Of a stretch of 47,900 nucleotides of DNA, positions 1 through 47,900 are shown piece by piece. The stretch spans positions 1 through 47,900 of the forward strand of contig CAJTZB010000001.1 in assembly GCA_910583815.1 (NCBI GenBank), read 5' to 3'. The DNA comes from an uncultured Lachnospiraceae bacterium (GTDB lineage Bacteria > Bacillota > Clostridia > Lachnospirales > Lachnospiraceae). A model generated the notes under the pieces. That model saw only the letters and a program-made list of their open reading frames with translations. It searched no databases and was not told the DNA's origin. Within the stretch, counting starts at the first letter, position 1. Every line of letters begins with the position of its first letter. The translations under genes were made by a program, and so were the position numbers.

Positions 1-549
1 AAGCCGGTACATCTGCTGTTTATTAACTTAATTACGGACTGCTTTCCGGCGCTTGCGCTTGGTATGGAAGAGGCGGAAGAGGACAGCATGAAACGTCCGC
101 CAAGAAATTCAAAAGAGGGTATTTTTGCAGGCGGCATGGGGCTCCATATTGCCCTGCAGGGAATTGCTGTGACTTTGATTACGATGGCAGCTTATATTGT
201 CGGTCACTATATAGAGTCAGGCAGGTGGGAGTTTACGGACAGTCCGGACGGCATGACAATGGCGTTTCTGACCCTGTCGCTTGCAGAAATTTTCCATTCA
301 ATTAATATGCGCTCTTTGCATCATTCGGTTTTTAAGATAAAAACAAAAAATAATTTTCTTTTTGGCGCGATGATAGCATCATGGATTGCAACCACATTGG
401 TTATTTATGTGCCATTCCTTAGAGATGCGTTTGGCTTTGAGCATATCAGCCTGTTGGAATATGGAATTTCCATTGCACTGGCGCTTTTGATTGTTCCGTT
501 TGTGGAACTTGCAAAGCTGTTTGGAATTGAAAAGAAGAGTAGGATGTAG
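1..549 (+). CDS. P-type cation-transporting ATPase (Ca2+/Mg2+ type), C-terminal fragment; 5' end outside window
   Basis: Frame 1 is open from nt 1 (KPVHLLFINLITDCFPALALGMEEAEEDSMKRPPR...). This matches the conserved C-terminal membrane region of P2-type ATPases. Stop TAG 547-549. Confidence 0.85.
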   Translation, partial: KPVHLLFINLITDCFPALALGMEEAEEDSMKRPPRNSKEGIFAGGMGLHIALQGIAVTLITMAAYIVGHYIESGRWEFTDSPDGMTMAFLTLSLAEIFHSINMRSLHHSVFKIKTKNNFLFGAMIASWIATTLVIYVPFLRDAFGFEHISLLEYGISIALALLIVPFVELAKLFGIEKKSRM

Positions 550-589
550 TACAATAAAGTCATAATTAAGCTTCACAGTTGCCTAATAA

Positions 590-709
590 GATTCGGATGC
601 CAAAAGGGTGCTTTGCACCAACCGAACATAATATGTGGTGTTGCAAGTAAACTTGCAAACCCACATATTTGTGTCGGTTATGCCCGAAGGGGCTTTTGGC
701 ATCTGAATC
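590..709. mobile_element. MITE-like 120-bp element with 17-bp terminal inverted repeats and 7-bp target-site duplication
   Basis: GATTCGGATGCCAAAAG (590-606) is the reverse complement of CTTTTGGCATCTGAATC (693-709) with 1 mismatch. The element is flanked directly by CTAATAA (583-589) and CTAATAA (710-716). The interior folds into three hairpins. Confidence 0.6.
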
Positions 710-738
710 CTAATAAACAAGTTGGAATGGAGGTTGTT

Positions 739-1302
739 ATGGCAAAACAGATATGGAAACCGGGAAATATGCTCTATCCGCTTCCGGCAGTGTTAGTCAG
801 CTGCATGCGTCCGGGCGGACGTCCAAACGCACTGACTGTAGCGTGGGCGGCAACGGTGTGCAGCGAGCCGCCGATGCTGTCGGTGTCTGTCCGGAAAGAA
901 CGATATTCCCATGACATCATTATGGAAACAGGGGAGTTTGTAGTCAATCTGACGACAAAGCAGATGGTGCATGCCACGGATTACTGCGGCGTTCGTTCTG
1001 GCAGAGATGTAGACAAGTTTAAGGAGTGCGGCTTCCATGAGGAGCCGTCGCAGGTTATCTCGGTACCGGGAATCAAAGAAAGCCCGGTCAATATTGAATG
1101 CAAGGTGGCAGAGGCAAAGGTGCTTGGAAGCCATACAATGTTCATAGCAAATGTGGTTGGTGTCTTAGTGGATGAGGCCTATATGGATGAAAACGGAAAG
1201 TTCTGCTTGAATGATGCAGGGCTGATTGCATATTCACATGGCGCATACAGAGAGCTTGGAGAAACCGCCGGGACGTTTGGGTATTCCGTAAGGAAAAAGT
1301 AA
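739..1302 (+). CDS. flavin reductase-like (FMN-binding split-barrel) family protein
   Basis: MAKQIWKPGNMLYPLPAVLVSC...NALTVAWAATVCSEPPMLSVSV...GEFVVNL is a typical Flavin_Reduct pattern. GGAGG 729-733 lies 5 nt before ATG 739. The ORF-track extension back to 613 runs through the MITE. Confidence 0.8.
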   Translation: MAKQIWKPGNMLYPLPAVLVSCMRPGGRPNALTVAWAATVCSEPPMLSVSVRKERYSHDIIMETGEFVVNLTTKQMVHATDYCGVRSGRDVDKFKECGFHEEPSQVISVPGIKESPVNIECKVAEAKVLGSHTMFIANVVGVLVDEAYMDENGKFCLNDAGLIAYSHGAYRELGETAGTFGYSVRKK

Positions 1303-1376
1303 CAGCAAGAATGCAACTTACATCAAAACTTTCTGCCGGATTCTATGGTATCCTATTTCTGCAAGGAGGAAAAGAC

Positions 1377-2282
1377 ATGTTTGAATGGAATGAGGCCGTG
1401 CAGAAAATGATAGATTGGACAGAGGTGCATTTGACAGAACATCCTTCTCTTTTGGAAATGTCAAACCAGATCGGGTATTCGCCATATTATTGCTCCAGCC
1501 GTTTCCATGAAATCACAGGGATGACATTTAAGAGCTATGTTGCAGGGAGGCAGCTTGCTATGGCGGCTTTGGAACTTCGGGATACAAGAGTCCGCATCCT
1601 TGATATTGCGATTAAGTACGGATATTCCTCACAGGAAGCCCTGACGAGGGCTTTTATGAATGCGTTCGGATGTACACCGGGGGCATATCGGAAAAATCCG
1701 GTTCCCATTGCTCTTTCCAGCTTAAAGGTCGTTTTCTTTCCTGAGCATTATATCAATAAAGGAGAGCCTACGATGAATCAGACCTTATTGACAGAAGCGC
1801 ATATCCGCGTGGAGCATATTCCGGCACATAAATATGTCGGCATATGGGATATTGATGCTGCTGACTATATGAATTTCTGGAGCAGACATGACTGTGACAG
1901 TATTTGCGGAACAATTGACAGCATGAGTCATGTTTCGCATCCGATTGTCACCTGCCATACGGCAGGATGGTTTTACGAAAACGGCAGAAAAGGCTATTTC
2001 TATGGATTCGGCGTACCAAACGATTACCAAGGAATCATTCCGGATGGGTTTGAAATCAGAGAATTTCCTGCAAGCGATTATCTTGTTTTCTTCCATCCAC
2101 CGTTTGATTATCTGAAGGACTGCGGTGAAGTCATGGGAAGGGTAGAAAAGCTGGCGTGGAACTTTGACCCGAAAACGAAGGGATATGAATGGAATGAGGA
2201 AGTTTGCCAAGATTATCAGCGCCACTTTCCGGAAGTGATTGGTTATGAAGTACTGCGTCCTATAAAAATTGTCACTTCGTGA
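1377..2282 (+). CDS. AraC-family transcriptional regulator with C-terminal effector-binding (GyrI-like) domain
   Basis: N-terminal HTH_18 pattern (SLLEMSNQIGYSPYYCSSRFHEITGMTFKSYV...ILDIAIKYGYSSQEALTRAFMNAFGCTPGAYRK). GGAGG 1366-1370 precedes ATG 1377. The last codons and stop lie inside the repeat at 2262-2331. Confidence 0.85.
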   Translation: MFEWNEAVQKMIDWTEVHLTEHPSLLEMSNQIGYSPYYCSSRFHEITGMTFKSYVAGRQLAMAALELRDTRVRILDIAIKYGYSSQEALTRAFMNAFGCTPGAYRKNPVPIALSSLKVVFFPEHYINKGEPTMNQTLLTEAHIRVEHIPAHKYVGIWDIDAADYMNFWSRHDCDSICGTIDSMSHVSHPIVTCHTAGWFYENGRKGYFYGFGVPNDYQGIIPDGFEIREFPASDYLVFFHPPFDYLKDCGEVMGRVEKLAWNFDPKTKGYEWNEEVCQDYQRHFPEVIGYEVLRPIKIVTS

Positions 2283-2331
2283 CAATTATAAATCCGCAGC
2301 GCGGATTTTGGAATGAATGCGCCTTGCGGCG
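2262..2331 (-). repeat. 70-bp three-hairpin intergenic repeat, copy 1 (inverted relative to copy 2 at 40287-40356)
   Basis: The reverse complement aligns to 40287-40356 with about 57/68 identities by hand count. All three stems are conserved and the differences fall in loops and linkers. Confidence 0.75.
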
Positions 2332-2370
2332 AGGTTTCCTATAAGGTAAAAAAGCATAAAACTAATGTCA

Positions 2371-2404
2371 GAAGGACTGGCCGTTTGCCGGTCCTTCTTT
2401 TTTT
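2371..2404 (+). terminator. rho-independent terminator downstream of the AraC-family gene
   Basis: GAAGGACTGGC (2371-2381) pairs with GCCGGTCCTTC (2387-2397) with one G-U pair, followed by a T7 run. Confidence 0.7.
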
Positions 2405-2432
2405 GCTTCATAGTATTTTAATCTTAAGTGGT

Positions 2433-2654
2433 TCATATAAATGGTTCTCCACATAAATCATCATATCGTTCCGAAGTTTCATATAGAGCAGGAGGACAGA
2501 CAGGACAATGACGAGCCGGTGGAAGATAGCTGCCGGTTTCCCGGCGGGAGATGGTCTTGTTTGTGATTCCAAGCTGCTCGCCTAGTGCTTCTTGTGTAAG
2601 ACCCCTTTCCTTGCGGAGCGCTGCGAGGAAACTTCCAATTTTGGCTGTATCCAT
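2433..2654 (-). CDS. XRE-family HTH protein, short and possibly a truncated remnant
   Basis: MDTAKIGSFLAALRKERGLTQEALGEQLGITNKTISRRETG is a clean Cro/C1 HTH. The sequence after the HTH (SYLPPARHCPVCPPALYETSERYDDLCGEPFI) does not read like a conserved continuation and ends early. Confidence 0.5.
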   Translation of the reverse strand: MDTAKIGSFLAALRKERGLTQEALGEQLGITNKTISRRETGSYLPPARHCPVCPPALYETSERYDDLCGEPFI

Positions 2655-2772
2655 AGACAGCGAATCTTTTTTATGGTCGAGCATTCGACATTTGAGTTAT
2701 TATAAATAGGAAAAACATGGATGGTGAAGAGCGATTCGGAAGCATTGTATATGGGAGGTGGTATATGGAAAT

Positions 2773-2967
2773 ATGGATAAAACAAATGAGGCAGGGCTGC
2801 TTTTGCACATATGGATAAGGTTGGATGAAATTAAAAATTTGCTCTCGGTTATTGAAAAGGGACTGGAAGAAGAGGGAGAGTGGAAGACAAGTGAGATGCA
2901 TGGAATAATAAACATAATAAAAAGAGAGCTAGAAGAGCTGATAGGAAAAATAGACCGGGCAGTTTAG
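2773..2967 (+). CDS. hypothetical small helical/acidic protein
   Basis: ORF only (MDKTNEAGLLLHIWIRLDEIKNLLSVIEKGLEEEGEW...). The nearby GGGAGG (2753-2758) is better placed for an out-of-frame 17-codon ATG at 2765, so coding status is uncertain. Confidence 0.3.
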   Translation: MDKTNEAGLLLHIWIRLDEIKNLLSVIEKGLEEEGEWKTSEMHGIINIIKRELEELIGKIDRAV

Positions 2968-3179
2968 CGGACATCCACTGGATCAGGAGTGATGGAAATC
3001 ACATCCTGAACAGAGCAATGCAGGCAGAAGCAAAGCTTCTCTAAAGTAAGGGTAGTTACATTTTCGTTATGCTTTAGTTTGTAGATAGTTCTGCGGTCTA
3101 TGCCATGTCTGGTAATCAGAGTATAGGTAGTTTCGCCTTTCTCCTCCATGGTTTTCCAGAGCGGTTCGTAGCTAATCAT
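2964..3179 (-). CDS. small HTH DNA-binding protein (Cro/XRE-like), divergent from the glycan operon
   Basis: MISYEPLWKTMEEKGETTYTLITRHGIDRRTIYKLKHNENVTTLTLEKLCFCLHCSVQDV follows the pattern of ~70-aa HTH regulators. AAAGGAGGG lies 7 nt upstream of ATG 3179 on the minus strand. Confidence 0.7.
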   Translation of the reverse strand: MISYEPLWKTMEEKGETTYTLITRHGIDRRTIYKLKHNENVTTLTLEKLCFCLHCSVQDVISITPDPVDVR

Positions 3180-3308
3180 GTAATTTCCCTCCTTTTTGCA
3201 GTATTTGTATATGGATGTCGTCAAGACATCGACACTATAGTTTCTGTAATTTCATTATATTTATATGCTGAATAAATTGATATTCTGAAAAAATACAGCA
3301 TAATAAGG

Positions 3309-3337
3309 TTGAAATATGGAATGATATGCTGTATAAT
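3309..3337 (+). promoter_or_regulatory. candidate sigma-A promoter of the glycan operon
   Basis: TTGAAA (3309-3314), 17-nt spacer, TATAAT (3332-3337), about 33 nt upstream of ATG 3370. Confidence 0.5.
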
Positions 3338-3347
3338 TACAGCATAT
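3324..3347. promoter_or_regulatory. 24-bp palindrome (candidate operator) overlapping the -10 box
   Basis: ATATGCTGTA-TAAT-TACAGCATAT has perfect 10-bp arms. The same half-sites recur at 3263-3270 (ATATGCTG) and 3296-3302 (CAGCATA). Confidence 0.5.
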
Positions 3348-3369
3348 TCGAGAAGGCAGGAAGCAGAAG

Positions 3370-4602
3370 ATGCAGAAAGAGATGGGAAAACAAAAAGTAC
3401 TAATCATAACAACAATCAGTGGCTTTCTGCAGCAGTTTGAATTAAATGATGTCAGAATTCTTCAGGCATTGGGCTATGAAGTGCATTATGCCAGCAATTT
3501 TGAAACTTCGGTTTATGGGATAGATAATGAGCAGTTGCAGAAGCTTGGGATAGTGATTCATCCAATCTCAATCCAAAAATCTCCCTGTGCGGTTGGGAAA
3601 AATTTAAAAGCTTTGCGAGAATTGTGCAGGATAATAAGGGAGGAGCGAATTTTAGCCATTCATTGCCATAACCCTCTTGGTGGAGTGGTGGGAAGGCTAG
3701 CAGCGTTTTTGGGCGGGAAGAAAAGGCCATATGTGCTTTATACAGCACATGGCTTTCATTTTTATAAAGGTGCGCCATTCGTTAACTGGATGCTGTTTTT
3801 TCCGGCAGAATATTTGCTTGCAAGACTGACTGACTGCCTGATTACAGTCAATGAGGAGGATTATCAAAGAGTGTGCGCGATGCCTCTTAAAAAAGGCGGA
3901 AGGGCAGAACGGATACCAAGTGTCGGGATAGCAGAAGAAAAGTTTTCAGATAGGGCAGAACTTCGCATGGGAATCCGTGAAAAACATGGAATTCCCGAAG
4001 ACTGTTTTTATATTCTGACGGCAGGGGAACTGAACCGGAACAAGAACCAACAGGTTTTGCTGCATACGGTTGCTTTGCTTGGGCAGGAAAAGATACACCT
4101 TGGCATCTGTGGAGAGGGCTCTTGCCGGGAGGGTTTAAAAGTGTTGGCAGAGGAGCTTGGGATTACAGAGAAAGTCAGCTTTTTAGGATATAGGAACGAT
4201 TTGTGGGAACTTCTTGCGGCGGCAGATGCTTTTGCCTTCCCATCAATTAGAGAGGGATTTGCCATTGCACCGCTCGAAGCGTTGGCAGCAGGGCTTCCGC
4301 TGATTACATCAGAGCGAAGGGACAGCAGGGAATACATAAGGGATGAGGAAAATGGTTTCCTTTGCAGAAAAAATATACCACAGGAGTATGTGAGGGCAAT
4401 CCGTATCCTGATAAAGCAGCCTGAATTAAGGAAGAAGATGTCGGAGAACGGAAGAGAAGCAGCAAAGAAGTATGCCCTGCCCAAAACAGAGTGCATTATG
4501 AAGAAAATATATAGCAGCATTGCAAGAGAACATCCTGTCAGAAGTCCACAGCAGAATACAGAAAACCAGGCTGAATGGGCAGCCGGGAAAGAAGGAAAGT
4601 AA
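3370..4602 (+). CDS. glycosyltransferase, GT4 (GT-B, retaining type)
   Basis: VLIITT...HCHNPLGGVVGRLAA...YTAHGFHFYKGAP...ITVNEEDY in the N-terminal domain, and FPSIREGFAIAPLEALAAGLPLITS (E-x7-E-like region) in the C-terminal domain. Confidence 0.85.
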   Translation: MQKEMGKQKVLIITTISGFLQQFELNDVRILQALGYEVHYASNFETSVYGIDNEQLQKLGIVIHPISIQKSPCAVGKNLKALRELCRIIREERILAIHCHNPLGGVVGRLAAFLGGKKRPYVLYTAHGFHFYKGAPFVNWMLFFPAEYLLARLTDCLITVNEEDYQRVCAMPLKKGGRAERIPSVGIAEEKFSDRAELRMGIREKHGIPEDCFYILTAGELNRNKNQQVLLHTVALLGQEKIHLGICGEGSCREGLKVLAEELGITEKVSFLGYRNDLWELLAAADAFAFPSIREGFAIAPLEALAAGLPLITSERRDSREYIRDEENGFLCRKNIPQEYVRAIRILIKQPELRKKMSENGREAAKKYALPKTECIMKKIYSSIAREHPVRSPQQNTENQAEWAAGKEGK

Positions 4603-5484
4603 ATGCAGGAGGAAAAGCGGCCGGAAATCAGCGTGATTATGGGGGTTTATAGTAACAAAGATGCAAAATGGCTGGAAGAGAGCATTTCTTCTGTTTTGAA
4701 CCAGACATTTCCGGACTTTGAGTTCATTATTTACAGTGATGGTTCAGATGCAGCAGTGTTGAAGCAGCTTGAGCAGTATGCGAAGCAAGATAAGCGGATT
4801 ATCTTGCTGCACAACTCTATAAATCATGGTCTGGCGTATTCGCTGAATGCCTGTATTGATGTTGCAAAGGGGAAGTATCTCGCACGTATGGATGATGACG
4901 ACATCTGTATGCCAGAACGCTTTGCTGTACAGTATGCATTTCTGGAGAAACATCCGGAAGTGGACTTTGTTGGCGCAAATGTAAAACTGATAGACAGTGA
5001 TGGTGTATGGGGTGTGCGTCATATGCCAGAATATCCGAAGAAACAGGATTTCCTAAGATATTCCCCTTTTGTCCATCCCAGTATTTTTATCAGACGAAGC
5101 ATTTTTGAAAAGGCAGGAAATTATCGGTCCTCGGATGAAACCTGGAGGTGTGAGGATTATGAACTGTTTATGCGTTTCTGGAGGATGGGATGCTGTGGGT
5201 GCAATCTTAGAGAGGAACTGCTTTGTTACAGGGAGGACAGGGACGCTTACCGGAAACGGAAATGGAAATACAGAATCAATGAGGTAAAGTTACGCTACCG
5301 GAATTTTAAAGAAATGGGACTGCTGTTTCCGATTGGCTGGGCGTATGTACTGCGTCCGATTGCTGCCGGAATTATTCCGGCAAGGCTGATTTTTGAAATC
5401 AAAAGACTATATCATTTGCAGGAAAAAACAGATGAAAGACGAATGGGAAAAAAGAATCCGGCATTACCAAAGAAGGTTAAATAA
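4603..5484 (+). CDS. glycosyltransferase, GT2 (GT-A)
   Basis: ISVIMGVYSN...SVLNQTFPDFEFIIYSDGS...YLARMDDDDI (DxD). ATG follows directly after the upstream stop. Confidence 0.85.
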   Translation: MQEEKRPEISVIMGVYSNKDAKWLEESISSVLNQTFPDFEFIIYSDGSDAAVLKQLEQYAKQDKRIILLHNSINHGLAYSLNACIDVAKGKYLARMDDDDICMPERFAVQYAFLEKHPEVDFVGANVKLIDSDGVWGVRHMPEYPKKQDFLRYSPFVHPSIFIRRSIFEKAGNYRSSDETWRCEDYELFMRFWRMGCCGCNLREELLCYREDRDAYRKRKWKYRINEVKLRYRNFKEMGLLFPIGWAYVLRPIAAGIIPARLIFEIKRLYHLQEKTDERRMGKKNPALPKKVK

Positions 5485-6835
5485 GGTACCAATATTTTCC
5501 GAACTGTCGGAAAACCTGTGGACAGAATGGAAGGAAGAATTGCCTGAGCAGGCAGTATTTGCAGCAACAACAAGCTTTGTGCTGGCACCAATGCTCTGCA
5601 GTTATGTTCTCTGGGTGCTGCAGGAGGCTGTCAGGGCTGGGAAACGACGTCTGTATTTTTTGGCGCGGGATGGCTATCAGATGTATCAGATTGCAGAAAT
5701 ATTCTGTGGCAAATGGGGAATTTCGCTGGAATGCAAATATCTGTACTGTTCACGGTATGCGCTCCGTATGGCAGAGTATGCCCTGCATATAGATGCTGCA
5801 TTGGACTATTTATGTCTGGACGGCATTTATGTAACTTTGGAAACCGTATGCAACCGAGCAGGGATATTTTCTGAGGAAGAAATAGAACAAGCAGCAGAGG
5901 CGCTTGGCATAGCAGACCGTAAAAGGCGGCTTTCCTATGCTGAGTTAAAGACGCTGAGAAAAAAACTGGGGCAGTATGAGGAGTTCAAAAGGAAGATGAA
6001 AGAAAAAGGAAAAGAAGCCTATAAATCAGCGATTGGATATTTCAGACAAGAAGGGATGTTGGAAGAGATTCCTTACGCGTTAGTAGACAGTGGGTGGTCC
6101 GGCAGCATTCAGCAATCCTTTCTCCGTCTGCTTCAGAGTGCCGGGAAAAAAGAAGGGATACAGGGCTATTACTTTGGACTGTATGAATGTCCGAAAAAGG
6201 CTGACAGAAGCACGTACGGTACTTACTATTTTTCGCCGGAGCGCAGATTGCGAAGAAAGGCAGCCTTTAACAACAACCTGTTTGAATGTGTCTGCACGTC
6301 GCCGGAAGGGATGACAAAAAGGTATGAATATGAAAATGGGGGCTATGTTCCACGTCTTTCCGACAGAAAAAATCCTAACGCAGCCAAGGTAAGGGTTCAT
6401 ACGGAATATTTTAGGCGCTATGCGGAAGGTTTGGCGGAGCAGATGGAAAAAAAGAATCCAAAACAAAGGAAAGAGGCCTCCAAAGTTCTGGCCTCCCTGT
6501 TTTCCCTGCTGATGGTAAGTCCGACATTAGAGGAAGCAAGGGAATATGGAAGCTATGTGTTCTGCGATGATGTAATTGGGGAAGAAAACCAGAGACTGGC
6601 AGCACCCTTAAGTAAATATGAACTGAAAGCAAACAGGCTTTTTCCGCAGATAGTAAGGAAGTATTTCCGTATAGATAATAAAGCAAGAAGCAGTGCGTGG
6701 GCGGAGGCAAGTGCGGTGCTTGCCTATGGAAGCAGGAAGAGGGCAAGAAAAACACTTAGGCAGCTTAGGGTGGTACAGTATGTGCGTTGTTTCAGGAAGC
6801 AGAGGAAAGCAAAATGTGGGATAAAGAGCAGATAA
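5432..6835 (+). CDS. uncharacterised protein, paralogous to the C-terminal ~430 aa of the 1035-aa protein (8449-11556)
   Basis: Shared blocks are RLYFLARDGYQMY vs KVHFIARDGYLPK, YLYCSRYALRMA vs YIYASRKSMIAA, and LVDSGWSGSIQQS vs AFDLGYSGKLQAS. The start is uncertain: the ORF is open from 5393, and AGGAAA precedes ATG 5432. It overlaps the end of the GT2 gene. Confidence 0.6.
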   Translation: MKDEWEKRIRHYQRRLNKVPIFSELSENLWTEWKEELPEQAVFAATTSFVLAPMLCSYVLWVLQEAVRAGKRRLYFLARDGYQMYQIAEIFCGKWGISLECKYLYCSRYALRMAEYALHIDAALDYLCLDGIYVTLETVCNRAGIFSEEEIEQAAEALGIADRKRRLSYAELKTLRKKLGQYEEFKRKMKEKGKEAYKSAIGYFRQEGMLEEIPYALVDSGWSGSIQQSFLRLLQSAGKKEGIQGYYFGLYECPKKADRSTYGTYYFSPERRLRRKAAFNNNLFECVCTSPEGMTKRYEYENGGYVPRLSDRKNPNAAKVRVHTEYFRRYAEGLAEQMEKKNPKQRKEASKVLASLFSLLMVSPTLEEAREYGSYVFCDDVIGEENQRLAAPLSKYELKANRLFPQIVRKYFRIDNKARSSAWAEASAVLAYGSRKRARKTLRQLRVVQYVRCFRKQRKAKCGIKSR

Positions 6836-7587
6836 AGCAATATGTGTTTGTCATACGAGAACTGACAGGGAGAGAGATTAAAAGAAAGTATGCAAGGTCC
6901 TATCTTGGAATCTTGTGGAGCGTGCTGAATCCGCTTTTGTCAATGGCAGTGATGTCTTTGATTTTCTCTGCAATGTTTAAAAGGAGCATTGAAAATTATC
7001 CAATTTATTATTTGACAGGCAATATTATTTGGTCGTTTTTTACAGGAGCAACCAACAGTGCAATGACGGCGCTTGTGGACAATAAAATGATGCTGATAAA
7101 AGTGAAGCTGCCAATGTCCATTTTTCCGTTGTCGAGGTGCTATACGGCGCTTGTAAATTTTGGGTATTCTATTATTGCGTTTACGATTATGTTGCTGGTA
7201 TTTAGGATTCCGCTTCAGCCCTATATTCTGCTTTTTCTATTATATGCGATAGGAGTATTTTTCTTTTCGCTTGGCATGGGGTATTGGCTTTCTGTTTTGT
7301 ATGCAATCTTTGGGGATATTAAGCATTTGTACTCTATTTTGCTGATGCTCTGGATGTATCTGTCGGCTCTTTTTTATCCGGTAGAGAATACAACGCCGAT
7401 GATGCAGGCCATTATTTTGCGGAATCCGATTTACAGCTTTATTTCATCGGCAAGAAAATGCATTTTATATGCAGAATTTCCTAGTACAGAGGAATGGTTT
7501 AGGATGTGCGGGTGGAGTATCGGAATGTACCTGTTTGGCAGGTTAGTATTCCAGAAAATGCAAAATAAGGTGTTACAGAAAATTTAG
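6814..7587 (+). CDS. ABC-2 type polysaccharide/teichoic-acid export permease (Wzm/TagG-like)
   Basis: REIKRKYARSYLGILWSVLNPLL signature followed by six hydrophobic segments. AGAGGAAAG precedes ATG 6814. Confidence 0.85.
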   Translation: MWDKEQIKQYVFVIRELTGREIKRKYARSYLGILWSVLNPLLSMAVMSLIFSAMFKRSIENYPIYYLTGNIIWSFFTGATNSAMTALVDNKMMLIKVKLPMSIFPLSRCYTALVNFGYSIIAFTIMLLVFRIPLQPYILLFLLYAIGVFFFSLGMGYWLSVLYAIFGDIKHLYSILLMLWMYLSALFYPVENTTPMMQAIILRNPIYSFISSARKCILYAEFPSTEEWFRMCGWSIGMYLFGRLVFQKMQNKVLQKI

Positions 7588-8366
7588 TGGAAAAAGGCAG
7601 CAGGAAAATGATAGAAGAAAAACAAATTGTGATAGACATAAAGCATATCAGTATGCAGTTTCGGATTGCAAAAGAGGCGTCAGGAAGTTTAAAAGAATTC
7701 CTGATTCGGATGGTTGGGAGGCAGAACAGTTATCAGACGATAAGCGTATTGGATGACATCAGCTTTCAGGCGAAGGAAGGTGATGTTATTGGGATTATCG
7801 GAACAAATGGCTCTGGAAAAAGTACGTTACTAAAGATTGTCTCAGGGGCATTGCAGCCGACAAGCGGAACAGTCATGGTAGACCGAAGCAAAGTACAGCT
7901 TTTAACACTTGGTACCGGTTTTGATATGGAACTGACAGCAAGAGAAAATGTATATCTGAATGGTGCGCTTATCGGCTACAGTAAGGAGTACTTGGATAGA
8001 ACATATGATGAAATTGTGGCTTTTGCCGAACTGGAAGGATTTATGGGGGAACGGATGAAGAATTTTTCTTCTGGTATGGTATCGCGGCTTGGTTTTGCGA
8101 TTGCCACAATGAGGGATACGCCGGAGATTCTGATTTTGGACGAAGTGCTGAGTGTTGGTGACATGTTCTTCCGAAAAAAGAGCGAGCAAAGGATCCAAGA
8201 GATGATACATGGCGGTGCGACCGTGCTGATTGTGTCGCATTCATTGGATGTTATTTTGAAAAACTGCAATTATGCAGTCTGGATTGAAAAAGGAAAGTTA
8301 CAGATGGCAGGTGCTGTAAAAGAAGTATGCGAGGGGTATAGAGGATACCAGAACAGAAAGAAATAG
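7587..8366 (+). CDS. ABC transporter ATP-binding protein (Wzt/TagH-like, no C-terminal carbohydrate-binding extension)
   Basis: Walker A GTNGSGKST, signature FSSGMVSRLGFA, Walker B ILILDE. The start is either GTG 7587 (overlapping the upstream stop) or ATG 7608. Confidence 0.85.
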   Translation: MEKGSRKMIEEKQIVIDIKHISMQFRIAKEASGSLKEFLIRMVGRQNSYQTISVLDDISFQAKEGDVIGIIGTNGSGKSTLLKIVSGALQPTSGTVMVDRSKVQLLTLGTGFDMELTARENVYLNGALIGYSKEYLDRTYDEIVAFAELEGFMGERMKNFSSGMVSRLGFAIATMRDTPEILILDEVLSVGDMFFRKKSEQRIQEMIHGGATVLIVSHSLDVILKNCNYAVWIEKGKLQMAGAVKEVCEGYRGYQNRKK

Positions 8367-8390
8367 AAGAACTACAGGAGGAAAAGTGAA

Positions 8391-8501
8391 ATGGGGACGG
8401 GAAAAAACAAAAAAGGGAAAATAAGGGAATTCGGGGGGGGGCAGAGATGTGGAAGAAAATGTAATCTATCCGAAGCTTTCGGTGATTGTACCGGTATATA
8501 A
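8391..8501 (+). other. 36-codon out-of-frame leader ORF that begins at the only good RBS/ATG upstream of the 1035-aa gene and runs through the G9 tract
   Basis: AGGAGG 8376-8381, ATG 8391, reads MGTGKNKKGKIREFGGGQRCGRKCNLSEAFGDCTGI, stop TAA 8499-8501. Removing one G would put it in frame with 8449-11556. Confidence 0.4.
8433..8441 (+). repeat. homopolymeric G9 tract (candidate slipped-strand phase-variation site)
   Basis: Direct read: tcGGGGGGGGGcagag. Confidence 0.9.
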
Positions 8502-11500
8502 TACGGAAAAATATATAGAAAACTGTCTGAACAGCATTAGCAGGCAGACATATCAGGATATGGAAGTCATCGTAGTGAATGATGGAAGCACAGATGGCTC
8601 TGCAGATATTATAGATCGTCTGATGCAAAAAGACAAGCGTATCAGATGTATTGCCAAAGAGAAAAATGGAGGGCTTTTTTGTGCAAGAGTCACAGGTGTG
8701 GAAAACTCTTTGGGAAAGTATATCGCTTTTGTAGACAGCGATGATACAGTCAGTGTGGATTGGTTTCGGCTTCTTGTGAAAAAAGCAGAAGAGACTGAAG
8801 CAGACATTGTTATGGGAAACACCGTTTGTGAAGATGAGAAACACAATAAATATATTTACAACACTTATTATTTTGCTGCGCGGTCAAGAGAGGATGTGCA
8901 TGGAGAGGCAGTCTTGGATTCTTTGATGGAAAATGAAGGAATGTGCTTTTCTAAGCATACCGTCTGGAACAAGCTGTATTCAAGAAGGATATGGGAACAG
9001 GCCCTGCCGCATTTCAGAATGATAAAACAGCATTTTGTTATGACAGAAGATATAGCATTTTCTGTAGTGCTTCATTATTATGCAAAAAAGCTGGCATATT
9101 CCAGACACGATGGATATTTCTATTATCGTAATGGAAGTTCTTCCACGATTGCAGTCAATGGATTGGAAAAGATAAAGAAAAATGTGAAAGACTTAAAGAA
9201 ATCTTTTTCCTTTGTGAAAGCATTTCTTCAGGAAAAAGAAGTATTTGAAAAATATGAAAAGAAATATCAAAACCTGAAAGACAGATATTTCAGATGGTGG
9301 AGTTATTCAGTAAAAAAGAATACAGAAGAAAAGTCAAAGGAAGCACAGTATGTCAGAAAGGATTTTCTTGCGTTTTTTGGAAAAACAGAGTTTGAAACTC
9401 CCAAAGAAGAGGATGATTTTTTTACAGATGCATACACAACATGGAATGGACAGTATGAGCAGTTAAAACTCTCGATTTTAGATGCAGCAATAGAATATGT
9501 TTCTTTTGATATTTTTGACACATTGATACTGCGGCCGTTTTTGGAACCAACAGATTTATATTTTTTTATGGAAAAGGAATTCAAGTCGCTGGTTCCGGGA
9601 AATCTTTCGTTTCATGAAGTAAGGGCTGATGCAGAACGTCTGTGCCGTAAAAATATAAAAATATGGGCTCCGAGCAGTCAGGATGTTACTTTGCAGGAAA
9701 TTTATGAACAGATGAGAAAGAGGTATCAATTTTCTGAGGATGTATGCAGACGCCTAATGAAAAAGGAGGAAGAGTTAGAGATTAAATTCTGCACGGAAAG
9801 AAAAGCAGGAAAAGAACTATATGAGATGGCACATGCTGCTGGAAAGAAAATTATTTTGATTTCGGACATGTATTTGGAGGAGGAAACAGTAAATGCTATT
9901 TTGCAGAAGAACGGATATACATTGCATGAAAAGCTGTTTTTGTCTTCCACGGAGCGATATTTAAAGTGTTCGGGCGATTTATTTAAAATTGCATTGCAGA
10001 CATGTCAGGTTCGGCCAGAAAGCATGCTGCATATTGGAGACAATTGGAATTCTGATTATCTGCAGCCGCCAAAGCTTGGCTGCAAATCGTTTTTTCTGCC
10101 AAAAACAAAGGATATTTTATTTAATACGCTTGGAGATGCTTATACTGGTGAGGCAATCAGTGCTACTTTTAATAATATCAATTCCATCATTGATACTTCC
10201 GCCATTATGAAAAATCCAATGGTACGTTCTTTATATGCGTTGGCTGCAAATGAGCTGTTTGACAATCCGTTTGTCTCGTTCAATTCAGCTTCAAACTATA
10301 ACAGGGATGCCTATTTTGTCGGCTATTTTACAGTGGGAATGCATTTGCTTGGGATTGGAAGATGGATGGCAAAAGAGCTGTGCAGAAGTAATTATGAAAA
10401 GGTTCATTTTATTGCAAGAGATGGTTATCTGCCTAAAAAAGTATATGACATTATCAGGAAGTACGAAACAGGTTTACCACCATCAGAATATATCTATGCA
10501 AGCAGGAAATCAATGATAGCAGCGTCAATACGTTCAAGCCTTGATTTATATAGTATCAAAGAAAACTGTTCTATTTACAGCCAGACACCAAAATCTATTT
10601 ATAAGTTATATGCGGACGTACTTGTGCCATTGGATGATGAGGTGCTTGGAAAGTTTAAAAAGCTGGGTATTTTATTTGATAGGAAATTTGCCAATGAAGA
10701 GGAGTTTCAGTTTTTTGTGGAACAGCTTGCAGAGATTGCTTATGACAAACAAAGGGCAGAAGAAAGTTATCAGAGCTGCAGCCGGTATTTTAAAGACAGA
10801 ATAGGGGAAGCGGACGTTGCGTTTGACTTGGGCTACAGCGGAAAGCTTCAGGCTTCTGTCTGCAGGGCGCTTGGATTTCCGATGGACGTGCTCTATCTGC
10901 ATTCTAACGGATTTGGAGCAACGCAGCAGGCGCGGTTTCACGGATACCATATCAAGAGCTATTATGATTTTGACACTTCGATGTCCGGTATTGTAAATGA
11001 GTTTATTTTTTCGGACTATGGTCCTTCTTGCATTGGCTACCGGATGGAGCAAGGGAAGGCTGTGCCGGTATTTGAGGAGAAAGAAACGGCATATCAGGAA
11101 AAATATCTGTTGGATGAAATTGCAAGAGGGTGCGAAAAGTATGTCGGGGATTTTTATAAAATATTTCAGGAACAGCTTTCTTTCTTCGATTTTCGCATTA
11201 TGGAGACATCGCTTCCATATGAGCGTTTTTTGATGAATCCGAAGTGGTTTGACCTGAATCTGCTGAAGTGCTGTTATCTGGAGGATGAATATTATGGGGG
11301 AATCAGCAGAAAGCGCCTTTCGGACCATTGGTGGTGGCAGATGAACCAACGCTGCCTTCTTGCGGAAAACATGCAGCAGAACAGTGGGATTGCCGTACCT
11401 TTAAATGCAGATTCGGAATTGGGGCAGATCTATCAGGATGGAGTATTTGTTGCTGTTTACCGGAAAATCAACAGGCTGTTTCCGCTTGGAAGCAGGAGGC

Positions 11501-11556
11501 GCGAATTTTTAAAGAAGATTGGCGGGAAGGTGGCAGGGCAAAGAAAAAGAACATAG
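8449..11556 (+). CDS. three-domain protein: GT2 glycosyltransferase, HAD-like hydrolase domain, and an uncharacterised C-terminal domain
   Basis: GT2: LSVIVPVYNTEKYI...VVNDGSTDGS...FVDSDD. HAD-like: VSFDIFDTLILRP (nt 9508-9522), ILISDMY, HIGDNWNSD. C-terminal: FIARDGY (10414-10428) and DLGYSGKLQ. As assembled, the only start is GTG 8449 with no clear SD. Confidence 0.8.
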   Translation: MEENVIYPKLSVIVPVYNTEKYIENCLNSISRQTYQDMEVIVVNDGSTDGSADIIDRLMQKDKRIRCIAKEKNGGLFCARVTGVENSLGKYIAFVDSDDTVSVDWFRLLVKKAEETEADIVMGNTVCEDEKHNKYIYNTYYFAARSREDVHGEAVLDSLMENEGMCFSKHTVWNKLYSRRIWEQALPHFRMIKQHFVMTEDIAFSVVLHYYAKKLAYSRHDGYFYYRNGSSSTIAVNGLEKIKKNVKDLKKSFSFVKAFLQEKEVFEKYEKKYQNLKDRYFRWWSYSVKKNTEEKSKEAQYVRKDFLAFFGKTEFETPKEEDDFFTDAYTTWNGQYEQLKLSILDAAIEYVSFDIFDTLILRPFLEPTDLYFFMEKEFKSLVPGNLSFHEVRADAERLCRKNIKIWAPSSQDVTLQEIYEQMRKRYQFSEDVCRRLMKKEEELEIKFCTERKAGKELYEMAHAAGKKIILISDMYLEEETVNAILQKNGYTLHEKLFLSSTERYLKCSGDLFKIALQTCQVRPESMLHIGDNWNSDYLQPPKLGCKSFFLPKTKDILFNTLGDAYTGEAISATFNNINSIIDTSAIMKNPMVRSLYALAANELFDNPFVSFNSASNYNRDAYFVGYFTVGMHLLGIGRWMAKELCRSNYEKVHFIARDGYLPKKVYDIIRKYETGLPPSEYIYASRKSMIAASIRSSLDLYSIKENCSIYSQTPKSIYKLYADVLVPLDDEVLGKFKKLGILFDRKFANEEEFQFFVEQLAEIAYDKQRAEESYQSCSRYFKDRIGEADVAFDLGYSGKLQASVCRALGFPMDVLYLHSNGFGATQQARFHGYHIKSYYDFDTSMSGIVNEFIFSDYGPSCIGYRMEQGKAVPVFEEKETAYQEKYLLDEIARGCEKYVGDFYKIFQEQLSFFDFRIMETSLPYERFLMNPKWFDLNLLKCCYLEDEYYGGISRKRLSDHWWWQMNQRCLLAENMQQNSGIAVPLNADSELGQIYQDGVFVAVYRKINRLFPLGSRRREFLKKIGGKVAGQRKRT

Positions 11557-11570
11557 AAGGAGGATAGTGC

Positions 11571-13085
11571 ATGGTTTTATATTTTGTAAAAACAACATAT
11601 CAATTGTTGGAGTGCATCATACATAAATTCACGGTACATGAAGCAGAAGATGCAGTGCTGCTTATAAATAATGGCCATGTGAAAAATTATCCAAATTATG
11701 AACAGCTAGAACAGTTTGGATTTAAAAAAATTATTATTTATACCACAGGAAAAATCACAAGTAAGGAAACAGATGACAAGAGGAAATTTGTAAATGATAT
11801 TGTGAAGTATTACGATGAGCTGTTTGAGAAGGATTCTATTGATTTGGATATGATGTCATGTATTTATTCTTTTGCTGCATTGCGCTTTAGTATTTATTTG
11901 ATAGAGAAAAAAAAGAAATTTTTCTTGTTTGAAGATGGGGTAGGGGCAGCGAAGACTTTAGGATTGGTTTTGTGGAGAGAAAATCTAGATAAAGTTGATA
12001 AAAATGCATTGGCAAGGAAATATGGGCTCTTTGATGGAAGCAATAGCTTAATATCTAATATCTACTATAATCCGTCTAAAGGAATTTTAGATAACAGTAA
12101 GGCAGTTTTTTATGATGTGTCAAAAGAGCTAGAAAAACTATCAGAAGAAAGGAGAGATAGTATTATTTCGTTTTTCTCCAAAGAGCATACCAAGAGGCAG
12201 CAAGAGGTTGATAATTTAGTTTTATTCCGGCATTGCTATGCCGGAAGTGAAAGCTTTGACAGCCAGCAAAGCAGTCTGTTGGAGTTTGTTTTGGATTGGT
12301 TTGGGGTAGAGGGAAATTTTGTTGTGAAGACGCATCCGATGGATATGGCTCACTACAAGGAATACCCTAATGTAGAGTGGATTGACAGACAGCTTCCCTC
12401 GGAATTATTGCCATATGTGATTGGAGATAAAGTAATAAATCTAATCGCTGTAGCTACGACGTCATTTTATTCATTTAGTGAAAGGGCTTTTAGGACTTGC
12501 TATCTCAGTTATGATGTGGCTGAAATGAAAAGGGGAATAAGCAGGGAAGTTATGGCATTAAAGCTTATCAGGGAAGTGGGATTAGAAAAGCATGTTTTTT
12601 CAATATATGGTATGTATACTCAAATTTCCAAAATAGTTATTGAAAAATATTATCAGAAAGATGTGAATGTACTATGGGGGAACTTTGGGACAAATGAAAA
12701 AGAAGTGCTGCTGATTGACGAACTGATCTGGGGAAAACAGAAGAATGACTGCAAAAAAGAATTAAACAGGTTTATGCGGCGATGCGATGCAGAATCAATA
12801 GTTGTATTTCTTGATTCAAAAGGCAATATGGAGTTTTGTAAATGTATAGATGAGGAAATGTTTCCATATATGCTGAGCTATCATATTGAGTATGATTTTG
12901 CCTATGGCACAAAGCTTAGTGAATATATACATATATGGTGTAAAAGCGATATGCTGAGAAAACGTTTAGCTTATGCAAGAAGTATAAAATTTCTTCCGTT
13001 TACTCAGACCGTTGTGAGGATTTCTATTGCAGAAGGATGGGAGAGGATAAAAATGCAGAGCCGGATTGCGATGGAGAAACTTTGA
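11571..13085 (+). CDS. putative CMP-sugar-dependent glycosyltransferase, sialyltransferase-like (GT52-like motifs), with a ~200-aa C-terminal extension
   Basis: LFEDGVG (EDG at 11931-11939) and VVKTHPMD (HP at 12333-12338) lie 134 aa apart. The N-terminus is MVLYFVKTTYQLLECIIHKF. It sits next to two cytidylyltransferase genes and is visibly more AT-rich than its neighbours. Confidence 0.5.
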   Translation: MVLYFVKTTYQLLECIIHKFTVHEAEDAVLLINNGHVKNYPNYEQLEQFGFKKIIIYTTGKITSKETDDKRKFVNDIVKYYDELFEKDSIDLDMMSCIYSFAALRFSIYLIEKKKKFFLFEDGVGAAKTLGLVLWRENLDKVDKNALARKYGLFDGSNSLISNIYYNPSKGILDNSKAVFYDVSKELEKLSEERRDSIISFFSKEHTKRQQEVDNLVLFRHCYAGSESFDSQQSSLLEFVLDWFGVEGNFVVKTHPMDMAHYKEYPNVEWIDRQLPSELLPYVIGDKVINLIAVATTSFYSFSERAFRTCYLSYDVAEMKRGISREVMALKLIREVGLEKHVFSIYGMYTQISKIVIEKYYQKDVNVLWGNFGTNEKEVLLIDELIWGKQKNDCKKELNRFMRRCDAESIVVFLDSKGNMEFCKCIDEEMFPYMLSYHIEYDFAYGTKLSEYIHIWCKSDMLRKRLAYARSIKFLPFTQTVVRISIAEGWERIKMQSRIAMEKL

Positions 13086-13102
13086 TGGAAGAGGGAGATG
13101 TT

Positions 13103-13435
13103 ATGTACTATATGGAATACAAAGAAATCGGAAGGCGGATTGCAGAAAGGCGGAAAAAACTCCGCATGACTCAGGCAGAGGTAGAGGACAGGGCAAATTT
13201 AAGCCGCAAGTATTTATCCAATATTGAACATGGACGTTCTGTTCCTTCCATTGATGTCCTGATGCAGATTGCAGATGTGTTACATAGTACGCCAAATGAA
13301 TTTTTGCTTGGGGCAGACTTGACAGGCAGGTCAGAACTGGCTGCCGCACTGACTTCCGATATCCAGCGTCTGTCAGAGGATAAGCAGGCAATAGCGAAGA
13401 GCTTTATTGGCTGGCTGGAAGAACAGCAGTCGTAA
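13103..13435 (+). CDS. XRE-family transcriptional regulator embedded in the glycan locus
   Basis: IGRRIAERRKKLRMTQAEVEDRANLSRKYLSNIEHGRSVPSIDVLMQIADVLHSTPNEFL. GAGGGAG 13091-13097 precedes ATG 13103. Confidence 0.8.
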   Translation: MYYMEYKEIGRRIAERRKKLRMTQAEVEDRANLSRKYLSNIEHGRSVPSIDVLMQIADVLHSTPNEFLLGADLTGRSELAAALTSDIQRLSEDKQAIAKSFIGWLEEQQS

Positions 13436-13470
13436 ATCATAGTGATCAATACTGAGAGGAGGAAAGGAAA

Positions 13471-14202
13471 ATGGAAAAGAAGGAAACAAATGTTCGATGG
13501 GGGGGGGTAACGGCTGTTATTCCGGTTAGGGCCGGAAGCAGGCGCCTGAAAAATAAAAATGTAGCCCCATTCGCAGGGACAAATCTTTTGCTGAATAAAA
13601 TTGAACAGCTGAAAAAGGTATCAGAGGTAGAACGCATTGTTGTTACTTCTGATTCTGACATGATGCTCGCAATGGCAGAACAGGCAGGGGCGCTGATACA
13701 TAAACGTGCACCTGAGTTTTGTGACGAATCTACCAAAACGTTTGGAGAAGTAGTACGCCATGTAGCAGAAAATGTACAAGGAGAGCATATTCTTTGGGCG
13801 ACCTGTACTTCGCCGCTTGTGTTTCCGTCTACCTATGAGCAGGCAATTGCAAAGTATTGGGAAGCACTTGAAGCAGGGTATGACTCTTTGGTTTCGTTTG
13901 AAAGAATCAAGCGTTATCTTTGGAATGAAGAAGGACCGCTTAATTATGAACTTGGACTGAAACACGTGCCTTCACAGCAGCTGCCTGACCTTTATATTGT
14001 AACCGATGGAATTTTACTTGCTCCGCGTGAAAAAATGATAGAGTGGTCTTATTTCCACGGAAGGAATCCATACAAGTTCATTGTAGACAAGCGTACTGCT
14101 ATGGATATTGATGATGGGCTTGATTTGGCGACCGCCAGGGCATGGCTTGACATGGATGAGAGCGTATCTCATATTGAGCCTTTTTCCAAAGGAACGATGT
14201 AA
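13471..14202 (+). CDS. cytidylyltransferase of the CMP-NeuAc/CMP-Kdo synthetase superfamily (CTP_transf_3-like)
   Basis: VTAVIPVRAGSRRLKNKNVAPFAGTNLL...VVTSDSD...HILWATCTSPL. AGGAGG precedes ATG 13471. Codons 10-13 contain the G9 tract. Confidence 0.8.
   Translation: MEKKETNVRWGGVTAVIPVRAGSRRLKNKNVAPFAGTNLLLNKIEQLKKVSEVERIVVTSDSDMMLAMAEQAGALIHKRAPEFCDESTKTFGEVVRHVAENVQGEHILWATCTSPLVFPSTYEQAIAKYWEALEAGYDSLVSFERIKRYLWNEEGPLNYELGLKHVPSQQLPDLYIVTDGILLAPREKMIEWSYFHGRNPYKFIVDKRTAMDIDDGLDLATARAWLDMDESVSHIEPFSKGTM
13499..13507 (+). repeat. homopolymeric G9 tract inside codons 10-13 of the cytidylyltransferase (in frame as assembled)
   Basis: Direct read: cgatGGGGGGGGGtaacg, translating ...RWGGV... 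Confidence 0.9.
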
Positions 14203-14297
14203 TCAGCAGCAAAAGAAATCCTCACGAATGGATGAAAATATCCGTCTGTGGGGATTTTTGTTTCCCGGAGACGGCAAACAGCCGAGGAGGGAAGATA

Positions 14298-14957
14298 ATG
14301 AGAGCAGCATGCTTTATACCAATTAAAGCAAATTCGGAACGTGTTCCGGGAAAGAACTTCAGAATACTGAATGGAAAAAAGCTATATGAGTACATAGTGG
14401 CGCATGCAATAGAAGCCGCCTGCTTTGATGATATTTATATTGATACAAACAGTGAGGAAATCAAGGATTATGCTTTGGAACGAGGACTGTCTGTTATTGA
14501 CCGCCTAGATACTCTGGCTCAAAATACAGCAAATGGAAATGACCTTCTTGTTTATCATGGAAAGCAATATCCGCAATATGATTATTATTTTCAGCTATTT
14601 GCAACTGCACCGTATTTACAGCCGGAATCTATCAGAAACTGTTTTGAAGCATTGGTTTCCAGCGAAGAATACGATTCCTGCTTTACTGCATTGCAGAACA
14701 ACAGCTTTTATTGGCTGAATCACATGCCGATTAATTACAGACCGGGGATTTTGCCACGCAGTCAGGATATGGTGCCGGTTGTAGAAGAAACTACCGGCAT
14801 GTATGGAATCAGTAAAGATTCTCTTGGAAAATACCAATGCAGAATCGGCAGGAATCCATATATTTATTATGTCAGTAAGTTTGAAGCAGTGGATATCAAT
14901 ACAGAGGAAGATTTGCTGATAGCAGAGTATATTGGGAAACAGTACTGGAATATGTAA
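14298..14957 (+). CDS. second cytidylyltransferase paralogue (acylneuraminate cytidylyltransferase-like family)
   Basis: MRAACFIPIKANSERVPGKNFRILNGKKLYEYIVAHAIEAACFDDIYIDTNSEEI. GAGGAGGG precedes ATG 14298. Confidence 0.8.
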   Translation: MRAACFIPIKANSERVPGKNFRILNGKKLYEYIVAHAIEAACFDDIYIDTNSEEIKDYALERGLSVIDRLDTLAQNTANGNDLLVYHGKQYPQYDYYFQLFATAPYLQPESIRNCFEALVSSEEYDSCFTALQNNSFYWLNHMPINYRPGILPRSQDMVPVVEETTGMYGISKDSLGKYQCRIGRNPYIYYVSKFEAVDINTEEDLLIAEYIGKQYWNM

Positions 14958-15022
14958 GAGGTTGAAAGCCGTCAGTTCAGCAGGAAAGAGAGGAGTTTTT
15001 CAGTATACCCTTGCCAAATGAC

Positions 15023-15058
15023 GTCAGGGTGTCAAAAAAACTTTTTTGACATCCTGAC
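15023..15058. terminator. 17-bp-stem hairpin between convergent genes (bidirectional terminator candidate); member of the GGGTGTCAAAA hairpin family
   Basis: GTCAGGGTGTCAAAAAA / TTTTTTGACATCCTGAC with one G-U pair. A/T runs flank the loop on both strands. Confidence 0.6.
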
Positions 15059-15114
15059 TTTTATAGCGGATTGAATGAAGGGCTTCGTCTGTTTTTCAAT
15101 ATATGTAAACATCT

Positions 15115-15996
15115 TTATCTTACACCTACATTATCAGACGGCACTGCAGGTGTCGGTGTAGGGACAGGGCCGTCTACATACTGCCTGCCTTCGTGGTCTA
15201 ATTTATAGTTTTCTTTGTAAATCAGTTCAGATACTTTTACAAATTCATAGCCTTTTGCGCGTACGCCCATAATCAGCGCTTCTAGGGCTTCTTTTGTATA
15301 CTTGGCGCCGTTATGCATCAGGATAATGGAGCCGTTGCCAAGGTGTTTGTGGTCAACGACCGTATGTATAATAGATTCCTTGCCATAGTCTTTCCAGTCG
15401 AGGGAATCCACATCCCACTGGATAACATGATAGCCTAGTTCGTTGGCGGCTTCGATTACCGTGTCGTCATAGTCGCCAAACGGCGGGCGGAAAAGGGTCA
15501 TGTCAATGCCTGTCAGGTTTTTGATTTTATCGTGTGCTTTCTGAAGTTCCTCTTTGCACTGTTCTTTTGTCAGTGTGGACATCTGTTTGTGGTTTTCGCT
15601 GTGGTTTCCAATTTCATGCCCTTTGGAGAGAATTGTTTTTACGTCCTCCGGAAATTTTTCCATCCATCCCCCGGTAAAAAAGAACGTAGCTTTGACGTTC
15701 TGGCGTTCTAAAATTTCAAGCAGTGTGGAAGTGTCTTCGTTTCCCCATGCACCGTCAAATGTCAGCGCTACCTTTGGCTCTTCTGTTTTTACACAGTAAA
15801 TCGGCAGCTTTTTGGCATCCCGGAAAAAGGAGGAGTCAGACATCACGCTTTCCACTAAAGAGGAATCGCTGAGTTTGGCGCTGAGTGCACCGCCTGAAAA
15901 ATATTCTACGGCAATGGCAACAAGTAAGATGGCGGACATCACAAACAGTCCGATTTTGACAAAACGGCCGATTTTCTCTTGTTTTTCTTCGTTCAT
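15115..15996 (-). CDS. polysaccharide deacetylase (NodB homology domain) with N-terminal membrane anchor
   Basis: VALTFDGAWGNEDT...FFFTGGW...GHEIGNHSENH...FRPPFGDYD...LMHNG are the classic CE4 motifs. A TM helix is visible at the N-terminus (IGLFVMSAILLVAIAV). Confidence 0.85.
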   Translation of the reverse strand: MNEEKQEKIGRFVKIGLFVMSAILLVAIAVEYFSGGALSAKLSDSSLVESVMSDSSFFRDAKKLPIYCVKTEEPKVALTFDGAWGNEDTSTLLEILERQNVKATFFFTGGWMEKFPEDVKTILSKGHEIGNHSENHKQMSTLTKEQCKEELQKAHDKIKNLTGIDMTLFRPPFGDYDDTVIEAANELGYHVIQWDVDSLDWKDYGKESIIHTVVDHKHLGNGSIILMHNGAKYTKEALEALIMGVRAKGYEFVKVSELIYKENYKLDHEGRQYVDGPVPTPTPAVPSDNVGVR

Positions 15997-16182
15997 AAAA
16001 AGAGCTTCTCCGGTCTTTTCATAATTACCAAAATATATGAATGAGGACAGGCAGGATATGCAGATTTGTACGAATCTGTTGACTTATTGCCGGATGTGTT
16101 GCATTATAAGAATAGCATTGGAATCGGATTGCCGCCGCCGGAATATCGGTGCTGCGGTGATTGGAAAAAAGGAGGAAGCAGA

Positions 16183-16965
16183 ATGGAACGGCTGCAGCTA
16201 AAAGATTCACCGATTGTATATTACATCAGTGGGAGGGAGCAGAAGGAATGGGTGCTGTTCCTGCATGCCGCTTTTGTCAGCCATGAGATGTTTGAAGAAC
16301 AGACGGAGTGCTTTAAGAATAGGTACAATGTGCTGGCGGTTGATATTATCGGGCATGGACAGTCTGTAAATACGAAAAAGGGTGACAGTATAGATAGAAT
16401 GTCAGCATGGATCCATGATATTATAAAAGCTGAAAATATTGAAACAATACATATTGTTGGTATTTCTTTGGGTGCGGTTCTGGCACAGGATTTTGCCAAT
16501 CATTATCCGGAAAATGTAAAATCACTTGCCTGCTTCGGAGGCTATGACATCAACAATTTTGATAAGGCAATGCAGAAGGAAAACGGAGCAGCGCAGATGC
16601 TTATGATGTTAAAGGCAATATGTTCCGTTAAGTGGTTTGCAAAGGCAAATAAGAAAATATCGGCGTATACGCCAAAGGCACAGGATTTGTTTTATGAAAT
16701 GAATGTCCGGTTTCCTAAAAAATCGTTTCGGTATTTAGCATCCTTAAACAGTCTGGTCAATGCGCACCAGACCGGTCAGAGGGCTTATCCCCTTCTTATC
16801 GGCTGTGGCAGCCACGATATGCCGATGGAGCTGGAGGCAGTCAGGCAGTGGAAAAACAGGGAGCCGGACTGTGTGGTAAAAATTTTTGAGCACGCAGGGC
16901 ATTGCGTCAATCTGGATGTGCCGCAGGAGTTTCATAAGGTAATGGAAGAGTTCTGGAGCGCTTGA
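16183..16965 (+). CDS. alpha/beta-fold hydrolase
   Basis: HIVGISLGAVLAQ (G-x-S-x-G nucleophile elbow), C-terminal HAGHCVNLDVPQEF. AAAGGAGG precedes ATG 16183. Confidence 0.8.
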   Translation: MERLQLKDSPIVYYISGREQKEWVLFLHAAFVSHEMFEEQTECFKNRYNVLAVDIIGHGQSVNTKKGDSIDRMSAWIHDIIKAENIETIHIVGISLGAVLAQDFANHYPENVKSLACFGGYDINNFDKAMQKENGAAQMLMMLKAICSVKWFAKANKKISAYTPKAQDLFYEMNVRFPKKSFRYLASLNSLVNAHQTGQRAYPLLIGCGSHDMPMELEAVRQWKNREPDCVVKIFEHAGHCVNLDVPQEFHKVMEEFWSA

Positions 16966-16994
16966 AAAATGATATGCAGAAAGGTGGTCTTTTG

Positions 16995-17345
16995 ATGTAT
17001 CAAGGCGATATTGTACTCTGTGGGAGCAATGCCTATGAGAAAAAATTCTATTTAAGCGAGGACTTTGAGGCGCTTCCGCAGGCAATTAAGGATGAATTGA
17101 AGATTATGTGTGTACTCTATACAGAGGACGTTGGAGGTGTACTGACGCTTTCTTATGAAGAGGATGGAACGCTGTTGGTCCATGTAGAAGCAGATGAGGG
17201 AGATTTACTGTTTGACGAGATTGGCAGTGTGTTAAAAATCAAGCAGCTGCAGGAAGAGAAAAAGGAACTGCTAGAAGCACTGGAACTTTATTATAAAGTG
17301 TTTTTCTTAAATGAGGATGCTTCGGAATTGCTTGCTGAAACGTAG
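16995..17345 (+). CDS. hypothetical small acidic protein
   Basis: ORF with AAAGGTGG RBS 7 nt upstream. I recognise no motif. Confidence 0.5.
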
Positions 17346-17356
17346 GAGGAAGAAGA

Positions 17357-18136
17357 ATGCTGCTTGCAGTAGATGTAGGAAATACCAATATTACATGTGC
17401 GGTATTAAATGGCGAAGAATTTGTGACAAGCTTTCGGATGACGACAAAACTGCCGCGTACTTCGGATGAATTTGGGATTCTGATTTGTGATATTTTAAAA
17501 AACAGGGAAATCGCATTGAAAAAAATAGAGGCGGTAATTGTTGCATCGGTTGTGCCGGGTATTATGTATTCACTGACAAGCGGAATTATCAAGTATCTTG
17601 GAATCCGCCCGATGATTGTTGGGGAAGGGACGAAAACGGGAATACGGATCGATGCCATCAATCCGAAGGAAATAGGGGCGGACCGTATTGTGGATGCGGT
17701 CGCAGCATATCACTTGCATGGAGGGCCTGTGATTGTCATTGATTTTGGAACGGCGACAACATATGACCTGATTACGAAGGATGGTGCATTCACGGCAGGA
17801 ATCACAAGCCCAGGGCTTCGGATTTCGGCAAATGCACTCTGGAATGACACGGCAAAGCTGCCGGAAATCCAAATTGAAAAACCTGCTTCGATTTTGGCAA
17901 AAGAAACAGTGACGAGCATGCAGGCGGGGCTTGTATATGGCTGCATCGGACAGACGGAATATATCGTGAAGAAAATCATAGAAGAGGCAAAGCTTACAGA
18001 TGTCAAAGTAGTGGCAACCGGAGGTCTTGGCAAACTGATTGCAGATTCTACAGACTGCATTCAGGTGTATGACCCGATGCTGACCATGAAAGGGCTCTGT
18101 ATGATTTATGAGAAGACAACCGGAAAGAAAATGTAG
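17357..18136 (+). CDS. coaX: type III pantothenate kinase
   Basis: [16 protein letters not shown]...[10 protein letters not shown]...GGLG, the ASKHA-fold CoaX signature. GGAGG RBS. Confidence 0.9.
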
Positions 18137-18142
18137 AAAAGC

Positions 18143-19156
18143 ATGGAAAATGGAAAAACAGGAAATGAAATAATGGAAGAAGGCTTCTGGATTGGCAACA
18201 TAAAAATTCCTGGCAGGATAGTGCTTGGGCCAATGGCAGGAGTGACGGATTTGCCGTTTCGTATGCTCTGCAAAGAATATGGAGCCGACCTGATTTATAC
18301 GGAAATGGTCAGCGCCAAAGGGATTTTATATAACAATAAAAATACAGAAGAACTGCTTACCGTAGAGACAGCAGAGCGTCCGGTGGCATTGCAGCTGTTT
18401 GGAGAGGATCCTCAGATTATGAGCGAGGCAGCCAAGCGGATTGAACATCGGAACTTTGATATTCTTGATATCAACATGGGCTGCCCTGTGCCAAAAGTCG
18501 TAAATAATGGAGAAGGTTCGGCACTTATGAAGCAGCCGGAGCGTATCGGGGAGATTGTTTCTGCAATATCAAAAGCAATTCATAAGCCGGTCACTGTCAA
18601 GATACGGAAAGGATTTGGCGAGCAGGATGCAAATGCGCCGCTTGTAGCTAAAATTGCAGAGGATGCGGGTGCAGCTGCGGTTGCAGTACATGGAAGGACA
18701 AGGGTGCAGTATTATAGCGGGAAAGCGGACTGGGATATTATCAGACAGGTGAAAGAGGTGGTGAGTATTCCTGTCATTGGGAACGGAGATGTGTTCACGC
18801 CAGAGGATGCGGCACGTATGATAGAGGAAACAGGATGTGACGGTGTGATGGCTGCACGCGGGGCAAGAGGGAATCCTTGGCTGTTTGCGCAGATGAAAGC
18901 GTATCTTTCCGGAAACAGGATGCCTGAAAAACCGCCGCTTTCTGAAGTTGTAGCGATGATATTGCGGCATGCCGATTTGGAGATTGCTTATAAAGGCGAG
19001 TTTACGGCGATTCGCGAAATGCGCAAACATACTGCATGGTATGTAGCGGGGTATCCCGGCGCCACGAAGCTTCGAGGAGCGGTGAATGAAGTAACTACAA
19101 GGAAAGAATTAGAAGAATTGTTATACAATTACTTAGAAAAAAGGTTGATTTTTTAA
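18143..19156 (+). CDS. dusB: tRNA-dihydrouridine synthase
   Basis: LGPMAGVTDLPFRMLC...DINMGCPVPKV...VKIRKG...AVHGRTR. The start could be the internal ATG 18173. Confidence 0.85.
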   Translation: MENGKTGNEIMEEGFWIGNIKIPGRIVLGPMAGVTDLPFRMLCKEYGADLIYTEMVSAKGILYNNKNTEELLTVETAERPVALQLFGEDPQIMSEAAKRIEHRNFDILDINMGCPVPKVVNNGEGSALMKQPERIGEIVSAISKAIHKPVTVKIRKGFGEQDANAPLVAKIAEDAGAAAVAVHGRTRVQYYSGKADWDIIRQVKEVVSIPVIGNGDVFTPEDAARMIEETGCDGVMAARGARGNPWLFAQMKAYLSGNRMPEKPPLSEVVAMILRHADLEIAYKGEFTAIREMRKHTAWYVAGYPGATKLRGAVNEVTTRKELEELLYNYLEKRLIF

Positions 19157-19267
19157 TAAAGAGAGTGTAGTATAAAAACAAATGTGCGCGTGAGAAACAC
19201 AGGTCGGTGTCCGCATGGCGTCTGGCAGGCCTGACAAGCACAAAAGCCATGCAGAAAGGGAGAGAAA

Positions 19268-20353
19268 ATGAGCAGTAAACTAAGAGTAGGAATTTTAGGT
19301 GCAACCGGAATGGTAGGGCAGAGATTTATTTCTCTGTTGGAAAACCATCCGTGGTTTGAAGTGACAACTGTAGCAGCAAGCCCAAGAAGTGCAGGAAAAA
19401 CATACGAGGAGGCAGTGGGCGGCCGCTGGAAGATGACAACACCAATGCCGGAGGCCGTAAAGAACCTGATTGTATACAATGTAAATGAGGTAGGGCAGGT
19501 TGCAGCAGAAGTCGATTTTGTATTCAGTGCAGTTGATATGACGAAAGAGGAAATCAAGGCAATTGAAGAAGCCTATGCAAGGGCTGAGGTTCCTGTGGTA
19601 TCAAATAACAGTGCGCACCGTTGGACGCCGGATGTTCCGATGGTAGTGCCGGAACTGAACCCGGAACACCTTGAAGTGATTGCATATCAGAAAAAGCGCC
19701 TTGGCACACAGAAAGGATTTATTGTTGTAAAGCCAAATTGTTCCATTCAGAGCTATACACCAATGCTGCATGCGCTTCGTGAGTATGAGCCAACGGTTGT
19801 CGTAGCAACAACCTATCAGGCAATTTCCGGTGCAGGAAAGACATTTAAAGAGTGGCCGGAAATGGAAGACAATATTATTCCATACATTGGCGGAGAAGAA
19901 GAAAAGAGTGAGCAGGAGCCACTGCGCATCTGGGGCAGCGTAGAAGATGGCATAATCAAAAAAGCAGAAGCGCCTGTAATTACAACACAGTGTATCCGCG
20001 TTCCGGTTTCGGACGGACATACGGCGGCAGTGTTTGTGTCCTTCCGGAAGAAACCAACAAAGGAACAGATTTTAAAGGCATGGAAGGAATTTGAGGGACT
20101 TCCTCAAACGTTGAAGCTGCCAAGCGCGCCAGAGCAGTTTATTACTTATTTTGAAGAAGAAAACCGCCCGCAGGTAAAACTGGACCGCGACAAAGAAAAG
20201 GGAATGGGTGTCTTTGCAGGACGTCTGAGAGAAGACACGGTATATGATTATAAGTTTGTTGGCATGTCCCATAACACAAAACGCGGAGCTGCAGGAGGCG
20301 CAGTACTGATTGCAGAACTTTTAAAGGCACAAGGGTATCTGGTGGCAAAATAA
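19268..20353 (+). CDS. asd: aspartate-semialdehyde dehydrogenase
   Basis: LRVGILGATGMVGQRFISLL...KPNCSIQ (active-site Cys)...SHNTKRGAAGGAV. Confidence 0.9.
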   Translation: MSSKLRVGILGATGMVGQRFISLLENHPWFEVTTVAASPRSAGKTYEEAVGGRWKMTTPMPEAVKNLIVYNVNEVGQVAAEVDFVFSAVDMTKEEIKAIEEAYARAEVPVVSNNSAHRWTPDVPMVVPELNPEHLEVIAYQKKRLGTQKGFIVVKPNCSIQSYTPMLHALREYEPTVVVATTYQAISGAGKTFKEWPEMEDNIIPYIGGEEEKSEQEPLRIWGSVEDGIIKKAEAPVITTQCIRVPVSDGHTAAVFVSFRKKPTKEQILKAWKEFEGLPQTLKLPSAPEQFITYFEEENRPQVKLDRDKEKGMGVFAGRLREDTVYDYKFVGMSHNTKRGAAGGAVLIAELLKAQGYLVAK

Positions 20354-20368
20354 GAAATGTTCAAAACA

Positions 20369-20399
20369 GCAGCAGCTCTGACATTGGAAGAGCTGCTGC
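20369..20399 (+). terminator. hairpin downstream of asd (weak terminator candidate, no clear U tract)
   Basis: GCAGCAGCTCT (20369-20379) pairs with AGAGCTGCTGC (20389-20399). Confidence 0.35.
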
Positions 20400-20422
20400 A
20401 GAACTTAGAGTAGGAGAGAAAA

Positions 20423-21100
20423 ATGAGATATGAAATTAAAGGGACGCCGCTTCCGGTAGTAATTTGCAATTTGGAGCAGGGAGAGAAGATGATTACGGAA
20501 AGTGGCTCTATGAGCTTTATGACACCAAACATGCAGATGGAGACGGAAGCAGGTGGCATCGGAAAGGCATTTGGAAGGATGTTTTCCGGAGATTCCATGT
20601 TCCGTAATATTTATACGGCACAGAACGGTGAAGGAACGATTGCGTTTGCATCAAGCTTTCCAGGGTCGATTATTCCGTTTGAAATCTCATCCGGTAAAGA
20701 AATCATTGTGCAGAAATCCGGATTTTTGGCATCGGAAATGAGTGTGGAATTAAGCGTACATATCCAAAAAAAGCTGGGTACCGGATTTTTTGGAGGCGAA
20801 GGTTTTATTATGCAGAGGCTGTCCGGACATGGAACTGCGTTTGTTGAAATTGATGGTGCCGTGTTGGAGTACGAACTTGCCTCTGGTCAGAGTATGGTAA
20901 TTGACACCGGCTATCTGGCGGCAATGGAAGCCACCTGTTCTATGGAGATTAAGCAGGTGCCGGGCTTAAAGAATAAGCTGTTTGGCGGTGAGGGGCTGTT
21001 TAATACGGTTATTTCAGGGCCGGGAAGAATCTGGATTCAGACGATGCCAATCAATAAAGTGGCAGGTGCGCTTGCTATGTGTCTGCCATCCGGTAGCTGA
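20423..21100 (+). CDS. TIGR00266/AIM24-family protein
   Basis: MRYEIKGTPLPVVICNLEQGEKMITESGSMSFM...FGGEGFIMQRLSGHGTAFVE...LFGGEGLFNTVISGPGRIWIQT. Confidence 0.75.
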   Translation: MRYEIKGTPLPVVICNLEQGEKMITESGSMSFMTPNMQMETEAGGIGKAFGRMFSGDSMFRNIYTAQNGEGTIAFASSFPGSIIPFEISSGKEIIVQKSGFLASEMSVELSVHIQKKLGTGFFGGEGFIMQRLSGHGTAFVEIDGAVLEYELASGQSMVIDTGYLAAMEATCSMEIKQVPGLKNKLFGGEGLFNTVISGPGRIWIQTMPINKVAGALAMCLPSGS

Positions 21101-21136
21101 CGGCATAAGAACCAAAGCGGGAAAAGAGGACAAAGG

Positions 21137-22414
21137 ATGGTACGAGGAGATATTGTCTATCGGACTTATATTCGCATTTTGGAAGAAGAACTGGTGCCTG
21201 CAATGGGCTGTACAGAGCCGATTGCGATTGCCTATTGCGCGGCCAAAGCAAGAGATGTGCTTGGGGCATTTCCTGACAGGATTGAGCTTTTGGTCAGCGG
21301 AAATATCATTAAAAATGTAAAAAGTGTTGTTGTCCCGAATACCAATGGACTAAAAGGAATAGAAGCAGCCGTAGGGGCAGGAATCGTTGGGGGACGCGCA
21401 GAGAAAGTGCTGGAAGTCCTTGCGGAGATGACAGATGCACAGAAAGCAGAAATCCCTGTGTTTCTGGCGGACTGCCCGATTATAATAAAGCCATCAGAAT
21501 GTGAACATGCATTGGATATCCATATGACGCTTTTTAGAGGGGAACACAGTGCTTCTGTCAGAATCAGCGGATTCCACACAAATATTGTTTTGATAAAAAA
21601 GGATGGGGAAATTCTTTATGCGGCAGGAGAGACGCAAGGAGAAGAGGAGAACAATCCTACGGACCGGACCCTTCTGACAATTGAGGGCATTGTAGAGTTT
21701 GCCGGCATTCTGGAGACGGAAGACGTTGCAGAGCTTTTGGAACGCCAGATTTCTTATAATATGAAAATTGCCAAGGAAGGAATAGAACATTCTTGGGGAG
21801 CAAATGTCGGGAGTGTTCTTTTAAAGCAGAGGGATGATATCCGCACAAGGGCAAGGGCATTTGCTGCCGCCGGTTCCGATGCACGTATGAGCGGCTGCGA
21901 ACTTCCGGTAGTCATCAATTCCGGAAGCGGAAATCAGGGAATGACAGCTTCGGTTCCCGTTATTATCTATGCACAGGAATTGGGGAAAACAAAGGAAGAA
22001 CTGTATCGTGCACTGACACTTTCCAACCTGATTACGATTCATCAGAAGTCCGGAATCGGCAGGCTGTCGGCATATTGCGGCGCTATCAGTGCAGGCTGCG
22101 GGGCAGGATGCGGGATTGCATATCTGCAAGGCGGCGACTACAGGGCAATTGCGCACACGTTGGTCAATTCGCTTGCGATTGTTTCCGGCATTGTCTGTGA
22201 CGGCGCAAAGGCATCCTGCGCAGCAAAGATTGCTTCCGCCGTGGATGCAGGAATTTTCGGGTATGAGATGTATCTTGCAGGCGAGCAGTTCCACGGTGGG
22301 GACGGCCTTGTTTCAAAGGGTGTGGAAAATACGCTGCAAAATATCAGCCGGCTTGGAAAAATCGGAATGAAGGAAACAGACAAAGAAATCATACGGATTA
22401 TGACAGGGTGTTAA
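21137..22414 (+). CDS. UPF0597 / L-cysteine desulfidase-like (serine dehydratase alpha-like) family protein
   Basis: ILEEELVPAMGCTEPIAIAYCAAKA...NSGSGNQGMT...GIVCDGAKASCAAK. Confidence 0.75.
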   Translation: MVRGDIVYRTYIRILEEELVPAMGCTEPIAIAYCAAKARDVLGAFPDRIELLVSGNIIKNVKSVVVPNTNGLKGIEAAVGAGIVGGRAEKVLEVLAEMTDAQKAEIPVFLADCPIIIKPSECEHALDIHMTLFRGEHSASVRISGFHTNIVLIKKDGEILYAAGETQGEEENNPTDRTLLTIEGIVEFAGILETEDVAELLERQISYNMKIAKEGIEHSWGANVGSVLLKQRDDIRTRARAFAAAGSDARMSGCELPVVINSGSGNQGMTASVPVIIYAQELGKTKEELYRALTLSNLITIHQKSGIGRLSAYCGAISAGCGAGCGIAYLQGGDYRAIAHTLVNSLAIVSGIVCDGAKASCAAKIASAVDAGIFGYEMYLAGEQFHGGDGLVSKGVENTLQNISRLGKIGMKETDKEIIRIMTGC

Positions 22415-22447
22415 ATATCTGTTCTGTGAATTTTATAATATTATGCG

Positions 22448-22487
22448 AAGGAAGCGCTGATTTAGTCAACGCTTCCTTTGTGTTTTT
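22448..22487 (+). terminator. rho-independent terminator
   Basis: AAGGAAGCG (22448-22456) pairs with CGCTTCCTT (22470-22478), followed by TGTGTTTTT. Confidence 0.6.
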
Positions 22488-22640
22488 ACATCCGAATCTT
22501 TCTGCAGAAACAAGAATAAATTTCTGGCTTGTCTCATATAGTAGAATACCGTTATTTGATAAGGCGTCTTTTATTAAGTAGCGGCAGCTATGCCGGAGGA
22601 AGTTCCCTTTGGCATAGGATAGAGGAGGGAAAGCCAGAAG

Positions 22641-24911
22641 ATGTACCGGATTAGGAATAAATATAAGTTTATTATCAGTATTGTCCTGCTGCTTGGATTG
22701 GCGCTGCTGTTGATTTTACGTGGCAAAAGAGAAGAAGAGCAGGGAGAAGGAGTTTTCTGGAAGGACGGAAAAGAGCGGCTTACCGCTTTCTTAAAGCAGC
22801 TTCCTGCATCAGAAATGCAGTCTTTAGAACAGAGAATGCAGGAGAGAGAAGAGCAAAGGCTTTCTTATGATGACTTTATGAAGCTTGCAGAGCTGTTTGC
22901 AGAGCAAAAACTGATCAAAGGGGAGGCACTGTTTTCGCTGGAGCAAAAGCTGTCTGTATGGAGCAAAGAAGAGGATTATGTGGATGAAGAAACTCTAAGC
23001 GAGTACTATGTCCTTTTGGCGGAACACTCTTTGATACCAGAGAATATCGGATGCTATGATGTATTTTGGTTTGGAGAAAAGGGAGAGCAGCCGGACTATA
23101 GCAGCATGGAAACAAGCGAAGGTGTTTTGTATGCAAAACAGAAATTTGAAAAATTAAAGAAAGGATATTCTTATTCGGTTATTTTAGAGGGGAATCTTGT
23201 TACGGAAGTATTGGGCTATGCAAATGGCAAGGTAACGCTTAGCAACGCATGGCTGATAGAAGCAGAAGACAATAAACTTACTGTATTTTATAAAGGAATC
23301 ACAGCATTGCTTTTGCTGGAACGCCCGCTTGCCATGAAGCTTTCTGGGCTTGTTGCAGATGTAACAGTCTCTGGGGAGTATGTGGCAGGGCTTGCAGTGA
23401 AAAATAACGTGATTACGGCGAAAGTACTTCGGACGGATAAAAACGGTGTGGAACTGGAAGGTTATGGAATGCTTCCTTTTGAGGAGGATTTCAAAATTTA
23501 TAAAATATATGAAGAACTGGAAGAAGAACAGACAGCGTCTATTCTGGTCGGCTATACTTCTGCAAGTTTTGCGGTCAGCGGAAATAAAATAAGTGCTGCG
23601 CTGATTACAGAGCCTGTACAGATTACGAATATCCGGGTACTGATACAGAATTCTTCATATGGAGGATACTTCCATGAATCGCTTCAGGTGAGTTCAGAAT
23701 GTCGCTTTTATGTAAGTGACAGCAGCGGCTCCATGACATGGCACGAAGCAGGAGAGACGGTTGTTATAACAAAAGAGGAAGTAGGGGCAGCGGCAGGCAG
23801 GCTTTACATTGGAACGGAAAAGGAAAGCGGAAGGCTGAAGCTGTTAAATGTAAAAAGGGCAGTAGGAACTCCGTCATATCGTGGGACGATGGAGGTTGCA
23901 CTGTTTGACGGAGGCCTGGTTCTAATTAATGAACTTTCTATGGAGGAATATCTGTATGGAGTGCTGCCGAGCGAAATGCCGTCTTCTTTTGGGATGGAAG
24001 CATTAAAAGCGCAGGCAGTCTGTGCGAGGAGCTATGCCTGCAATCAGCTGATGGCAAACCGCTTTCGTCAGTATGGGGCGCATGTGGATGACAGCATGGT
24101 ATCGCAAGTCTACATGAATTATGGGGAAAATGAGGATGCCATTTTTGCAGTAAAAGATACATTTGGAAAAATCATGACTTATGAAGGAAAGTGCATTACT
24201 GCATATTATTTTTCCTGCTCCTATGGGCATACCTCGGACAGTGCGGATGTCTGGGGGACGGAAAGCGGAACCGGCTATCTGAGCGGAAGCTGCCAGACAA
24301 CAGAAGGAGGCAGGCTGGAACTTAAGACAGAGAAGGAGTTTGAAAGCTTTTTCTATAGCGACAGGAACTGGTATGATGCACAGGCGGTCTGGTTTCGCTG
24401 GAAAACGATAATGGAAGCAGGGATGGAAGAGATTTTATATGAGAGGCTAAAAGAGCGGTATACTGCGGTTCCGGATATGGTGCTGACCAAAAAGACAGAG
24501 AAGGATGGGACAGAACATTATGTCAGTGAGGCGATAGAACCGCTTGGGAAATTAGAGGATATTGTAATATTGGAACGTGGAAACAGCGGAATTGTAACAA
24601 AACTGCTTTTGGTTGGAAGCAATAAGACTTATCTGATACAAAAGGAATACAATATACGAACGGTTCTTGCATCTCTGACAACAATTACACTTGCAGACGG
24701 AAGTACGTCATCGAATATGCCGTTGCTGCCAAGTGCCTATATCCGGATTTCAAAACAGGAAGATGGTTTTCTGATTGAAGGCGGAGGCTATGGGCATGGT
24801 GTAGGCATGAGCCAGTATGGTGCAAAGGCAATGGCAGCGCAGGGGAATACATTTGAGAAAATCCTTGGGCATTTTTATCCGGGGACAGAGCTGACATACC
24901 TGTACCAATAA
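22641..24911 (+). CDS. SpoIID/LytB domain protein with N-terminal membrane anchor
   Basis: MEEYLYGVLPSEMPSSFGMEALKAQAVCARSYA...YFSCSYGHTS...GGGYGHGVGMSQYGA. GAGGAGGG RBS. Confidence 0.8.
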   Translation: MYRIRNKYKFIISIVLLLGLALLLILRGKREEEQGEGVFWKDGKERLTAFLKQLPASEMQSLEQRMQEREEQRLSYDDFMKLAELFAEQKLIKGEALFSLEQKLSVWSKEEDYVDEETLSEYYVLLAEHSLIPENIGCYDVFWFGEKGEQPDYSSMETSEGVLYAKQKFEKLKKGYSYSVILEGNLVTEVLGYANGKVTLSNAWLIEAEDNKLTVFYKGITALLLLERPLAMKLSGLVADVTVSGEYVAGLAVKNNVITAKVLRTDKNGVELEGYGMLPFEEDFKIYKIYEELEEEQTASILVGYTSASFAVSGNKISAALITEPVQITNIRVLIQNSSYGGYFHESLQVSSECRFYVSDSSGSMTWHEAGETVVITKEEVGAAAGRLYIGTEKESGRLKLLNVKRAVGTPSYRGTMEVALFDGGLVLINELSMEEYLYGVLPSEMPSSFGMEALKAQAVCARSYACNQLMANRFRQYGAHVDDSMVSQVYMNYGENEDAIFAVKDTFGKIMTYEGKCITAYYFSCSYGHTSDSADVWGTESGTGYLSGSCQTTEGGRLELKTEKEFESFFYSDRNWYDAQAVWFRWKTIMEAGMEEILYERLKERYTAVPDMVLTKKTEKDGTEHYVSEAIEPLGKLEDIVILERGNSGIVTKLLLVGSNKTYLIQKEYNIRTVLASLTTITLADGSTSSNMPLLPSAYIRISKQEDGFLIEGGGYGHGVGMSQYGAKAMAAQGNTFEKILGHFYPGTELTYLYQ

Positions 24912-24915
24912 TATG

Positions 24916-25800
24916 TCAGCCTTGGTTTTCCGGCTCTTCTTCCGGTTTCTTTTTGCGGGAGAACAGATGCCTCGTTGCATTGCGCACCTTTGGGTGAGAC
25001 AGCACGGTGTTGACTTCGGCACCGATAAACAGGATGTACATACAGGAATAGAGCCAAAGCATGCAAAGGACAATGGCAGTAAGGCTTCCGTAAGTATAAG
25101 AATAGTTGCCCATATGGTCGATATAATAAGAAAACAGGTAAGAGAAACCAAGCCATCCCCCTGCTGACAGGATGGCTCCTGGCAGTTCAGAAAGGATACG
25201 TGATTTTCTGTTTGGAACAAATAAATAGAGCAGCAGGAAAAACAAAGTCAGCACGGACATCGTAATTAAAGAACGAGCATTCATAAGCAACAGCGTAAGA
25301 TCGCTTAAAAACGGAAGTTTTGCAAGAATCAGATGATAAAGCTGGTTCCCAAAAACAAGCAGAATCAGGCTTACAATCAGAAGCAGTGCAAAACAGAGTG
25401 TATAGAGGACGGAAACTGCACGAAGATGAAGATAATTTCTTGTTTCCCTGTGCCGGTATACCACGTTTAACCCACGGGAAAGAGCAAGCAGTCCGCGAGA
25501 GGCAGACCAGAGAGCTGCAATCACAGTAAAAGAAAGCAAAGTACCAGAGGATTTTTCAGAAAGCTCAGAAATAATTGCTCTGATAAACGAATCAATGGCG
25601 TCCGGAAACAGATCCATTGACAAAGTGTAGAGCTGGTCTGAAGAAAAAGGCAGGTAGTGGAGCAGTGTCAGCAAAAACATGACAAACGGAAAAAAGGACA
25701 GTATGATGAAAAATGCAGCCTGGGCAGCAAATGCAGAGATGGAATCATCTCGTAATTTTGCTGAAAAGGCATTTATCATACGGTAGCAGGATAATATCAT
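24916..25800 (-). CDS. YihY/BrkB-family integral membrane protein
   Basis: DDSISAFAAQAAFFIILSFFPFVMFLL...SYGSLTAIVLCMLWLYSCMYILFIGAEVN. Confidence 0.8.
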   Translation of the reverse strand: MILSCYRMINAFSAKLRDDSISAFAAQAAFFIILSFFPFVMFLLTLLHYLPFSSDQLYTLSMDLFPDAIDSFIRAIISELSEKSSGTLLSFTVIAALWSASRGLLALSRGLNVVYRHRETRNYLHLRAVSVLYTLCFALLLIVSLILLVFGNQLYHLILAKLPFLSDLTLLLMNARSLITMSVLTLFFLLLYLFVPNRKSRILSELPGAILSAGGWLGFSYLFSYYIDHMGNYSYTYGSLTAIVLCMLWLYSCMYILFIGAEVNTVLSHPKVRNATRHLFSRKKKPEEEPENQG

Positions 25801-26021
25801 AAAAGCGGCACTCCTCGGTTGCTGTAATTTCTTAGATTATAGCATTCCGATACTGTAAAATCAAGAGCGGCATGTCAGCTGTGGCAGTGGAAGTATGTCT
25901 AAATATGGAGCATAAGAAGAAAAACGTTGCTTTTTTCAGGGAAAAGTATTATATTAACCATGTAGGAAAGAGAGAAGTTATGTATAGAGAAGAACATTGG
26001 AGAAATAAGGAGTATAAAGGA

Positions 26022-27698
26022 ATGAAACCGGAATTGCTTCAGAGAATTTCCATTGACCAGTTTAAAAATTTTACTAAAATATTGAAGCCATGTATGGATG
26101 ATTGTCTTTATATTTATGATCTCCAAAACGATTATTACTGCATCTCCTCAAGGGCAACGGAACGTTTTGATTTGACAGAGACGGAATTTCATCAGGTGGC
26201 GGAGCATCTTGCGGCGTTTGTATACCCGGATGATTTAGAACTGCTGATGGAAGACATAGACAAGGTTTTGAATGGGGAGAAGGATTTCCACAATCTGCAA
26301 TACCGTTGGCTTGGCAAGGAACATGAGCCTGTTTGGATTAACTGCCGTGGGCGCGTGATGATGGATGCAGACGGAAGGCCGGAATTTTTGATTGGCTGTA
26401 TCAACGAAATCGGCAAGAAGCAAAAGGCGGACAACGTCAGCGGGCTGCTGCGGGAATCCAGCCTCCAAAACGATATAAAGCAAAAAAAAGGGAAGCGTCT
26501 GCATGGCTTTATGCTTCGTATTGGTATTGACCATTTTAAAGAAATCAACGAAAATAAAGGCATGGATTATGGCGACATGATTCTGAAAAAGACAGCGGAA
26601 TGCATTCGTGAGGCAACTTCTGAGGAGCAGAAAGTATACCGCATTGTAGCGGATGAATTTGCGGTAGTTGATTTTTCCGACAAAACCGCAAGAGATGCCT
26701 GTCGGCTTTACAATAAAATCCGCTGGAAGGTGAATTTATTTATTGAAGAAAACGGCTATGAGGTTTTCTATACTGTTTCGGCCGGGGTCCTGATGTTTGA
26801 TAATATAGCAGATCAAGGCTATCTGGATATTATGAAGCTGTCGGAATTTTCGCTTAACAAAGCAAAGGAAAGCGGAAAAAATAAGTCTTATGTATATGAC
26901 TGGGAAGATTATAATGCGTTTGTCCGCAGAAGAAACATTATCCGCACAATGCGCCATGCAATCAATGAAGATTTTAAGGGGTTTGAAGCAAATTTTCAGC
27001 CAATCATGAACCTGAACGAAAACCGGATGCTCAGTGCGGAAACGCTGCTGCGTTTTTCTTCAGAGGAATTTGGGCGGATTCCACCAGCAGAGTTTGTGCC
27101 GCTTTTGGAGGAAAGCGGTCTGATTATTCCGGTTGGAAAGTGGATTTTGCGTCAGGCACTGAAAGCTTGTAAAAAAATCAGGGAAACAGTGCCGGATTTC
27201 CGTGTCAATGTAAACCTGTCCTATATTCAGGTGTTAAAGAGCGATGTTTTAAAAGAAATTGTGTTTGCACTGAAGGAATATGGGCTGCCGTCTGACAGCA
27301 TAATGATTGAGCTGACAGAGAGCGGCTTTTTGGAGCAGGATGAGAACTTTATCCGTTTTTGCGAAGGATTGAGGAAATACGAAATCCCGCTTGCGCTTGA
27401 TGACTTTGGAACGGGTTACTCCAATTTCCATTACCTGTACAGCCTGAATCCAAGCATTATTAAGGCAGACCGTTCGTTTACGCTGAAGGCCCTGAGCAAT
27501 GATTATGAATACAGCCTGCTTCGGCATATGGTTGACATGACGCACAGCATTGACCTGAAATTCTGTATTGAAGGTATTGAAACGCAGCAGGAACTCAGCA
27601 GAATCTGCCAGATGAGGCCGGATTATATTCAGGGCTATTATTTTGGGAAGCCTTGTAATCTGGATGCTTTTCTGGATGGCTATGTAAAGAAAGAATAA
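26022..27698 (+). CDS. PAS - degenerate GGDEF - EAL domain protein (probable c-di-GMP phosphodiesterase)
   Basis: The GGDEF position reads VADEF (26646-26660). EAL motifs are intact: QPI...AETLLR, ELTES, DDFGTGYS, IKADRSF, EGIET, QGYYFGKP. AAGGAG 26007-26012 lies 9 nt before ATG 26022, and the ORF is open from 25872. Confidence 0.8.
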   Translation: MKPELLQRISIDQFKNFTKILKPCMDDCLYIYDLQNDYYCISSRATERFDLTETEFHQVAEHLAAFVYPDDLELLMEDIDKVLNGEKDFHNLQYRWLGKEHEPVWINCRGRVMMDADGRPEFLIGCINEIGKKQKADNVSGLLRESSLQNDIKQKKGKRLHGFMLRIGIDHFKEINENKGMDYGDMILKKTAECIREATSEEQKVYRIVADEFAVVDFSDKTARDACRLYNKIRWKVNLFIEENGYEVFYTVSAGVLMFDNIADQGYLDIMKLSEFSLNKAKESGKNKSYVYDWEDYNAFVRRRNIIRTMRHAINEDFKGFEANFQPIMNLNENRMLSAETLLRFSSEEFGRIPPAEFVPLLEESGLIIPVGKWILRQALKACKKIRETVPDFRVNVNLSYIQVLKSDVLKEIVFALKEYGLPSDSIMIELTESGFLEQDENFIRFCEGLRKYEIPLALDDFGTGYSNFHYLYSLNPSIIKADRSFTLKALSNDYEYSLLRHMVDMTHSIDLKFCIEGIETQQELSRICQMRPDYIQGYYFGKPCNLDAFLDGYVKKE

Positions 27699-27707
27699 AA
27701 ATAAAAG

Positions 27708-27736
27708 TGCTTGACAAGAAAAGAGAAGTTGGCTAG
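27708..27736 (+). promoter_or_regulatory. sigma-A promoter of the pheST leader
   Basis: TTGACA (27708-27713), 17 nt, TAGAAT (27731-27736). Confidence 0.65.
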
Positions 27737-27744
27737 AATGTTGG

Positions 27745-28015
27745 ATATAAATTTCTGTAAAGCAAAAAGGCTATGAAAGCGTTATTAGGACAGTTTCTTC
27801 CGCCAGAGAGAAAGCATCACCGGCTGTAAGTGCTTTTCGGTTCAGGTTCTGTCTCACCTTCCCGCTGGAGCCTCGTGCCCGAATGTTCAGTAAGGCATGA
27901 CGTGTCTGCACGTTACGCAGGATAATGAGCCGGATGTTTCTGTCCGGGAACCAGGGTGGTACCGCGGTAATTTATCGTCCCTTGCAATGCATTGGCATTG
28001 CAAGGGACCTTTTTT
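27745..28015 (+). promoter_or_regulatory. T-box leader (tRNA-Phe sensing) with terminator/antiterminator
   Basis: AGAGA stem-I motif (27806-27811), T-box sequence GGGTGGTACCGCG (27954-27966), perfect 14-bp terminator stem GTCCCTTGCAATGC/GCATTGCAAGGGAC (27977-28008) plus T6. Candidate specifier is UUC-A at 27841-27844. It lies upstream of pheS. Confidence 0.85.
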
Positions 28016-28024
28016 ACTTTATAG

Positions 28025-28061
28025 AATTAGGGTGTCAAAAGCCCCCTTTTGACACCCTAAT
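28025..28061. repeat. 37-bp perfect hairpin element (GGGTGTCAAAA family) inserted between the T-box terminator and the pheS RBS, flanked by 8-bp direct repeats
   Basis: ATTAGGGTGTCAAAAG (28026-28041), loop CCCC, CTTTTGACACCCTAAT (28046-28061). CTTTATAG occurs at 28017-28024 and again at 28062-28069. Confidence 0.6.
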
Positions 28062-28150
28062 CTTTATAGGAGTACGTGCCATTGGACGTATTGTCATAAG
28101 CGCTGTTTTGCAGTGCTCTAGGACAATTTTTTATGGAATGGAGGGATACT

Positions 28151-29170
28151 GTGAAAGAAAAATTACAGGAAATCAAAGAGGAGGCACTGCGGCAGATTGA
28201 GGCCTCGGACCGGCTGGAAAAGCTGAATGAAATTAAGGTTGCGTTCCTTGGGAAAAAAGGTGATTTGACCAATCTGATGAAGTCATTAAAAGAGGCAGCG
28301 CCAGAGGAGCGTCCGAAACTTGGACAGCTGATCAATGACACTCGTACTGCGATTGAAGAGATTCTTTCAGAAAAGAAAGAGGCTTTTGAAAAAGCGATGC
28401 GTGAGGCAAAGCTGTCAGCAGAGACAATTGATGTTACACTTCCTGCAAAGCGTTCACCGATGGGGCACCGTCACCCGAATACAATTGTGCTCGAAGAGGT
28501 GGAGCGTATTTTTTCCGGCATGGGCTATGAGGTAGTAGAAGGCCCGGAAGTAGAGTATGACTACTATAATTTTGAAGCATTGAATATTCCGGCAAACCAT
28601 CCGGCAAAAGACGAGCAGGATACGTTTTATATTACAGGCGACATCCTTCTTCGTACACAGACATCTTCCACTCAGGTGCATGAAATGGAAAAAGGAAAGC
28701 TTCCAATCCGCATGATTGCTCCGGGACGTGTATATCGTTCTGATGAGGTGGATGCTACACATTCTCCATGTTTCCATCAGATTGAAGGACTTGTGATTGA
28801 TAAGAACATTACGTTTGCGGATTTAAAGGGGACTCTTGCGGAATTTGCCAAGCAGCTGTTTGGTGAAGACACAAAGGTAAAGTTCCGGCCACATCATTTC
28901 CCATTTACAGAGCCGTCCGCTGAGGTGGATGTAAGCTGCTTTAAATGTAAAGGAAAAGGCTGCCGTTTCTGTAAGGGTTCTGGCTGGATTGAAATTCTGG
29001 GCTGCGGCATGGTACATCCAAGAGTATTGGAAATGAGCGGAATTGATCCGGAGAAATACACCGGTTTTGCATTTGGTGTCGGTTTGGAACGTATTACGCT
29101 TTTAAAATATGAGATTGATGATATGCGTCTGCTTTATGAAAACGATATACGTTTCTTAAAGCAGTTTTAG
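28151..29170 (+). CDS. pheS: phenylalanine--tRNA ligase alpha subunit
   Basis: [14 protein letters not shown]...[20 protein letters not shown]...[10 protein letters not shown]...[10 protein letters not shown]...[16 protein letters not shown]...GCGMVHP. GGAGGG precedes GTG 28151. Confidence 0.95.
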
Positions 29171-29264
29171 GAAAGCGATGATTTAATCAGCACAGCAATA
29201 AAAAGTGCCGCATAGGGCACAGAATGGAGCATAGAACAAGAGTGTTCTTGGAATGGAGGAAGTT

Positions 29265-31703
29265 ATGAATACATCCATGTCATGGATTAAGGCATATGTG
29301 CCGGAACTTAATGTGACGCCGCAGGAATATACCGATGCGATGACGCTGTCCGGCACAAAAGTAGAAGGCTATGAAGTGCTTGATGCAGATTTAGAGAAAA
29401 TCGTAGTCGGAAAAATCATAAAAATAGAGCGGCATCCGGATGCGGATAAGCTGGTAGTCTGCCAAGTGCAGGTAGATGAGGAAGGCACGGTGCTTCAGAT
29501 AGTAACGGGTGCGCCAAACGTGAAAGAAGGAGATGTCGTTCCGGTTGTATTAGACGGCGGGCGTGTTGCCTGCGGACATGACGGTAAAAGAGTTCCTGGC
29601 GGAGAAAAAATAAAAAAGGGCAAGCTTCGTGGCGTGGAATCCAATGGTATGCTTTGTTCGGTAGAAGAACTTGGTTCCAGTAAGGAAATGTACCCGGATG
29701 CACCAGAGAACGGAATTTATATTTTCAGTGACAATCCTGCCTATGACGGAATCAAACTTGGTTCCAACGCGGCAGAAGTCCTTGGGCTGCATGATGTGGT
29801 ATTTGAGTACGAAGTCACATCAAACCGTGTAGACTGCTTTGGAGTTATCGGGATTGCAAGAGAGGCAGCTGCTACGTTTGGCAAGCCGTTCTGCCCGCCT
29901 GCAGTGAAGGAAACAGGAAATGAAGAAAAAGCCTCGGACTATATATCTGTAGAAATTAAAGATACAAAGCTTTGCAGACGTTATGTTGGAAGAGTAGTAA
30001 AAAATATAAAAATTGAACCGTCGCCGCTTTGGATGCAGAGAAGACTGGCGGCAAACGGAATTCGTCCGATTAACAATATTGTAGACATTACAAATTATGT
30101 GATGGAAGAATATTCTCAGCCGATGCATGCTTATGACCTGGATCAGATTTCCGGAAGAAAAATTGTTGTGCGCAGGGCAGAAGACGGCGAGAAATTCCAG
30201 ACTCTGGATGGGCAAATCAGAGAGATGGATTCTTCTGTGCTTATGATCTGTGACGCGGATAAGGCGGTTGGTATTGCCGGAATTATGGGCGGTGAGAATT
30301 CTAAGATTACGGATAATGTAAAGACAATGCTGTTTGAAGCAGCATGCTTTGACGGCACTAATATTCGGATTTCTGCCAAGAAGCTGGGACTTCGTACAGA
30401 TGCTTCCGCGAAGTTTGAAAAAGGGCTTGACCCGAATACGGCGTTGGAGGCCATGAACCGTGCGTGCCAATTGATAGAAGAACTTGGAGCAGGTGAGGTC
30501 GTAGGCGGCTGTGTAGATGTATATCCAGAAAAAACAGGAAGCCGCCGCGTAAAATTCTCGGCAGAAAAAGCGAACCGTCTGCTTGGGACGGATATTCCTA
30601 AAGAGACAATGATTGGTTACTTTAAGAAGATAGAACTTGGATATGATGAGGCAACAGACGAGGTGATTGTCCCAAGCTTCCGTCAGGATATTCTTTGTCA
30701 GGCAGACCTTGCAGAAGAAGTGGCGCGTTTTTATGGTTATGACAATATTCCTACAACATTGCCGACCGGCGAGGCAACGCTTGGAACGATTCCTTTCAAG
30801 CTCCGCATAGAAGAACTTGCACGTAATACCGTAGAAAAGTTTGGCTTTTCTGAGGCAATGACCTATTCCTTTGAAAGCCCAAAAGTATTTGACAAGCTGG
30901 GGATTGCAGAGAACGACAGTGTTCGTCAGGCAATAACAATTTCAAATCCGCTGGGAGAGGATTACAGCATCATGCGCACATTGCCACTGAATGGAATGCT
31001 TACCTCCCTTTCTGCAAATTATAACCGCAGAAATAAAAATGTGCGCCTGTACGAGCTTGCAAATGTATATCTTTCAAAAGAGCTCCCGCTTACAGGACTT
31101 CCGGATGAAAGAGTGCAGTTAACGCTTGGTATGTATGGTGACGGTGATTTCTTTGACCTGAAAGGCGTAATAGAAGAATTCTTAGAGAGAGCAGGGTTAA
31201 AGAAATCAGTTTCCTATGATCCGAAGGCAGGGAAAACTTTCCTGCATCCGGGCAGGCAGGCAAACCTGTATTATGACGGAGTATGGATTGGATATATGGG
31301 TGAGCTGCATCCGGCAGTTGCAGACATATATGGTATTGGTGACAGAGCATATGTGGCAGCGCTTGATATGCCTGAAATTGTAGCAAGGGCAGGCTTTGAT
31401 GTGAAGTATACCGGCATTGCGAAGTATCCGGTTATTACTCGTGACATCAGTATGCTTGTGAAAAAAGAGATTTTGGCGGGCCAGTTAGAAGGAATTATCC
31501 GGAAAAACGGAGGTAAGCTGTTGGAGAGCTGCCATCTGTTTGATATTTATGAGGGCAACCAGATTCAAGATGGCTATAAGTCTATGGCATATTCCATTAC
31601 CTTCCGTGCAAAAGACAGGACACTGGAGGACAAAGAGGTAAATGAAATTATGCAGAAAATAATAAAAGCTCTTTCGGCAGAAGGAATAGAACTGCGTCAA
31701 TAA
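29265..31703 (+). CDS. pheT: phenylalanine--tRNA ligase beta subunit
   Basis: MNTSMSWIKAYVPEL..., tRNA-binding domain (VVGKIIKIERHPDADKLVVCQV), B3/4, B5 and FDX-ACB domains readable. GGAGG lies 5 nt before ATG 29265. Confidence 0.95.
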   Translation: MNTSMSWIKAYVPELNVTPQEYTDAMTLSGTKVEGYEVLDADLEKIVVGKIIKIERHPDADKLVVCQVQVDEEGTVLQIVTGAPNVKEGDVVPVVLDGGRVACGHDGKRVPGGEKIKKGKLRGVESNGMLCSVEELGSSKEMYPDAPENGIYIFSDNPAYDGIKLGSNAAEVLGLHDVVFEYEVTSNRVDCFGVIGIAREAAATFGKPFCPPAVKETGNEEKASDYISVEIKDTKLCRRYVGRVVKNIKIEPSPLWMQRRLAANGIRPINNIVDITNYVMEEYSQPMHAYDLDQISGRKIVVRRAEDGEKFQTLDGQIREMDSSVLMICDADKAVGIAGIMGGENSKITDNVKTMLFEAACFDGTNIRISAKKLGLRTDASAKFEKGLDPNTALEAMNRACQLIEELGAGEVVGGCVDVYPEKTGSRRVKFSAEKANRLLGTDIPKETMIGYFKKIELGYDEATDEVIVPSFRQDILCQADLAEEVARFYGYDNIPTTLPTGEATLGTIPFKLRIEELARNTVEKFGFSEAMTYSFESPKVFDKLGIAENDSVRQAITISNPLGEDYSIMRTLPLNGMLTSLSANYNRRNKNVRLYELANVYLSKELPLTGLPDERVQLTLGMYGDGDFFDLKGVIEEFLERAGLKKSVSYDPKAGKTFLHPGRQANLYYDGVWIGYMGELHPAVADIYGIGDRAYVAALDMPEIVARAGFDVKYTGIAKYPVITRDISMLVKKEILAGQLEGIIRKNGGKLLESCHLFDIYEGNQIQDGYKSMAYSITFRAKDRTLEDKEVNEIMQKIIKALSAEGIELRQ

Positions 31704-31740
31704 CGTTCTGGATTCGATAGGAAATACAGATATACGACAA

Positions 31741-31778
31741 GGGTAGAAACCTGCAAAATGCAGGTTTCTACCCTTTTT
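31741..31778 (+). terminator. rho-independent terminator of pheST
   Basis: Perfect 15-bp stem GGGTAGAAACCTGCA/TGCAGGTTTCTACCC, loop AAA, then T5. Confidence 0.85.
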
Positions 31779-31783
31779 CTATG

Positions 31784-31812
31784 TTGACAAATGCCAAAAT
31801 ATGAGATAGAAT
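31784..31812 (+). promoter_or_regulatory. candidate sigma-A promoter
   Basis: TTGACA (31784-31789), 17 nt, TAGAAT (31807-31812). Confidence 0.55.
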
Positions 31813-31915
31813 AAGTTAAAAAAGGATTTAACCAAGAAAAACGTGATAAAATATAGGCTCTACTTCGGTAGAAACGTCGAAAGAACAGGAATGTTCGCAG
31901 AAATGGAGGATTAGT

Positions 31916-34558
31916 ATGCGCAGAGGAAAAGGACTTCGGATTCTTGCAGTAGCATTGGCATGCTGTCTGGCGGCAGGCAATGTAACTTCTGCTTCATCGG
32001 CAGTGCAGGCGTATGCTGACACACGTGTCAGCATTTCTGAGACAGAAAAAAGCATTTTGGCAGGTGATACCTTCCAACTAAAAATATTAGGGGTAAATGA
32101 CAGCAAGGCAACCTATTCATGGTCGTCTTCTTCTCCTTCTGTTGCTACGGTAAACGCAAGAGGAAACGTTACAGGCGTATCGTATGGAAGCGCTGTGATT
32201 AACTGCAAAGTAACAAGGAGCGATAAGACGACAGTGACATTAAGCTGTCTTGTGACGATTCGGACAAGGGTTGCATCGGAGAGTGTTTTCATTGACAATG
32301 CAAATTATCAGGTGCCAAATGCCCATGTTATGGTAGTGGGAGACGTATATAATTTTGACGCCTCGATTTCTCCTTCCAATTCAACGGACAAAGTGTTCTG
32401 GGAGGTAGCGGATTCTTCTTATGCGATCGTGACAAGCGACGGACAGGTTGCGGCTTTGCGGCCGGGTATTACACGCCTTATCGCATATGCAGGACAGACA
32501 GAAAGTGCGGCTCGTGCAGAAAGCAATAAAGTAGTAGATGAAATTTATATTTATATCAAAGGTTCAAGCAGCGAGGCTATCCCGACGCCTTTCCCAACAC
32601 CTACGACACCGCCGTTTATTTTCGGTTCTACGCCGACACCGTTTCCAACACCAACACCATACCCGACATATCCAACAAATCCTTCTGTTACTTCAGGACC
32701 TACTTCCGGCAGAGCGCAGGTGGACAGCGTGAGCCTTGTTTCGGCTGACACCCTTCAGATTGTTTTTGGTAAGCCGGTACTTTCGTCTTATGTCATAGGG
32801 AGCAATGGGGGACTGACTTCTTATATTTCCATTGCAGGGACCTCGACCTCTGCAGCCTATGGGACGCTGACAGCATCGCTTTCTCAGGATCAGAAGACGC
32901 TGACAGTAAAGGCAAGCGGAAAATTTGACGGTTCTTATGTTGTAATGGTAACTGCCGGAATACGTACTACAGACGGAAGTACTGTGGAACGTTATGTGCA
33001 GACGATGAAGCTGAAAGATACGACAGGACCTTCTTACCTTGGAACAGAACTGGATGTCAAGGGCTATTATAATACAATCCGGTTTAACGAAGAAATTGAT
33101 ATTACAGATTTGGCTATTGTTGCAGTGGCAACCAGCTGCGATGGACAGACCAATGCCTACCTGTTGGATCCTAACAACTATGTGCTGGGAGATGATAAAA
33201 CTTCGCTTGGCATTGATTTAAGCGGCATTGCTTCTGAGGACGAAAACAAAGAGCTGATGATAGGCATCAACGGAATTACAGACACCTTTGGAAACCGCAC
33301 CTCGCCTTCTATTTTGACGGTTACATTAAAAACAGATACGAAGCTGCGTGCACCAGGGCAGGTTGTTTCTGTAGAACGTGCCGGAATTTATGAGGTACAT
33401 GTCAGGTTTGATTCTCCGCTGTTTGACGCAGGCTATCTGATTATTGGGAAAAACAGGCTTCCGGGAATTGTTTCTCAGGAAGATGAGTGCGTAGGTATTT
33501 TCTATCTGGAAGGCGACACCGTGAACTTGATCGGAAACCAAGTGGTTGGTGTAACCGGCTGGTACAGCTATTATGCATATGGTGCAGTGAGCAATACGGT
33601 CAGCCGTGTCGTAGATTTCTCGGTTCCGACTACCGTACCATATCTGACAGGCACAAAGCTGACAACAACAGAAGGTGAAGGAACTTCGACACTGGAGCTT
33701 GTCTATGACAGGCCGGTTGTACTAAATGAACAGGCTGGCCTGTTCAACGCATCGCTTCGGGCATCCAACGGCGATATTACTCCACTTGCAATCAGCTATG
33801 TGGGGACGGTCTCCGGCAATAAAGTTACGTTGACGGTTTACTCAGGGCAGATGAACCGTGACGGCATTTATACAATTACGCTGCCGAATGGGTTCGTAAA
33901 GGATCTTTTTGAAAAAGCAAGTTCGGGAACTACATTTTCCCTTACAATGGAGCATGAGGATTCAGGCAAACTGGAAAAGCCGAGATCGATTGAACAGGAT
34001 AAGACAAATGCAAGCATTTTGTATGTAAAGTTTTCGAGCCGTGTGGATGAAGCATCAGCAGTTTCAGTGTCTAATTATGTGCTTGGCAACTATGTAAATC
34101 CGGTCCGTGCAGAACTGACAGAACAGGGAGCCAACGGAGCAACTGTAAAATTGACGTTTAGTGAGGGCTCGATTCCTTACGATGCAGAATATCCATTGAA
34201 AATCAGCGGAGTAAGGGGCTATGGCGATGCGGTGGCGATGGACGTTTATGAGACAGAAATTGCTTTGATAGAAAATATAGCGCCGGTCTATGCTTCGTCG
34301 TATTTTGACTCTGACAGCGAGATTGTCCTGACGTTTTTTGAAAGCTCCAGTTTAAGCGGCGTGCCGGACTTCACCGTTTATTATAATGGAAAGAATATTG
34401 CATGGTTCTCCTATATCAGCAATAACACGGTTAGGATATATCTCAGCGAGAGCGTCCTAAGAGGAAAAGTAACCGTTACAGCGACAAGCGCATGCCAGAT
34501 TACAGATTCTTATGGCAATGTGGCAACGTTGAACGGAACGTATACTGTAACCAGATAG
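31916..34558 (+). CDS. secreted multi-Ig-domain surface protein (two Big_2 domains, Pro/Thr linker, further Ig-like repeats)
   Basis: Signal peptide MRRGKGLRILAVALACCLAAGNVTSASSAVQAYA. Big_2 pattern (ILAGDTFQLKILG...WSSSSPSVATVNARGNVTGVSYGSAVI). PT-rich linker PTPFPTPTTPP...TPTPFPTPTPYPTYPTNPS (nt ~32578-32700). Confidence 0.75.
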   Translation: MRRGKGLRILAVALACCLAAGNVTSASSAVQAYADTRVSISETEKSILAGDTFQLKILGVNDSKATYSWSSSSPSVATVNARGNVTGVSYGSAVINCKVTRSDKTTVTLSCLVTIRTRVASESVFIDNANYQVPNAHVMVVGDVYNFDASISPSNSTDKVFWEVADSSYAIVTSDGQVAALRPGITRLIAYAGQTESAARAESNKVVDEIYIYIKGSSSEAIPTPFPTPTTPPFIFGSTPTPFPTPTPYPTYPTNPSVTSGPTSGRAQVDSVSLVSADTLQIVFGKPVLSSYVIGSNGGLTSYISIAGTSTSAAYGTLTASLSQDQKTLTVKASGKFDGSYVVMVTAGIRTTDGSTVERYVQTMKLKDTTGPSYLGTELDVKGYYNTIRFNEEIDITDLAIVAVATSCDGQTNAYLLDPNNYVLGDDKTSLGIDLSGIASEDENKELMIGINGITDTFGNRTSPSILTVTLKTDTKLRAPGQVVSVERAGIYEVHVRFDSPLFDAGYLIIGKNRLPGIVSQEDECVGIFYLEGDTVNLIGNQVVGVTGWYSYYAYGAVSNTVSRVVDFSVPTTVPYLTGTKLTTTEGEGTSTLELVYDRPVVLNEQAGLFNASLRASNGDITPLAISYVGTVSGNKVTLTVYSGQMNRDGIYTITLPNGFVKDLFEKASSGTTFSLTMEHEDSGKLEKPRSIEQDKTNASILYVKFSSRVDEASAVSVSNYVLGNYVNPVRAELTEQGANGATVKLTFSEGSIPYDAEYPLKISGVRGYGDAVAMDVYETEIALIENIAPVYASSYFDSDSEIVLTFFESSSLSGVPDFTVYYNGKNIAWFSYISNNTVRIYLSESVLRGKVTVTATSACQITDSYGNVATLNGTYTVTR

Positions 34559-34626
34559 TAGGAGATGTTTGGAAAAACAGATAACAACCGATGAATACCA
34601 GAAACCGGAATTTTAACTAAGTACAT

Positions 34627-34666
34627 AAAAGCTGCTATGCTAAGTAAATTGGCGTAGCAGCTTTTT
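34627..34666 (+). terminator. rho-independent terminator
   Basis: AAAAGCTGCTA (34627-34637) pairs with TAGCAGCTTTT (34655-34665), with a T run. Confidence 0.75.
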
Positions 34667-34758
34667 ATATAGGAAAATTCGTCCATTTGTGTTAAAATGT
34701 ATGAGAGAGGACTTTCTGAAAGAGGTATGGACGGTTACGCCCTGAAATGGAGGATGTT

Positions 34759-36378
34759 ATGAAAAAAAAGTGGATAGGAATTGCAATGGGAGGCCTTCTG
34801 ATGGTTTTAGCAGGATGTGCATCTGGAAACACACAAAAAGACGATGCTTCCCATAGCACGCCGGAACCTAGTATGACTGTGACAATGGGAGTGGATGGGC
34901 CGGAAGATGAAAAAGAGGCAGAGCAGCAGACTCCCACAGCTGAGTTAGGGAACGAAAGGGCATATAAGCAGATTACATGCCATGACCCTTCTATATTCAA
35001 AGATTTTGACGGAACATACTATATTATTGGATCATTTCTATGTGGAGGCAGTACAGACAACCTCTATGACTGGACAAATCTGGACGCTCAGATACAAGGC
35101 CTGTTTACCGAAGAGACCAAGGAGCAGATTAGGGCATGGAATAAAGACGAGAAGGCAGAAAACTGGAACAGTTATCTCTGGGCGCCGGACATCGTGTATA
35201 ATCCGCATATGGAGAAGTACTGCATATACCTTAGTGCAAATGGGGATGAGTGGGTATCCAATATTGTCCTGCTGACCGCTGACAACGTGATGGGACCATA
35301 TGAGTATGCGGGTTCTGTCGTATATGGAGGTTTTATGGCAGAGACTTACAGTGAAACCGATGTACCTCGTGTGCTTGGGGAAAGCGAAATTCCGGAACGT
35401 TATGTGACGAACGGCGTAGCCAACAGAAAGTGGGGAGACAAGTGGCCAAACTGCATTGATCCATGTACGTTCTTTGACGAAGAAGGCAGGCTCTGGATGA
35501 CCTACGGCTCTTGGTCAGGTGGGATTTTTATGCTTGAGCTGGACAAAGAAACAGGGCTGAGGGACTATTCTGTTACATACGAAACGAATGAGAGATCGGA
35601 TGCCTATTTTGGAAAAAAGATTGCAGGAGGCGTTTATGTATCAGGGGAAGCATCTTATATCCAGAAAATCGGAGACTATTACTATCTCTTTATTTCTTAT
35701 GGCAATTTAGAAGCGAAGGGCGGCTATAACGTCCGTATTTTCCGTTCAGAGCGTCCGGATGGGGATTATACAGATATGCTTGGGAATACTCCTTACTATA
35801 GCAGTTTTGTATATAATTATAACCAGTCCGTCGGCGTGCGTCTGATGGGCGGGTATCAATGGACTAACTTTGATGTAGGGCAGGTAGCACAAGGGCATAA
35901 TTCGGCTTTTGTCGATGATGACGGCAGAGCTTATATGGTATTTCATACCCGGACCACAAATGGTACAGAGGAACATTATGTGAAAGTGCATCAGCTGTTT
36001 GTTACCAAAGAGGGATGGCTTGTAGCGGCTCCATATCAGACAACAGGCGAAGCATTGAGCCCGGAAGGCCGCACTGTGGCGGAAGTTGCAGGAGATTATG
36101 AGATTATCTTGCATGAACTGAACATCGTGCATAGGAAGCTGGAAACAAAGCAGCCGCAGCATATTACGCTTAAAAAGGATGGGACAATTACCGGAGACTA
36201 TGAAGGAACATGGGAAATGGATCCGGGAACATCTTATGTCAGCCTGTTCTTTAATGGGCAGGAGTATAGCGGCGTCAGCCTGTCTATGGATATAGAGTAC
36301 ACAACAATAAAAACGGATGTGTTTACAGCAGTGGGACTTTCCAATCAGGTAACGCTGTGGGGAAGCAAGATAGAATAG
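34759..36378 (+). CDS. glycoside hydrolase family 43 lipoprotein (arabinanase/xylosidase-like) with C-terminal beta-sandwich domain
   Basis: Lipobox LMVLAGCASG. CHDPSIFKDFDGTYYIIGS, LWAPDIVYNP, WPNCIDPCTFFDEEGRLWMTYGSW, HNSAFVDDDGRAYMVFH. Confidence 0.8.
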   Translation: MKKKWIGIAMGGLLMVLAGCASGNTQKDDASHSTPEPSMTVTMGVDGPEDEKEAEQQTPTAELGNERAYKQITCHDPSIFKDFDGTYYIIGSFLCGGSTDNLYDWTNLDAQIQGLFTEETKEQIRAWNKDEKAENWNSYLWAPDIVYNPHMEKYCIYLSANGDEWVSNIVLLTADNVMGPYEYAGSVVYGGFMAETYSETDVPRVLGESEIPERYVTNGVANRKWGDKWPNCIDPCTFFDEEGRLWMTYGSWSGGIFMLELDKETGLRDYSVTYETNERSDAYFGKKIAGGVYVSGEASYIQKIGDYYYLFISYGNLEAKGGYNVRIFRSERPDGDYTDMLGNTPYYSSFVYNYNQSVGVRLMGGYQWTNFDVGQVAQGHNSAFVDDDGRAYMVFHTRTTNGTEEHYVKVHQLFVTKEGWLVAAPYQTTGEALSPEGRTVAEVAGDYEIILHELNIVHRKLETKQPQHITLKKDGTITGDYEGTWEMDPGTSYVSLFFNGQEYSGVSLSMDIEYTTIKTDVFTAVGLSNQVTLWGSKIE

Positions 36379-36511
36379 ATGGGACAGCGTCCTGTTCTGT
36401 TTTGGAATTGCTTGAATATCTTATGCTTTTAGTGTATACTCTTATTCTAAAGAAAATGTTGTTTCGTCTGAAAAGAGGATATGCCGCATCAGCGGCAGAA
36501 TGAGAGGAAGC

Positions 36512-37006
36512 ATGGAAAAAGGACAAGAAAAGAACCTGCGCATTGCGGCAGCTGTTCTGTTTATAATATACCTTCTTTTATTGTTCTATTTGCTATTTTT
36601 CAGTGAAGAATATGGCAGGACAATGGGAGAACAGAGCTATCGTTATAACTTGCATTTATTCAAAGAAATCAAGAGGTTTTGGAATCATCGCTATACGCTT
36701 GGCTGGAAGCCGGTATGCATCAACCTGTTAGGAAATATTGCGGCGTTTATGCCATTTGGTTTTTTTGTACCATTGCTTAAGAGAAAATATTGTGGGTTCA
36801 TCCGATGTACTGTTTATTCGGCGGCATTCAGCCTCTGTGTGGAAACGATTCAGCTTGTGTTCAAAGTAGGGGCATTTGATGTGGACGATATTGTACTCAA
36901 TACAATAGGAGGAATGGTAGGTTATCTGCTGTTCCGCTATGGATTTTTAAAGCTGATTGGACAGAAACGAAAAGGCGGGCCTTCCAAAGACCAGAAAAAG
37001 ACTTAG
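36512..37006 (+). CDS. VanZ-family membrane protein
   Basis: NLLGNIAAFMPFGFFVPLL...FDVDDIVLNTIGGMVGYLLF. ATG 36500 is an alternative start. Confidence 0.75.
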   Translation: MEKGQEKNLRIAAAVLFIIYLLLLFYLLFFSEEYGRTMGEQSYRYNLHLFKEIKRFWNHRYTLGWKPVCINLLGNIAAFMPFGFFVPLLKRKYCGFIRCTVYSAAFSLCVETIQLVFKVGAFDVDDIVLNTIGGMVGYLLFRYGFLKLIGQKRKGGPSKDQKKT

Positions 37007-37021
37007 GGACTGGGGGCAGTT

Positions 37022-37345
37022 ATGAAAAAAGAGAAAAATGCTCTCCATTTTCAGGGGAGGACGGCATCAAAACCCGGCATTGTATCAATTGTTGCCGGAG
37101 TGCTTGCTTGGCTTGTGTTTATAGCATTGGCGGTGTATTCTGCCTCGCTTTCGGGTGCTGCGGAAAGCATTGTCGGAGTTATTGGGATGTTTGATATGCT
37201 GTTTGCTTTAGTTGGCGTTTCTTTTGCAGCACATGGTTTTAAAGAGAGGGATGTATTCTATGGCCTGCCCATTGCAGGGCTTAGCCTGAATGCGGTTCTG
37301 TTTCTTGTTTATTTTGTGCTGTATCTGACCGGGATGGCAATTTAG
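37022..37345 (+). CDS. small integral membrane protein (three hydrophobic segments), function unknown
   Basis: ORF plus hydrophobicity pattern only. Confidence 0.5.
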   Translation: MKKEKNALHFQGRTASKPGIVSIVAGVLAWLVFIALAVYSASLSGAAESIVGVIGMFDMLFALVGVSFAAHGFKERDVFYGLPIAGLSLNAVLFLVYFVLYLTGMAI

Positions 37346-37369
37346 GTATCGGAAAAGGAGAAAAACCAT

Positions 37370-39454
37370 ATGTGGAAACTAAGTGAAGAAGAGCTATGTG
37401 CGGTTATGGAGCGTTATGAACTGAGCATAGAGAGGATAAAGGAAATTGCAGAGGAGCCATGTGTGCCGGAGCGTTACCAGAATTATTTTAAGCAGCAGGC
37501 AGAGTTTATTTTGACGGCAGCAGAACTGGCAGAACTTGTGCGGCAGGGGAGCTACCAAAAGCTTTCTGTGGCAGAGCTGAAGCAATGGAATGAGCGCCTG
37601 TATGTAAACCTTCTGCCGGAAAACTATGAGAATTCTTATGAGAATCCTGCGTTTGCAGCGAAATGTTTTGGTATTCGTGAGGGCCGTTTGTTTACTTACC
37701 TTGCAGCAAGGATGTATGAGCTGATTTTTGATGCGGCAGAGCAAAGAGATTACCTGATGACAATTTTAATGGAGCTGTTTATCGAGGTATACTGCAGGTA
37801 TGAGGCGTATGATGAATTTGCATATAAAGATGCAAGAGCAGCAATTAAGAGCTTTGAAACGGACAACCATAAATTATATATGACGGTTGCGATTACAGAA
37901 GGTTACGACAGTTCATATACGTTTGCCAAAGATATTATCACCACATCGCTGCAGATGGCAGGAGAACCTGCGTATCTTTATTGGTATGGGGAGTATATTA
38001 CAGACAATGAGTTAAAGATTGCAGAATATTTGGGAAAAATGCCGGAGCAGGAAGTTCGTGCTATGGCAGACACTTATGTATCCGGTTACTTGCGTGGATT
38101 TGAGACAATGGGTGTTGCTAGAAAAGAACATGGGCAGATTACCCTGCGGTATCCTATCGGTTTTGAGCGGATGATGGCATACGCGGTAGAGAGCTTTGAA
38201 GCACAGGGCCTTCGGGTTACGGCAAAGAGGGTGCCGCTGCGCGCAAGGGTCGGCAGAAAGTCAGGCTATGCGGCAACAACACTCAATCCGCAGTTTGAAT
38301 ATGACCACAGGCAGGATGCGGCGCTTTATTATGACAAGCTTTGCAGCAGCCGTGCTCTGGAAGATATGAAAAATGTGTATGAAGAACAGAAGGAAGTATT
38401 TCAGGCGTACATAGGGCCGGCGCTTGTAGAGACATTTGGGGAGCCGGACTTTGTGCCGGTCAATAAAAAAGAGGCGCTGCATTTTGATAAACGCCAGACG
38501 AAGCTGAATCTGGAAGAAAAATCAAAAGTAAATGAAGTTGCATACAGCTATATTAAAATGGATGAGACTTCTTTTACAATTATTGCTTATCCGATGCCGT
38601 CCATCGGTGCGCAGTTCCATGAAATTTTTGCCGAAACCGTGCGCTGCAACAATTTGGACAATGAGGAATACCAGCGCATCCAGCAGGCCATCATTGATGA
38701 ACTGGATACCGGCTATGCCTGCCATATCAAAGGCATGAATGGCAACGAAACAGATTTGGCCGTCATGCTGTATGAGCTTTCTGATCCGAAAAAAGAAACG
38801 ATTTTTGAAAACTGCACTGCGGACGTGAATATCCCGGTCGGAGAAGTATTTACTTCTCCGAAACTGGCAGGGACAAATGGTCTGCTCCATGTTTCCAAGG
38901 TATTCTTAAATGGTTATGAATACCGGCAGTTAAAGCTCTGGTTTGAGAATGGGCGTACGACAAAACTTTCATGTGAGAATTTTGGGACGGAGGCAGAAAA
39001 TCAGGCGTTTTTAGAAGAGACTCTGTTAAAACACCACGCATTCCTTCCGCTTGGGGAATTTGCAATCGGTACCAATACGACAGCTTTTGCTATGGGCGAA
39101 AAGTATGACATTGCCTCTAAACTTCCGATTTTGATTGCTGAGAAAACAGGACCTCATTTTGCAATCGGGGATACTTGCTATAAACGAAGCGAAGATCACA
39201 AAGTCTATAACCGTAACGGCAAGGAAATCGTGGCAAGAGATAATGAAATTACACTGATGCGCAGGACAGATCCGTCTCAGGCGTATTTTAACTGCCATAC
39301 AGACATTACGATCCCATATGGTGAAATCGGTGAGATCGCATCTTTAAAAAAGGATGGGACAAAGACGGCAGTCTTAAAGAACGGAAGATTTGTGCTGCCG
39401 GGCACAGAGAGCTTAAATGTACCGTTAGATGAATGCAGAAAGGAGCATGAGTAA
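37370..39454 (+). CDS. M29-like aminopeptidase (aminopeptidase T/S family) with long N-terminal extension
   Basis: The C-terminal half carries NIPVGEVFTSP, LGEFAIGTN and EKTGPHFAIGD, typical of peptidase M29. AAGGAG RBS. Confidence 0.65.
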   Translation: MWKLSEEELCAVMERYELSIERIKEIAEEPCVPERYQNYFKQQAEFILTAAELAELVRQGSYQKLSVAELKQWNERLYVNLLPENYENSYENPAFAAKCFGIREGRLFTYLAARMYELIFDAAEQRDYLMTILMELFIEVYCRYEAYDEFAYKDARAAIKSFETDNHKLYMTVAITEGYDSSYTFAKDIITTSLQMAGEPAYLYWYGEYITDNELKIAEYLGKMPEQEVRAMADTYVSGYLRGFETMGVARKEHGQITLRYPIGFERMMAYAVESFEAQGLRVTAKRVPLRARVGRKSGYAATTLNPQFEYDHRQDAALYYDKLCSSRALEDMKNVYEEQKEVFQAYIGPALVETFGEPDFVPVNKKEALHFDKRQTKLNLEEKSKVNEVAYSYIKMDETSFTIIAYPMPSIGAQFHEIFAETVRCNNLDNEEYQRIQQAIIDELDTGYACHIKGMNGNETDLAVMLYELSDPKKETIFENCTADVNIPVGEVFTSPKLAGTNGLLHVSKVFLNGYEYRQLKLWFENGRTTKLSCENFGTEAENQAFLEETLLKHHAFLPLGEFAIGTNTTAFAMGEKYDIASKLPILIAEKTGPHFAIGDTCYKRSEDHKVYNRNGKEIVARDNEITLMRRTDPSQAYFNCHTDITIPYGEIGEIASLKKDGTKTAVLKNGRFVLPGTESLNVPLDECRKEHE

Positions 39455-39986
39455 AGTGGGACAGTACGGAAAAGTAGGAATTGTAATGGGAAGTGATTCG
39501 GACCTTCCTGTTATGAGCAAAGCAGCAGAGATACTGAAGCAGTTTGATATTGAATATGAGGTGACGGTTATTTCCGCTCACCGTATGCCGGATGTGTTTT
39601 ATGACTATGCAAAGACTGCAAAAGAGAAAGGCTTCCGGGTAATTATTGCAGGTGCCGGCGGCGCGGCGCATCTGCCTGGTATGTGTGCGGCGATTTTTCC
39701 GCTTCCGGTTATTGGGGTGCCAATTCATACAAAGGCACTTGGCGGCGTGGATTCTTTATATTCCATTGTCCAGATGCCAAGCGGGATTCCGGTTGCTACT
39801 GTAGCAATTGACGGAGCACAGAATGCAGGTATCCTTGCGGCAAAAATCCTTGCAGTGTCGAATCCGGAACTGCTTGCAAAAATAGAAACATATGCGGAAA
39901 GCCTGAAAAATGGGGTTTTGGCAAAAAAAGAGAAAATAGAGAAAATAGGATACCAAGAGTACATGGAACAGGCTTCTAAAAAATAA
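39447..39986 (+). CDS. purE: 5-(carboxyamino)imidazole ribonucleotide mutase
   Basis: KVGIVMGSDSDLPVM...VISAHRMPD...IIAGAGGAAHLPGM...PVIGVP. Overlaps the upstream stop by 8 nt. Confidence 0.9.
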   Translation: MSKVGQYGKVGIVMGSDSDLPVMSKAAEILKQFDIEYEVTVISAHRMPDVFYDYAKTAKEKGFRVIIAGAGGAAHLPGMCAAIFPLPVIGVPIHTKALGGVDSLYSIVQMPSGIPVATVAIDGAQNAGILAAKILAVSNPELLAKIETYAESLKNGVLAKKEKIEKIGYQEYMEQASKK

Positions 39987-40031
39987 GCCTTGTACTGTTG
40001 TTTTGCAAGACCGCAGATTTTTAGAGGTTTC

Positions 40032-40050
40032 CATCTGTACACCGACGCTA
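40032..40050 (+). repeat. GC-rich palindromic-unit family, copy a (CATCTGTACACCGACGCTA)
   Basis: Identical 19-mer at 47786-47804. Reverse-complement copies at 43908, 45791 and 46230. Confidence 0.8.
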
Positions 40051-40069
40051 CATTAAAACAAATAAATAG

Positions 40070-40098
40070 TTGACACGGATGGAAAAGTATGCTATGAT
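40070..40098 (+). promoter_or_regulatory. sigma-A promoter of the infC-rpmI-rplT operon
   Basis: TTGACA (40070-40075), 17 nt, TATGAT (40093-40098). Confidence 0.65.
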
Positions 40099-40104
40099 AT
40101 TCAA

Positions 40105-40266
40105 GTATGTGAGCAGTAGCTCAAGCAGAAAGCAGAGTATCCACTCTCACCCTTAGCGCTTTTAGCTGTGAATGGGTCTTCATTTTTTGGTTCTGTACCG
40201 GTGTAAGTTCGGTGCGGCTTAGATGAATCGACAGGATAGTCTGACTTTCTCAGACTATCCTTTTTT
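40105..40266 (+). promoter_or_regulatory. L20-type ribosomal-protein leader with intrinsic terminator (attenuator)
   Basis: ~160-nt structured leader between the promoter and infC. It ends in GGATAGTCTGA/TCAGACTATCC (40234-40260) plus T6. The position matches the Firmicute L20 leader, but I did not verify the consensus itself. Confidence 0.55.
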
Positions 40267-40286
40267 ATTTTCCTTAGAGGAAGCTG

Positions 40287-40356
40287 CGCCGCAAGGCGTG
40301 TGTATTCCAAAATCCGCTTCGCGGATTTGCAATTGTCACAAAGTGACAGTTTTTAT
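40287..40356 (+). repeat. 70-bp three-hairpin intergenic repeat, copy 2
   Basis: CGCC-GCAA-GGCG; AAATCCGC-TTC-GCGGATTT; AATTGTCAC-AAA-GTGACAGTT. Matches the reverse complement of 2262-2331. Confidence 0.75.
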
Positions 40357-40383
40357 GATTCAAATCAATGGAGGTGCAGAACC

Positions 40384-40890
40384 ATTAGCGAGTTAATGAT
40401 TAACGAACAAATCAGAGACAAAGAAGTACGTCTGATTGGAGAAGAAGGCGAACAGTTAGGGATTATGCCTGCAAGGGATGCCTTAAGGCTGGCAAAGGAA
40501 GCAGGCTTGGACCTTGTAAAGATCGCTCCGACCGCAAAGCCACCGGTCTGTAAAATCGTAGATTACGGCAAGTTCCGCTACGAGATGGCTAGAAAAGAAA
40601 AGGATGCCAAGAAAAAGCAGAAGGTGACCGAGGTTAAAGAAATTCGTTTATCACCGAATATTGACGAGAATGATTTAAATACGAAGGCAAATCAGGCGAG
40701 AAAATTTATAACCAAGGGAGATAAGGTTAAGGTTGCGCTTCGCTTCCGTGGCAGGGAAATGGCACATATGGCAACCGGAAAGCAGATTCTGGACAGTTTT
40801 TTTGAAAAGCTTTCTGATATTGCTGTTGTGGAGAAGCCTGCAAAAATGGAAGGAAGAAGCATGATTATGTTTCTTAGCGAAAAGCGTTAA
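40384..40890 (+). CDS. infC: translation initiation factor IF-3, predicted non-canonical ATT start
   Basis: INEQIRDKEVRLIGEEGEQLGIM...LDLVKIAPTAKPPVCKIVDYGKFRYE. GGAGG 40370-40374 lies 9 nt before in-frame ATT 40384. The first ATG (40396) is 21 nt from the SD. Confidence 0.85.
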   Translation: MSELMINEQIRDKEVRLIGEEGEQLGIMPARDALRLAKEAGLDLVKIAPTAKPPVCKIVDYGKFRYEMARKEKDAKKKQKVTEVKEIRLSPNIDENDLNTKANQARKFITKGDKVKVALRFRGREMAHMATGKQILDSFFEKLSDIAVVEKPAKMEGRSMIMFLSEKR

Positions 40891-40972
40891 GCAAAAACAA
40901 TAGAATCCATACTTTGCGAGGATTCTATTGTTATAAAGTAAGGGTGACCAGTATATTAAGGAGGAATGAAAC

Positions 40973-41170
40973 ATGCCTAAGTTAAAGACAAGCAAAGCAG
41001 CAGCAAAGCGTTTTAAAAAGACAGGGACAGGAAAGCTGAAGAGAATGAAAGCCGGCAAGCAGCACATTCTGACCAAGAAGTCCACAAAGACAAAGAGAAA
41101 TTTAAGAAAAGCAACCATTATGGACAAGACAAACGAAAAGAATATGAAGAAGATTTTACCATATCTGTAG
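40973..41170 (+). CDS. rpmI: 50S ribosomal protein L35
   Basis: [24 protein letters not shown]... Confidence 0.95.
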
Positions 41171-41197
41171 GATCTGGTGTAAGGAGGGAAATAGACA

Positions 41198-41554
41198 ATG
41201 GCAAGAGTAAAAGGCGGCATGAACGCTAAGAAAAGACATAAAAAAGTATTAAAGCTGGCAAAGGGTTACAGAGGTGCCAGAAGCAAACAGTACAGAGTTG
41301 CAAAGCAGTCCGTAATGAGAGCATTGACTTCCTCTTATGCTGGAAGAAAGCAGAAGAAGAGAGAGTTCAGAAGGCTTTGGATCGCAAGAATCAATGCAGC
41401 AGCAAGAATGAATGGTCTGTCCTACAGCAAGTTTATGTATGGCTTGAAGTTAGCTGATGTTCAGGTCAACAGAAAGATGTTAGCTGAGATGGCAGTTAAT
41501 GATGCAGCTGCTTTCACAGCGCTTGCAGAGATTGCAAAGGCTAAGCTTGCTTAA
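41198..41554 (+). CDS. rplT: 50S ribosomal protein L20
   Basis: [37 protein letters not shown]... Confidence 0.95.
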
Positions 41555-41593
41555 AAAATCAGAATATTATTATCTGCCATCAGGCAGAGATGC

Positions 41594-41649
41594 AAAAGCA
41601 CTCATTGCACATTGTCAGGTTTTAGAAGATGTGCATATGGGTGCTTTTT
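41594..41649 (+). terminator. terminator candidate after rplT
   Basis: AAAAGCAC/GTGCTTTT outer stem and TGCACAT/ATGTGCA inner stem, with a T5 run. Confidence 0.5.
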
Positions 41650-41807
41650 GAATTTGCAGAAAAGTCAAATCCGCAGAGCAGTTCTGCAATTTTAATAATT
41701 ATTTTATAAAAGCCTCCCTTCCATTTCCAAACGGAATATGTTATGATACTGTATAAAGTAGTATTGAAAACTATGTAATACAGAAGCAATAGAGAGGTAA
41801 GGTCGTA

Positions 41808-42701
41808 ATGAAGTTTCAGGTTATCAGTGATGGTTCCTGTGATCTGCCACAGGAACTGACAAAGGAAAAGAACATACATGTTGTTCCGTTTTATGTATCT
41901 TTTGATGCAGCCAAGTACTATAAAGAGATGGAAGAGATGCCAGTCCGTAAGTTTTATGAGCAGATGGTGGACAATCCTAAAATATTTCCGAAGTCCTCGC
42001 TTCCGTCAGTGGAAGATTATGTTGAGGCATTTCGCCCTTATGCAAAAAAGGGGATTCCGATGTTATGCATCTGCATTACCGTGAAGTTCAGCGGCTCTTA
42101 TAATTCTGCCTGCACTGCGAAAGAACTGATTTCAGAGGAATATCCGTCTGCGCAGATTGAAGTGATGGATTCCACAATGGACACGGTTTTGCAAGGTATC
42201 TTTGTATTGGAAGCAGTCCGTATGTGTGAGGCCGGATATTCGTTAGAAGAAGCAGTGAAATGCCTGAAAGAGCGCAGAGAAAGCGGGCGTATTTTGTTTA
42301 CCATTGGCAGCATAGACTACCTGCAGCATGGCGGCAGAATCGGAAAGCTTGCTGGCTTGGCAGGAAGCGTACTTGGCATAAAACCATTAATCGTTTTAAA
42401 AGAAGGAGAAATTTTCTCGACTGGGCTGACAAGAAGCAGAGAAAAAGGAAAGGCAAAGCTGATTGCACAGACAAAGGCTCATTTTGAAGAGATAGGTGAG
42501 AGGCCGGAAGATTATTCCATTGCAGTCGGTTATGGATATGACTATGAGGAGGCAACAGAGTTCCGAAATGCATTGTTTGCCTCAATGCGCGAATATGCCG
42601 ACATCAAAGAAATCCCGATTTTTCAAATCGGAGCAACAATTGCAGTGCATACCGGGCCATATCCAATCGGGCTTGGACTTGTAAAAAGGTATGACAGGTA
42701 A
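41808..42701 (+). CDS. DegV-family fatty-acid-binding protein
   Basis: KFQVISDGSCDLPQEL...VPFYVSF...PKSSLPSVEDY...GGRIGK... Confidence 0.85.
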   Translation: MKFQVISDGSCDLPQELTKEKNIHVVPFYVSFDAAKYYKEMEEMPVRKFYEQMVDNPKIFPKSSLPSVEDYVEAFRPYAKKGIPMLCICITVKFSGSYNSACTAKELISEEYPSAQIEVMDSTMDTVLQGIFVLEAVRMCEAGYSLEEAVKCLKERRESGRILFTIGSIDYLQHGGRIGKLAGLAGSVLGIKPLIVLKEGEIFSTGLTRSREKGKAKLIAQTKAHFEEIGERPEDYSIAVGYGYDYEEATEFRNALFASMREYADIKEIPIFQIGATIAVHTGPYPIGLGLVKRYDR

Positions 42702-42822
42702 AATAAATGCCTGAAATATGATTAATAAAATATTGATTATGCACTTGAATTTATGCATAATAATAACTAGCTTCGTACAGATGGCAACACGTTTGACGCT
42801 AATGATTATTAAGGAGAAAAAT

Positions 42823-43809
42823 ATGTTTCTTGCGAACGATAAGCGATATGAAAAAATGATTTACAGGCATTGTGGAAAGAGCGGCCTGAAATTGCCTGTG
42901 GTTTCTCTTGGGCTGTGGCAAAACTTTGGACACAAAGGCTGTTTTGCCAATATGGAAGCGATGATCCATACAGCGTTTGATTTGGGGATTACGCATTTTG
43001 ATCTTGCCAATAATTATGGCAATCCATATAACGGCAGTGCAGAGGAAAATTTCGGAAGGATTCTTTCAGGGATGCGGCAGTACCGCGATGAACTTTGCAT
43101 TTCTACGAAGGCTGGCTACGAGATGTGGCAGGGACCATATGGAGACAGAAACGGTTCCAGAAAATATCTGCTTGCCTCCCTTGACCAGAGCCTGAAGCGG
43201 ATGGGGCTTGACTATGTTGATATTTTTTATCACCATGTATTTGATCCAAATACGCCTTTAGAAGAGACGGCGCTTGCCCTTGACCATGCAGTAAGGCAAG
43301 GGAAGGCTCTTTATGTCGGTATTTCTAACTATAATAAAGCACAGACCGAAGAAATCAAGAAGATATTTGAGGAGCTTCATACACCGTTTATCGTGAATCA
43401 GCCATCATATTCCATGTTAAACCGCTGGATAGAGCGTGATGGATTGGACAAATCCGTGCAGAAAAACGGAATAGGGCTTGCTGTATTTTCACCGCTTTAT
43501 CAGGGATTTTTGACGGATAAATACCTTGGCGGTATTCCACAGGACTCCAGAGTAGGCAAAGGTGAGACGTGGATTGGCAGGGAACTGGATGATACCATGC
43601 TTTCCAGACTACATAAACTCAATGAGATTGCGCAGCGGCGCGGGCAGAGGCTGTCACAGATGGCACTCTCCTGGGTGCTTCATAATGAGGCAGTTACTAC
43701 GGTGCTGATTGGTGCAAGCCGTCCGGAGCAGATTGTAGAAAATGCAGCCTGCATAGAAAAACTTGAGTTTACCAAAGAAGAGATTGCAGAAATTGAAACA
43801 TATCTTTGA
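42823..43809 (+). CDS. aldo/keto reductase (YghZ/Tas-like)
   Basis: YRHCGKSGLKLPVVSLGLWQNFG...FDLANNYG...YVDIFYHH...GISNY...LIGASRPEQIVEN. AAGGAG precedes ATG 42823. Confidence 0.85.
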   Translation: MFLANDKRYEKMIYRHCGKSGLKLPVVSLGLWQNFGHKGCFANMEAMIHTAFDLGITHFDLANNYGNPYNGSAEENFGRILSGMRQYRDELCISTKAGYEMWQGPYGDRNGSRKYLLASLDQSLKRMGLDYVDIFYHHVFDPNTPLEETALALDHAVRQGKALYVGISNYNKAQTEEIKKIFEELHTPFIVNQPSYSMLNRWIERDGLDKSVQKNGIGLAVFSPLYQGFLTDKYLGGIPQDSRVGKGETWIGRELDDTMLSRLHKLNEIAQRRGQRLSQMALSWVLHNEAVTTVLIGASRPEQIVENAACIEKLEFTKEEIAEIETYL

Positions 43810-43850
43810 TTCTTTTTGCTGATACCAACGTATCGTTGTTCAGTGCGGAT

Positions 43851-43904
43851 AAGGCTGTTGCGCATCCTGTTTTTTATGGGAAATCGCAGCAGCCTTTCTT
43901 TTTT
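43851..43904 (+). terminator. rho-independent terminator, itself bracketed by inverted palindromic-unit arms (43821-43834 / 43908-43923)
   Basis: AAGGCTGTTGCG (43851-43862) pairs with CGCAGCAGCCTT (43885-43896), then TCTTTTTT. Confidence 0.6.
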
Positions 43905-43907
43905 GAA

Positions 43908-43927
43908 GATAGCGTTGGTGTACAGAT
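43908..43927 (-). repeat. palindromic-unit family, copy e (GATAGCGTTGGTGTACAGAT)
   Basis: One mismatch over the 18 nt that align to the reverse complement of the 19-mer at 40032. Confidence 0.7.
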
Positions 43928-44101
43928 CTCAATATGCCTCAGTCCATGTGAATTCTAAGCTTTCTAATCATCTTTTAATTTGCATATCGGCGGTATCAAT
44001 TGTAAGATAGTATTAAGAAATTCACAAAGGAATTTTATGCAGCAGTCTGGCAGAAGCATATCCGAAAGGCTGCTGCAAAACTTAAATGGGAGGAAATGAG
44101 A

Positions 44102-44770
44102 ATGAGAAGACGAATTGGAAATGTATTGTGGGGGATTTTCTTTTTGCTTGTAGGAATTGGGATTGCAGGAAATCTATTTGGGGCATGGCACTTTTCACTG
44201 TTCTTTCATGGGTGGTGGACGCTGTTTGTTATCATACCGAGTTTTATTAGCATTTTTTCTAATGGTCCAAGGATTGGGAATATGCTGGGGCTTATTATAG
44301 GGCTGCTTCTGCTTGGATGTGTCAGAGGCTACATGGAATGGGAGATGCTCTGGAAGTTAATTGTGCCGCTTGTGTTTATTGTTATTGGCCTTGGCATGGT
44401 GCTGCGGAACATTATCAATGTTGGGAGCAGGCGCGTGACAATACCGAGCGAAAGCAAAACTGCAGAAACGGTTGTTTTTTCTTCCAGACGGTTTGTTGTA
44501 GAAGATATATTTTATGGAATGGATGCTGATGCAATTTTTGGCGGAGTAACGATTGATTTGCGGCAGGCAAAGATTACGCAGGATATATCAATGAACCTGA
44601 CAGCAGTATTTGGGGGAGTGGATGTGCTTCTGCCGGCAGGAGCTAGGGCAGTAGTAAGCGATACCTCATTGTTTGGCGGCTGTAGTAACCACAGAAGAAA
44701 CGGCGATGATGGGGCAGTGATTGTTTACATCAATGCGATGGCATTGTTTGGTGGAGTAGAAGTCAAATAA
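44102..44770 (+). CDS. LiaF-like membrane protein (cell-wall-active antibiotic response, C-terminal beta domain)
   Basis: Four TM segments, then ...IFGGVTIDLRQAKI...TAVFGGVDVLLP...SLFGGCSN...ALFGGVEVK. GGGAGG lies 8 nt before ATG 44102. Confidence 0.65.
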   Translation: MRRRIGNVLWGIFFLLVGIGIAGNLFGAWHFSLFFHGWWTLFVIIPSFISIFSNGPRIGNMLGLIIGLLLLGCVRGYMEWEMLWKLIVPLVFIVIGLGMVLRNIINVGSRRVTIPSESKTAETVVFSSRRFVVEDIFYGMDADAIFGGVTIDLRQAKITQDISMNLTAVFGGVDVLLPAGARAVVSDTSLFGGCSNHRRNGDDGAVIVYINAMALFGGVEVK

Positions 44771-44820
44771 AACGCAATTTTGGTACAAAAAGAAAAGTTG
44801 CTCTATTATGGAGGATTGAG

Positions 44821-45789
44821 ATGAATAAAATAATTAAGTATATGGCAATTGTGTTTGCAGTTGCTTTATCCGTTGGGATTATTGGAAGCTGTGCAGTAAC
44901 TCTTGTTGCAATTGTGCAGGGGATCACAAAAAATGTAGATTTTGGTTCTGAGAATACCGAAGGTGCAGTATATCATGATGAGGACGGAAATTTAGTTATA
45001 TTTGGATTAAGGATTGGCGGCACCGAAGAAACAACAAGTTTTACAAAGACTTTTGAAGGAGAAGAAATCAGGAGTGTCAGCATTGATGTAGGAGCAGCAG
45101 ATATTATAATAAAAACAGGAGATAAATTTGAAGTTGCTGCAGAGAATGTACCAAAAAGCTACAAGGCGGAAGTAAAAGATGGTGTGCTGCTTGTCTATAA
45201 GGAATCACGGCCTTTCTTTCTTTTTTCTTTTGGATTTTTTGGACCAAAGCAAAAAGTTGTGATAACAGTACCGGAAGGGTTTGTGGCAGAGCAATTTTTG
45301 GTTGATAGCGGATCAGGAAAGATGGAGATTGATGGGATACATGCCGACAGACTTATATTGGATACCGGTTCCGGTTCCGTTTTCCTGTCTTGGATTACTT
45401 CCGGACATACCGATATTGACACGGGTTCTGGCAAAGTAGAGATACTGGATTCTAAGCTGGGAGTAACAAAGGTAAACAGCGGTTCGGGCTTGGTGATGTT
45501 TACGCGGGCAGATACAGAAAACTTTTCGATAGACAGTGGCTCCGGAAGGGTCAGCTATGAGGGAACCATGACCGGCAATTGCATTTTTGATACAGGAAGC
45601 GGCTCTGTCAGCGTTGTGCTGAATGCAAACGAAAAGGAGTACAATATTACGGCAGATATGGGGAGCGGGAATTTTTATCTGAACGGAAAGAAAATCAAGG
45701 ATGTAGATATTGAAAATGCAAGGGCAGAAAATAAGCTGCTGTTTGACTGTGGTTCTGGCAGAGTATCGCTGGAATTTACAAAAGAGTAG
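44821..45789 (+). CDS. DUF4097-type beta-strand-repeat protein (LiaG-like putative adhesin) with N-terminal TM
   Basis: Seven x-GSG-x-V/I repeats (DSGSGKMEI, DTGSGSVFL, DTGSGKVEI, NSGSGLVMF, DSGSGRVSY, DTGSGSVSV, DCGSGRVSL). Confidence 0.75.
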   Translation: MNKIIKYMAIVFAVALSVGIIGSCAVTLVAIVQGITKNVDFGSENTEGAVYHDEDGNLVIFGLRIGGTEETTSFTKTFEGEEIRSVSIDVGAADIIIKTGDKFEVAAENVPKSYKAEVKDGVLLVYKESRPFFLFSFGFFGPKQKVVITVPEGFVAEQFLVDSGSGKMEIDGIHADRLILDTGSGSVFLSWITSGHTDIDTGSGKVEILDSKLGVTKVNSGSGLVMFTRADTENFSIDSGSGRVSYEGTMTGNCIFDTGSGSVSVVLNANEKEYNITADMGSGNFYLNGKKIKDVDIENARAENKLLFDCGSGRVSLEFTKE

Positions 45790-45790
45790 A

Positions 45791-45812
45791 TAGCGTCGGT
45801 GTACCGGCGCTA
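45791..45812. repeat. palindromic-unit family, copy b (TAGCGTCGGTGTACCGGCGCTA)
   Basis: Near-palindrome located 2 nt after the DUF4097 stop and just upstream of the yccF-like RBS. Confidence 0.75.
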
Positions 45813-45828
45813 AAATAGGAGGAGAGAC

Positions 45829-46194
45829 ATGGGCTGTTTGGGAAATATCATATGGTTTCTGTTTGGTGGTGTTATTCTGGGTATAAGCTGGCTGATTGCC
45901 GGTATATTGTGGTGCATTACGATTATTGGGATTCCGGTCGGTTTGCAGTGTTTCAAGTTTGCGGGGCTTTGCTTTTTCCCATTCGGAAAGGAAATTGAGT
46001 ATTCCGTAGGCCCGGTGTCGCTTTTGGCAAATATTATTTGGCTGCTTGTCTCCGGTTTGCCGCTTGCAGTTGTGGCGTCTGTAATTGGCGTTGTGTTCTG
46101 CATTACGATTATTGGGATTCCGTTTGGCCTGCAGTGTTTTAAAATTGCAAAGCTTGCTTTGCTGCCGTTTGGAGCAACCGTACGGATACTCTGA
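45829..46194 (+). CDS. YccF-domain inner-membrane protein
   Basis: Duplicated GNIIWFLFGG...WCITIIGIPVGLQCFKFA / ANIIWLLVSG...FCITIIGIPFGLQCFKIA. Confidence 0.8.
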   Translation: MGCLGNIIWFLFGGVILGISWLIAGILWCITIIGIPVGLQCFKFAGLCFFPFGKEIEYSVGPVSLLANIIWLLVSGLPLAVVASVIGVVFCITIIGIPFGLQCFKIAKLALLPFGATVRIL

Positions 46195-46229
46195 TGTATA
46201 AAATTTCATAAATCGGTTTATGCTACCTC

Positions 46230-46263
46230 TAGCGTCGGTGTACAGAGACGTACATCGACGCTA
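46230..46263. repeat. palindromic-unit family, copy c (14-bp-stem hairpin)
   Basis: TAGCGTCGGTGTAC-AGAGAC-GTACATCGACGCTA, with one G-U pair. Confidence 0.8.
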
Positions 46264-46316
46264 TTCCTTACGATTGCAGAACGTGTGGTCGTCATAAGAA
46301 TGGAGGTAGTTTTTTC

Positions 46317-47738
46317 GTGCAGGAAAGTTTCTCAAAGGTCTTGGAAAGATATAATGAAGCGCTTCAGGTAGAGAAGAGCTTTGATGTGGTAAATCGAGAG
46401 TTTACAATGGGAGGGCGTCAGGCGTGCCTTTATTTTGTGGATGGCATGATAAAGGATGAGACAATGCAGAAACTGATGCAGCAGTTTATGGCATTGAAGC
46501 CGGAGGATATGCCTGCAACAGCAGATGAATTTTCGCAAAAATATATTTCTTATGTAGAGGTATCGCTGCTTGATACGGTCAGCATGGTGGTACGTAATGT
46601 GCTTTCCGGAGTACCATGCCTTATTGTGGAAGGTTATGTGATGGCAATTGCAGTGGATGCAAGAACCTATCCTTCCAGGGGCATTGACGAACCAGAAAAG
46701 GACAAAGTCATGCGTGGCTCAAGAGACGGCTTTGTTGAAACACTTGTATTTAATACGGCACTTATCAGGAGGCGTATCCGTGATCCAAAGCTTACAATGG
46801 AGTATTTATCGGCAGGAGATGTTTCCCATACAGATATTGTGCTTTGCTATATGAATGACCGGGTGGACCAGGGGTTTCTTGCAGAAATCCGGCGCAGGAT
46901 ACAAAAAATCAAGGTAGAATCCCTGACAATGAACCAACAGAGCCTTGCGGAGTGCCTGTATCATCATTCTTGGTTCAATCCGTTCCCGAAATTCAAGTTC
47001 TCGGAACGGCCGGATACGGCAGCGGCATCGGTGTTGGAAGGGGATATTGTGGTGCTTGTGGACAATTCTCCGGCAGCAATGATTTTGCCGACGACAATTT
47101 TTGATATAATAGAGGAAGCAGATGATTATTATTTTCCGCCGATTACCGGGACTTATCTGCGTCTTTCCAGATTTTTGGCAAATATTTTGGCGCTTGCACT
47201 GACACCGCTTTTTTTGCTTTTGATGGACTATCCGCATTGGATTCCGGCGGGTTTTGAATTTATTATGGTAAAAGAGCCGGTCAATGTGCCGGTTGTCTGG
47301 CAGTTTTTGATTTTAGAGTTTGCAATTGATGGTCTGAGGCTTGCGGCGCTCAATACGCCGAGTATGTTAAGCCTGCCGCTCAGTGTAATTGCCGCTTTGA
47401 TTATTGGAGATTTTGCAGTTGGTTCCGGCTGGTTCAATGCAGAACCAATGCTATATATGGCGTTTGTTGCACTGGCAAACTACACACAGGCAAGTTATGA
47501 GCTTGGTTATGCATTGAAGTTTATGAGGCTGATTACATTGGTGCTGACGGCATTGTTTGGCATATGGGGCTTTGGAGGAGGAATGCTGTTTGCACTGTTT
47601 TGTATCTGCACAAACCGCACAATCGCAGGAAAAAGCTATCTGTACCCTCTGATTCCTTTCAAATGGAGGCAGCTTGCACAAAGGCTGTTCCGTGTCAGCC
47701 TGAGAAAGAGCGAGGAAGCGCGGTGGAAGGAAAAGTAG
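46317..47738 (+). CDS. GerA-family spore germination protein (stand-alone A-subunit type, SpoVAF-like)
   Basis: ...CLIVEGY...IDEPEKDKVMRGSRDGFVETL..NTALIRRRIRDPKL...FPKFKFSERPD...ILPTTIFDIIEEADDYY plus C-terminal TM segments. GGAGG precedes GTG 46317. Confidence 0.8.
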   Translation: MQESFSKVLERYNEALQVEKSFDVVNREFTMGGRQACLYFVDGMIKDETMQKLMQQFMALKPEDMPATADEFSQKYISYVEVSLLDTVSMVVRNVLSGVPCLIVEGYVMAIAVDARTYPSRGIDEPEKDKVMRGSRDGFVETLVFNTALIRRRIRDPKLTMEYLSAGDVSHTDIVLCYMNDRVDQGFLAEIRRRIQKIKVESLTMNQQSLAECLYHHSWFNPFPKFKFSERPDTAAASVLEGDIVVLVDNSPAAMILPTTIFDIIEEADDYYFPPITGTYLRLSRFLANILALALTPLFLLLMDYPHWIPAGFEFIMVKEPVNVPVVWQFLILEFAIDGLRLAALNTPSMLSLPLSVIAALIIGDFAVGSGWFNAEPMLYMAFVALANYTQASYELGYALKFMRLITLVLTALFGIWGFGGGMLFALFCICTNRTIAGKSYLYPLIPFKWRQLAQRLFRVSLRKSEEARWKEK

Positions 47739-47782
47739 GCGCGAGATTGCATTTTATGCCATGTTGTGGTAAAATAGAACCA

Positions 47783-47826
47783 TAGCATCTGTACACCGAC
47801 GCTAGCATCGGTATGTGCCGGTGCCA
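47783..47826. repeat. palindromic-unit family, copy d (compound: overlapping forward and reverse arms)
   Basis: TAGCATCTGTACACCGACGCTAGCATCGGTATGTGCCGGTGCCA. It contains the exact 19-mer found at 40032. Confidence 0.75.
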
Positions 47827-47848
47827 GATATTGAGAAAGGGGTTTCAG

Positions 47849-47900
47849 TGTGAAGAATAAATTTTTCACACGGCGATTTGTGTCTGCGCGCTGCTTGCCA
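47849..47900 (+). CDS. start of an unidentified downstream gene (3' end outside window)
   Basis: GAAAGGGG, then GTG 47849, open to the window edge (VKNKFFTRRFVSARCLP). Confidence 0.3.

Follow-up and report, generated by a model that had tools for sequence, protein, structure and literature searches.

What does a co-directional block of glycosyltransferase, transporter and regulator genes in an uncultured gut Lachnospiraceae species make, and is its output switched between strains? We addressed this in the 47,900-nt stretch of DNA that carries the block (the window), together with contigs of the same and related species. The locus is a real, accessory, phase-variable, ABC-transporter-dependent surface-glycan locus, and its gene content leads us to favor, with reasonable rather than full confidence, a reading in which one operon builds a ribofuranose-containing surface glycan and exports it by the ABC route under two-tract phase switching.

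Island extent and proposed operon control

The block lies in a strain-variable island, which we describe together with the control elements found in it:

1306-15113, no strand: strain-variable island, 13.8 kb, holding an AraC gene, regulator remnants, the glycan operon and a terminator
1311-2282, + strand: AraC-family regulator gene (NCBIfam AraC/RobA-type HTH matches), at the island's left edge and absent from island-less contigs
2433-2684, - strand: truncated XRE-like ORF, whose HTH_31/HTH_3 match spans only the first ~40 profile positions
2964-3179, - strand: divergent gene for a 71-aa Cro/C1-type HTH (HTH_26) protein (PF13443, E 2.9e-12; VanU-like match)
3263-3347, no strand: operator/promoter region (two 25-nt site copies, palindrome, promoter match)
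13085-13435, + strand: XRE-family HTH regulator (PF01381, E 6e-14)
15023-15058, + strand: intrinsic terminator at the operon's 3' end (T run after a 16-bp stem; top terminator-like site)

Three conspecific contigs without the island (L100, L101 and L106) match the window at 1-1305 and 15114-20000 (15023-20000 in L101) with 97.8-98.9% identity, and a ~1.6-kb alternative segment encoding a 54-aa ORF and a transglutaminase-core protein replaces the island in other conspecific strains. An earlier sequence-only reading had proposed comparing sister strains for presence or absence of the block, with synteny breakpoints at ~3.2 kb and ~15 kb; on that comparison the island is present in some conspecific contigs and the alternative segment in others, the right breakpoint is borne out (15113), and the left edge lies instead at 1306 (~1.3 kb). 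Direct repeats flanking the island were looked for and none were found, and next to coaX the locus is missing from 80 related species representatives. The description of the block as accessory and horizontally acquired is upheld by the conspecific contigs with and without it, by an allelic swap left of 13102, inside the island, that gives contig L102 a different sialyltransferase-like allele, and by the occurrence of the same cassette across genomes spanning 29-52% GC. The block is probably one operon within an island of some strains of the species.

Every gene and site in the earlier inventory was found where that reading had placed it, including all listed genes of the co-directional block, which are tightly packed (intergenic gaps of -53 to +95 nt), the divergent small HTH gene and the palindromic operator over the -10 box. 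The operon has one strong promoter match and one strong terminator-like site. The best promoter match, TTGAAA-17-TATAAT at 3309-3337 (11/12 positions), has its -10 box TATAAT (3332-3337) spanned by a perfect 10-4-10 palindrome at 3324-3347, and a 25-nt site occurs in two copies (3278-3302 and 3322-3346, 84% identical), of which the upstream one is underlain by a second promoter-like match. Transcription would start at 3309-3337 and would probably be repressed through the -10-box palindrome by the divergent 71-aa HTH_26 protein, a candidate repressor of the operon. The truncated XRE-like ORF is, from its partial profile match, probably a decayed divergent regulator. Small ORFs overlapping it reach 2967. 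The start codon of the XRE regulator inside the operon overlaps the stop of the 504-aa gene before it (ATGA), and the sister locus L011 ends with a homologue 55-57% identical to it. At the 3' end, the hairpin stands as the strongest terminator-like site; it gave a score on the + strand only, which does not show it to be "bidirectional".

Predicted enzymes of glycan assembly and export

Between promoter and terminator, in addition to the XRE regulator, the operon encodes:

3370-4602, + strand: GT4 glycosyltransferase (PF00534, E 6.5e-43)
4603-5484, + strand: GT2 glycosyltransferase, EpsE/TuaG-like (PF00535, E 6e-30; NF053739, 215 bits, under its cut-off)
5432-6835, + strand: stand-alone glycan phosphoribosyltransferase (gPRT, CriT-like) lacking a phosphatase domain (Bcs3 match and fold)
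6814-7587, + strand: Wzm, ABC-2 permease (PF01061; galactan Wzm/RfbD model, 65 bits)
7608-8366, + strand: Wzt, ATP-binding subunit, 252 aa (TagH model, 174 bits; galactan Wzt model, 165 bits)
8449-11556, + strand: three-domain enzyme, GT2 - PRP (HAD phosphatase, CrpP-like) - gPRT (CriT-like) (PF00535, E 2.8e-40)
11571-13085, + strand: GT-B glycosyltransferase of bacterial sialyltransferase type (between GT52 and GT38), 504 aa (fold, motifs, Pfam of relatives)
13471-14202, + strand: cytidylyltransferase A (CT-A), NeuA/PseF-like (CTP_transf_3, PF02348, E 4.7e-16)
14298-14957, + strand: cytidylyltransferase B (CT-B), NeuA/PseF-like (CTP_transf_3, PF02348, E 9e-19; PpNeuA, 9T4Z, E 1.6e-18)

The stand-alone gPRT had been set down as an unknown domain, X, a label we reject: by sequence and fold it is the PRPP-dependent gPRT known as the CriT domain of Haemophilus Bcs3. 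It matches Bcs3 residues 656-848 (E 8e-10), and its AF2 model (pLDDT 89.7) significantly matches no PDB fold other than Bcs3 (E 1e-10, TMq 0.60) and 7SHG, a ribofuranosyl transferase of T. composti. Residues R79, D80, G81, S107, R108, D219, G221, G224 and E285 are invariant; R79-D80, S107-R108 and D219 align with R679-D680, S707-R708 and E818 of Bcs3, and from its position, outside the printed alignment, we infer that E285 is the counterpart of Bcs3 E874. A second copy of the domain, as previously noticed, forms the fusion's C-terminal part (BLASTP E 3e-6; common invariant residues), and the HAD domain of the fusion is, on its sequence matches, the ribose-5-phosphate phosphatase that partners the gPRT. 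X and HAD together are the known gPRT/PRP ribofuranosyltransferase pair described in 2022-2023, and the terms "undescribed system" and "unknown domain" no longer apply; given this pair, the polymer probably contains ribofuranose. The gPRT/PRP mechanism and its ABC-dependent precedents have been reported (PMC10299916, PMC11231755, PMC11127046, PMC11294581).

Residues 349-694 of the fusion match Bcs3 382-717 (E 1e-16/1.8e-17), the FDIFDTLI motif (Bcs3 D386) and FIARDGY are kept, and the protein also matches 7SHG (E 6e-11). Its homologues at E<=1e-10 exceed 2500, some perhaps matching the GT2 domain alone; of the best 120 listed, most are full-length (~1030 aa), and those that carry a name come from Firmicutes. 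We infer that the fusion is the chain polymerase. Its GT2 domain might instead be non-catalytic, with the enzyme making a ribofuranose homopolymer as a fused equivalent of Salmonella T1 STM0725 + STM0726, where a DXD-motif GT-A-fold protein complexes with the PRP-gPRT enzyme and is needed for processive poly-Ribf synthesis, PRPP being the sole donor (PMC11294581). The three T1 modules (GT-A, PRP and gPRT) are indeed joined in one chain here, yet the GT2 domain matches active GT2 enzymes strongly and in full (the PF00535 match above; GalT1, 5HEA, E 4.5e-24) and keeps its DSDD motif, and in Klebsiella O4 and O7 Ribf transfer alternates with ordinary glycosyltransferases, so that we regard a homopolymer as unlikely and retain a polymerase with two active transferase domains.

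The 504-aa protein is a GT-B enzyme whose fold is nearest to bacterial (poly)sialyltransferases. Its AF2 model (pLDDT 87.6) has polysialyltransferase 5WC6 (E 3e-6) and the alpha2,3-sialyltransferase 4V2U as top PDB folds, with a C-terminal domain of ~165 aa after the GT-B part. E121, D122, G125, H255, P256, P276, S277 and E278 are conserved (invariant or in >=90% of sequences), G123 being read from the sequence FEDGVGA. The window protein itself reached no Pfam sialyltransferase model and its relatives match PF07922 and PF07388; fold, motifs and relatives concur with the earlier "sialyltransferase-like". The gene adjoins two NeuA-like CMP-sugar synthetase genes: CT-A, with CMP-Neu5Ac synthetases as best PDB sequence matches, and CT-B, the cytidylyltransferase type kept in related cassettes (33-38% identical to those of L011 and L009). 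In related cassettes KdsB-type and KdsC-type genes and a DmpG-like aldolase adjoin the same GT type, which ties it to CMP-ulosonic acids; ulosonic acid synthesis genes were not found in the window. These three genes might form a separate module acting on another target, protein or lipid, as the interchangeability of the cassette's 3' part could suggest (a pyruvyltransferase set in L096, a Kdo-type set in L009-L011, a swap within the species in L102). Interchangeable 3' modules are, however, the usual mark of side-chain variation in a single polymer, as in Epa/Rgp-type loci, and in every locus compared (window, L009, L010 and L011) the module comes straight after the polymerase gene, similarly oriented and with 14-95 nt gaps; in L010 it lies between that gene and wzm/wzt. 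We hold a separate target to be improbable, and decoration of the exported polymer to be the better reading.

Export would rely on Wzm and on a Wzt that comprises just the nucleotide-binding domain and lacks a C-terminal carbohydrate-binding module. Wzx/Wzy, a chain-length regulator, an initiating phosphoglycosyltransferase, an LCP ligase and a TagF-type enzyme were all absent from window ORFs >=100 aa, in line with the absences claimed before; Wzm/Wzt without Wzx/Wzy supports the ABC-dependent pathway. Rather than a secondary wall polymer attached to peptidoglycan, the product might be a lipid-anchored capsule or exopolysaccharide, or a glycan carried by a protein such as an S-layer protein, a reading we rate as somewhat unlikely. 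The window holds no LCP ligase or TagO-type initiator, the GT4 (kept in related cassettes at 40-57% identity, with a role we would place at an early or adaptor step) is weakly similar to glycolipid-anchor synthases, the nearest gPRT systems to have been characterised belong to capsules and O antigens, and Bacillaceae S-layer glycans also use Wzm/Wzt. Against this, an oligosaccharyltransferase and a KpsS/KpsC-type linker enzyme are equally absent, and since the genes for wall-polysaccharide ligases and initiators commonly lie apart from the glycan locus in Firmicutes, not finding them in the window decides nothing.

Tract length and open reading frames

The 47.9 kb contain just two G/C runs >=8, the G9 tracts at 8433-8441 and 13499-13507, which lie as follows:

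8391-8501, + strand: native 5' end of the polymerase gene (AGGAGG Shine-Dalgarno at 8376-8381, start ATG 8391, spacing 9 nt)
8433-8441, + strand: poly-G tract 1 (polymerase gene, codons 15-17); G9 in the window
13499-13507, + strand: poly-G tract 2, codons 10-12 of CT-A; window G9 = ON

In a shuffle test 3/100 sequences reached as many matches, which is weak taken alone, and the tracts draw their significance from length polymorphism between strains. In 12.4 kb shared by contigs 99.7-99.85% identical, all indels fall at 8433, at 13499 or at two sites between the CT-A start codon and tract 2. Read from consensus assemblies, one per sample, eight independent conspecific contigs have tract 1 lengths of 8, 8, 9, 9, 9, 10, 10 and 11, and tract 2 is G9 in five conspecific contigs and G10 in six. 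Both tracts lie within the first 20 codons of their genes and their lengths decide whether the frame is open: for tract 1, G9 is OFF and G8 and G11 are ON, and all four ON/OFF combinations occur among conspecific contigs. The window copy has, by reading frame, the polymerase OFF and CT-A ON. Tract length also varies at the homologous sites of a sister species (52% GC; polymerase 76% identical), with G11/G12 at tract 1 and, in the same AATGTTCGAT context, G9/G10 at tract 2. There tract 2 falls in the 3' end of a KdsB-type gene and not at a 5' end, which makes its effect less clear. The remaining indels of that locus are at two sites near its end (19390 and 19432) and, at 8756-8803, inside a 37-nt repeat array that separates wzm from wzt. 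The earlier call of two contingency tracts is thereby sustained.

The first tract had been placed in a leader; it lies within the polymerase coding sequence, which is frameshifted in the window copy: the frame from ATG 8391 meets a stop after 36 codons. In-frame products of 1054/1055 aa are encoded in L003, L006 and L004, homologues P0015, P0017 and P0018 share the same Lys-rich N-terminal extension, and the polymerase start overlaps the wzt stop codon in L095 and L096; this overlap, with G6 at the tract position in L095, indicates that tract 1 is coding sequence.

The differences could also be homopolymer sequencing or assembly noise, or neutral polymorphism, with translation from GTG 8449 regardless of length and no functional switch. 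All lengths do come from consensus assemblies; GTG 8449 sits 7 nt past the G-rich stretch, a possible ribosome-binding site, and is ATG in the sister species, so that it could permit some polymerase translation in "OFF" alleles; gene callers chose forms of 1035 aa and 1025 aa; and three contigs of lineage c are alike at G10/G10, for which switching may be slow or the lineage fixed OFF. Such an origin is nonetheless very unlikely in view of indels confined to or beside the tracts in near-identical sequence from many independent samples, tract positions kept across species at 76% protein identity while one relative has G6 and another none, and the canonical start at ATG 8391 with its shared extension. 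In addition, the CT-A leader has three alleles in which small non-homopolymer indels reset the in-frame tract length, exactly as frame selection predicts. Under phase switching, length changes between near-identical strains should turn polymer and decoration on and off, and strand slippage would flip the polymer separately from one decoration, so that four surface states result.

Proposed pathway and its precedents

Assembly would begin on a lipid-linked primer made by an enzyme encoded elsewhere, to which the GT4, the EpsE-like GT2 and the stand-alone gPRT, the last transferring beta-ribofuranose-5-phosphate from PRPP, would add the first sugars. The GT2-PRP-gPRT enzyme would then extend the chain by alternating nucleotide-sugar transfer (GT2) with PRPP-dependent ribosyl transfer (gPRT), its PRP domain stripping the 5-phosphate so that the chain can grow. 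The two NeuA-like cytidylyltransferases would supply one or more CMP-activated ulosonic acids for the sialyltransferase-like GT-B enzyme to attach as a cap or as side chains, and the finished chain would be exported by Wzm and a Wzt lacking a cap-reading domain. In its architecture the locus is a variant of the ABC-dependent assembly known for O antigens and capsules, and the chain extension proposed for the fusion resembles that of Klebsiella O4, Haemophilus Bcs3 and Salmonella T1.

An accessory island with operon-like packing

Among contigs encoding an identical PdaB, the two classes that we compared differ by the entire gene block, which is present in the window and in the conspecific contigs L097, L099 and L102-L105 and absent from L100, L101 (GCA_965114435.1) and L106, also conspecific, where the interval from flavin reductase to pdaB holds a transglutaminase-core gene and a 54-aa ORF, the latter annotated in L100 and L106. 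Conspecific contigs thus occur both with and without the block, which bears out the accessory character proposed for it in the sequence-only reading. Homology between the window and the block-less contigs stops at 1305, rather than near 3.2 kb where the left breakpoint had been expected, and restarts at 15114 (15023 in L101), placing the island at 1306-15113 with the AraC gene included. Neither direct repeats nor a tRNA gene were found at the island junctions, which makes a site-specific integrative element unlikely and favours replacement of the island through recombination within its flanking genes. The principal features are the following:

1306-15113, strain-variable island
3309-3337, predicted promoter, overlapped by a palindrome at 3324-3347
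5432-6835 (+), X, a stand-alone protein related to glycan phosphoribosyltransferases (gPRT, CriT-like)
8391 (ATG) or 8449 (GTG) to 11556 (+), presumed polymerase, a fusion of GT2, HAD ribose-5-phosphate phosphatase (PRP, CrpP-like) and gPRT modules
8433-8441, tract 1
11571-13085 (+), sialyltransferase-like ORF encoding a 504-aa protein
13085-13435 (+), internal XRE regulator
13471-14202, cytidylyltransferase A (CT-A)
13499-13507, tract 2
14298-14957, cytidylyltransferase B (CT-B)
15023-15058, hairpin

Allelic exchange is also seen inside the island. Right of 13102, contig L102 is conspecific with the window (99.45% identity), and left of this position its allele is another one, encoding a polysialyltransferase-like protein of 530 aa, which shares only 23% identity with the 504-aa protein of the window, and a polymerase with a different C-terminus. 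The difference has the appearance of a serotype-like exchange inside the island. The locus lies next to coaX in none of 80 related species representatives, and synteny with the closest of these begins only at DUF6145. Its core cassette (in order, a divergent XRE gene, GT4, GT2, gPRT, Wzm, Wzt and GT2-PRP-gPRT) is found again, in unrelated contexts and with differing 3' modules, in genomes whose GC content is 29%, 39% and 52%, and the locus itself averages 41.2% GC against 44-45% in its flanks, with 35.0% in the sialyltransferase-like gene. In two related cassettes, the divergent XRE gene and GT4 are separated by a TnpB-like gene with a Cas12f1-like_TNB domain (L095 911-2164 and L096 2984-4228); such insertions hint at an association with mobile elements.

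The window is matched in reverse orientation by CATLGQ010000001.1 (MAG GCA_949935705.1; L001 and L094), the two being one base apart across the 12.4 kb compared, at position 8398 (C in the window, A in that record), a difference that alters codon 3 of the polymerase leader between AAG (Lys) and ACG (Thr). The flanking genes PdaB, SpoIID, GerA, CoaX, DusB and PheST, the last with a T-box leader upstream, are markers of a spore-forming Firmicute, and nearly all of the 80 closest CoaX loci among GTDB genomes, the best at 94% identity, are from uncultured Lachnospiraceae of animal and human guts. The T-box leader (27764-27985, + strand; RF00230, 99 bits, exceeding the gathering score) precedes pheS/pheT at 28133-31703 and is the single Rfam match in the window, the scan returning no riboswitch or leader RNA within the locus. 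A PAS-GGDEF-EAL protein is encoded about 11 kb downstream of the island (25872-27698, + strand) and a GGDEF-EAL protein directly downstream of the sister-species locus (L011 19775-22876), a neighbourhood that is probably a coincidence.

The ten co-directional genes lie where the sequence-only reading put them and are separated by gaps of -53 to +95 nt, the sialyltransferase-like gene ending in a stop codon that overlaps with the start codon of the internal XRE gene. The palindrome proposed to cover a -10 box indeed does so: the best sigma-70-like promoter of the region (TTGAAA-17-TATAAT, 3309-3337) has its -10 element within the perfect 10-4-10 palindrome at 3324-3347, and the divergent small HTH gene encodes a 71-aa HTH_26 product. 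The operator site is present twice, the second copy being 84% identical and overlapping another promoter-like match. The palindrome is not conserved among related loci, a different one being found in L011, so that comparison gives no support to the regulator-operator link. The closing hairpin is a 16-bp, top-ranking terminator-like site that scores on the + strand only, and the bidirectional function ascribed to it is not upheld. An exact look-up of the internal XRE protein matched its source contig alone. On the - strand at 2433-2967, a truncated XRE-like ORF (83 aa, covering the first half of the HTH profile only) and several overlapping small ORFs probably represent a decayed regulator, where related loci retain an intact divergent XRE gene.

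Two ribofuranosyltransferase-type enzymes and an ABC exporter

The domain that had been left as unknown in X is a glycan phosphoribosyltransferase. The 467-aa protein aligns with residues 656-848 of Bcs3, the capsule polymerase of Haemophilus influenzae type b (E 8e-10), and its AlphaFold (AF2) model (pLDDT 89.7) has significant PDB matches restricted to Bcs3 (E 1e-10, TMq 0.60-0.63 over about 400 aligned columns) and to 7SHG, a polysaccharide ribofuranosyl transferase from Thermobacillus composti (E 9e-10). In the 1035-aa form of the fusion, residues 349-694 align with Bcs3 382-717 (E about 1e-17) and also match 7SHG. PMC10299916 assigns Bcs3 residues 374-591 to CrpP, the HAD ribose-5-phosphate phosphatase, and places PRPP binding and catalysis at S678-R679-D680, S707-R708, the E818 loop and E874. 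Across 24 stand-alone proteins and three fused domains, X residues R79, D80, G81, S107, R108, D219, G221, G224 and E285 are invariant, and the alignment pairs R79-D80 with R679-D680, S107-R108 with S707-R708 and D219 with E818; by its position outside the residue alignment, E285 would be the counterpart of E874. In the fusion, the PRP module that immediately precedes the gPRT module carries FDIFDTLI, aligned with Bcs3 D386, and a conserved GDNxxSD motif. Together, the Bcs3 and 7SHG matches, the conserved residues and the fold identify X as a gPRT and the fusion as a GT2-PRP-gPRT enzyme. Both are predicted to use PRPP and to yield beta-Ribf. Stand-alone X has no PRP module and is therefore a relative of the gPRT/PRP family rather than a canonical bipartite member.

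The ribofuranosyltransferases described in the literature are bipartite gPRT-PRP enzymes. This pair was described in 2022-2023 and acts in the Klebsiella O4 and O7 O antigens, which are ABC-transporter-dependent, in the capsule of Hib and in the T1 antigen of Salmonella (PMC11231755, PMC11127046 and PMC11294581). The three-domain form of about 1030 aa is common: its homologues at E<=1e-10 exceed 2500 in number, although a part of them may match through the GT2 domain only; the 120 best homologues listed are mostly full-length, those with a name belonging to Lachnospiraceae, Clostridium, Paenibacillus and other Firmicutes and being annotated only as 'HAD-IA hydrolase' or 'glycosyltransferase'. 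Phosphatase-less stand-alone gPRT proteins, about 430-510 aa long and annotated as hypothetical, fall into at least 676 clusters and are covered by no Pfam model.

The locus encodes both Wzm (an ABC-2 permease) and Wzt (the nucleotide-binding subunit), and Wzx/Wzy are found nowhere in the window, as is the case for ABC-dependent pathways. The other absences claimed from the sequence held as well, with no flippase, polymerase of that type, chain-length regulator, initiating transferase or LCP ligase across the window; neither a lipid-carrier initiating transferase nor a final ligase was thus found on the 47.9-kb contig. Wzt (252-259 aa) consists of the nucleotide-binding domain without a cap-recognising carbohydrate-binding module, so that any cap is not read by export through Wzt. 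A classical teichoic acid pathway is ruled out by the absence from the locus of TagF/TagB/TagD/TarI-type domains: it encodes no CDP-glycerol or CDP-ribitol phosphotransferase and no matching TagD/TarI cytidylyltransferase, and a TagF-type enzyme is encoded nowhere in the window. Resemblance to a teichoic acid pathway is limited to the exporter, which is TagGH-like. A group 2 capsule is ruled out by the lack of KpsS/KpsC.

Length variation in two poly-G tracts

The two G9 runs of the sequence-only reading are the sole G/C runs of at least 8 on the contig, and the first of them, described there as a leader, proves to be an expanded run within the native coding sequence of the polymerase. The ATG at 8391, upstream of tract 1, is preceded by a canonical AGGAGG at 9-nt spacing, and polymerase homologues of 68-70% identity carry an equivalent Lys-rich N-terminal extension. 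In L095 and L096, wzt ends in a stop codon that the polymerase start codon overlaps, and a G6 run occupies the position of tract 1 in L095. These in-frame extensions and overlapping starts indicate that the native start lies upstream and that tract 1 falls inside the coding sequence, which rules out a 5'-UTR or spacer element. From ATG 8391, G8 and G11 give products of 1054 and 1055 aa, and translation stops after 36 codons with the G9 of the window and after 24 with G10. Residual polymerase translation could start from the GTG at 8449, whose counterpart in the sister species is an ATG. Tract 2 forms codons 10-12 of CT-A, immediately before the nucleotide-binding strand, and the G9 of the window is in frame.

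Across 12.4 kb, identity among conspecific contigs of independent samples is 99.7-99.85%, and their indels are limited to positions 8433 and 13499 and to two small sites lying between the CT-A start codon and tract 2. With further conspecific contigs included, tract lengths vary as tabulated below, and all four ON/OFF combinations of the two tracts are seen. The first nine codons of CT-A (13471-13498) exist as three conspecific alleles (GGAAAAG versus GGAAAG, and CGAT versus CGATT versus CGATAT), whose indels recode the leader peptide and shift the tract 2 length that is in frame.

Table. Tract lengths in consensus assemblies of conspecific contigs (8 contigs for tract 1, 11 for tract 2)
Tract 1 (8433-8441): G8, n=2; G9, n=3; G10, n=2; G11, n=1
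Tract 2 (13499-13507): G9, n=5; G10, n=6

In the sister species, with a polymerase 76% identical and a genome of 52% GC, tracts of G11/G12 and G9/G10 occupy the homologous positions, the second sharing the AATGTTCGAT context with tract 2 of the window. Indels in the sister-species locus are confined to the two tracts, two sites near the locus end and, between wzm and wzt, a tandem-repeat array of a 37-nt unit. This array (L011 8573-9012) comprises about 12 copies of the unit in the wzm-wzt spacer, extends into the start of the 289-aa wzt call, differs by indels between the sister-species contigs L011 and L012, and is absent from the window. Both tracts are homopolymers of at least 8 in a 5' coding region whose length sets the reading frame, as in contingency genes, and the pattern in these consensus assemblies is, short of proof, the one expected of contingency loci. 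The tracts are predicted to switch reversibly, and so to alter expression, within clonal populations. A full-text literature search on homopolymer phase variation in Lachnospiraceae returned a single paper, on an unrelated subject.

Probable ulosonic-acid module, proposed pathway and known systems

The 504-aa protein has neither a Pfam match nor a PDB sequence match, and a profile of its family searched against PDB sequences gave nothing meaningful, so that for PDB entries the link to sialyltransferases comes from the fold search. Its AlphaFold model (pLDDT 87.6) shows a GT-B fold with an extra C-terminal domain of about 165 aa, and the best Foldseek matches are 5WC6, a Mannheimia polysialyltransferase (E 3e-6), and 4V2U, a Pasteurella alpha2,3-sialyltransferase (E 2e-5), each at probability 1.0 yet with modest TM-scores of 0.36-0.50. 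Relatives extend this link at the level of domain models: PF07922 (GT52) is present in two of 12 word-indexed relatives (P0007 and P0012). A full profile search returned 2064 representatives, of which 457, mostly about 520 aa long, reach E<=1e-30; in three of 10 sampled from this search (P0256, P0260 and P0370), PF07388 (alpha-2,8-polysialyltransferase) scores above cut-off. D/E-D/E-G and H-P motifs are the signature of bacterial sialyltransferases. E121 and H255 do not vary among 12 sequences, at least 90% of which keep D122 and P256, and P276-S277-E278 are similarly conserved; G123, read from FEDGVGA of the window protein, completes the first motif, and E121-D122-G123 and H255-P256 fit this signature. 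The 12-sequence alignment of the GT52-like family held no stretch conserved enough for a pattern search of GTDB genomes, and a four-sequence alignment gave 370 pattern matches there, none of which was confirmed.

CT-A and CT-B, adjoining the sialyltransferase-like gene, belong to the CTP_transf_3 (NeuA/KdsB-type) class; their nearest solved structures are CMP-Neu5Ac synthetases, and both score far below the PseF cut-off. No NeuB or NeuC gene was found in the window and no ulosonic-acid synthase on the contig. In related cassettes, a DmpG-like (HMGL family) pyruvate aldolase is encoded beside the sialyltransferase-like gene (L009 9944-12129, L010 11186-14200 and L011 15439-18777), with a KdsB-type cytidylyltransferase in L010 and L011, a PseF/NeuA-like cytidylyltransferase and a KdsC-type phosphatase in L009, and KdsA or NeuB in none of the three. 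With this gene set, Firmicutes may make a Kdo-like acid by way of an aldolase. The KdsB- and KdsC-type genes and the aldolase indicate that the module, as a class, handles CMP-activated 3-deoxy-ulosonic acids, and they point to a Kdo-type sugar rather than Neu5Ac, with CMP-sialic acid a putative donor for the 504-aa protein. A literature search on Kdo in Gram-positive wall polymers yielded nothing useful.

We propose a model where a primer made elsewhere would be extended by GT4, GT2 and the stand-alone gPRT, and where the GT2-PRP-gPRT enzyme would polymerise a beta-ribofuranose-containing repeat. The cytidylyltransferases and the sialyltransferase-like enzyme would attach an ulosonic acid as cap or side chain, and the chain would be exported by Wzm and a Wzt devoid of a cap-reading module. 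Slippage in tract 1 would toggle the polymer and slippage in tract 2 one CMP-sugar, while the 71-aa HTH protein would repress the promoter through the palindrome. That this is an accessory, phase-variable, ABC-dependent ribofuranose-type surface-glycan locus is in our view fairly probable; any specific sugar or anchor can be named with low confidence. We consider improbable, as a whole, a further reading that combines three proposals: that the phosphatase-less gPRT leaves ribose-5-phosphate in the chain, which if true would represent a new anionic, teichoic-acid-like chemistry in Firmicutes; that the sialyltransferase/polysialyltransferase-like enzyme caps with or polymerises a CMP-activated ulosonic acid, made in sister loci by a DmpG-type pyruvate aldolase and not by KdsA/NeuB; and that a gut commensal gains four heritable glycoforms from independent poly-G switches in the polymerase and a CMP-sugar synthetase, with the operon-internal XRE protein coupling the locus to other surface loci.

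Surface glycans decide the encounters of gut bacteria with phages, antibodies and lectins, and to our knowledge almost nothing is known of those of Lachnospiraceae, a dominant and mostly uncultured gut family. Metagenome data here reveal three layers of surface variation in one accessory island, namely its presence or absence, allelic exchange of glycosyltransferases, and two slippage-prone G tracts conserved across species. The PRPP-dependent ribofuranose pathway is extended to a cassette in Firmicutes of 29-52% GC, and two unannotated families, the stand-alone gPRT (at least 676 clusters) and the sialyltransferase-like family of about 520 aa (at least 2000 representatives), become targets for biochemistry. 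No paradigm is overturned: the parts are of known kinds, and what is new is their combination and host. The new elements are the host clade, a fused GT2-PRP-gPRT enzyme alongside a phosphatase-less gPRT, a GT38/52-like module on an ABC-dependent Gram-positive glycan, and a pair of candidate poly-G switches at conserved positions, one within the presumed polymerase.

Klebsiella pneumoniae O4/O7 synthesis (PMC11231755 and the 2022 work cited there) shares with the window the Wzm/Wzt route, PRPP-dependent ribofuranosyl transfer followed by dephosphorylation, a repeat built by Ribf transfer and ordinary glycosyltransferases, and chain-modifying enzymes in the locus. The window differs in its Gram-positive host, the fusion of GT2, PRP and gPRT in a 1054-aa chain, a second and phosphatase-less gPRT, the lack of a coiled-coil terminator protein and of a carbohydrate-binding module in Wzt, and predicted switching by poly-G tracts. 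Bcs3 (CroT-CrpP-CriT; PDB 8A0C; PMC10299916), which X and the HAD domain match best in sequence and in fold and whose catalytic residues they keep, is likewise a multi-enzyme polymerase in one polypeptide with an ABC-exported product. Its N-terminal module, however, is a TagF-like ribitol-phosphate transferase rather than a GT2, and the window lacks an SH3b domain, a CDP-ribitol synthase and the KpsS/KpsC poly-Kdo linker machinery; the absence of the first two implies that the product is not a ribosyl-ribitol-phosphate polymer. Salmonella T1 is also a phase-variable, accessory, ABC-transporter-dependent ribofuranose glycan with a PRP-gPRT enzyme and a GT-A-fold partner, whereas its switch is a promoter inversion rather than the slippage proposed here for two intragenic poly-G runs, it has no CMP-sugar module, and it is attached to lipid A-core (PMC11294581).

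With the GT52 (Neisseria Lst, GBS CpsK), GT38 and GT80 enzymes, the 504-aa protein shares the GT-B fold (5WC6, 4V2U), the E-D-G and H-P motifs and adjacent CMP-sugar synthetase genes, and it differs from them in falling below the Pfam models, in its extra C-terminal segment of about 165 aa and in a window without sialic-acid synthesis genes. The Rgp, Epa and Cwps loci of streptococci, enterococci and lactococci are Gram-positive and ABC-dependent on a lipid carrier, with initiator and ligase encoded elsewhere, and resemble the window in a conserved core with a strain-variable decoration region; their polymers are rhamnose-based, and we know of no gPRT/PRP, sialyltransferase-like enzyme or homopolymer switch in them. 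In Campylobacter jejuni, intragenic poly-G tracts toggle glycan-modifying genes, mostly for decorations, and give combinatorial surface variation. Its capsule and LOS share with the window sialyltransferases and CMP-sugar synthetases in glycan loci and an ABC-exported ribose-containing glycan, with PRPP-dependent ribose transfer in HS:2 (PMC12096443). Campylobacter is nonetheless an unrelated Gram-negative pathogen with KpsMT/KpsSC, and one tract of the window lies in a presumed backbone polymerase. Overall, by analogy, backbone synthesis and export appear to resemble those of Klebsiella O4/O7, Hib and Salmonella T1, and the switching logic that of the Campylobacter capsule and LOS.

Follow-up and report, generated by a model that had tools for sequence, protein, structure and literature searches.

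Two hypermutable poly-G tracts in a cell-surface glycan locus of a Lachnospiraceae bacterium probably switch the translation of two glycan genes by slipped-strand mispairing. One tract lies at the start of a large glycosyltransferase gene and, in the window—the whole 47.9-kb stretch of DNA analysed here—holds the body of that gene out of frame with the ATG in front of it. The other lies 5 kb downstream, at the start of the first of two cytidylyltransferase genes, and is in frame (Table 1). The lengths of both tracts are polymorphic among near-identical genomes, and at both a change of length moves the ORF in or out of frame. This is a known type of system, the poly-G contingency locus, in an unexpected clade, and the presence of a second tract strengthens the case.

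We picture the switch as follows. Translation of the glycosyltransferase would start mainly at ATG 8391, served by the AGGAGG ahead of it, and slippage during replication would add Gs to tract 1 or remove them. With eight or eleven Gs, ribosomes from ATG 8391 would continue into the 1035-codon body, and the gene would be ON. With nine or ten, they would halt after 36 or 24 codons, respectively, and expression would be OFF or low; such enzyme as the cell then made would have to come from the secondary start at GTG 8449. Tract 2 would act likewise on the NeuA-like cytidylyltransferase gene, which in the window would be ON. Because the second tract switches independently of the first, a population would carry combinations of glycan-gene states. 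Slippage of this kind would be reversible; its effect would fall on protein and glycan alike, and the cell might benefit through evasion of phages or antibodies, for example.

The locus and its host

Judged by its domain content, the region that holds both tracts would be an ABC-transporter-dependent cell-surface glycan locus. It encodes, in order, a GT4 glycosyltransferase, a GT2 glycosyltransferase, an unknown membrane-sized protein of 467/480 aa, an ABC-2 permease and an ABC ATPase. After these come the GT2-HAD/ribofuranosyltransferase-like gene that carries tract 1, an unknown 504-aa protein, an XRE HTH regulator, and two NeuA/PseF-like cytidylyltransferases. The ABC-ATPase gene stops at 8364–8366, leaving only 24 nt to ATG 8391, and this places the tract 1 gene inside an operon.

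The tract 1 enzyme has an N-terminal GT2 domain (Pfam; residues 11–139 of the form that begins at GTG 8449) and, at residues ~349–694, a HAD-like phosphatase/ribofuranosyltransferase-like region similar in the PDB sequence search to the Haemophilus capsule polymerase Bcs3 and to PDB entry 7shg. The tract 2 enzyme gives weak PseF and KdsB matches in NCBIfam, and NeuA/CMP-Neu5Ac synthetase matches in the PDB sequence search. Like the CMP-sugar synthetase, a GT2 enzyme with a Bcs3-like ribofuranosyltransferase/HAD module is of a gene class typical of contingency loci. The 504-aa protein matched nothing in Pfam, NCBIfam or the PDB sequence search; its counterpart in one relative lineage has a faint match to the polysialyltransferase family PF07388. 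A look-up of the HTH protein encoded between the tracts returned the window's own record only.

The sporulation genes PdaB and SpoIID occur near the locus, and PheT has 76–77% aa identity to its nearest named relatives, Anaerocolumna, Anaerosporobacter and Clostridium sp. Marseille-P299. Together, these place the organism in the Lachnospiraceae.

Anatomy of the first tract

Read from ATG 8391, the sequence encodes MGTGKNKKGKIREFGGGQRCGRKCNLSEAFGDCTGI, passing through the tract and ending at TAA 8499–8501; in contigs with G9, this 36-codon ORF is annotated as a separate 36-aa gene. The 1035-codon frame is blocked on its 5' side by TAA 8422–8424, has its first start at GTG 8449, and runs to 11556. 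When one G is deleted in silico, a 1054-aa ORF results that begins at ATG 8391 with the N-terminus MGTGKNKKGKIREFGGGRDVEENVIYPKLSVIVPVYN. All of this is as the original prediction had it: the AGGAGG and its 9-nt spacer, the course of the ATG frame through nine Gs to its stop, the limits and first start of the long frame, and the fusion brought about by the loss of a single G. The frame table extends the picture to other lengths. G8 and G11 are ON, with products of 1054 and 1055 aa, and G9 and G10 are OFF, with products of 36 and 24 aa. Both tracts are homopolymers of the kind looked for in contingency genes, runs of about seven or more G/C in the 5' coding region.

Table 1. Features of the glycan locus in the window, and lengths of tract 1 in the window and in related loci
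Feature	Position or loci	Strand	Basis and remarks
Cell-surface glycan locus	3370..14957	+	Pfam and NCBIfam scans; gene tables of related loci; assignment from domain content
Shine-Dalgarno AGGAGG, tract 1 gene	8376..8381	+	Sequence; 9-nt spacer to ATG 8391; predicted duplex with Firmicutes anti-SD, -10.3 kcal/mol
ATG 8391 and 14 leader codons, MGTGKNKKGKIREF	8391..8432	+	Purine-rich; lysine-rich N-terminal extension
Truncated ORF of the G9 state, 36 codons	8391..8501	+	Overlaps GTG 8449 by 53 nt
Poly-G tract 1, G9 in the window	8433..8441	+	Codons 15–17 counted from ATG 8391
Glycosyltransferase body, 1035 codons	8449..11556	+	Pfam, NCBIfam, PDB sequence search; GTG 8449 a possible secondary start
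Shine-Dalgarno AGGAGG, tract 2 gene	13457..13462	+	8 nt upstream of ATG 13471; predicted duplex -15.7 kcal/mol
CTP_transf_3 cytidylyltransferase, 243 aa	13471..14202	+	Pfam; CMP-nonulosonic/ulosonic acid synthetase-like
Poly-G tract 2, G9 in the window	13499..13507	+	Codons 10–12 (W-G-G-V) from ATG 13471; in frame (ON)
Tract 1 G8	L001–L003, L015, L016, L018		In frame
Tract 1 G9	L004–L006, L014, window		Out of frame
Tract 1 G10	L008		Out of frame
Tract 1 G11	L010/L019		In frame
Tract 1 C+G7 or C+G8	L007, L011, L012		C-interrupted haplotype, A7 replacing A6

The window holds 15 G/C runs of length 5, 12 of them G, and none of length 6, 7 or 8. It holds two G9 runs, both of them in one and the same glycan locus. 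Each is on the coding strand and falls among the first 17 codons of a gene that has a strong Shine-Dalgarno sequence. Fitting a run-length model to the shorter runs gives an expectation of 0.012–0.026 runs of nine or more in 47.9 kb, against the two observed (P <= 3e-4). A dinucleotide-preserving shuffle of the same 47.9 kb, a much weaker and marginal test, reached the observed G8 count in three of 100 trials.

A single-base difference also falls in the leader. At position 8398 the window has C; the base is A in the public record for this contig (CATLGQ010000001.1 of GCA_949935705.1; loci L009/L013) and in every relative, a difference that changes Thr3 of the leader to Lys3.

Length variation among related assemblies

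The original prediction called for a comparison of related assemblies, and this yielded tract 1 lengths of G8, G9, G10 and G11. A protein search returned P0001, a 1054-aa protein with a body 100% identical to that in the window and with the N-terminus MGKGKNKKGKIREFGGGRDVEENV, just as predicted for a G8 fusion. It is encoded on six contigs. P0125, of 1055 aa, has one extra Gly (G11) and is encoded on one; like P0001, it is headed by the leader MGTGKNKKGKIREF. The 1035-aa forms, from G9 or G10, are found on ~12 contigs. The 90% cluster of P0001 also contains three 1035-aa forms, one 1055-aa form and one of 1056 aa. This last, P0127, is doubtful as a third ON state: it belongs to the haplotype with A7 and a C-interrupted tract, its GTG start comes only 4 nt after the Shine-Dalgarno sequence, and one of its contigs, from the haplotype of L011/L012, has a coverage of 1.8x.

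Eleven loci in other assemblies have no mismatches to the reference locus, L014, across 2.9–11.5 kb, and their only gaps, of 1–3 nt, are at the two tracts. They derive from ERZ148647xx/148652xx, ERZ14889263, SRR176846xx and SRR29305861; ENA and Logan assemblies may share runs, and the independent samples number roughly 8–14. On this zero-SNP background, up to 11.5 kb long, G8, G9 and G11 all occur. The presence of at least three lengths of tract 1 where substitutions are absent implies that this site mutates at a rate exceeding that of substitution by orders of magnitude. The lineage of the window differs from the L014 clone at 18 positions in 11.5 kb, and G10 is carried by a lineage ~0.6–0.9% divergent. 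The C+G7 and C+G8 tracts, likewise, stand on a background less than 1% divergent. The idea from which this work began, that a slipped-strand switch had been caught in its OFF position, draws support from the three lengths on the zero-SNP background; slippage itself we infer. When JGI metagenomes were scanned for the 20 nt to the left of tract 1, the only match was a chance one, on an unrelated contig.

The second tract

Tract 2 is ON at G6, G9 and G12 and OFF at other lengths, according to the frame table. Among the zero-SNP relatives it is either G9 or G10, independently of tract 1, and the states seen, given as (tract 1, tract 2), are (8,9), (8,10), (9,9) and (11,10). The locus thus has two independently assorting poly-G tracts in surface-glycan genes, in the manner of multi-tract contingency loci. 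In the lineage that is 0.6–0.9% divergent, tract 2 is G10 and OFF, and reads MEKRKQMFDMGGG followed by a stop.

L109 and L110, two loci from a sister species, have retained G9 over the same codons, although their flanks have diverged and the genes upstream are a different set. Across the 90% cluster of the tract 2 protein, leaders are scrambled around a constant GGVTAVIPVRAGS, with its conserved GGV: MEKKETNVRW, MERRKQMFDW, MQGEKMTSDQNYAW, MFGW, MYLW and MKNEQIFG all occur ahead of it. Two indels in the tract 2 leader distinguish the window from L014, and they compensate for each other, leaving the frame intact. OFF alleles of the gene are mis-called, either as 253 aa, from an upstream GTG that has no Shine-Dalgarno sequence, or as 204 aa, from an internal Met, and the 204-aa form is without the conserved N-terminal nucleotide-binding stretch IPVRAGS. 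Since there is no usable in-frame start 3' of tract 2, OFF at this gene should be a true null.

Which start codon?

In sister species, with 70–81% aa identity, the glycosyltransferase has an in-frame N-terminal extension that begins at an upstream ATG behind a Shine-Dalgarno sequence. This is so at three of three loci (L041, L104 and L105), and the extensions are 25–30 aa long. At L041, the sister locus among the matches listed in the contig scan (81% aa identity), an AGGAGG-type Shine-Dalgarno sequence precedes an ATG from which an in-frame leader, MEETKQGKAAETEKSSDIGGTVKESAARPKLSVIVPVYN, is read without any G tract. L105 likewise has an in-frame leader and no G tract, and at L104, where the homologous site holds G6 (TCGGGGGGCAGAGCTATG), the leader is again in frame. 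Since all of these leaders are read in frame from an upstream ATG, the ancestral start is ATG 8391, and G9 represents a frameshifted state. The N-terminal extension is, on this comparison of sequences, a real leader that is poorly conserved, and tract 1 looks to be the expansion of a short G run that persists as G6 in a sister species. Orthologues that start at the equivalent of GTG 8449 had been named beforehand as evidence against a switch; those of the sister species start at the equivalent of ATG 8391, instead.

The strongest rival to a translational switch, though an unlikely one, is that the enzyme starts constitutively at GTG 8449, with the G run as its ribosome-binding site, and that the upstream ATG and the tract form a dispensable leader or uORF. 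The length changes would then be real and near-neutral, adding or removing at most a 19-aa tail or tuning translation modestly. There is something to be said for this. The G run ends 7 nt short of the GTG, and its predicted pairing with the anti-SD is -13.2 kcal/mol, versus -10.3 for the AGGAGG. The short form has an N-terminus typical of the family, with the Pfam GT2 domain beginning at residue 11, and P0002, P0004 and P0007 start, like it, 8–12 residues before SVIVPVYN. The leader sequence is not conserved among relatives, and out-of-frame lengths are common, accounting for about half of the contigs. Yet a canonical AGGAGG and ATG, at a 9-nt spacing, sit just upstream, and the leader is in frame with the enzyme in every one of the sister-species loci. 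In the OFF frames, moreover, ribosomes from ATG 8391 pass over GTG 8449 and stop 50 nt (G9) or ~17 nt (G10) downstream of it, by the frame table, and because they cross it they should occlude it. Nor could such a start explain the other gene: a frameshift at tract 2 cannot be neutral when the sole later in-frame start is an internal Met that forfeits IPVRAGS. As the G run could act as a Shine-Dalgarno sequence for GTG 8449, OFF at tract 1 may be leaky, that is to say 'low'.

Artefact, decay and other mechanisms

Might the lengths be errors? Homopolymers are error-prone, and two-colour Illumina chemistry is known to have trouble with poly-G. Several of the contigs have low coverage (1.8–6x), and contigs break at the tracts: L017 begins 6 nt past tract 1, and L021 ends within tract 2. 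Such breaks fit heterogeneity within samples, although low coverage would produce them equally well. A single true length, misread by Illumina or by assemblers as G8, G9, G10 or G11, is nevertheless a very improbable account. G9 at tract 1 is seen again in four or more other assemblies and on two haplotypes, and this excludes the error in a lone assembly that had been offered at the outset as the alternative to a switch. The lengths as a whole recur in several assemblies and from two pipelines (ENA/SPAdes and Logan), with G8, G9 and G10 all coming from contigs of 10–17x coverage. A difference of 3 nt, as between G8 and G11, is atypical of error. The two tracts vary independently of each other, whereas every other position is identical among the zero-mismatch loci, including a control homopolymer in the same stretch, the A8 at 11907–11914, which is invariant. 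The frame-preserving compensating indels in the tract 2 leader, finally, would be a product only of selection acting on real sequence.

Marginally less probable again is that G9 is an ordinary, irreversible frameshift in a glycan gene that is being lost. Host-associated bacteria often lose surface-glycan genes, and every copy recovered from the divergent lineage (L008; L106–L108) has the two tracts out of frame, so the two genes could be dispensable there. But the 1035-codon frame has no other lesion in ~20 contigs; in-frame and out-of-frame lengths coexist on the zero-SNP background, with both expansion and contraction (8, 9, 10, 11); and the tract is uninterrupted in most lineages, tract 2 being conserved across species besides.

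Programmed ribosomal frameshifting or transcriptional slippage can be rejected as the main mechanism, because relatives differ at the level of the DNA, those with G8 and G11 being in frame as they stand, and because the DNA of sister species, whether it has G6 or lacks a tract, is in frame. Phase variation by a recombinase and an invertible element does not fit, either, since the related contigs are colinear and differ by 1–3-nt changes at two tracts only.

Relation to known systems

The locus has the sequence-level hallmarks of the poly-G contingency class. Its closest likeness is to the capsule, LOS and flagellar-glycosylation loci of Campylobacter jejuni (cgtA, wlaN, the cj1420-family), where G8–G11 runs lie inside glycosyltransferase and sugar-modification ORFs, as they do here. 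In Campylobacter jejuni, too, several independent tracts occur in one ABC-transporter-dependent (Kps-like) glycan locus, genes are turned ON and OFF by frameshift, lengths differ between otherwise identical genomes, and a nonulosonic-acid-type (CMP-sugar) pathway is involved. The differences are that the host here is a Gram-positive, spore-forming member of the Lachnospiraceae with a G+C content of 43.5%, and that the N-terminal leader in which tract 1 sits is not conserved and is followed closely by a possible secondary start. The lgt and pgtA genes of Neisseria gonorrhoeae and Neisseria meningitidis (PMC2192423, PMC2193922) are similar in that poly-G within the ORF sets the frame of a glycosyltransferase, and combinations of ON and OFF states yield glycan variants. 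They differ in phylum, in the glycan concerned (LOS or pilin), in the placement of the tracts, mostly inside the conserved ORF, and in that their switching has been shown experimentally.

Outside the classical Gram-negative pathogens, frameshift switching at homopolymers has been described for the NanH3 sialidase of Gardnerella (bioRxiv 10.1101/2020.09.16.300947) and in Mycobacterium tuberculosis (PMC10334774), and these cases, like the present one, were recognised by length variation among genomes. The organisms are Actinobacteria, however, and the targets are a secreted enzyme, or metabolic or ESX genes, rather than a cell-wall glycan locus. A 2025 review names Gardnerella as the recent 'novel organism' for repeat-mediated switching. 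From a survey of genomes, Orsi et al. 2010 (PMC2831843) inferred that homopolymers, enriched at the 5' ends of genes, are sites of reversible inactivation. Both tracts here, within the first 17 codons, follow that pattern, although the survey does not describe the present locus or glycan genes of Lachnospiraceae.

The nearest taxon with described phase variation is Clostridioides difficile, in which cwpV, flgB, cmrRST and pdcB/pdcC are switched (PMC11868660, PMC5386303, PMC9286219). These switches, and those of Bacteroides capsule loci, share with the present locus the theme of stochastic, heritable switching of surface or signalling functions in gut bacteria. The means are different: there, site-specific recombinases flip invertible DNA, mostly promoters; here, with no invertase or inverted repeat apparent, repeat length changes and acts upon translation. 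The only phase variation in Clostridia found in the literature searched was the recombinase-driven inversion of C. difficile. That literature contained no repeat-driven switch from Clostridia or Lachnospiraceae—an absence that is not proof—and in this it agrees with the original prediction, which had taken the mechanism to be undescribed for clostridial glycan loci.

Wider significance

Nearly all mapping of phase variation in gut commensals has followed invertible DNA, with Bacteroides and C. difficile as the examples. If the present locus switches, abundant Gram-positive anaerobes of the gut would vary their surface glycans by the cheap mechanism of Campylobacter and Neisseria, and this would bear on their susceptibility to phages, on their recognition by IgA and on the tracking of strains. 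The tracts also matter in practice. Gene callers split or truncate genes of this kind, so that the same gene appears as 1035, 1054, 1055 or 1056 aa, and for its neighbour the calls are 204, 243 or 253 aa. 'Pseudogenes' in MAGs may be OFF states, and assemblies break at the tracts. Mixtures of tract lengths could be mined directly from existing metagenomic reads.

More tentatively, and with the balance tipped somewhat against it, we can imagine that Lachnospiraceae of the gut type maintain sets of poly-G tracts in their cell-wall glycan loci by second-order selection, and that combinatorial switching of glycans results. This, if true, would be a Gram-positive, commensal counterpart to the inverton-driven switching of capsules in Bacteroides. 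There are hints of such a multi-tract arrangement in the G9 kept by the sister species at tract 2, in the re-framed leader of tract 2, and in the G6 of L104.

A further hint comes from an unrelated MAG of the Lachnospiraceae, L038, in which, among the matches listed, two in-frame G9 tracts occur in two membrane proteins of a glycan locus.

Sequence variation at the two tracts

The leader that begins at ATG 8391, ahead of the G9 run at 8433–8441 (tract 1), is not the same in all copies. At position 8398 the window has C, making the third leader residue Thr, whereas the GCA_949935705.1 record of the same contig, and every relative, has A and hence Lys. This C is the only mismatch between the window and that record across 11.5 kb. 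A more elaborate variant haplotype is carried by three contigs (L007, L011 and L012), one of them at 1.8x coverage: A7 replaces the A6 of the leader, and a C interrupts the start of the G-run (equivalent to window positions 8402–8408 and 8432–8433). Where the run is G7, a 1056-aa ORF is opened. It starts at the GTG equivalent to window 8386—just 4 nt past the Shine-Dalgarno sequence, AGGAGG.

The second G9 run (tract 2) lies near the start of the NeuA-like cytidylyltransferase gene, and here, too, the leader varies (13471–13498). The strain of the window and that of L014 and L001 differ there by two compensating indels: A4 in one corresponds to A3 in the other, and ahead of the G run a single T corresponds to TT. 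The leader peptides are accordingly different, MEKKETNVRW versus MERRKQMFDW, and the G9 is in frame with each. Compensation of this kind suggests that selection preserves the reading frame from ATG 13471.

Both tracts tend to be break points in assemblies. One Logan contig (L017) has its first base 6 nt past tract 1, and one SPAdes contig (L021) terminates within tract 2.

Poly-G runs in other loci

Similar runs occur elsewhere (table). Those of L038 sit within neighbouring multi-pass membrane proteins of 696 and 627 aa, immediately 3' of that MAG's homologue of the big glycosyltransferase, and are candidate phase-variable sites in the glycan locus of an unrelated Lachnospiraceae. In mitis-group streptococci (L069 and L065), the run is in a homologous GT2 gene, immediately 5' of the conserved YITFIDxDD motif.

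Poly-G runs outside the window
Locus	Source	Position	Run	Frame
L038	MAG CANPTH010000049.1, uncultured Lachnospiraceae	9775–9783	G9	in frame
L038	MAG CANPTH010000049.1, uncultured Lachnospiraceae	12736–12744	G9	in frame
L069	Streptococcus sp. SK643	4527–4534	G8	in frame
L065	Streptococcus-like MAG	4605–4613	G9	frameshifted, early stop

Neighbouring genes and predicted activities

Residues about 349–694 of the 1035-aa glycosyltransferase (8449–11556) resemble the HAD-phosphatase/ribofuranosyltransferase module of Bcs3 (PDB 8a0c/9h50), the capsule polymerase of Haemophilus influenzae type b, and that of PDB 7shg. Because of this module, the enzyme may add PRPP-derived ribofuranose besides its GT2 activity.

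The 504-aa protein (11571–13085) has no sequence match in Pfam, NCBIfam or PDB; its 530-aa counterpart in a related strain (L107) matches, faintly, the alpha-2,8-polysialyltransferase family PF07388. A polysialyltransferase role would be in keeping with the presence of two NeuA-like cytidylyltransferase genes downstream.

Upstream of the glycan locus the window has an AraC-type regulator, where two sister-species loci have a TnpB/Cas12f-like gene (PF07282, PF27142; 1–972 in L104 and 1–825 in L105).

Follow-up and report, generated by a model that had tools for sequence, protein, structure and literature searches.

A putative sialyltransferase relative paired with a predicted ribofuranosyltransferase in an exporter-containing glycosyltransferase locus of an uncultured Lachnospiraceae bacterium

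When displayed on the bacterial surface, sialic-acid-like and Kdo-like sugars influence immune recognition, phage binding and colonization. To our knowledge, transferases for such sugars in Gram-positive bacteria are almost unknown. According to a study of B. subtilis sps, the known sialyltransferase families include no Bacillus glycosyltransferase (PMC7439481). Here we ask which reaction is catalyzed by a 504-aa protein (the target) encoded in the DNA of an uncultured Lachnospiraceae bacterium, and on which polymer it acts. The whole stretch of 47,900 nucleotides that was analyzed is termed the window. An earlier note, made from the sequence alone, had taken the target for a horizontally acquired, CMP-ulosonic-acid-dependent transferase, GT52-like or of a new family, that modifies an exported polymer.

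Position and length of the open reading frame were found to be as the earlier note had given them (Table 1). The GGAGG ribosome-binding site is located 7 nt upstream of the ATG and only 3 nt past the stop codon of the preceding gene, here termed the partner gene. Because this spacing is tight, target and partner gene are probably co-transcribed. The GC content of the target gene was 35.0% (GC3 34.5%), ranging between 20% and 47% in 60-nt windows, while the 23 genes of the window outside the locus had a GC content of 44.7 ± 1.9%. The target is the lowest-GC gene of the window (z = -5.1). The earlier note was therefore right about the direction of the deviation, whereas its estimate of 25-30% was too low and its value of about 42% for asd compares with 46.7% measured over that gene. 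The anomaly is real although milder than claimed, and horizontal transfer is not proven by a low GC content alone.

Table 1. Features of the locus and of the target protein (positions in the window).
Feature	Position	Strand	Evidence or remark
GT4 glycosyltransferase, first cluster gene	3370..4602	+	Pfam Glycos_transf_1 6.5e-43
GT2 glycosyltransferase	4603..5484	+	Pfam Glycos_transf_2 6e-30
Stand-alone CriT-like protein, 467-480 aa	5432..6835	+	No Pfam match; phmmer vs Bcs3 656-848, E 7.7e-10
ABC-2 type permease, TagG/Wzm-like	6787..7587	+	Pfam ABC2_membrane 7e-15
ABC transporter ATPase, TagH/Wzt-like, 259 aa	7587..8366	+	Pfam ABC_tran 1.5e-21
Partner gene, 1035 aa: GT2, CrpP-like HAD phosphatase and CriT-like ribofuranosyltransferase	8449..11556	+	Pfam, phmmer, profile
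GGAGG ribosome-binding site of the target ORF	11559..11563	+	Read from sequence
Target ORF, 504 aa	11571..13085	+	ATG start; sialyltransferase-like GT-B core aa 1-~334 plus C-terminal domain
E121-D122-G123-V124-G125, D/E-D/E-G loop, putative catalytic base	11931..11945	+	Conservation; MhPST E152/E153 (PMC5517516)
K253-T-H255-P256-M-D258, HP motif block	12327..12344	+	Conservation; MhPST K289/H291 (PMC5517516)
P276-S-E278-L-L, putative ribose 2'/3'-OH-binding Glu	12396..12410	+	Conservation, order and spacing
T296-T297, S/T pair, putative phosphate contact	12456..12461	+	Conservation; MhPST S339/T340 (PMC5517516)
C-terminal domain, aa 335-504	12573..13082	+	Small Rossmann-like alpha/beta unit, beta-sheet, terminal helix
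XRE-family HTH regulator, 116 aa	13085..13435	+	Pfam HTH_3 6.2e-14; begins at the target's stop codon
Cytidylyltransferase 1, CTP_transf_3, NeuA-like	13471..14202	+	Pfam 4.7e-16
Cytidylyltransferase 2, CTP_transf_3, NeuA-like, last cluster gene	14232..14957	+	Pfam 9.3e-19

The earlier note had placed EDG at aa 121-123 (nt 11931-11939) and HP at aa 255-256 (nt 12333-12338). Both were placed correctly, and each occurs only once in the target. D/E-D/E-G and HP are the motifs common to the bacterial GT-B sialyltransferases of GT38, GT52 and GT80. Since [DE][DE]G and HP arose together in 5.5% of composition-matched shuffles of the target (0.7% when the right order and spacing were demanded), these short motifs are weak evidence by themselves. 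An extended pattern of four blocks, E-[DE]-x-x-G / K-x-H-P-x-D / P-S-E-L-L / S-T, was found in 142 of 156 diverse homologues but in none of 20,000 shuffles. The residues of the four blocks were 97-100% conserved among the 156 representatives, the mean identity of which is only ~20%. E121 was conserved in 99%, position 122 was D or E in 100% and G125 was present in 99%, while the third position of D/E-D/E-G (aa 123) was G in 41% and A in 54%. K253, H255 and D258 were each conserved in 100% and P256 in 99%, as were E278 (100%) and P276 (99%) of the third block. Position 296 was S in 97% and otherwise T, and position 297 was T or S. The residues on which the earlier note was based are hence kept among the homologues.

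The GT38 polysialyltransferase MhPST of Mannheimia haemolytica was crystallized with CDP, and its functional residues are E152/E153, K289, H291, E323 and S339/T340 (PMC5517516). Judged from sequence, the four-block pattern appears to mirror these catalytic and CMP-binding residues, the equivalences being based on order, spacing and conservation. The Glu follows the His by 23 residues in the target and by 32 in MhPST, and the S/T pair follows the Glu by 18 and 16 residues, respectively. By analogy, K253 is a putative cytosine contact and H255 a putative catalytic acid or phosphate contact.

An AlphaFold model of the target (pLDDT 87.8, pTM 0.80) was compared to the PDB with Foldseek, by which the possibility of an unrelated fold was also checked. 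The core was found to be a GT-B fold starting with a strand (residues 2-6) and a helix (9-21), in agreement with the N-terminal strand/helix start described in the earlier note. The best match was MhPST (5wc6_A, E 2.2e-6, probability 1.00), a modest one with TM 0.39/0.50 and 13% identity over 420 aligned columns, and the next was the GT80 sialyltransferase 4v2u. No GT52 structure was among the top fold matches. The beta-Kdo transferases of GT99/GT107 were rejected as a class for the target, since WbbB (8csb) only ranked 43 (E 0.023, TM 0.22-0.25). It ranked well below sialyltransferases and generic GT-B enzymes.

By sequence, the target reached the threshold of no Pfam or NCBIfam model. It did not match the Pfam GT38 model PF07388 (cutoff 23.3 bits) even at E ≤ 10, nor the GT52 model PF07922 (curated cutoff 26.1 bits). 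Two relatives, P0002 and P0005, were likewise below both cutoffs; P0005 is a fusion with a hexapeptide acyltransferase. Among 85 family members, 36 matched GT38 and 18 matched GT52 at E ≤ 0.01. Main-clade relatives scored 34-41 bits with GT38 (P0158, P0029, P0169) and 30-45 bits with GT52 (P0007, P0169, P0183, P0158), with the whole core covered in both cases. The relatives matching GT52 span profile positions ~16-260 of 272, several of them above the cutoff. When the PDB was searched by sequence and by profile with three queries (A1, A2 and P0007), no sialyltransferase was found and the matches were noise. When the family profile was compared to E. coli K1 NeuS the right motifs aligned, although neither score was significant by itself (hhalign probability ~8%, hmmsearch 2.4 bits). 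In this weak alignment the E121 loop of the target is placed with I-E-E-G-T-G and the K-x-H-P block with K-P-H-P of NeuS.

The target thus belongs to a large, uncharacterized family of 2,064 representative clusters, a distant relative of GT38 as well as of GT52, which has a C-terminal domain of its own and is annotated in public databases as "hypothetical protein" only. The wording "GT52-like or a new family" was fair, as main-clade relatives pass both cutoffs and the target passes neither. The emphasis on GT52 holds only in part, because GT38 is at least equally close.

The C-terminal residues in which the earlier note had recognized no motif, ~335-504, indeed matched no Pfam or NCBIfam model. 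This domain is conserved over its full length across the family and was modelled separately with a pLDDT of 86.7. In most family members the C-terminus is formed by a conserved helix of ~36 aa, IKVLEGxLEATEKRLLYYI; the terminal helix of the target is 16 aa compared to a family median of 36. The fold matches of the domain were weak and class-I methyltransferase-like. A methyltransferase function was rejected on the basis of these values (TM 0.24-0.37, RMSD 11-15 Å) and of a family consensus without a glycine-rich SAM loop.

The PRPP-dependent ribofuranosyltransferase predicted from the partner gene is the most informative neighbor of the target and was absent from the earlier note. In 13 of 14 loci the partner gene immediately precedes the family gene. 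Its product in the window has a GT2 domain (aa ~8-250; Pfam 2.8e-40), a HAD phosphatase domain (~350-555; Pfam match below threshold) and a PRPP-dependent ribofuranosyltransferase domain (~560-1035). The window partner alone matched H. influenzae type b Bcs3 by phmmer with an E of 1e-16 (aa 349-694) and the ribofuranosyltransferase 7shg with 1.1e-10, while a profile of 15 partners matched Bcs3 385-961 at E 4.9e-44 and 7shg at 4.6e-38. The partner block S-F-D-I-F-D-T-L aligns with T-F-D-I-F-D-T-L of Bcs3, which contains D386. In Bcs3, CriT is a PRPP-dependent ribose-5-P transferase and CrpP a phosphatase, and the roles of the two domains are taken from that work (PMC10299916). By sequence comparison, the partner would therefore be a Bcs3-type module, with a HAD phosphatase including the nucleophile Asp followed by a CriT-type PRPP transferase. 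The stand-alone CriT-like protein of the window is a second candidate ribofuranosyltransferase, without the phosphatase domain, and has homologues in five other loci (L008, L011, L017, L020 and L022).

Carriers of such loci include Angelakisella and Neobacillus ginsengisoli. One locus (L017) also has an LCP ligase gene. In the window a promoter-like site with 11/12 matches was noted at 3309-3337 and a terminator-like hairpin at 15023-15058. The PDB entries closest to cytidylyltransferase 1 were NeuA/CMP-Neu5Ac synthetases (E 7.8e-11); a weak match to PseF was below the cutoff, and the protein is 38% identical to L011_CTP of another locus. Cytidylyltransferase 2, which probably starts at 14298, was closest to PpNeuA (1.6e-18) and shares 39% identity with L008_CTP, whose gene lies ahead of an aldolase gene and a KdsC-like gene. 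A CTP_transf_3 cytidylyltransferase adjoins the family gene in every locus with enough flank, Neobacillus excepted. It is NeuA-like in the window and KdsB-like in loci L007 and L010 (218-228 bits compared to a cutoff of 193). The NeuA/KdsB-type gene that follows the family genes is usually accompanied by genes for an HMGL-like aldolase and a phosphatase. NeuB or KdsA was never found downstream of family genes across the examined loci, and within the window neither of these nor an aldolase-type synthase was found, despite the two cytidylyltransferases.

Taken together, we infer with a probability of about 70% that the target is a sialyltransferase relative that adds a sialic-acid-like or Kdo-like sugar to a ribose-containing wall polymer. 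The CMP-ulosonic-acid-dependent activity proposed in the earlier note is supported by the GT-B sialyltransferase-like fold, the conserved motifs and the two downstream cytidylyltransferases, which are of the class of CMP-sialate and CMP-Kdo synthetases, and the ABC-2 exporter in the locus agrees with its proposal of an exported polymer as substrate. The target would be an inverting, metal-independent GT-B enzyme using a CMP-activated 2-keto-3-deoxy acidic sugar, either a sialic-acid-like nonulosonate or a Kdo/Kdn-like ulosonate; this donor class is suggested because the adjoining cytidylyltransferases are NeuA/KdsB-type. By analogy with GT38, GT52 and GT80, the cytidine would be held by K253 and E278 and the phosphate of the leaving CMP stabilized by H255 and T296/T297. 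On closure of the two halves, the E121/D122 loop of the N-terminal Rossmann half would deprotonate the acceptor hydroxyl. Because the pairing of target and partner is conserved, the acceptor is likely a ribofuranose-containing chain. A characterized precedent for transfer from CMP-Kdo to such a ribofuranose is the K. pneumoniae O4 pathway described below (PMC11231755). The GT4, GT2 and CriT-like enzymes encoded in the locus would build the chain on a lipid carrier in the cytoplasm, with the CrpP-CriT-type module of the partner adding beta-ribofuranose from PRPP and then stripping the 5-phosphate. Export by the ABC-2 transporter would give a wall-linked, teichulosonic-acid-like glycopolymer. 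Since the partner in the target's sub-clade is itself a two-transferase protein, we lean, for this sub-clade, toward a hexose-Ribf backbone that the target branches or caps, rather than toward a backbone polymerase.

A variant that differs in role only is that the target terminates the chain, which we consider possible but not the likelier case. It has a parallel in K. pneumoniae O4, an ABC-transporter pathway in which a CMP-Kdo transferase acts on Ribf provided by a PRPP-dependent enzyme. There ORF5 is a gPRT-PRP ribofuranosyltransferase, and ORF7 is an alpha-Kdo transferase, the founding member of GT137, with a methyltransferase-like double beta/alpha/beta, non-GT-B structure, a TPR-like bundle and a C-terminal coiled-coil, and with no similarity to known glycosyltransferases (PMC11231755). 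The parallel is close, and the terminal helix of most family members would fit, as would a sub-clade partner with two transferases (GT2 and CriT), sufficient for a disaccharide repeat. However, the terminal helix of the target itself is cut short, the ABC ATPase of the window has no carbohydrate-binding extension, and no Wzt-type carbohydrate-binding module was found in relatives with long ABC ATPases; the extension in L017 is N-terminal and matches no such module. As GT137 is described as non-GT-B while the core of the target is GT-B, membership of GT137 was rejected on the published description, and the likeness to O4 would be one of convergence and not homology.

It is also possible, but again not the likelier case, that the target is a co-polymerase that makes an alternating Ribf/ulosonic acid backbone with its CrpP-CriT partner, in place of the TagF-like CroT of Bcs3. 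Such a backbone would resemble that of the group 2 capsules made of Rib and Kdo in E. coli (K13/K20/K23) and in Kingella kingae. The strict adjacency of partner and family gene is in agreement with this role, but a capping enzyme predicts it equally. The model of the processive polysialyltransferases, GT38, was matched by more members than GT52, two CrpP-CriT paralogues with few further glycosyltransferases are common in main-clade loci, and in Bcs3 such modules make up one polymerase machine (PMC10299916). In the window, on the other hand, the GT4, GT2 and GT2-fusion enzymes could make the backbone without the target.

A further reading is that the locus has lost its aldolase and phosphatase genes and gained an HTH gene, so that the window copy may be non-functional, or may rely on scavenged gut sialic acid that the two NeuA-like enzymes would activate. 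Of 11 distinct loci with sufficient flank, only the window and Neobacillus were without the HMGL-like gene, and the XRE regulator, with no equivalent in other loci, sits where relatives have the cytidylyltransferase right after the family gene; the shortened terminal helix points the same way. We nevertheless regard such decay or orphan status as unlikely. The ORF is intact with all conserved catalytic residues and a strong ribosome-binding site, both cytidylyltransferases are retained intact, and the identical protein and gene order were found in 17 contigs from several samples, while synthase genes may sit elsewhere in the fragmented MAG.

A CDP donor was considered because the CrpP-CriT part of Bcs3 works with a TagF-like, CMP-releasing GT-B transferase of CDP-ribitol (PMC10299916), but a TagF/CroT-like phosphotransferase that takes a CDP-alcohol or CDP-sugar and forms the phosphodiester links of a teichoic-acid-like polymer is highly improbable: even though the K/H/E/S-T constellation would bind CMP or CDP and not the sugar, MhPST having been crystallized with CDP (PMC5517516), and the locus depends on an ABC transporter as wall teichoic acid does, the Pfam model of TagF (Glyphos_transf) matched 0 of 85 members at E ≤ 0.01, no TagF structure was among the top 50 fold matches, every associated nucleotidyltransferase belongs to the NeuA/KdsB class (CTP_transf_3) and none to the CDP-alcohol-making TagD, TarI or LicC classes, and an alditol-phosphate dehydrogenase was found in none of the loci.

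With the preferred reading, a transferase of acidic sugars to a ribose-containing polymer, a family of ~2,000 clusters of "hypothetical protein" bears what would be the full catalytic signature of sialyltransferases and has as its conserved partner a recently discovered type of enzyme, the PRPP-dependent ribofuranosyltransferase. Most loci also hold a candidate non-canonical donor pathway. We tentatively suggest, as a speculative extension, that an HMGL-like pyruvate aldolase of the DRE-TIM type might, together with a phosphatase and a NeuA/KdsB-type cytidylyltransferase, supply a CMP-3-deoxy-2-ulosonic acid without a PEP-dependent synthase of the NeuB/KdsA type, and that the new family might link this sugar to PRPP-derived Ribf. 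This would be an undescribed Gram-positive pathway to Ribf-ulosonate "teichulosonic" wall polymers that would be widespread among Clostridia and Bacilli of the gut. No description of the family or the pathway was found in literature searches covering teichulosonic acids, Gram-positive Kdo and the combination of aldolase and cytidylyltransferase. The loci provide concrete, testable enzyme pairs for ribose-ulosonate glycan synthesis, and suggest that in many gut Firmicutes the wall contains acidic polymers that so far have not been looked for.

Compared to known systems, the target has the HP and D/E-D/E-G motifs in common with GT52 (Neisseria Lst/NST), from which it differs in architecture and genomic context and by scoring under the threshold. 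To GT38 (MhPST 5wc6 and E. coli K1 NeuS) the likeness extends to the GT-B fold, with the best structural match, and to a D/E-D/E-G loop and a K-x-H-P block, which a putative ribose-binding Glu and a putative phosphate-binding S-T pair follow in the same order and with similar spacing. Both are also part of ABC-transporter-dependent surface polymer pathways. The target differs from GT38 by its score under the Pfam threshold, its 13% identity to 5wc6 and the marginal profile comparison to NeuS; it alone has the extra C-terminal domain of ~170 aa, it is paired with a ribofuranosyltransferase and not with NeuB/NeuC/NeuE, and its hosts are Gram-positive.

The window partner is homologous to the Thermobacillus composti ribofuranosyltransferase 7shg and to the CrpP and CriT parts of Bcs3 (8a0c; domains CroT-CrpP-CriT-SH3b), although it has an added N-terminal GT2 domain. 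The Bcs3 system and the target locus both have a ribofuranosyl module, an ABC exporter and a GT-B enzyme that releases CMP, or in the case of the target is predicted to do so. Whereas the GT-B part of Bcs3 is TagF-like and uses CDP-ribitol, the target is separate, sialyltransferase-like and found with NeuA/KdsB-type cytidylyltransferases.

Teichulosonic acids of actinomycetes are Kdn- or nonulosonate-containing wall polymers (Tul'skaya et al., 2011). As Gram-positive, ulosonic-acid-containing wall glycopolymers they resemble the product predicted for the target, but they are from Actinobacteria and known from chemistry; no gene-level description of them was found in the literature searches. 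The logic proposed for the target locus is that of K. pneumoniae O4, with an ABC-dependent glycan, a PRPP-derived Ribf and a CMP-ulosonate transferase that acts on the Ribf, and the target, with its sialyltransferase-like GT-B core, would, judged from the published description of O4 ORF7, be an analogue and not a homologue of that enzyme.

The target, the sialyltransferase-like ORF downstream of a 1035-aa partner protein, was found to encode 504 aa, as the earlier note had proposed, from an ATG start, and is preceded by a GGAGG sequence three bases past the stop of the upstream gene. The EDG (aa 121-123) and HP (aa 255-256) motifs are located where they had been reported, each occurring once. 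Two such short motifs alone are weak evidence, since EDG-type and HP motifs co-occur in 5.5% of composition-matched shuffles (0.7% with correct order and spacing). The GC content was measured to 35.0% (GC3 34.5%), so the earlier estimate of 25-30% was too low; that of asd is 46.7%. The compositional deviation is nevertheless real, the target being the lowest-GC gene of the window (z = -5.1 relative to 23 non-locus window genes with a mean of 44.7 ± 1.9%), and the partner (39.3%) and the second cytidylyltransferase (39.9%) of the cluster are also low in GC. Surface-glycan loci are often low in GC. The nearest homologue, P0002, is 65% identical and has a conserved gene order. Horizontal transfer is plausible judged from sequence, and the certainty with which it had been stated needs correction.

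The target matched neither Pfam nor NCBIfam models. An exhaustive profile search at E ≤ 1e-3 identified a family of 2,064 representative clusters, of which 457 remained at E ≤ 1e-30; almost all members have 500-570 aa and match along their full length. The C-terminal ~170 residues, which had been noted as extra, therefore belong to what is conserved throughout a large family. Among 156 representatives with a mean identity to the target of ~20%, four blocks were essentially invariant. E121 and G125 are each conserved in 99% and position 122 is always acidic; K253-x-H255-P256-x-D258 is conserved in 99-100%; E278 within P276-[S/A]-E278-[L/F]-[L/I] is found in 100%, and S/T296-T/S297 is essentially invariant. 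The combined four-block pattern was found in 142 of the 156 representatives and in none of 20,000 target shuffles. Residues of equivalent type occur in the same order in MhPST, the GT38 polysialyltransferase of Mannheimia haemolytica, where E152/E153 form the D/E-D/E-G loop including the catalytic base, cytosine is contacted by K289, H291 serves as catalytic acid at the phosphate, and the ribose hydroxyls and the phosphate are bound by E323 and S339/T340, respectively, a constellation common to GT52 and GT80 as well (PMC5517516). PMC7439481 credits Freiberger et al. (2007) with the original definition of the sialyltransferase motifs.

A confident AlphaFold model of the target based on the family alignment (mean pLDDT 87.8, pTM 0.80) contains two Rossmann-like halves (aa 1 to ~334) followed by a separate domain. 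In a Foldseek search of the PDB the best match was the polysialyltransferase structure 5wc6 (E 2.2e-6, TM 0.39/0.50), with 4v2u, a GT80 alpha-2,3-sialyltransferase (E 9.9e-5), and generic GT-B enzymes next in rank, while the Kdo transferase WbbB (GT99) ranked 43 (E 0.02). The modeled fold is GT-B with a polysialyltransferase as top match, and not an unrelated one. PDB searches by sequence or profile retrieved no sialyltransferase. A Pfam scan of 85 family members identified GT38 in 36 (best 2.8e-12) and GT52 in 18 (best 2.7e-12), and no other glycosyltransferase family. Individual main-clade members scored 34-41 bits against GT38 (curated cutoff 23.3) and 30-45 bits against GT52 (cutoff 26.1) over the whole GT-B core, whereas the target and the two relatives nearest to it, P0002 and P0005, fall below both cutoffs. 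Against NeuS of E. coli K1, as encoded in the kps cluster of UTI89, the family profile aligned only marginally (hhalign probability ~8%, hmmsearch 2.4 bits), placing F-E-D-x-x-G over I-E-E-G-T-G and, co-linearly, K-x-H-P...P-S-E-L-L...T-S over K-P-H-P...E-P-D-F-L-I-E-P...T-S-S-S. The target is fairly described as a divergent member of an uncharacterized family between GT38 and GT52 in the sialyltransferase-type GT-B group. The original assignment, GT52-like or a new family, is a reasonable one, except for its stress on GT52, to which the family is no closer than to GT38.

Modeled separately (pLDDT 86.7), the C-terminal domain is a small alpha/beta unit with a beta-sheet and a terminal helix, and its sole PDB neighbors are class-I methyltransferases with poor TM-scores (0.24-0.37). 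The C-terminus of most family members is formed by a conserved helix of ~36 residues, IKVLEGxLEATEKRLLYYI, which is shortened to 16 residues in the target. Two members have C-terminal fusions: in P0005 the added part is a hexapeptide-repeat acyltransferase that brings sialate O-acetyltransferases to mind, in P0006 a set of Sel1 repeats.

The window corresponds to contig CATLGQ010000001.1 of the MAG GCA_949935705.1. The gene cluster extends from a promoter-like site to a terminator-like hairpin, and the target protein and gene order are repeated in 17 contigs from several samples. Both cytidylyltransferases are closer to NeuA-type CMP-sialic-acid synthetases than to KdsB, and no ulosonic-acid synthase of any type was found within the window. 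The XRE-type gene between transferase and cytidylyltransferases begins at the target stop codon, has a normal GC content (46%) in contrast to its low-GC neighbors, and has no counterpart at this position in related loci. The stretch upstream of the cluster contains small ORFs only and could mark an edge of the glycan locus, of regulatory or insertion type. SpoIID and other window genes point to a spore-forming Firmicute. Across positions 1-47900 nearly all long ORFs lie on the plus strand, and the GC skew stays positive, its cumulative value rising monotonically, a pattern that fits a leading-strand stretch of a Firmicute chromosome.

Coordinates of features in the window and in homologous loci (L numbers)
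Feature	Location	Strand
Small ORFs only	2300-3370	
Strong terminator-like hairpin	2370-2398	
HTH-like 83-aa ORF	2433-2684	-
86-aa ORF (HTH_26 call in L001)	2964-3224	-
Promoter-like site	3309-3337	
GT4	3370-4602	+
GT2	4603-5484	+
467-aa protein, no Pfam match	5432-6835	+
ABC-2 permease	6787-7587	+
ABC ATPase	7587-8366	+
1035-aa partner	8449-11556	+
GGAGG	11559-11563	
Target	11571-13085	+
EDG	11931-11939	
HP	12333-12338	
XRE-type HTH gene	13085-13435	+
CTP_transf_3 cytidylyltransferases, two	13471-14202, 14232-14957	+
Terminator-like hairpin	15023-15058	
Second CrpP-CriT-like paralogue	L016:5980-7803, L017:4486-6585, L010:3863-5698, L019:5756-7798	
HMGL-like genes (and others)	L007:11931-13532, L008:10610-11620, L010:11770-13341, L016:12224-13852, L017:12233-13828	
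ABC ATPases of 500-630 aa	L017:2636-4489, L022:1800-3689, L011:5816-7318	
P0005	L007:7195-9558	
Radical SAM enzyme and Acyl_transf_3 membrane acyltransferase	L010:6353-7351, L010:13467-14735	
Partner and family gene pair (Neobacillus ginsengisoli JAUSTW010000001.1)	L015:8046-11542	

By Pfam the partner has an N-terminal GT2 domain and a weak HAD match. A profile built from 15 proteins directly upstream of family genes matched residues 385-961 of Bcs3, the Haemophilus influenzae type b capsule polymerase (E 4.9e-44), and 7shg, a ribofuranosyltransferase of Thermobacillus composti (E 4.6e-38); the window partner sequence alone gave 1e-16 and 1.1e-10, respectively. The matched region of Bcs3 comprises CrpP, a HAD phosphatase, and CriT; ribofuranose-5-phosphate is moved from PRPP by CriT, after which CrpP strips the 5-phosphate (PMC10299916). 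The nucleophile block F-D-I-F-D-T-L is retained in the partners. The 467-aa protein aligns with residues 656-848 of Bcs3, in the CriT region (E 7.7e-10), and has no phosphatase domain; the locus therefore contains two ribofuranosyltransferase-like modules; homologues of this protein are found in L008, L011, L017, L020 and L022. A divergent second paralogue of the CrpP-CriT-like partner is present in many loci of the main clade and would imply at least two ribofuranose additions per repeat or chain.

Across 17 family loci annotated with Pfam, a CrpP-CriT-like partner was located directly 5' of the family gene in 13 of the 14 having upstream sequence. A CTP_transf_3 gene adjoins the family gene in every locus with enough flank except that of Neobacillus, and those of L007 and L010, with 218-228 bits, score above the cutoff of 193 set for a KdsB subfamily. 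No NeuB, KdsA or NeuC-type gene was found in any annotated family locus. Of 11 distinct loci with sufficient flanking sequence, 9 have an HMGL-like (DRE-TIM) aldolase-type gene, the exceptions being the window and Neobacillus. Next to it there is normally a phosphatase gene on the downstream side, whose type differs between loci: HAD, KdsC family (L008, 150 bits with the cutoff at 107) or inositol-monophosphatase family (L019). The aldolase-type gene normally lies between the NeuA/KdsB-type cytidylyltransferase and the phosphatase, in the slot expected for a NeuB/KdsA synthase. The aldolase-like protein is nearest to 4-hydroxy-2-oxovalerate aldolases, scoring under their cutoffs, and its nearest structure is the uncharacterized "putative aldolase" 3dxi (E 5.8e-32). 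It has an N-terminal LDCTLRDGGY motif and in most cases a length of ~530 aa, of which the C-terminal half (~260 aa) is unassigned.

ABC-2 transporters are common among the loci; L017 and L025 encode a hexapeptide acyltransferase and L017 an LCP ligase. Some ABC ATPases are long. That of L017 has its nucleotide-binding domain C-terminally (aa 408-613) behind a ~400-aa extension with a weak Cadherin-like Pfam match, a layout opposite to that of Wzt, in which the carbohydrate-binding modules are C-terminal. A radical SAM enzyme and a membrane acyltransferase in L010 suggest additional sugar or polymer modification. Hosts include Angelakisella sp. (Clostridia), Neobacillus ginsengisoli (Bacilli), where the family protein is annotated "hypothetical protein", and human gut metagenomes. 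In the Neobacillus isolate genome the partner and the family gene stand alone, genes for a cytidylyltransferase, an aldolase or an ABC exporter being absent from the vicinity; the pair adjoins the spore-coat genes cotJA-cotJB-cotJC, which hints at a role in a spore-surface glycan in Bacilli.

Altogether, the best-supported reading is that the target would act as an inverting CMP-ulosonate transferase in an ABC-transporter-dependent wall glycopolymer pathway, where its acceptor would contain ribofuranose and be supplied by the partner. The CMP-ulosonic-acid dependence was already the core of the earlier note, and it is supported by the fold, the conserved motifs, the family matches and the adjacent cytidylyltransferases. 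The target could cap, branch or co-polymerize. The GT2 and CriT pair of the partner suggests that the backbone could be made without the target in this sub-clade. Neither the short ABC ATPase of the window carries a carbohydrate-binding module nor the long one of L017 a Wzt-type module, and recognition of a terminal cap is therefore not supported. A TagF-like transferase using a CDP donor is disfavored by Pfam, by the cytidylyltransferase class and by the fold, TagF structures being absent from the best 50 Foldseek matches.

No description of the family, the ribofuranosyltransferase pairing or the aldolase-based donor module was found in the searchable literature. The enzyme class, sialyltransferase-type GT-B, is already known, whereas the family, its architecture, the obligate partner (13/14 loci) and the likely donor route are new. 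The two-domain gPRT-PRP logic of the partner is the same as that of Klebsiella O4 and O7 (PMC11231755). K. pneumoniae O4 is a characterized analogue: its repeat is Gal-Ribf, synthesized with the help of a PRPP-dependent enzyme, and Ribf is capped with alpha-Kdo by ORF7, the founding CMP-Kdo transferase of GT137, which has a coiled-coil (PMC11231755). Since ORF7 is described as non-GT-B, the resemblance of the O4 system to that of the target is functional rather than homologous.
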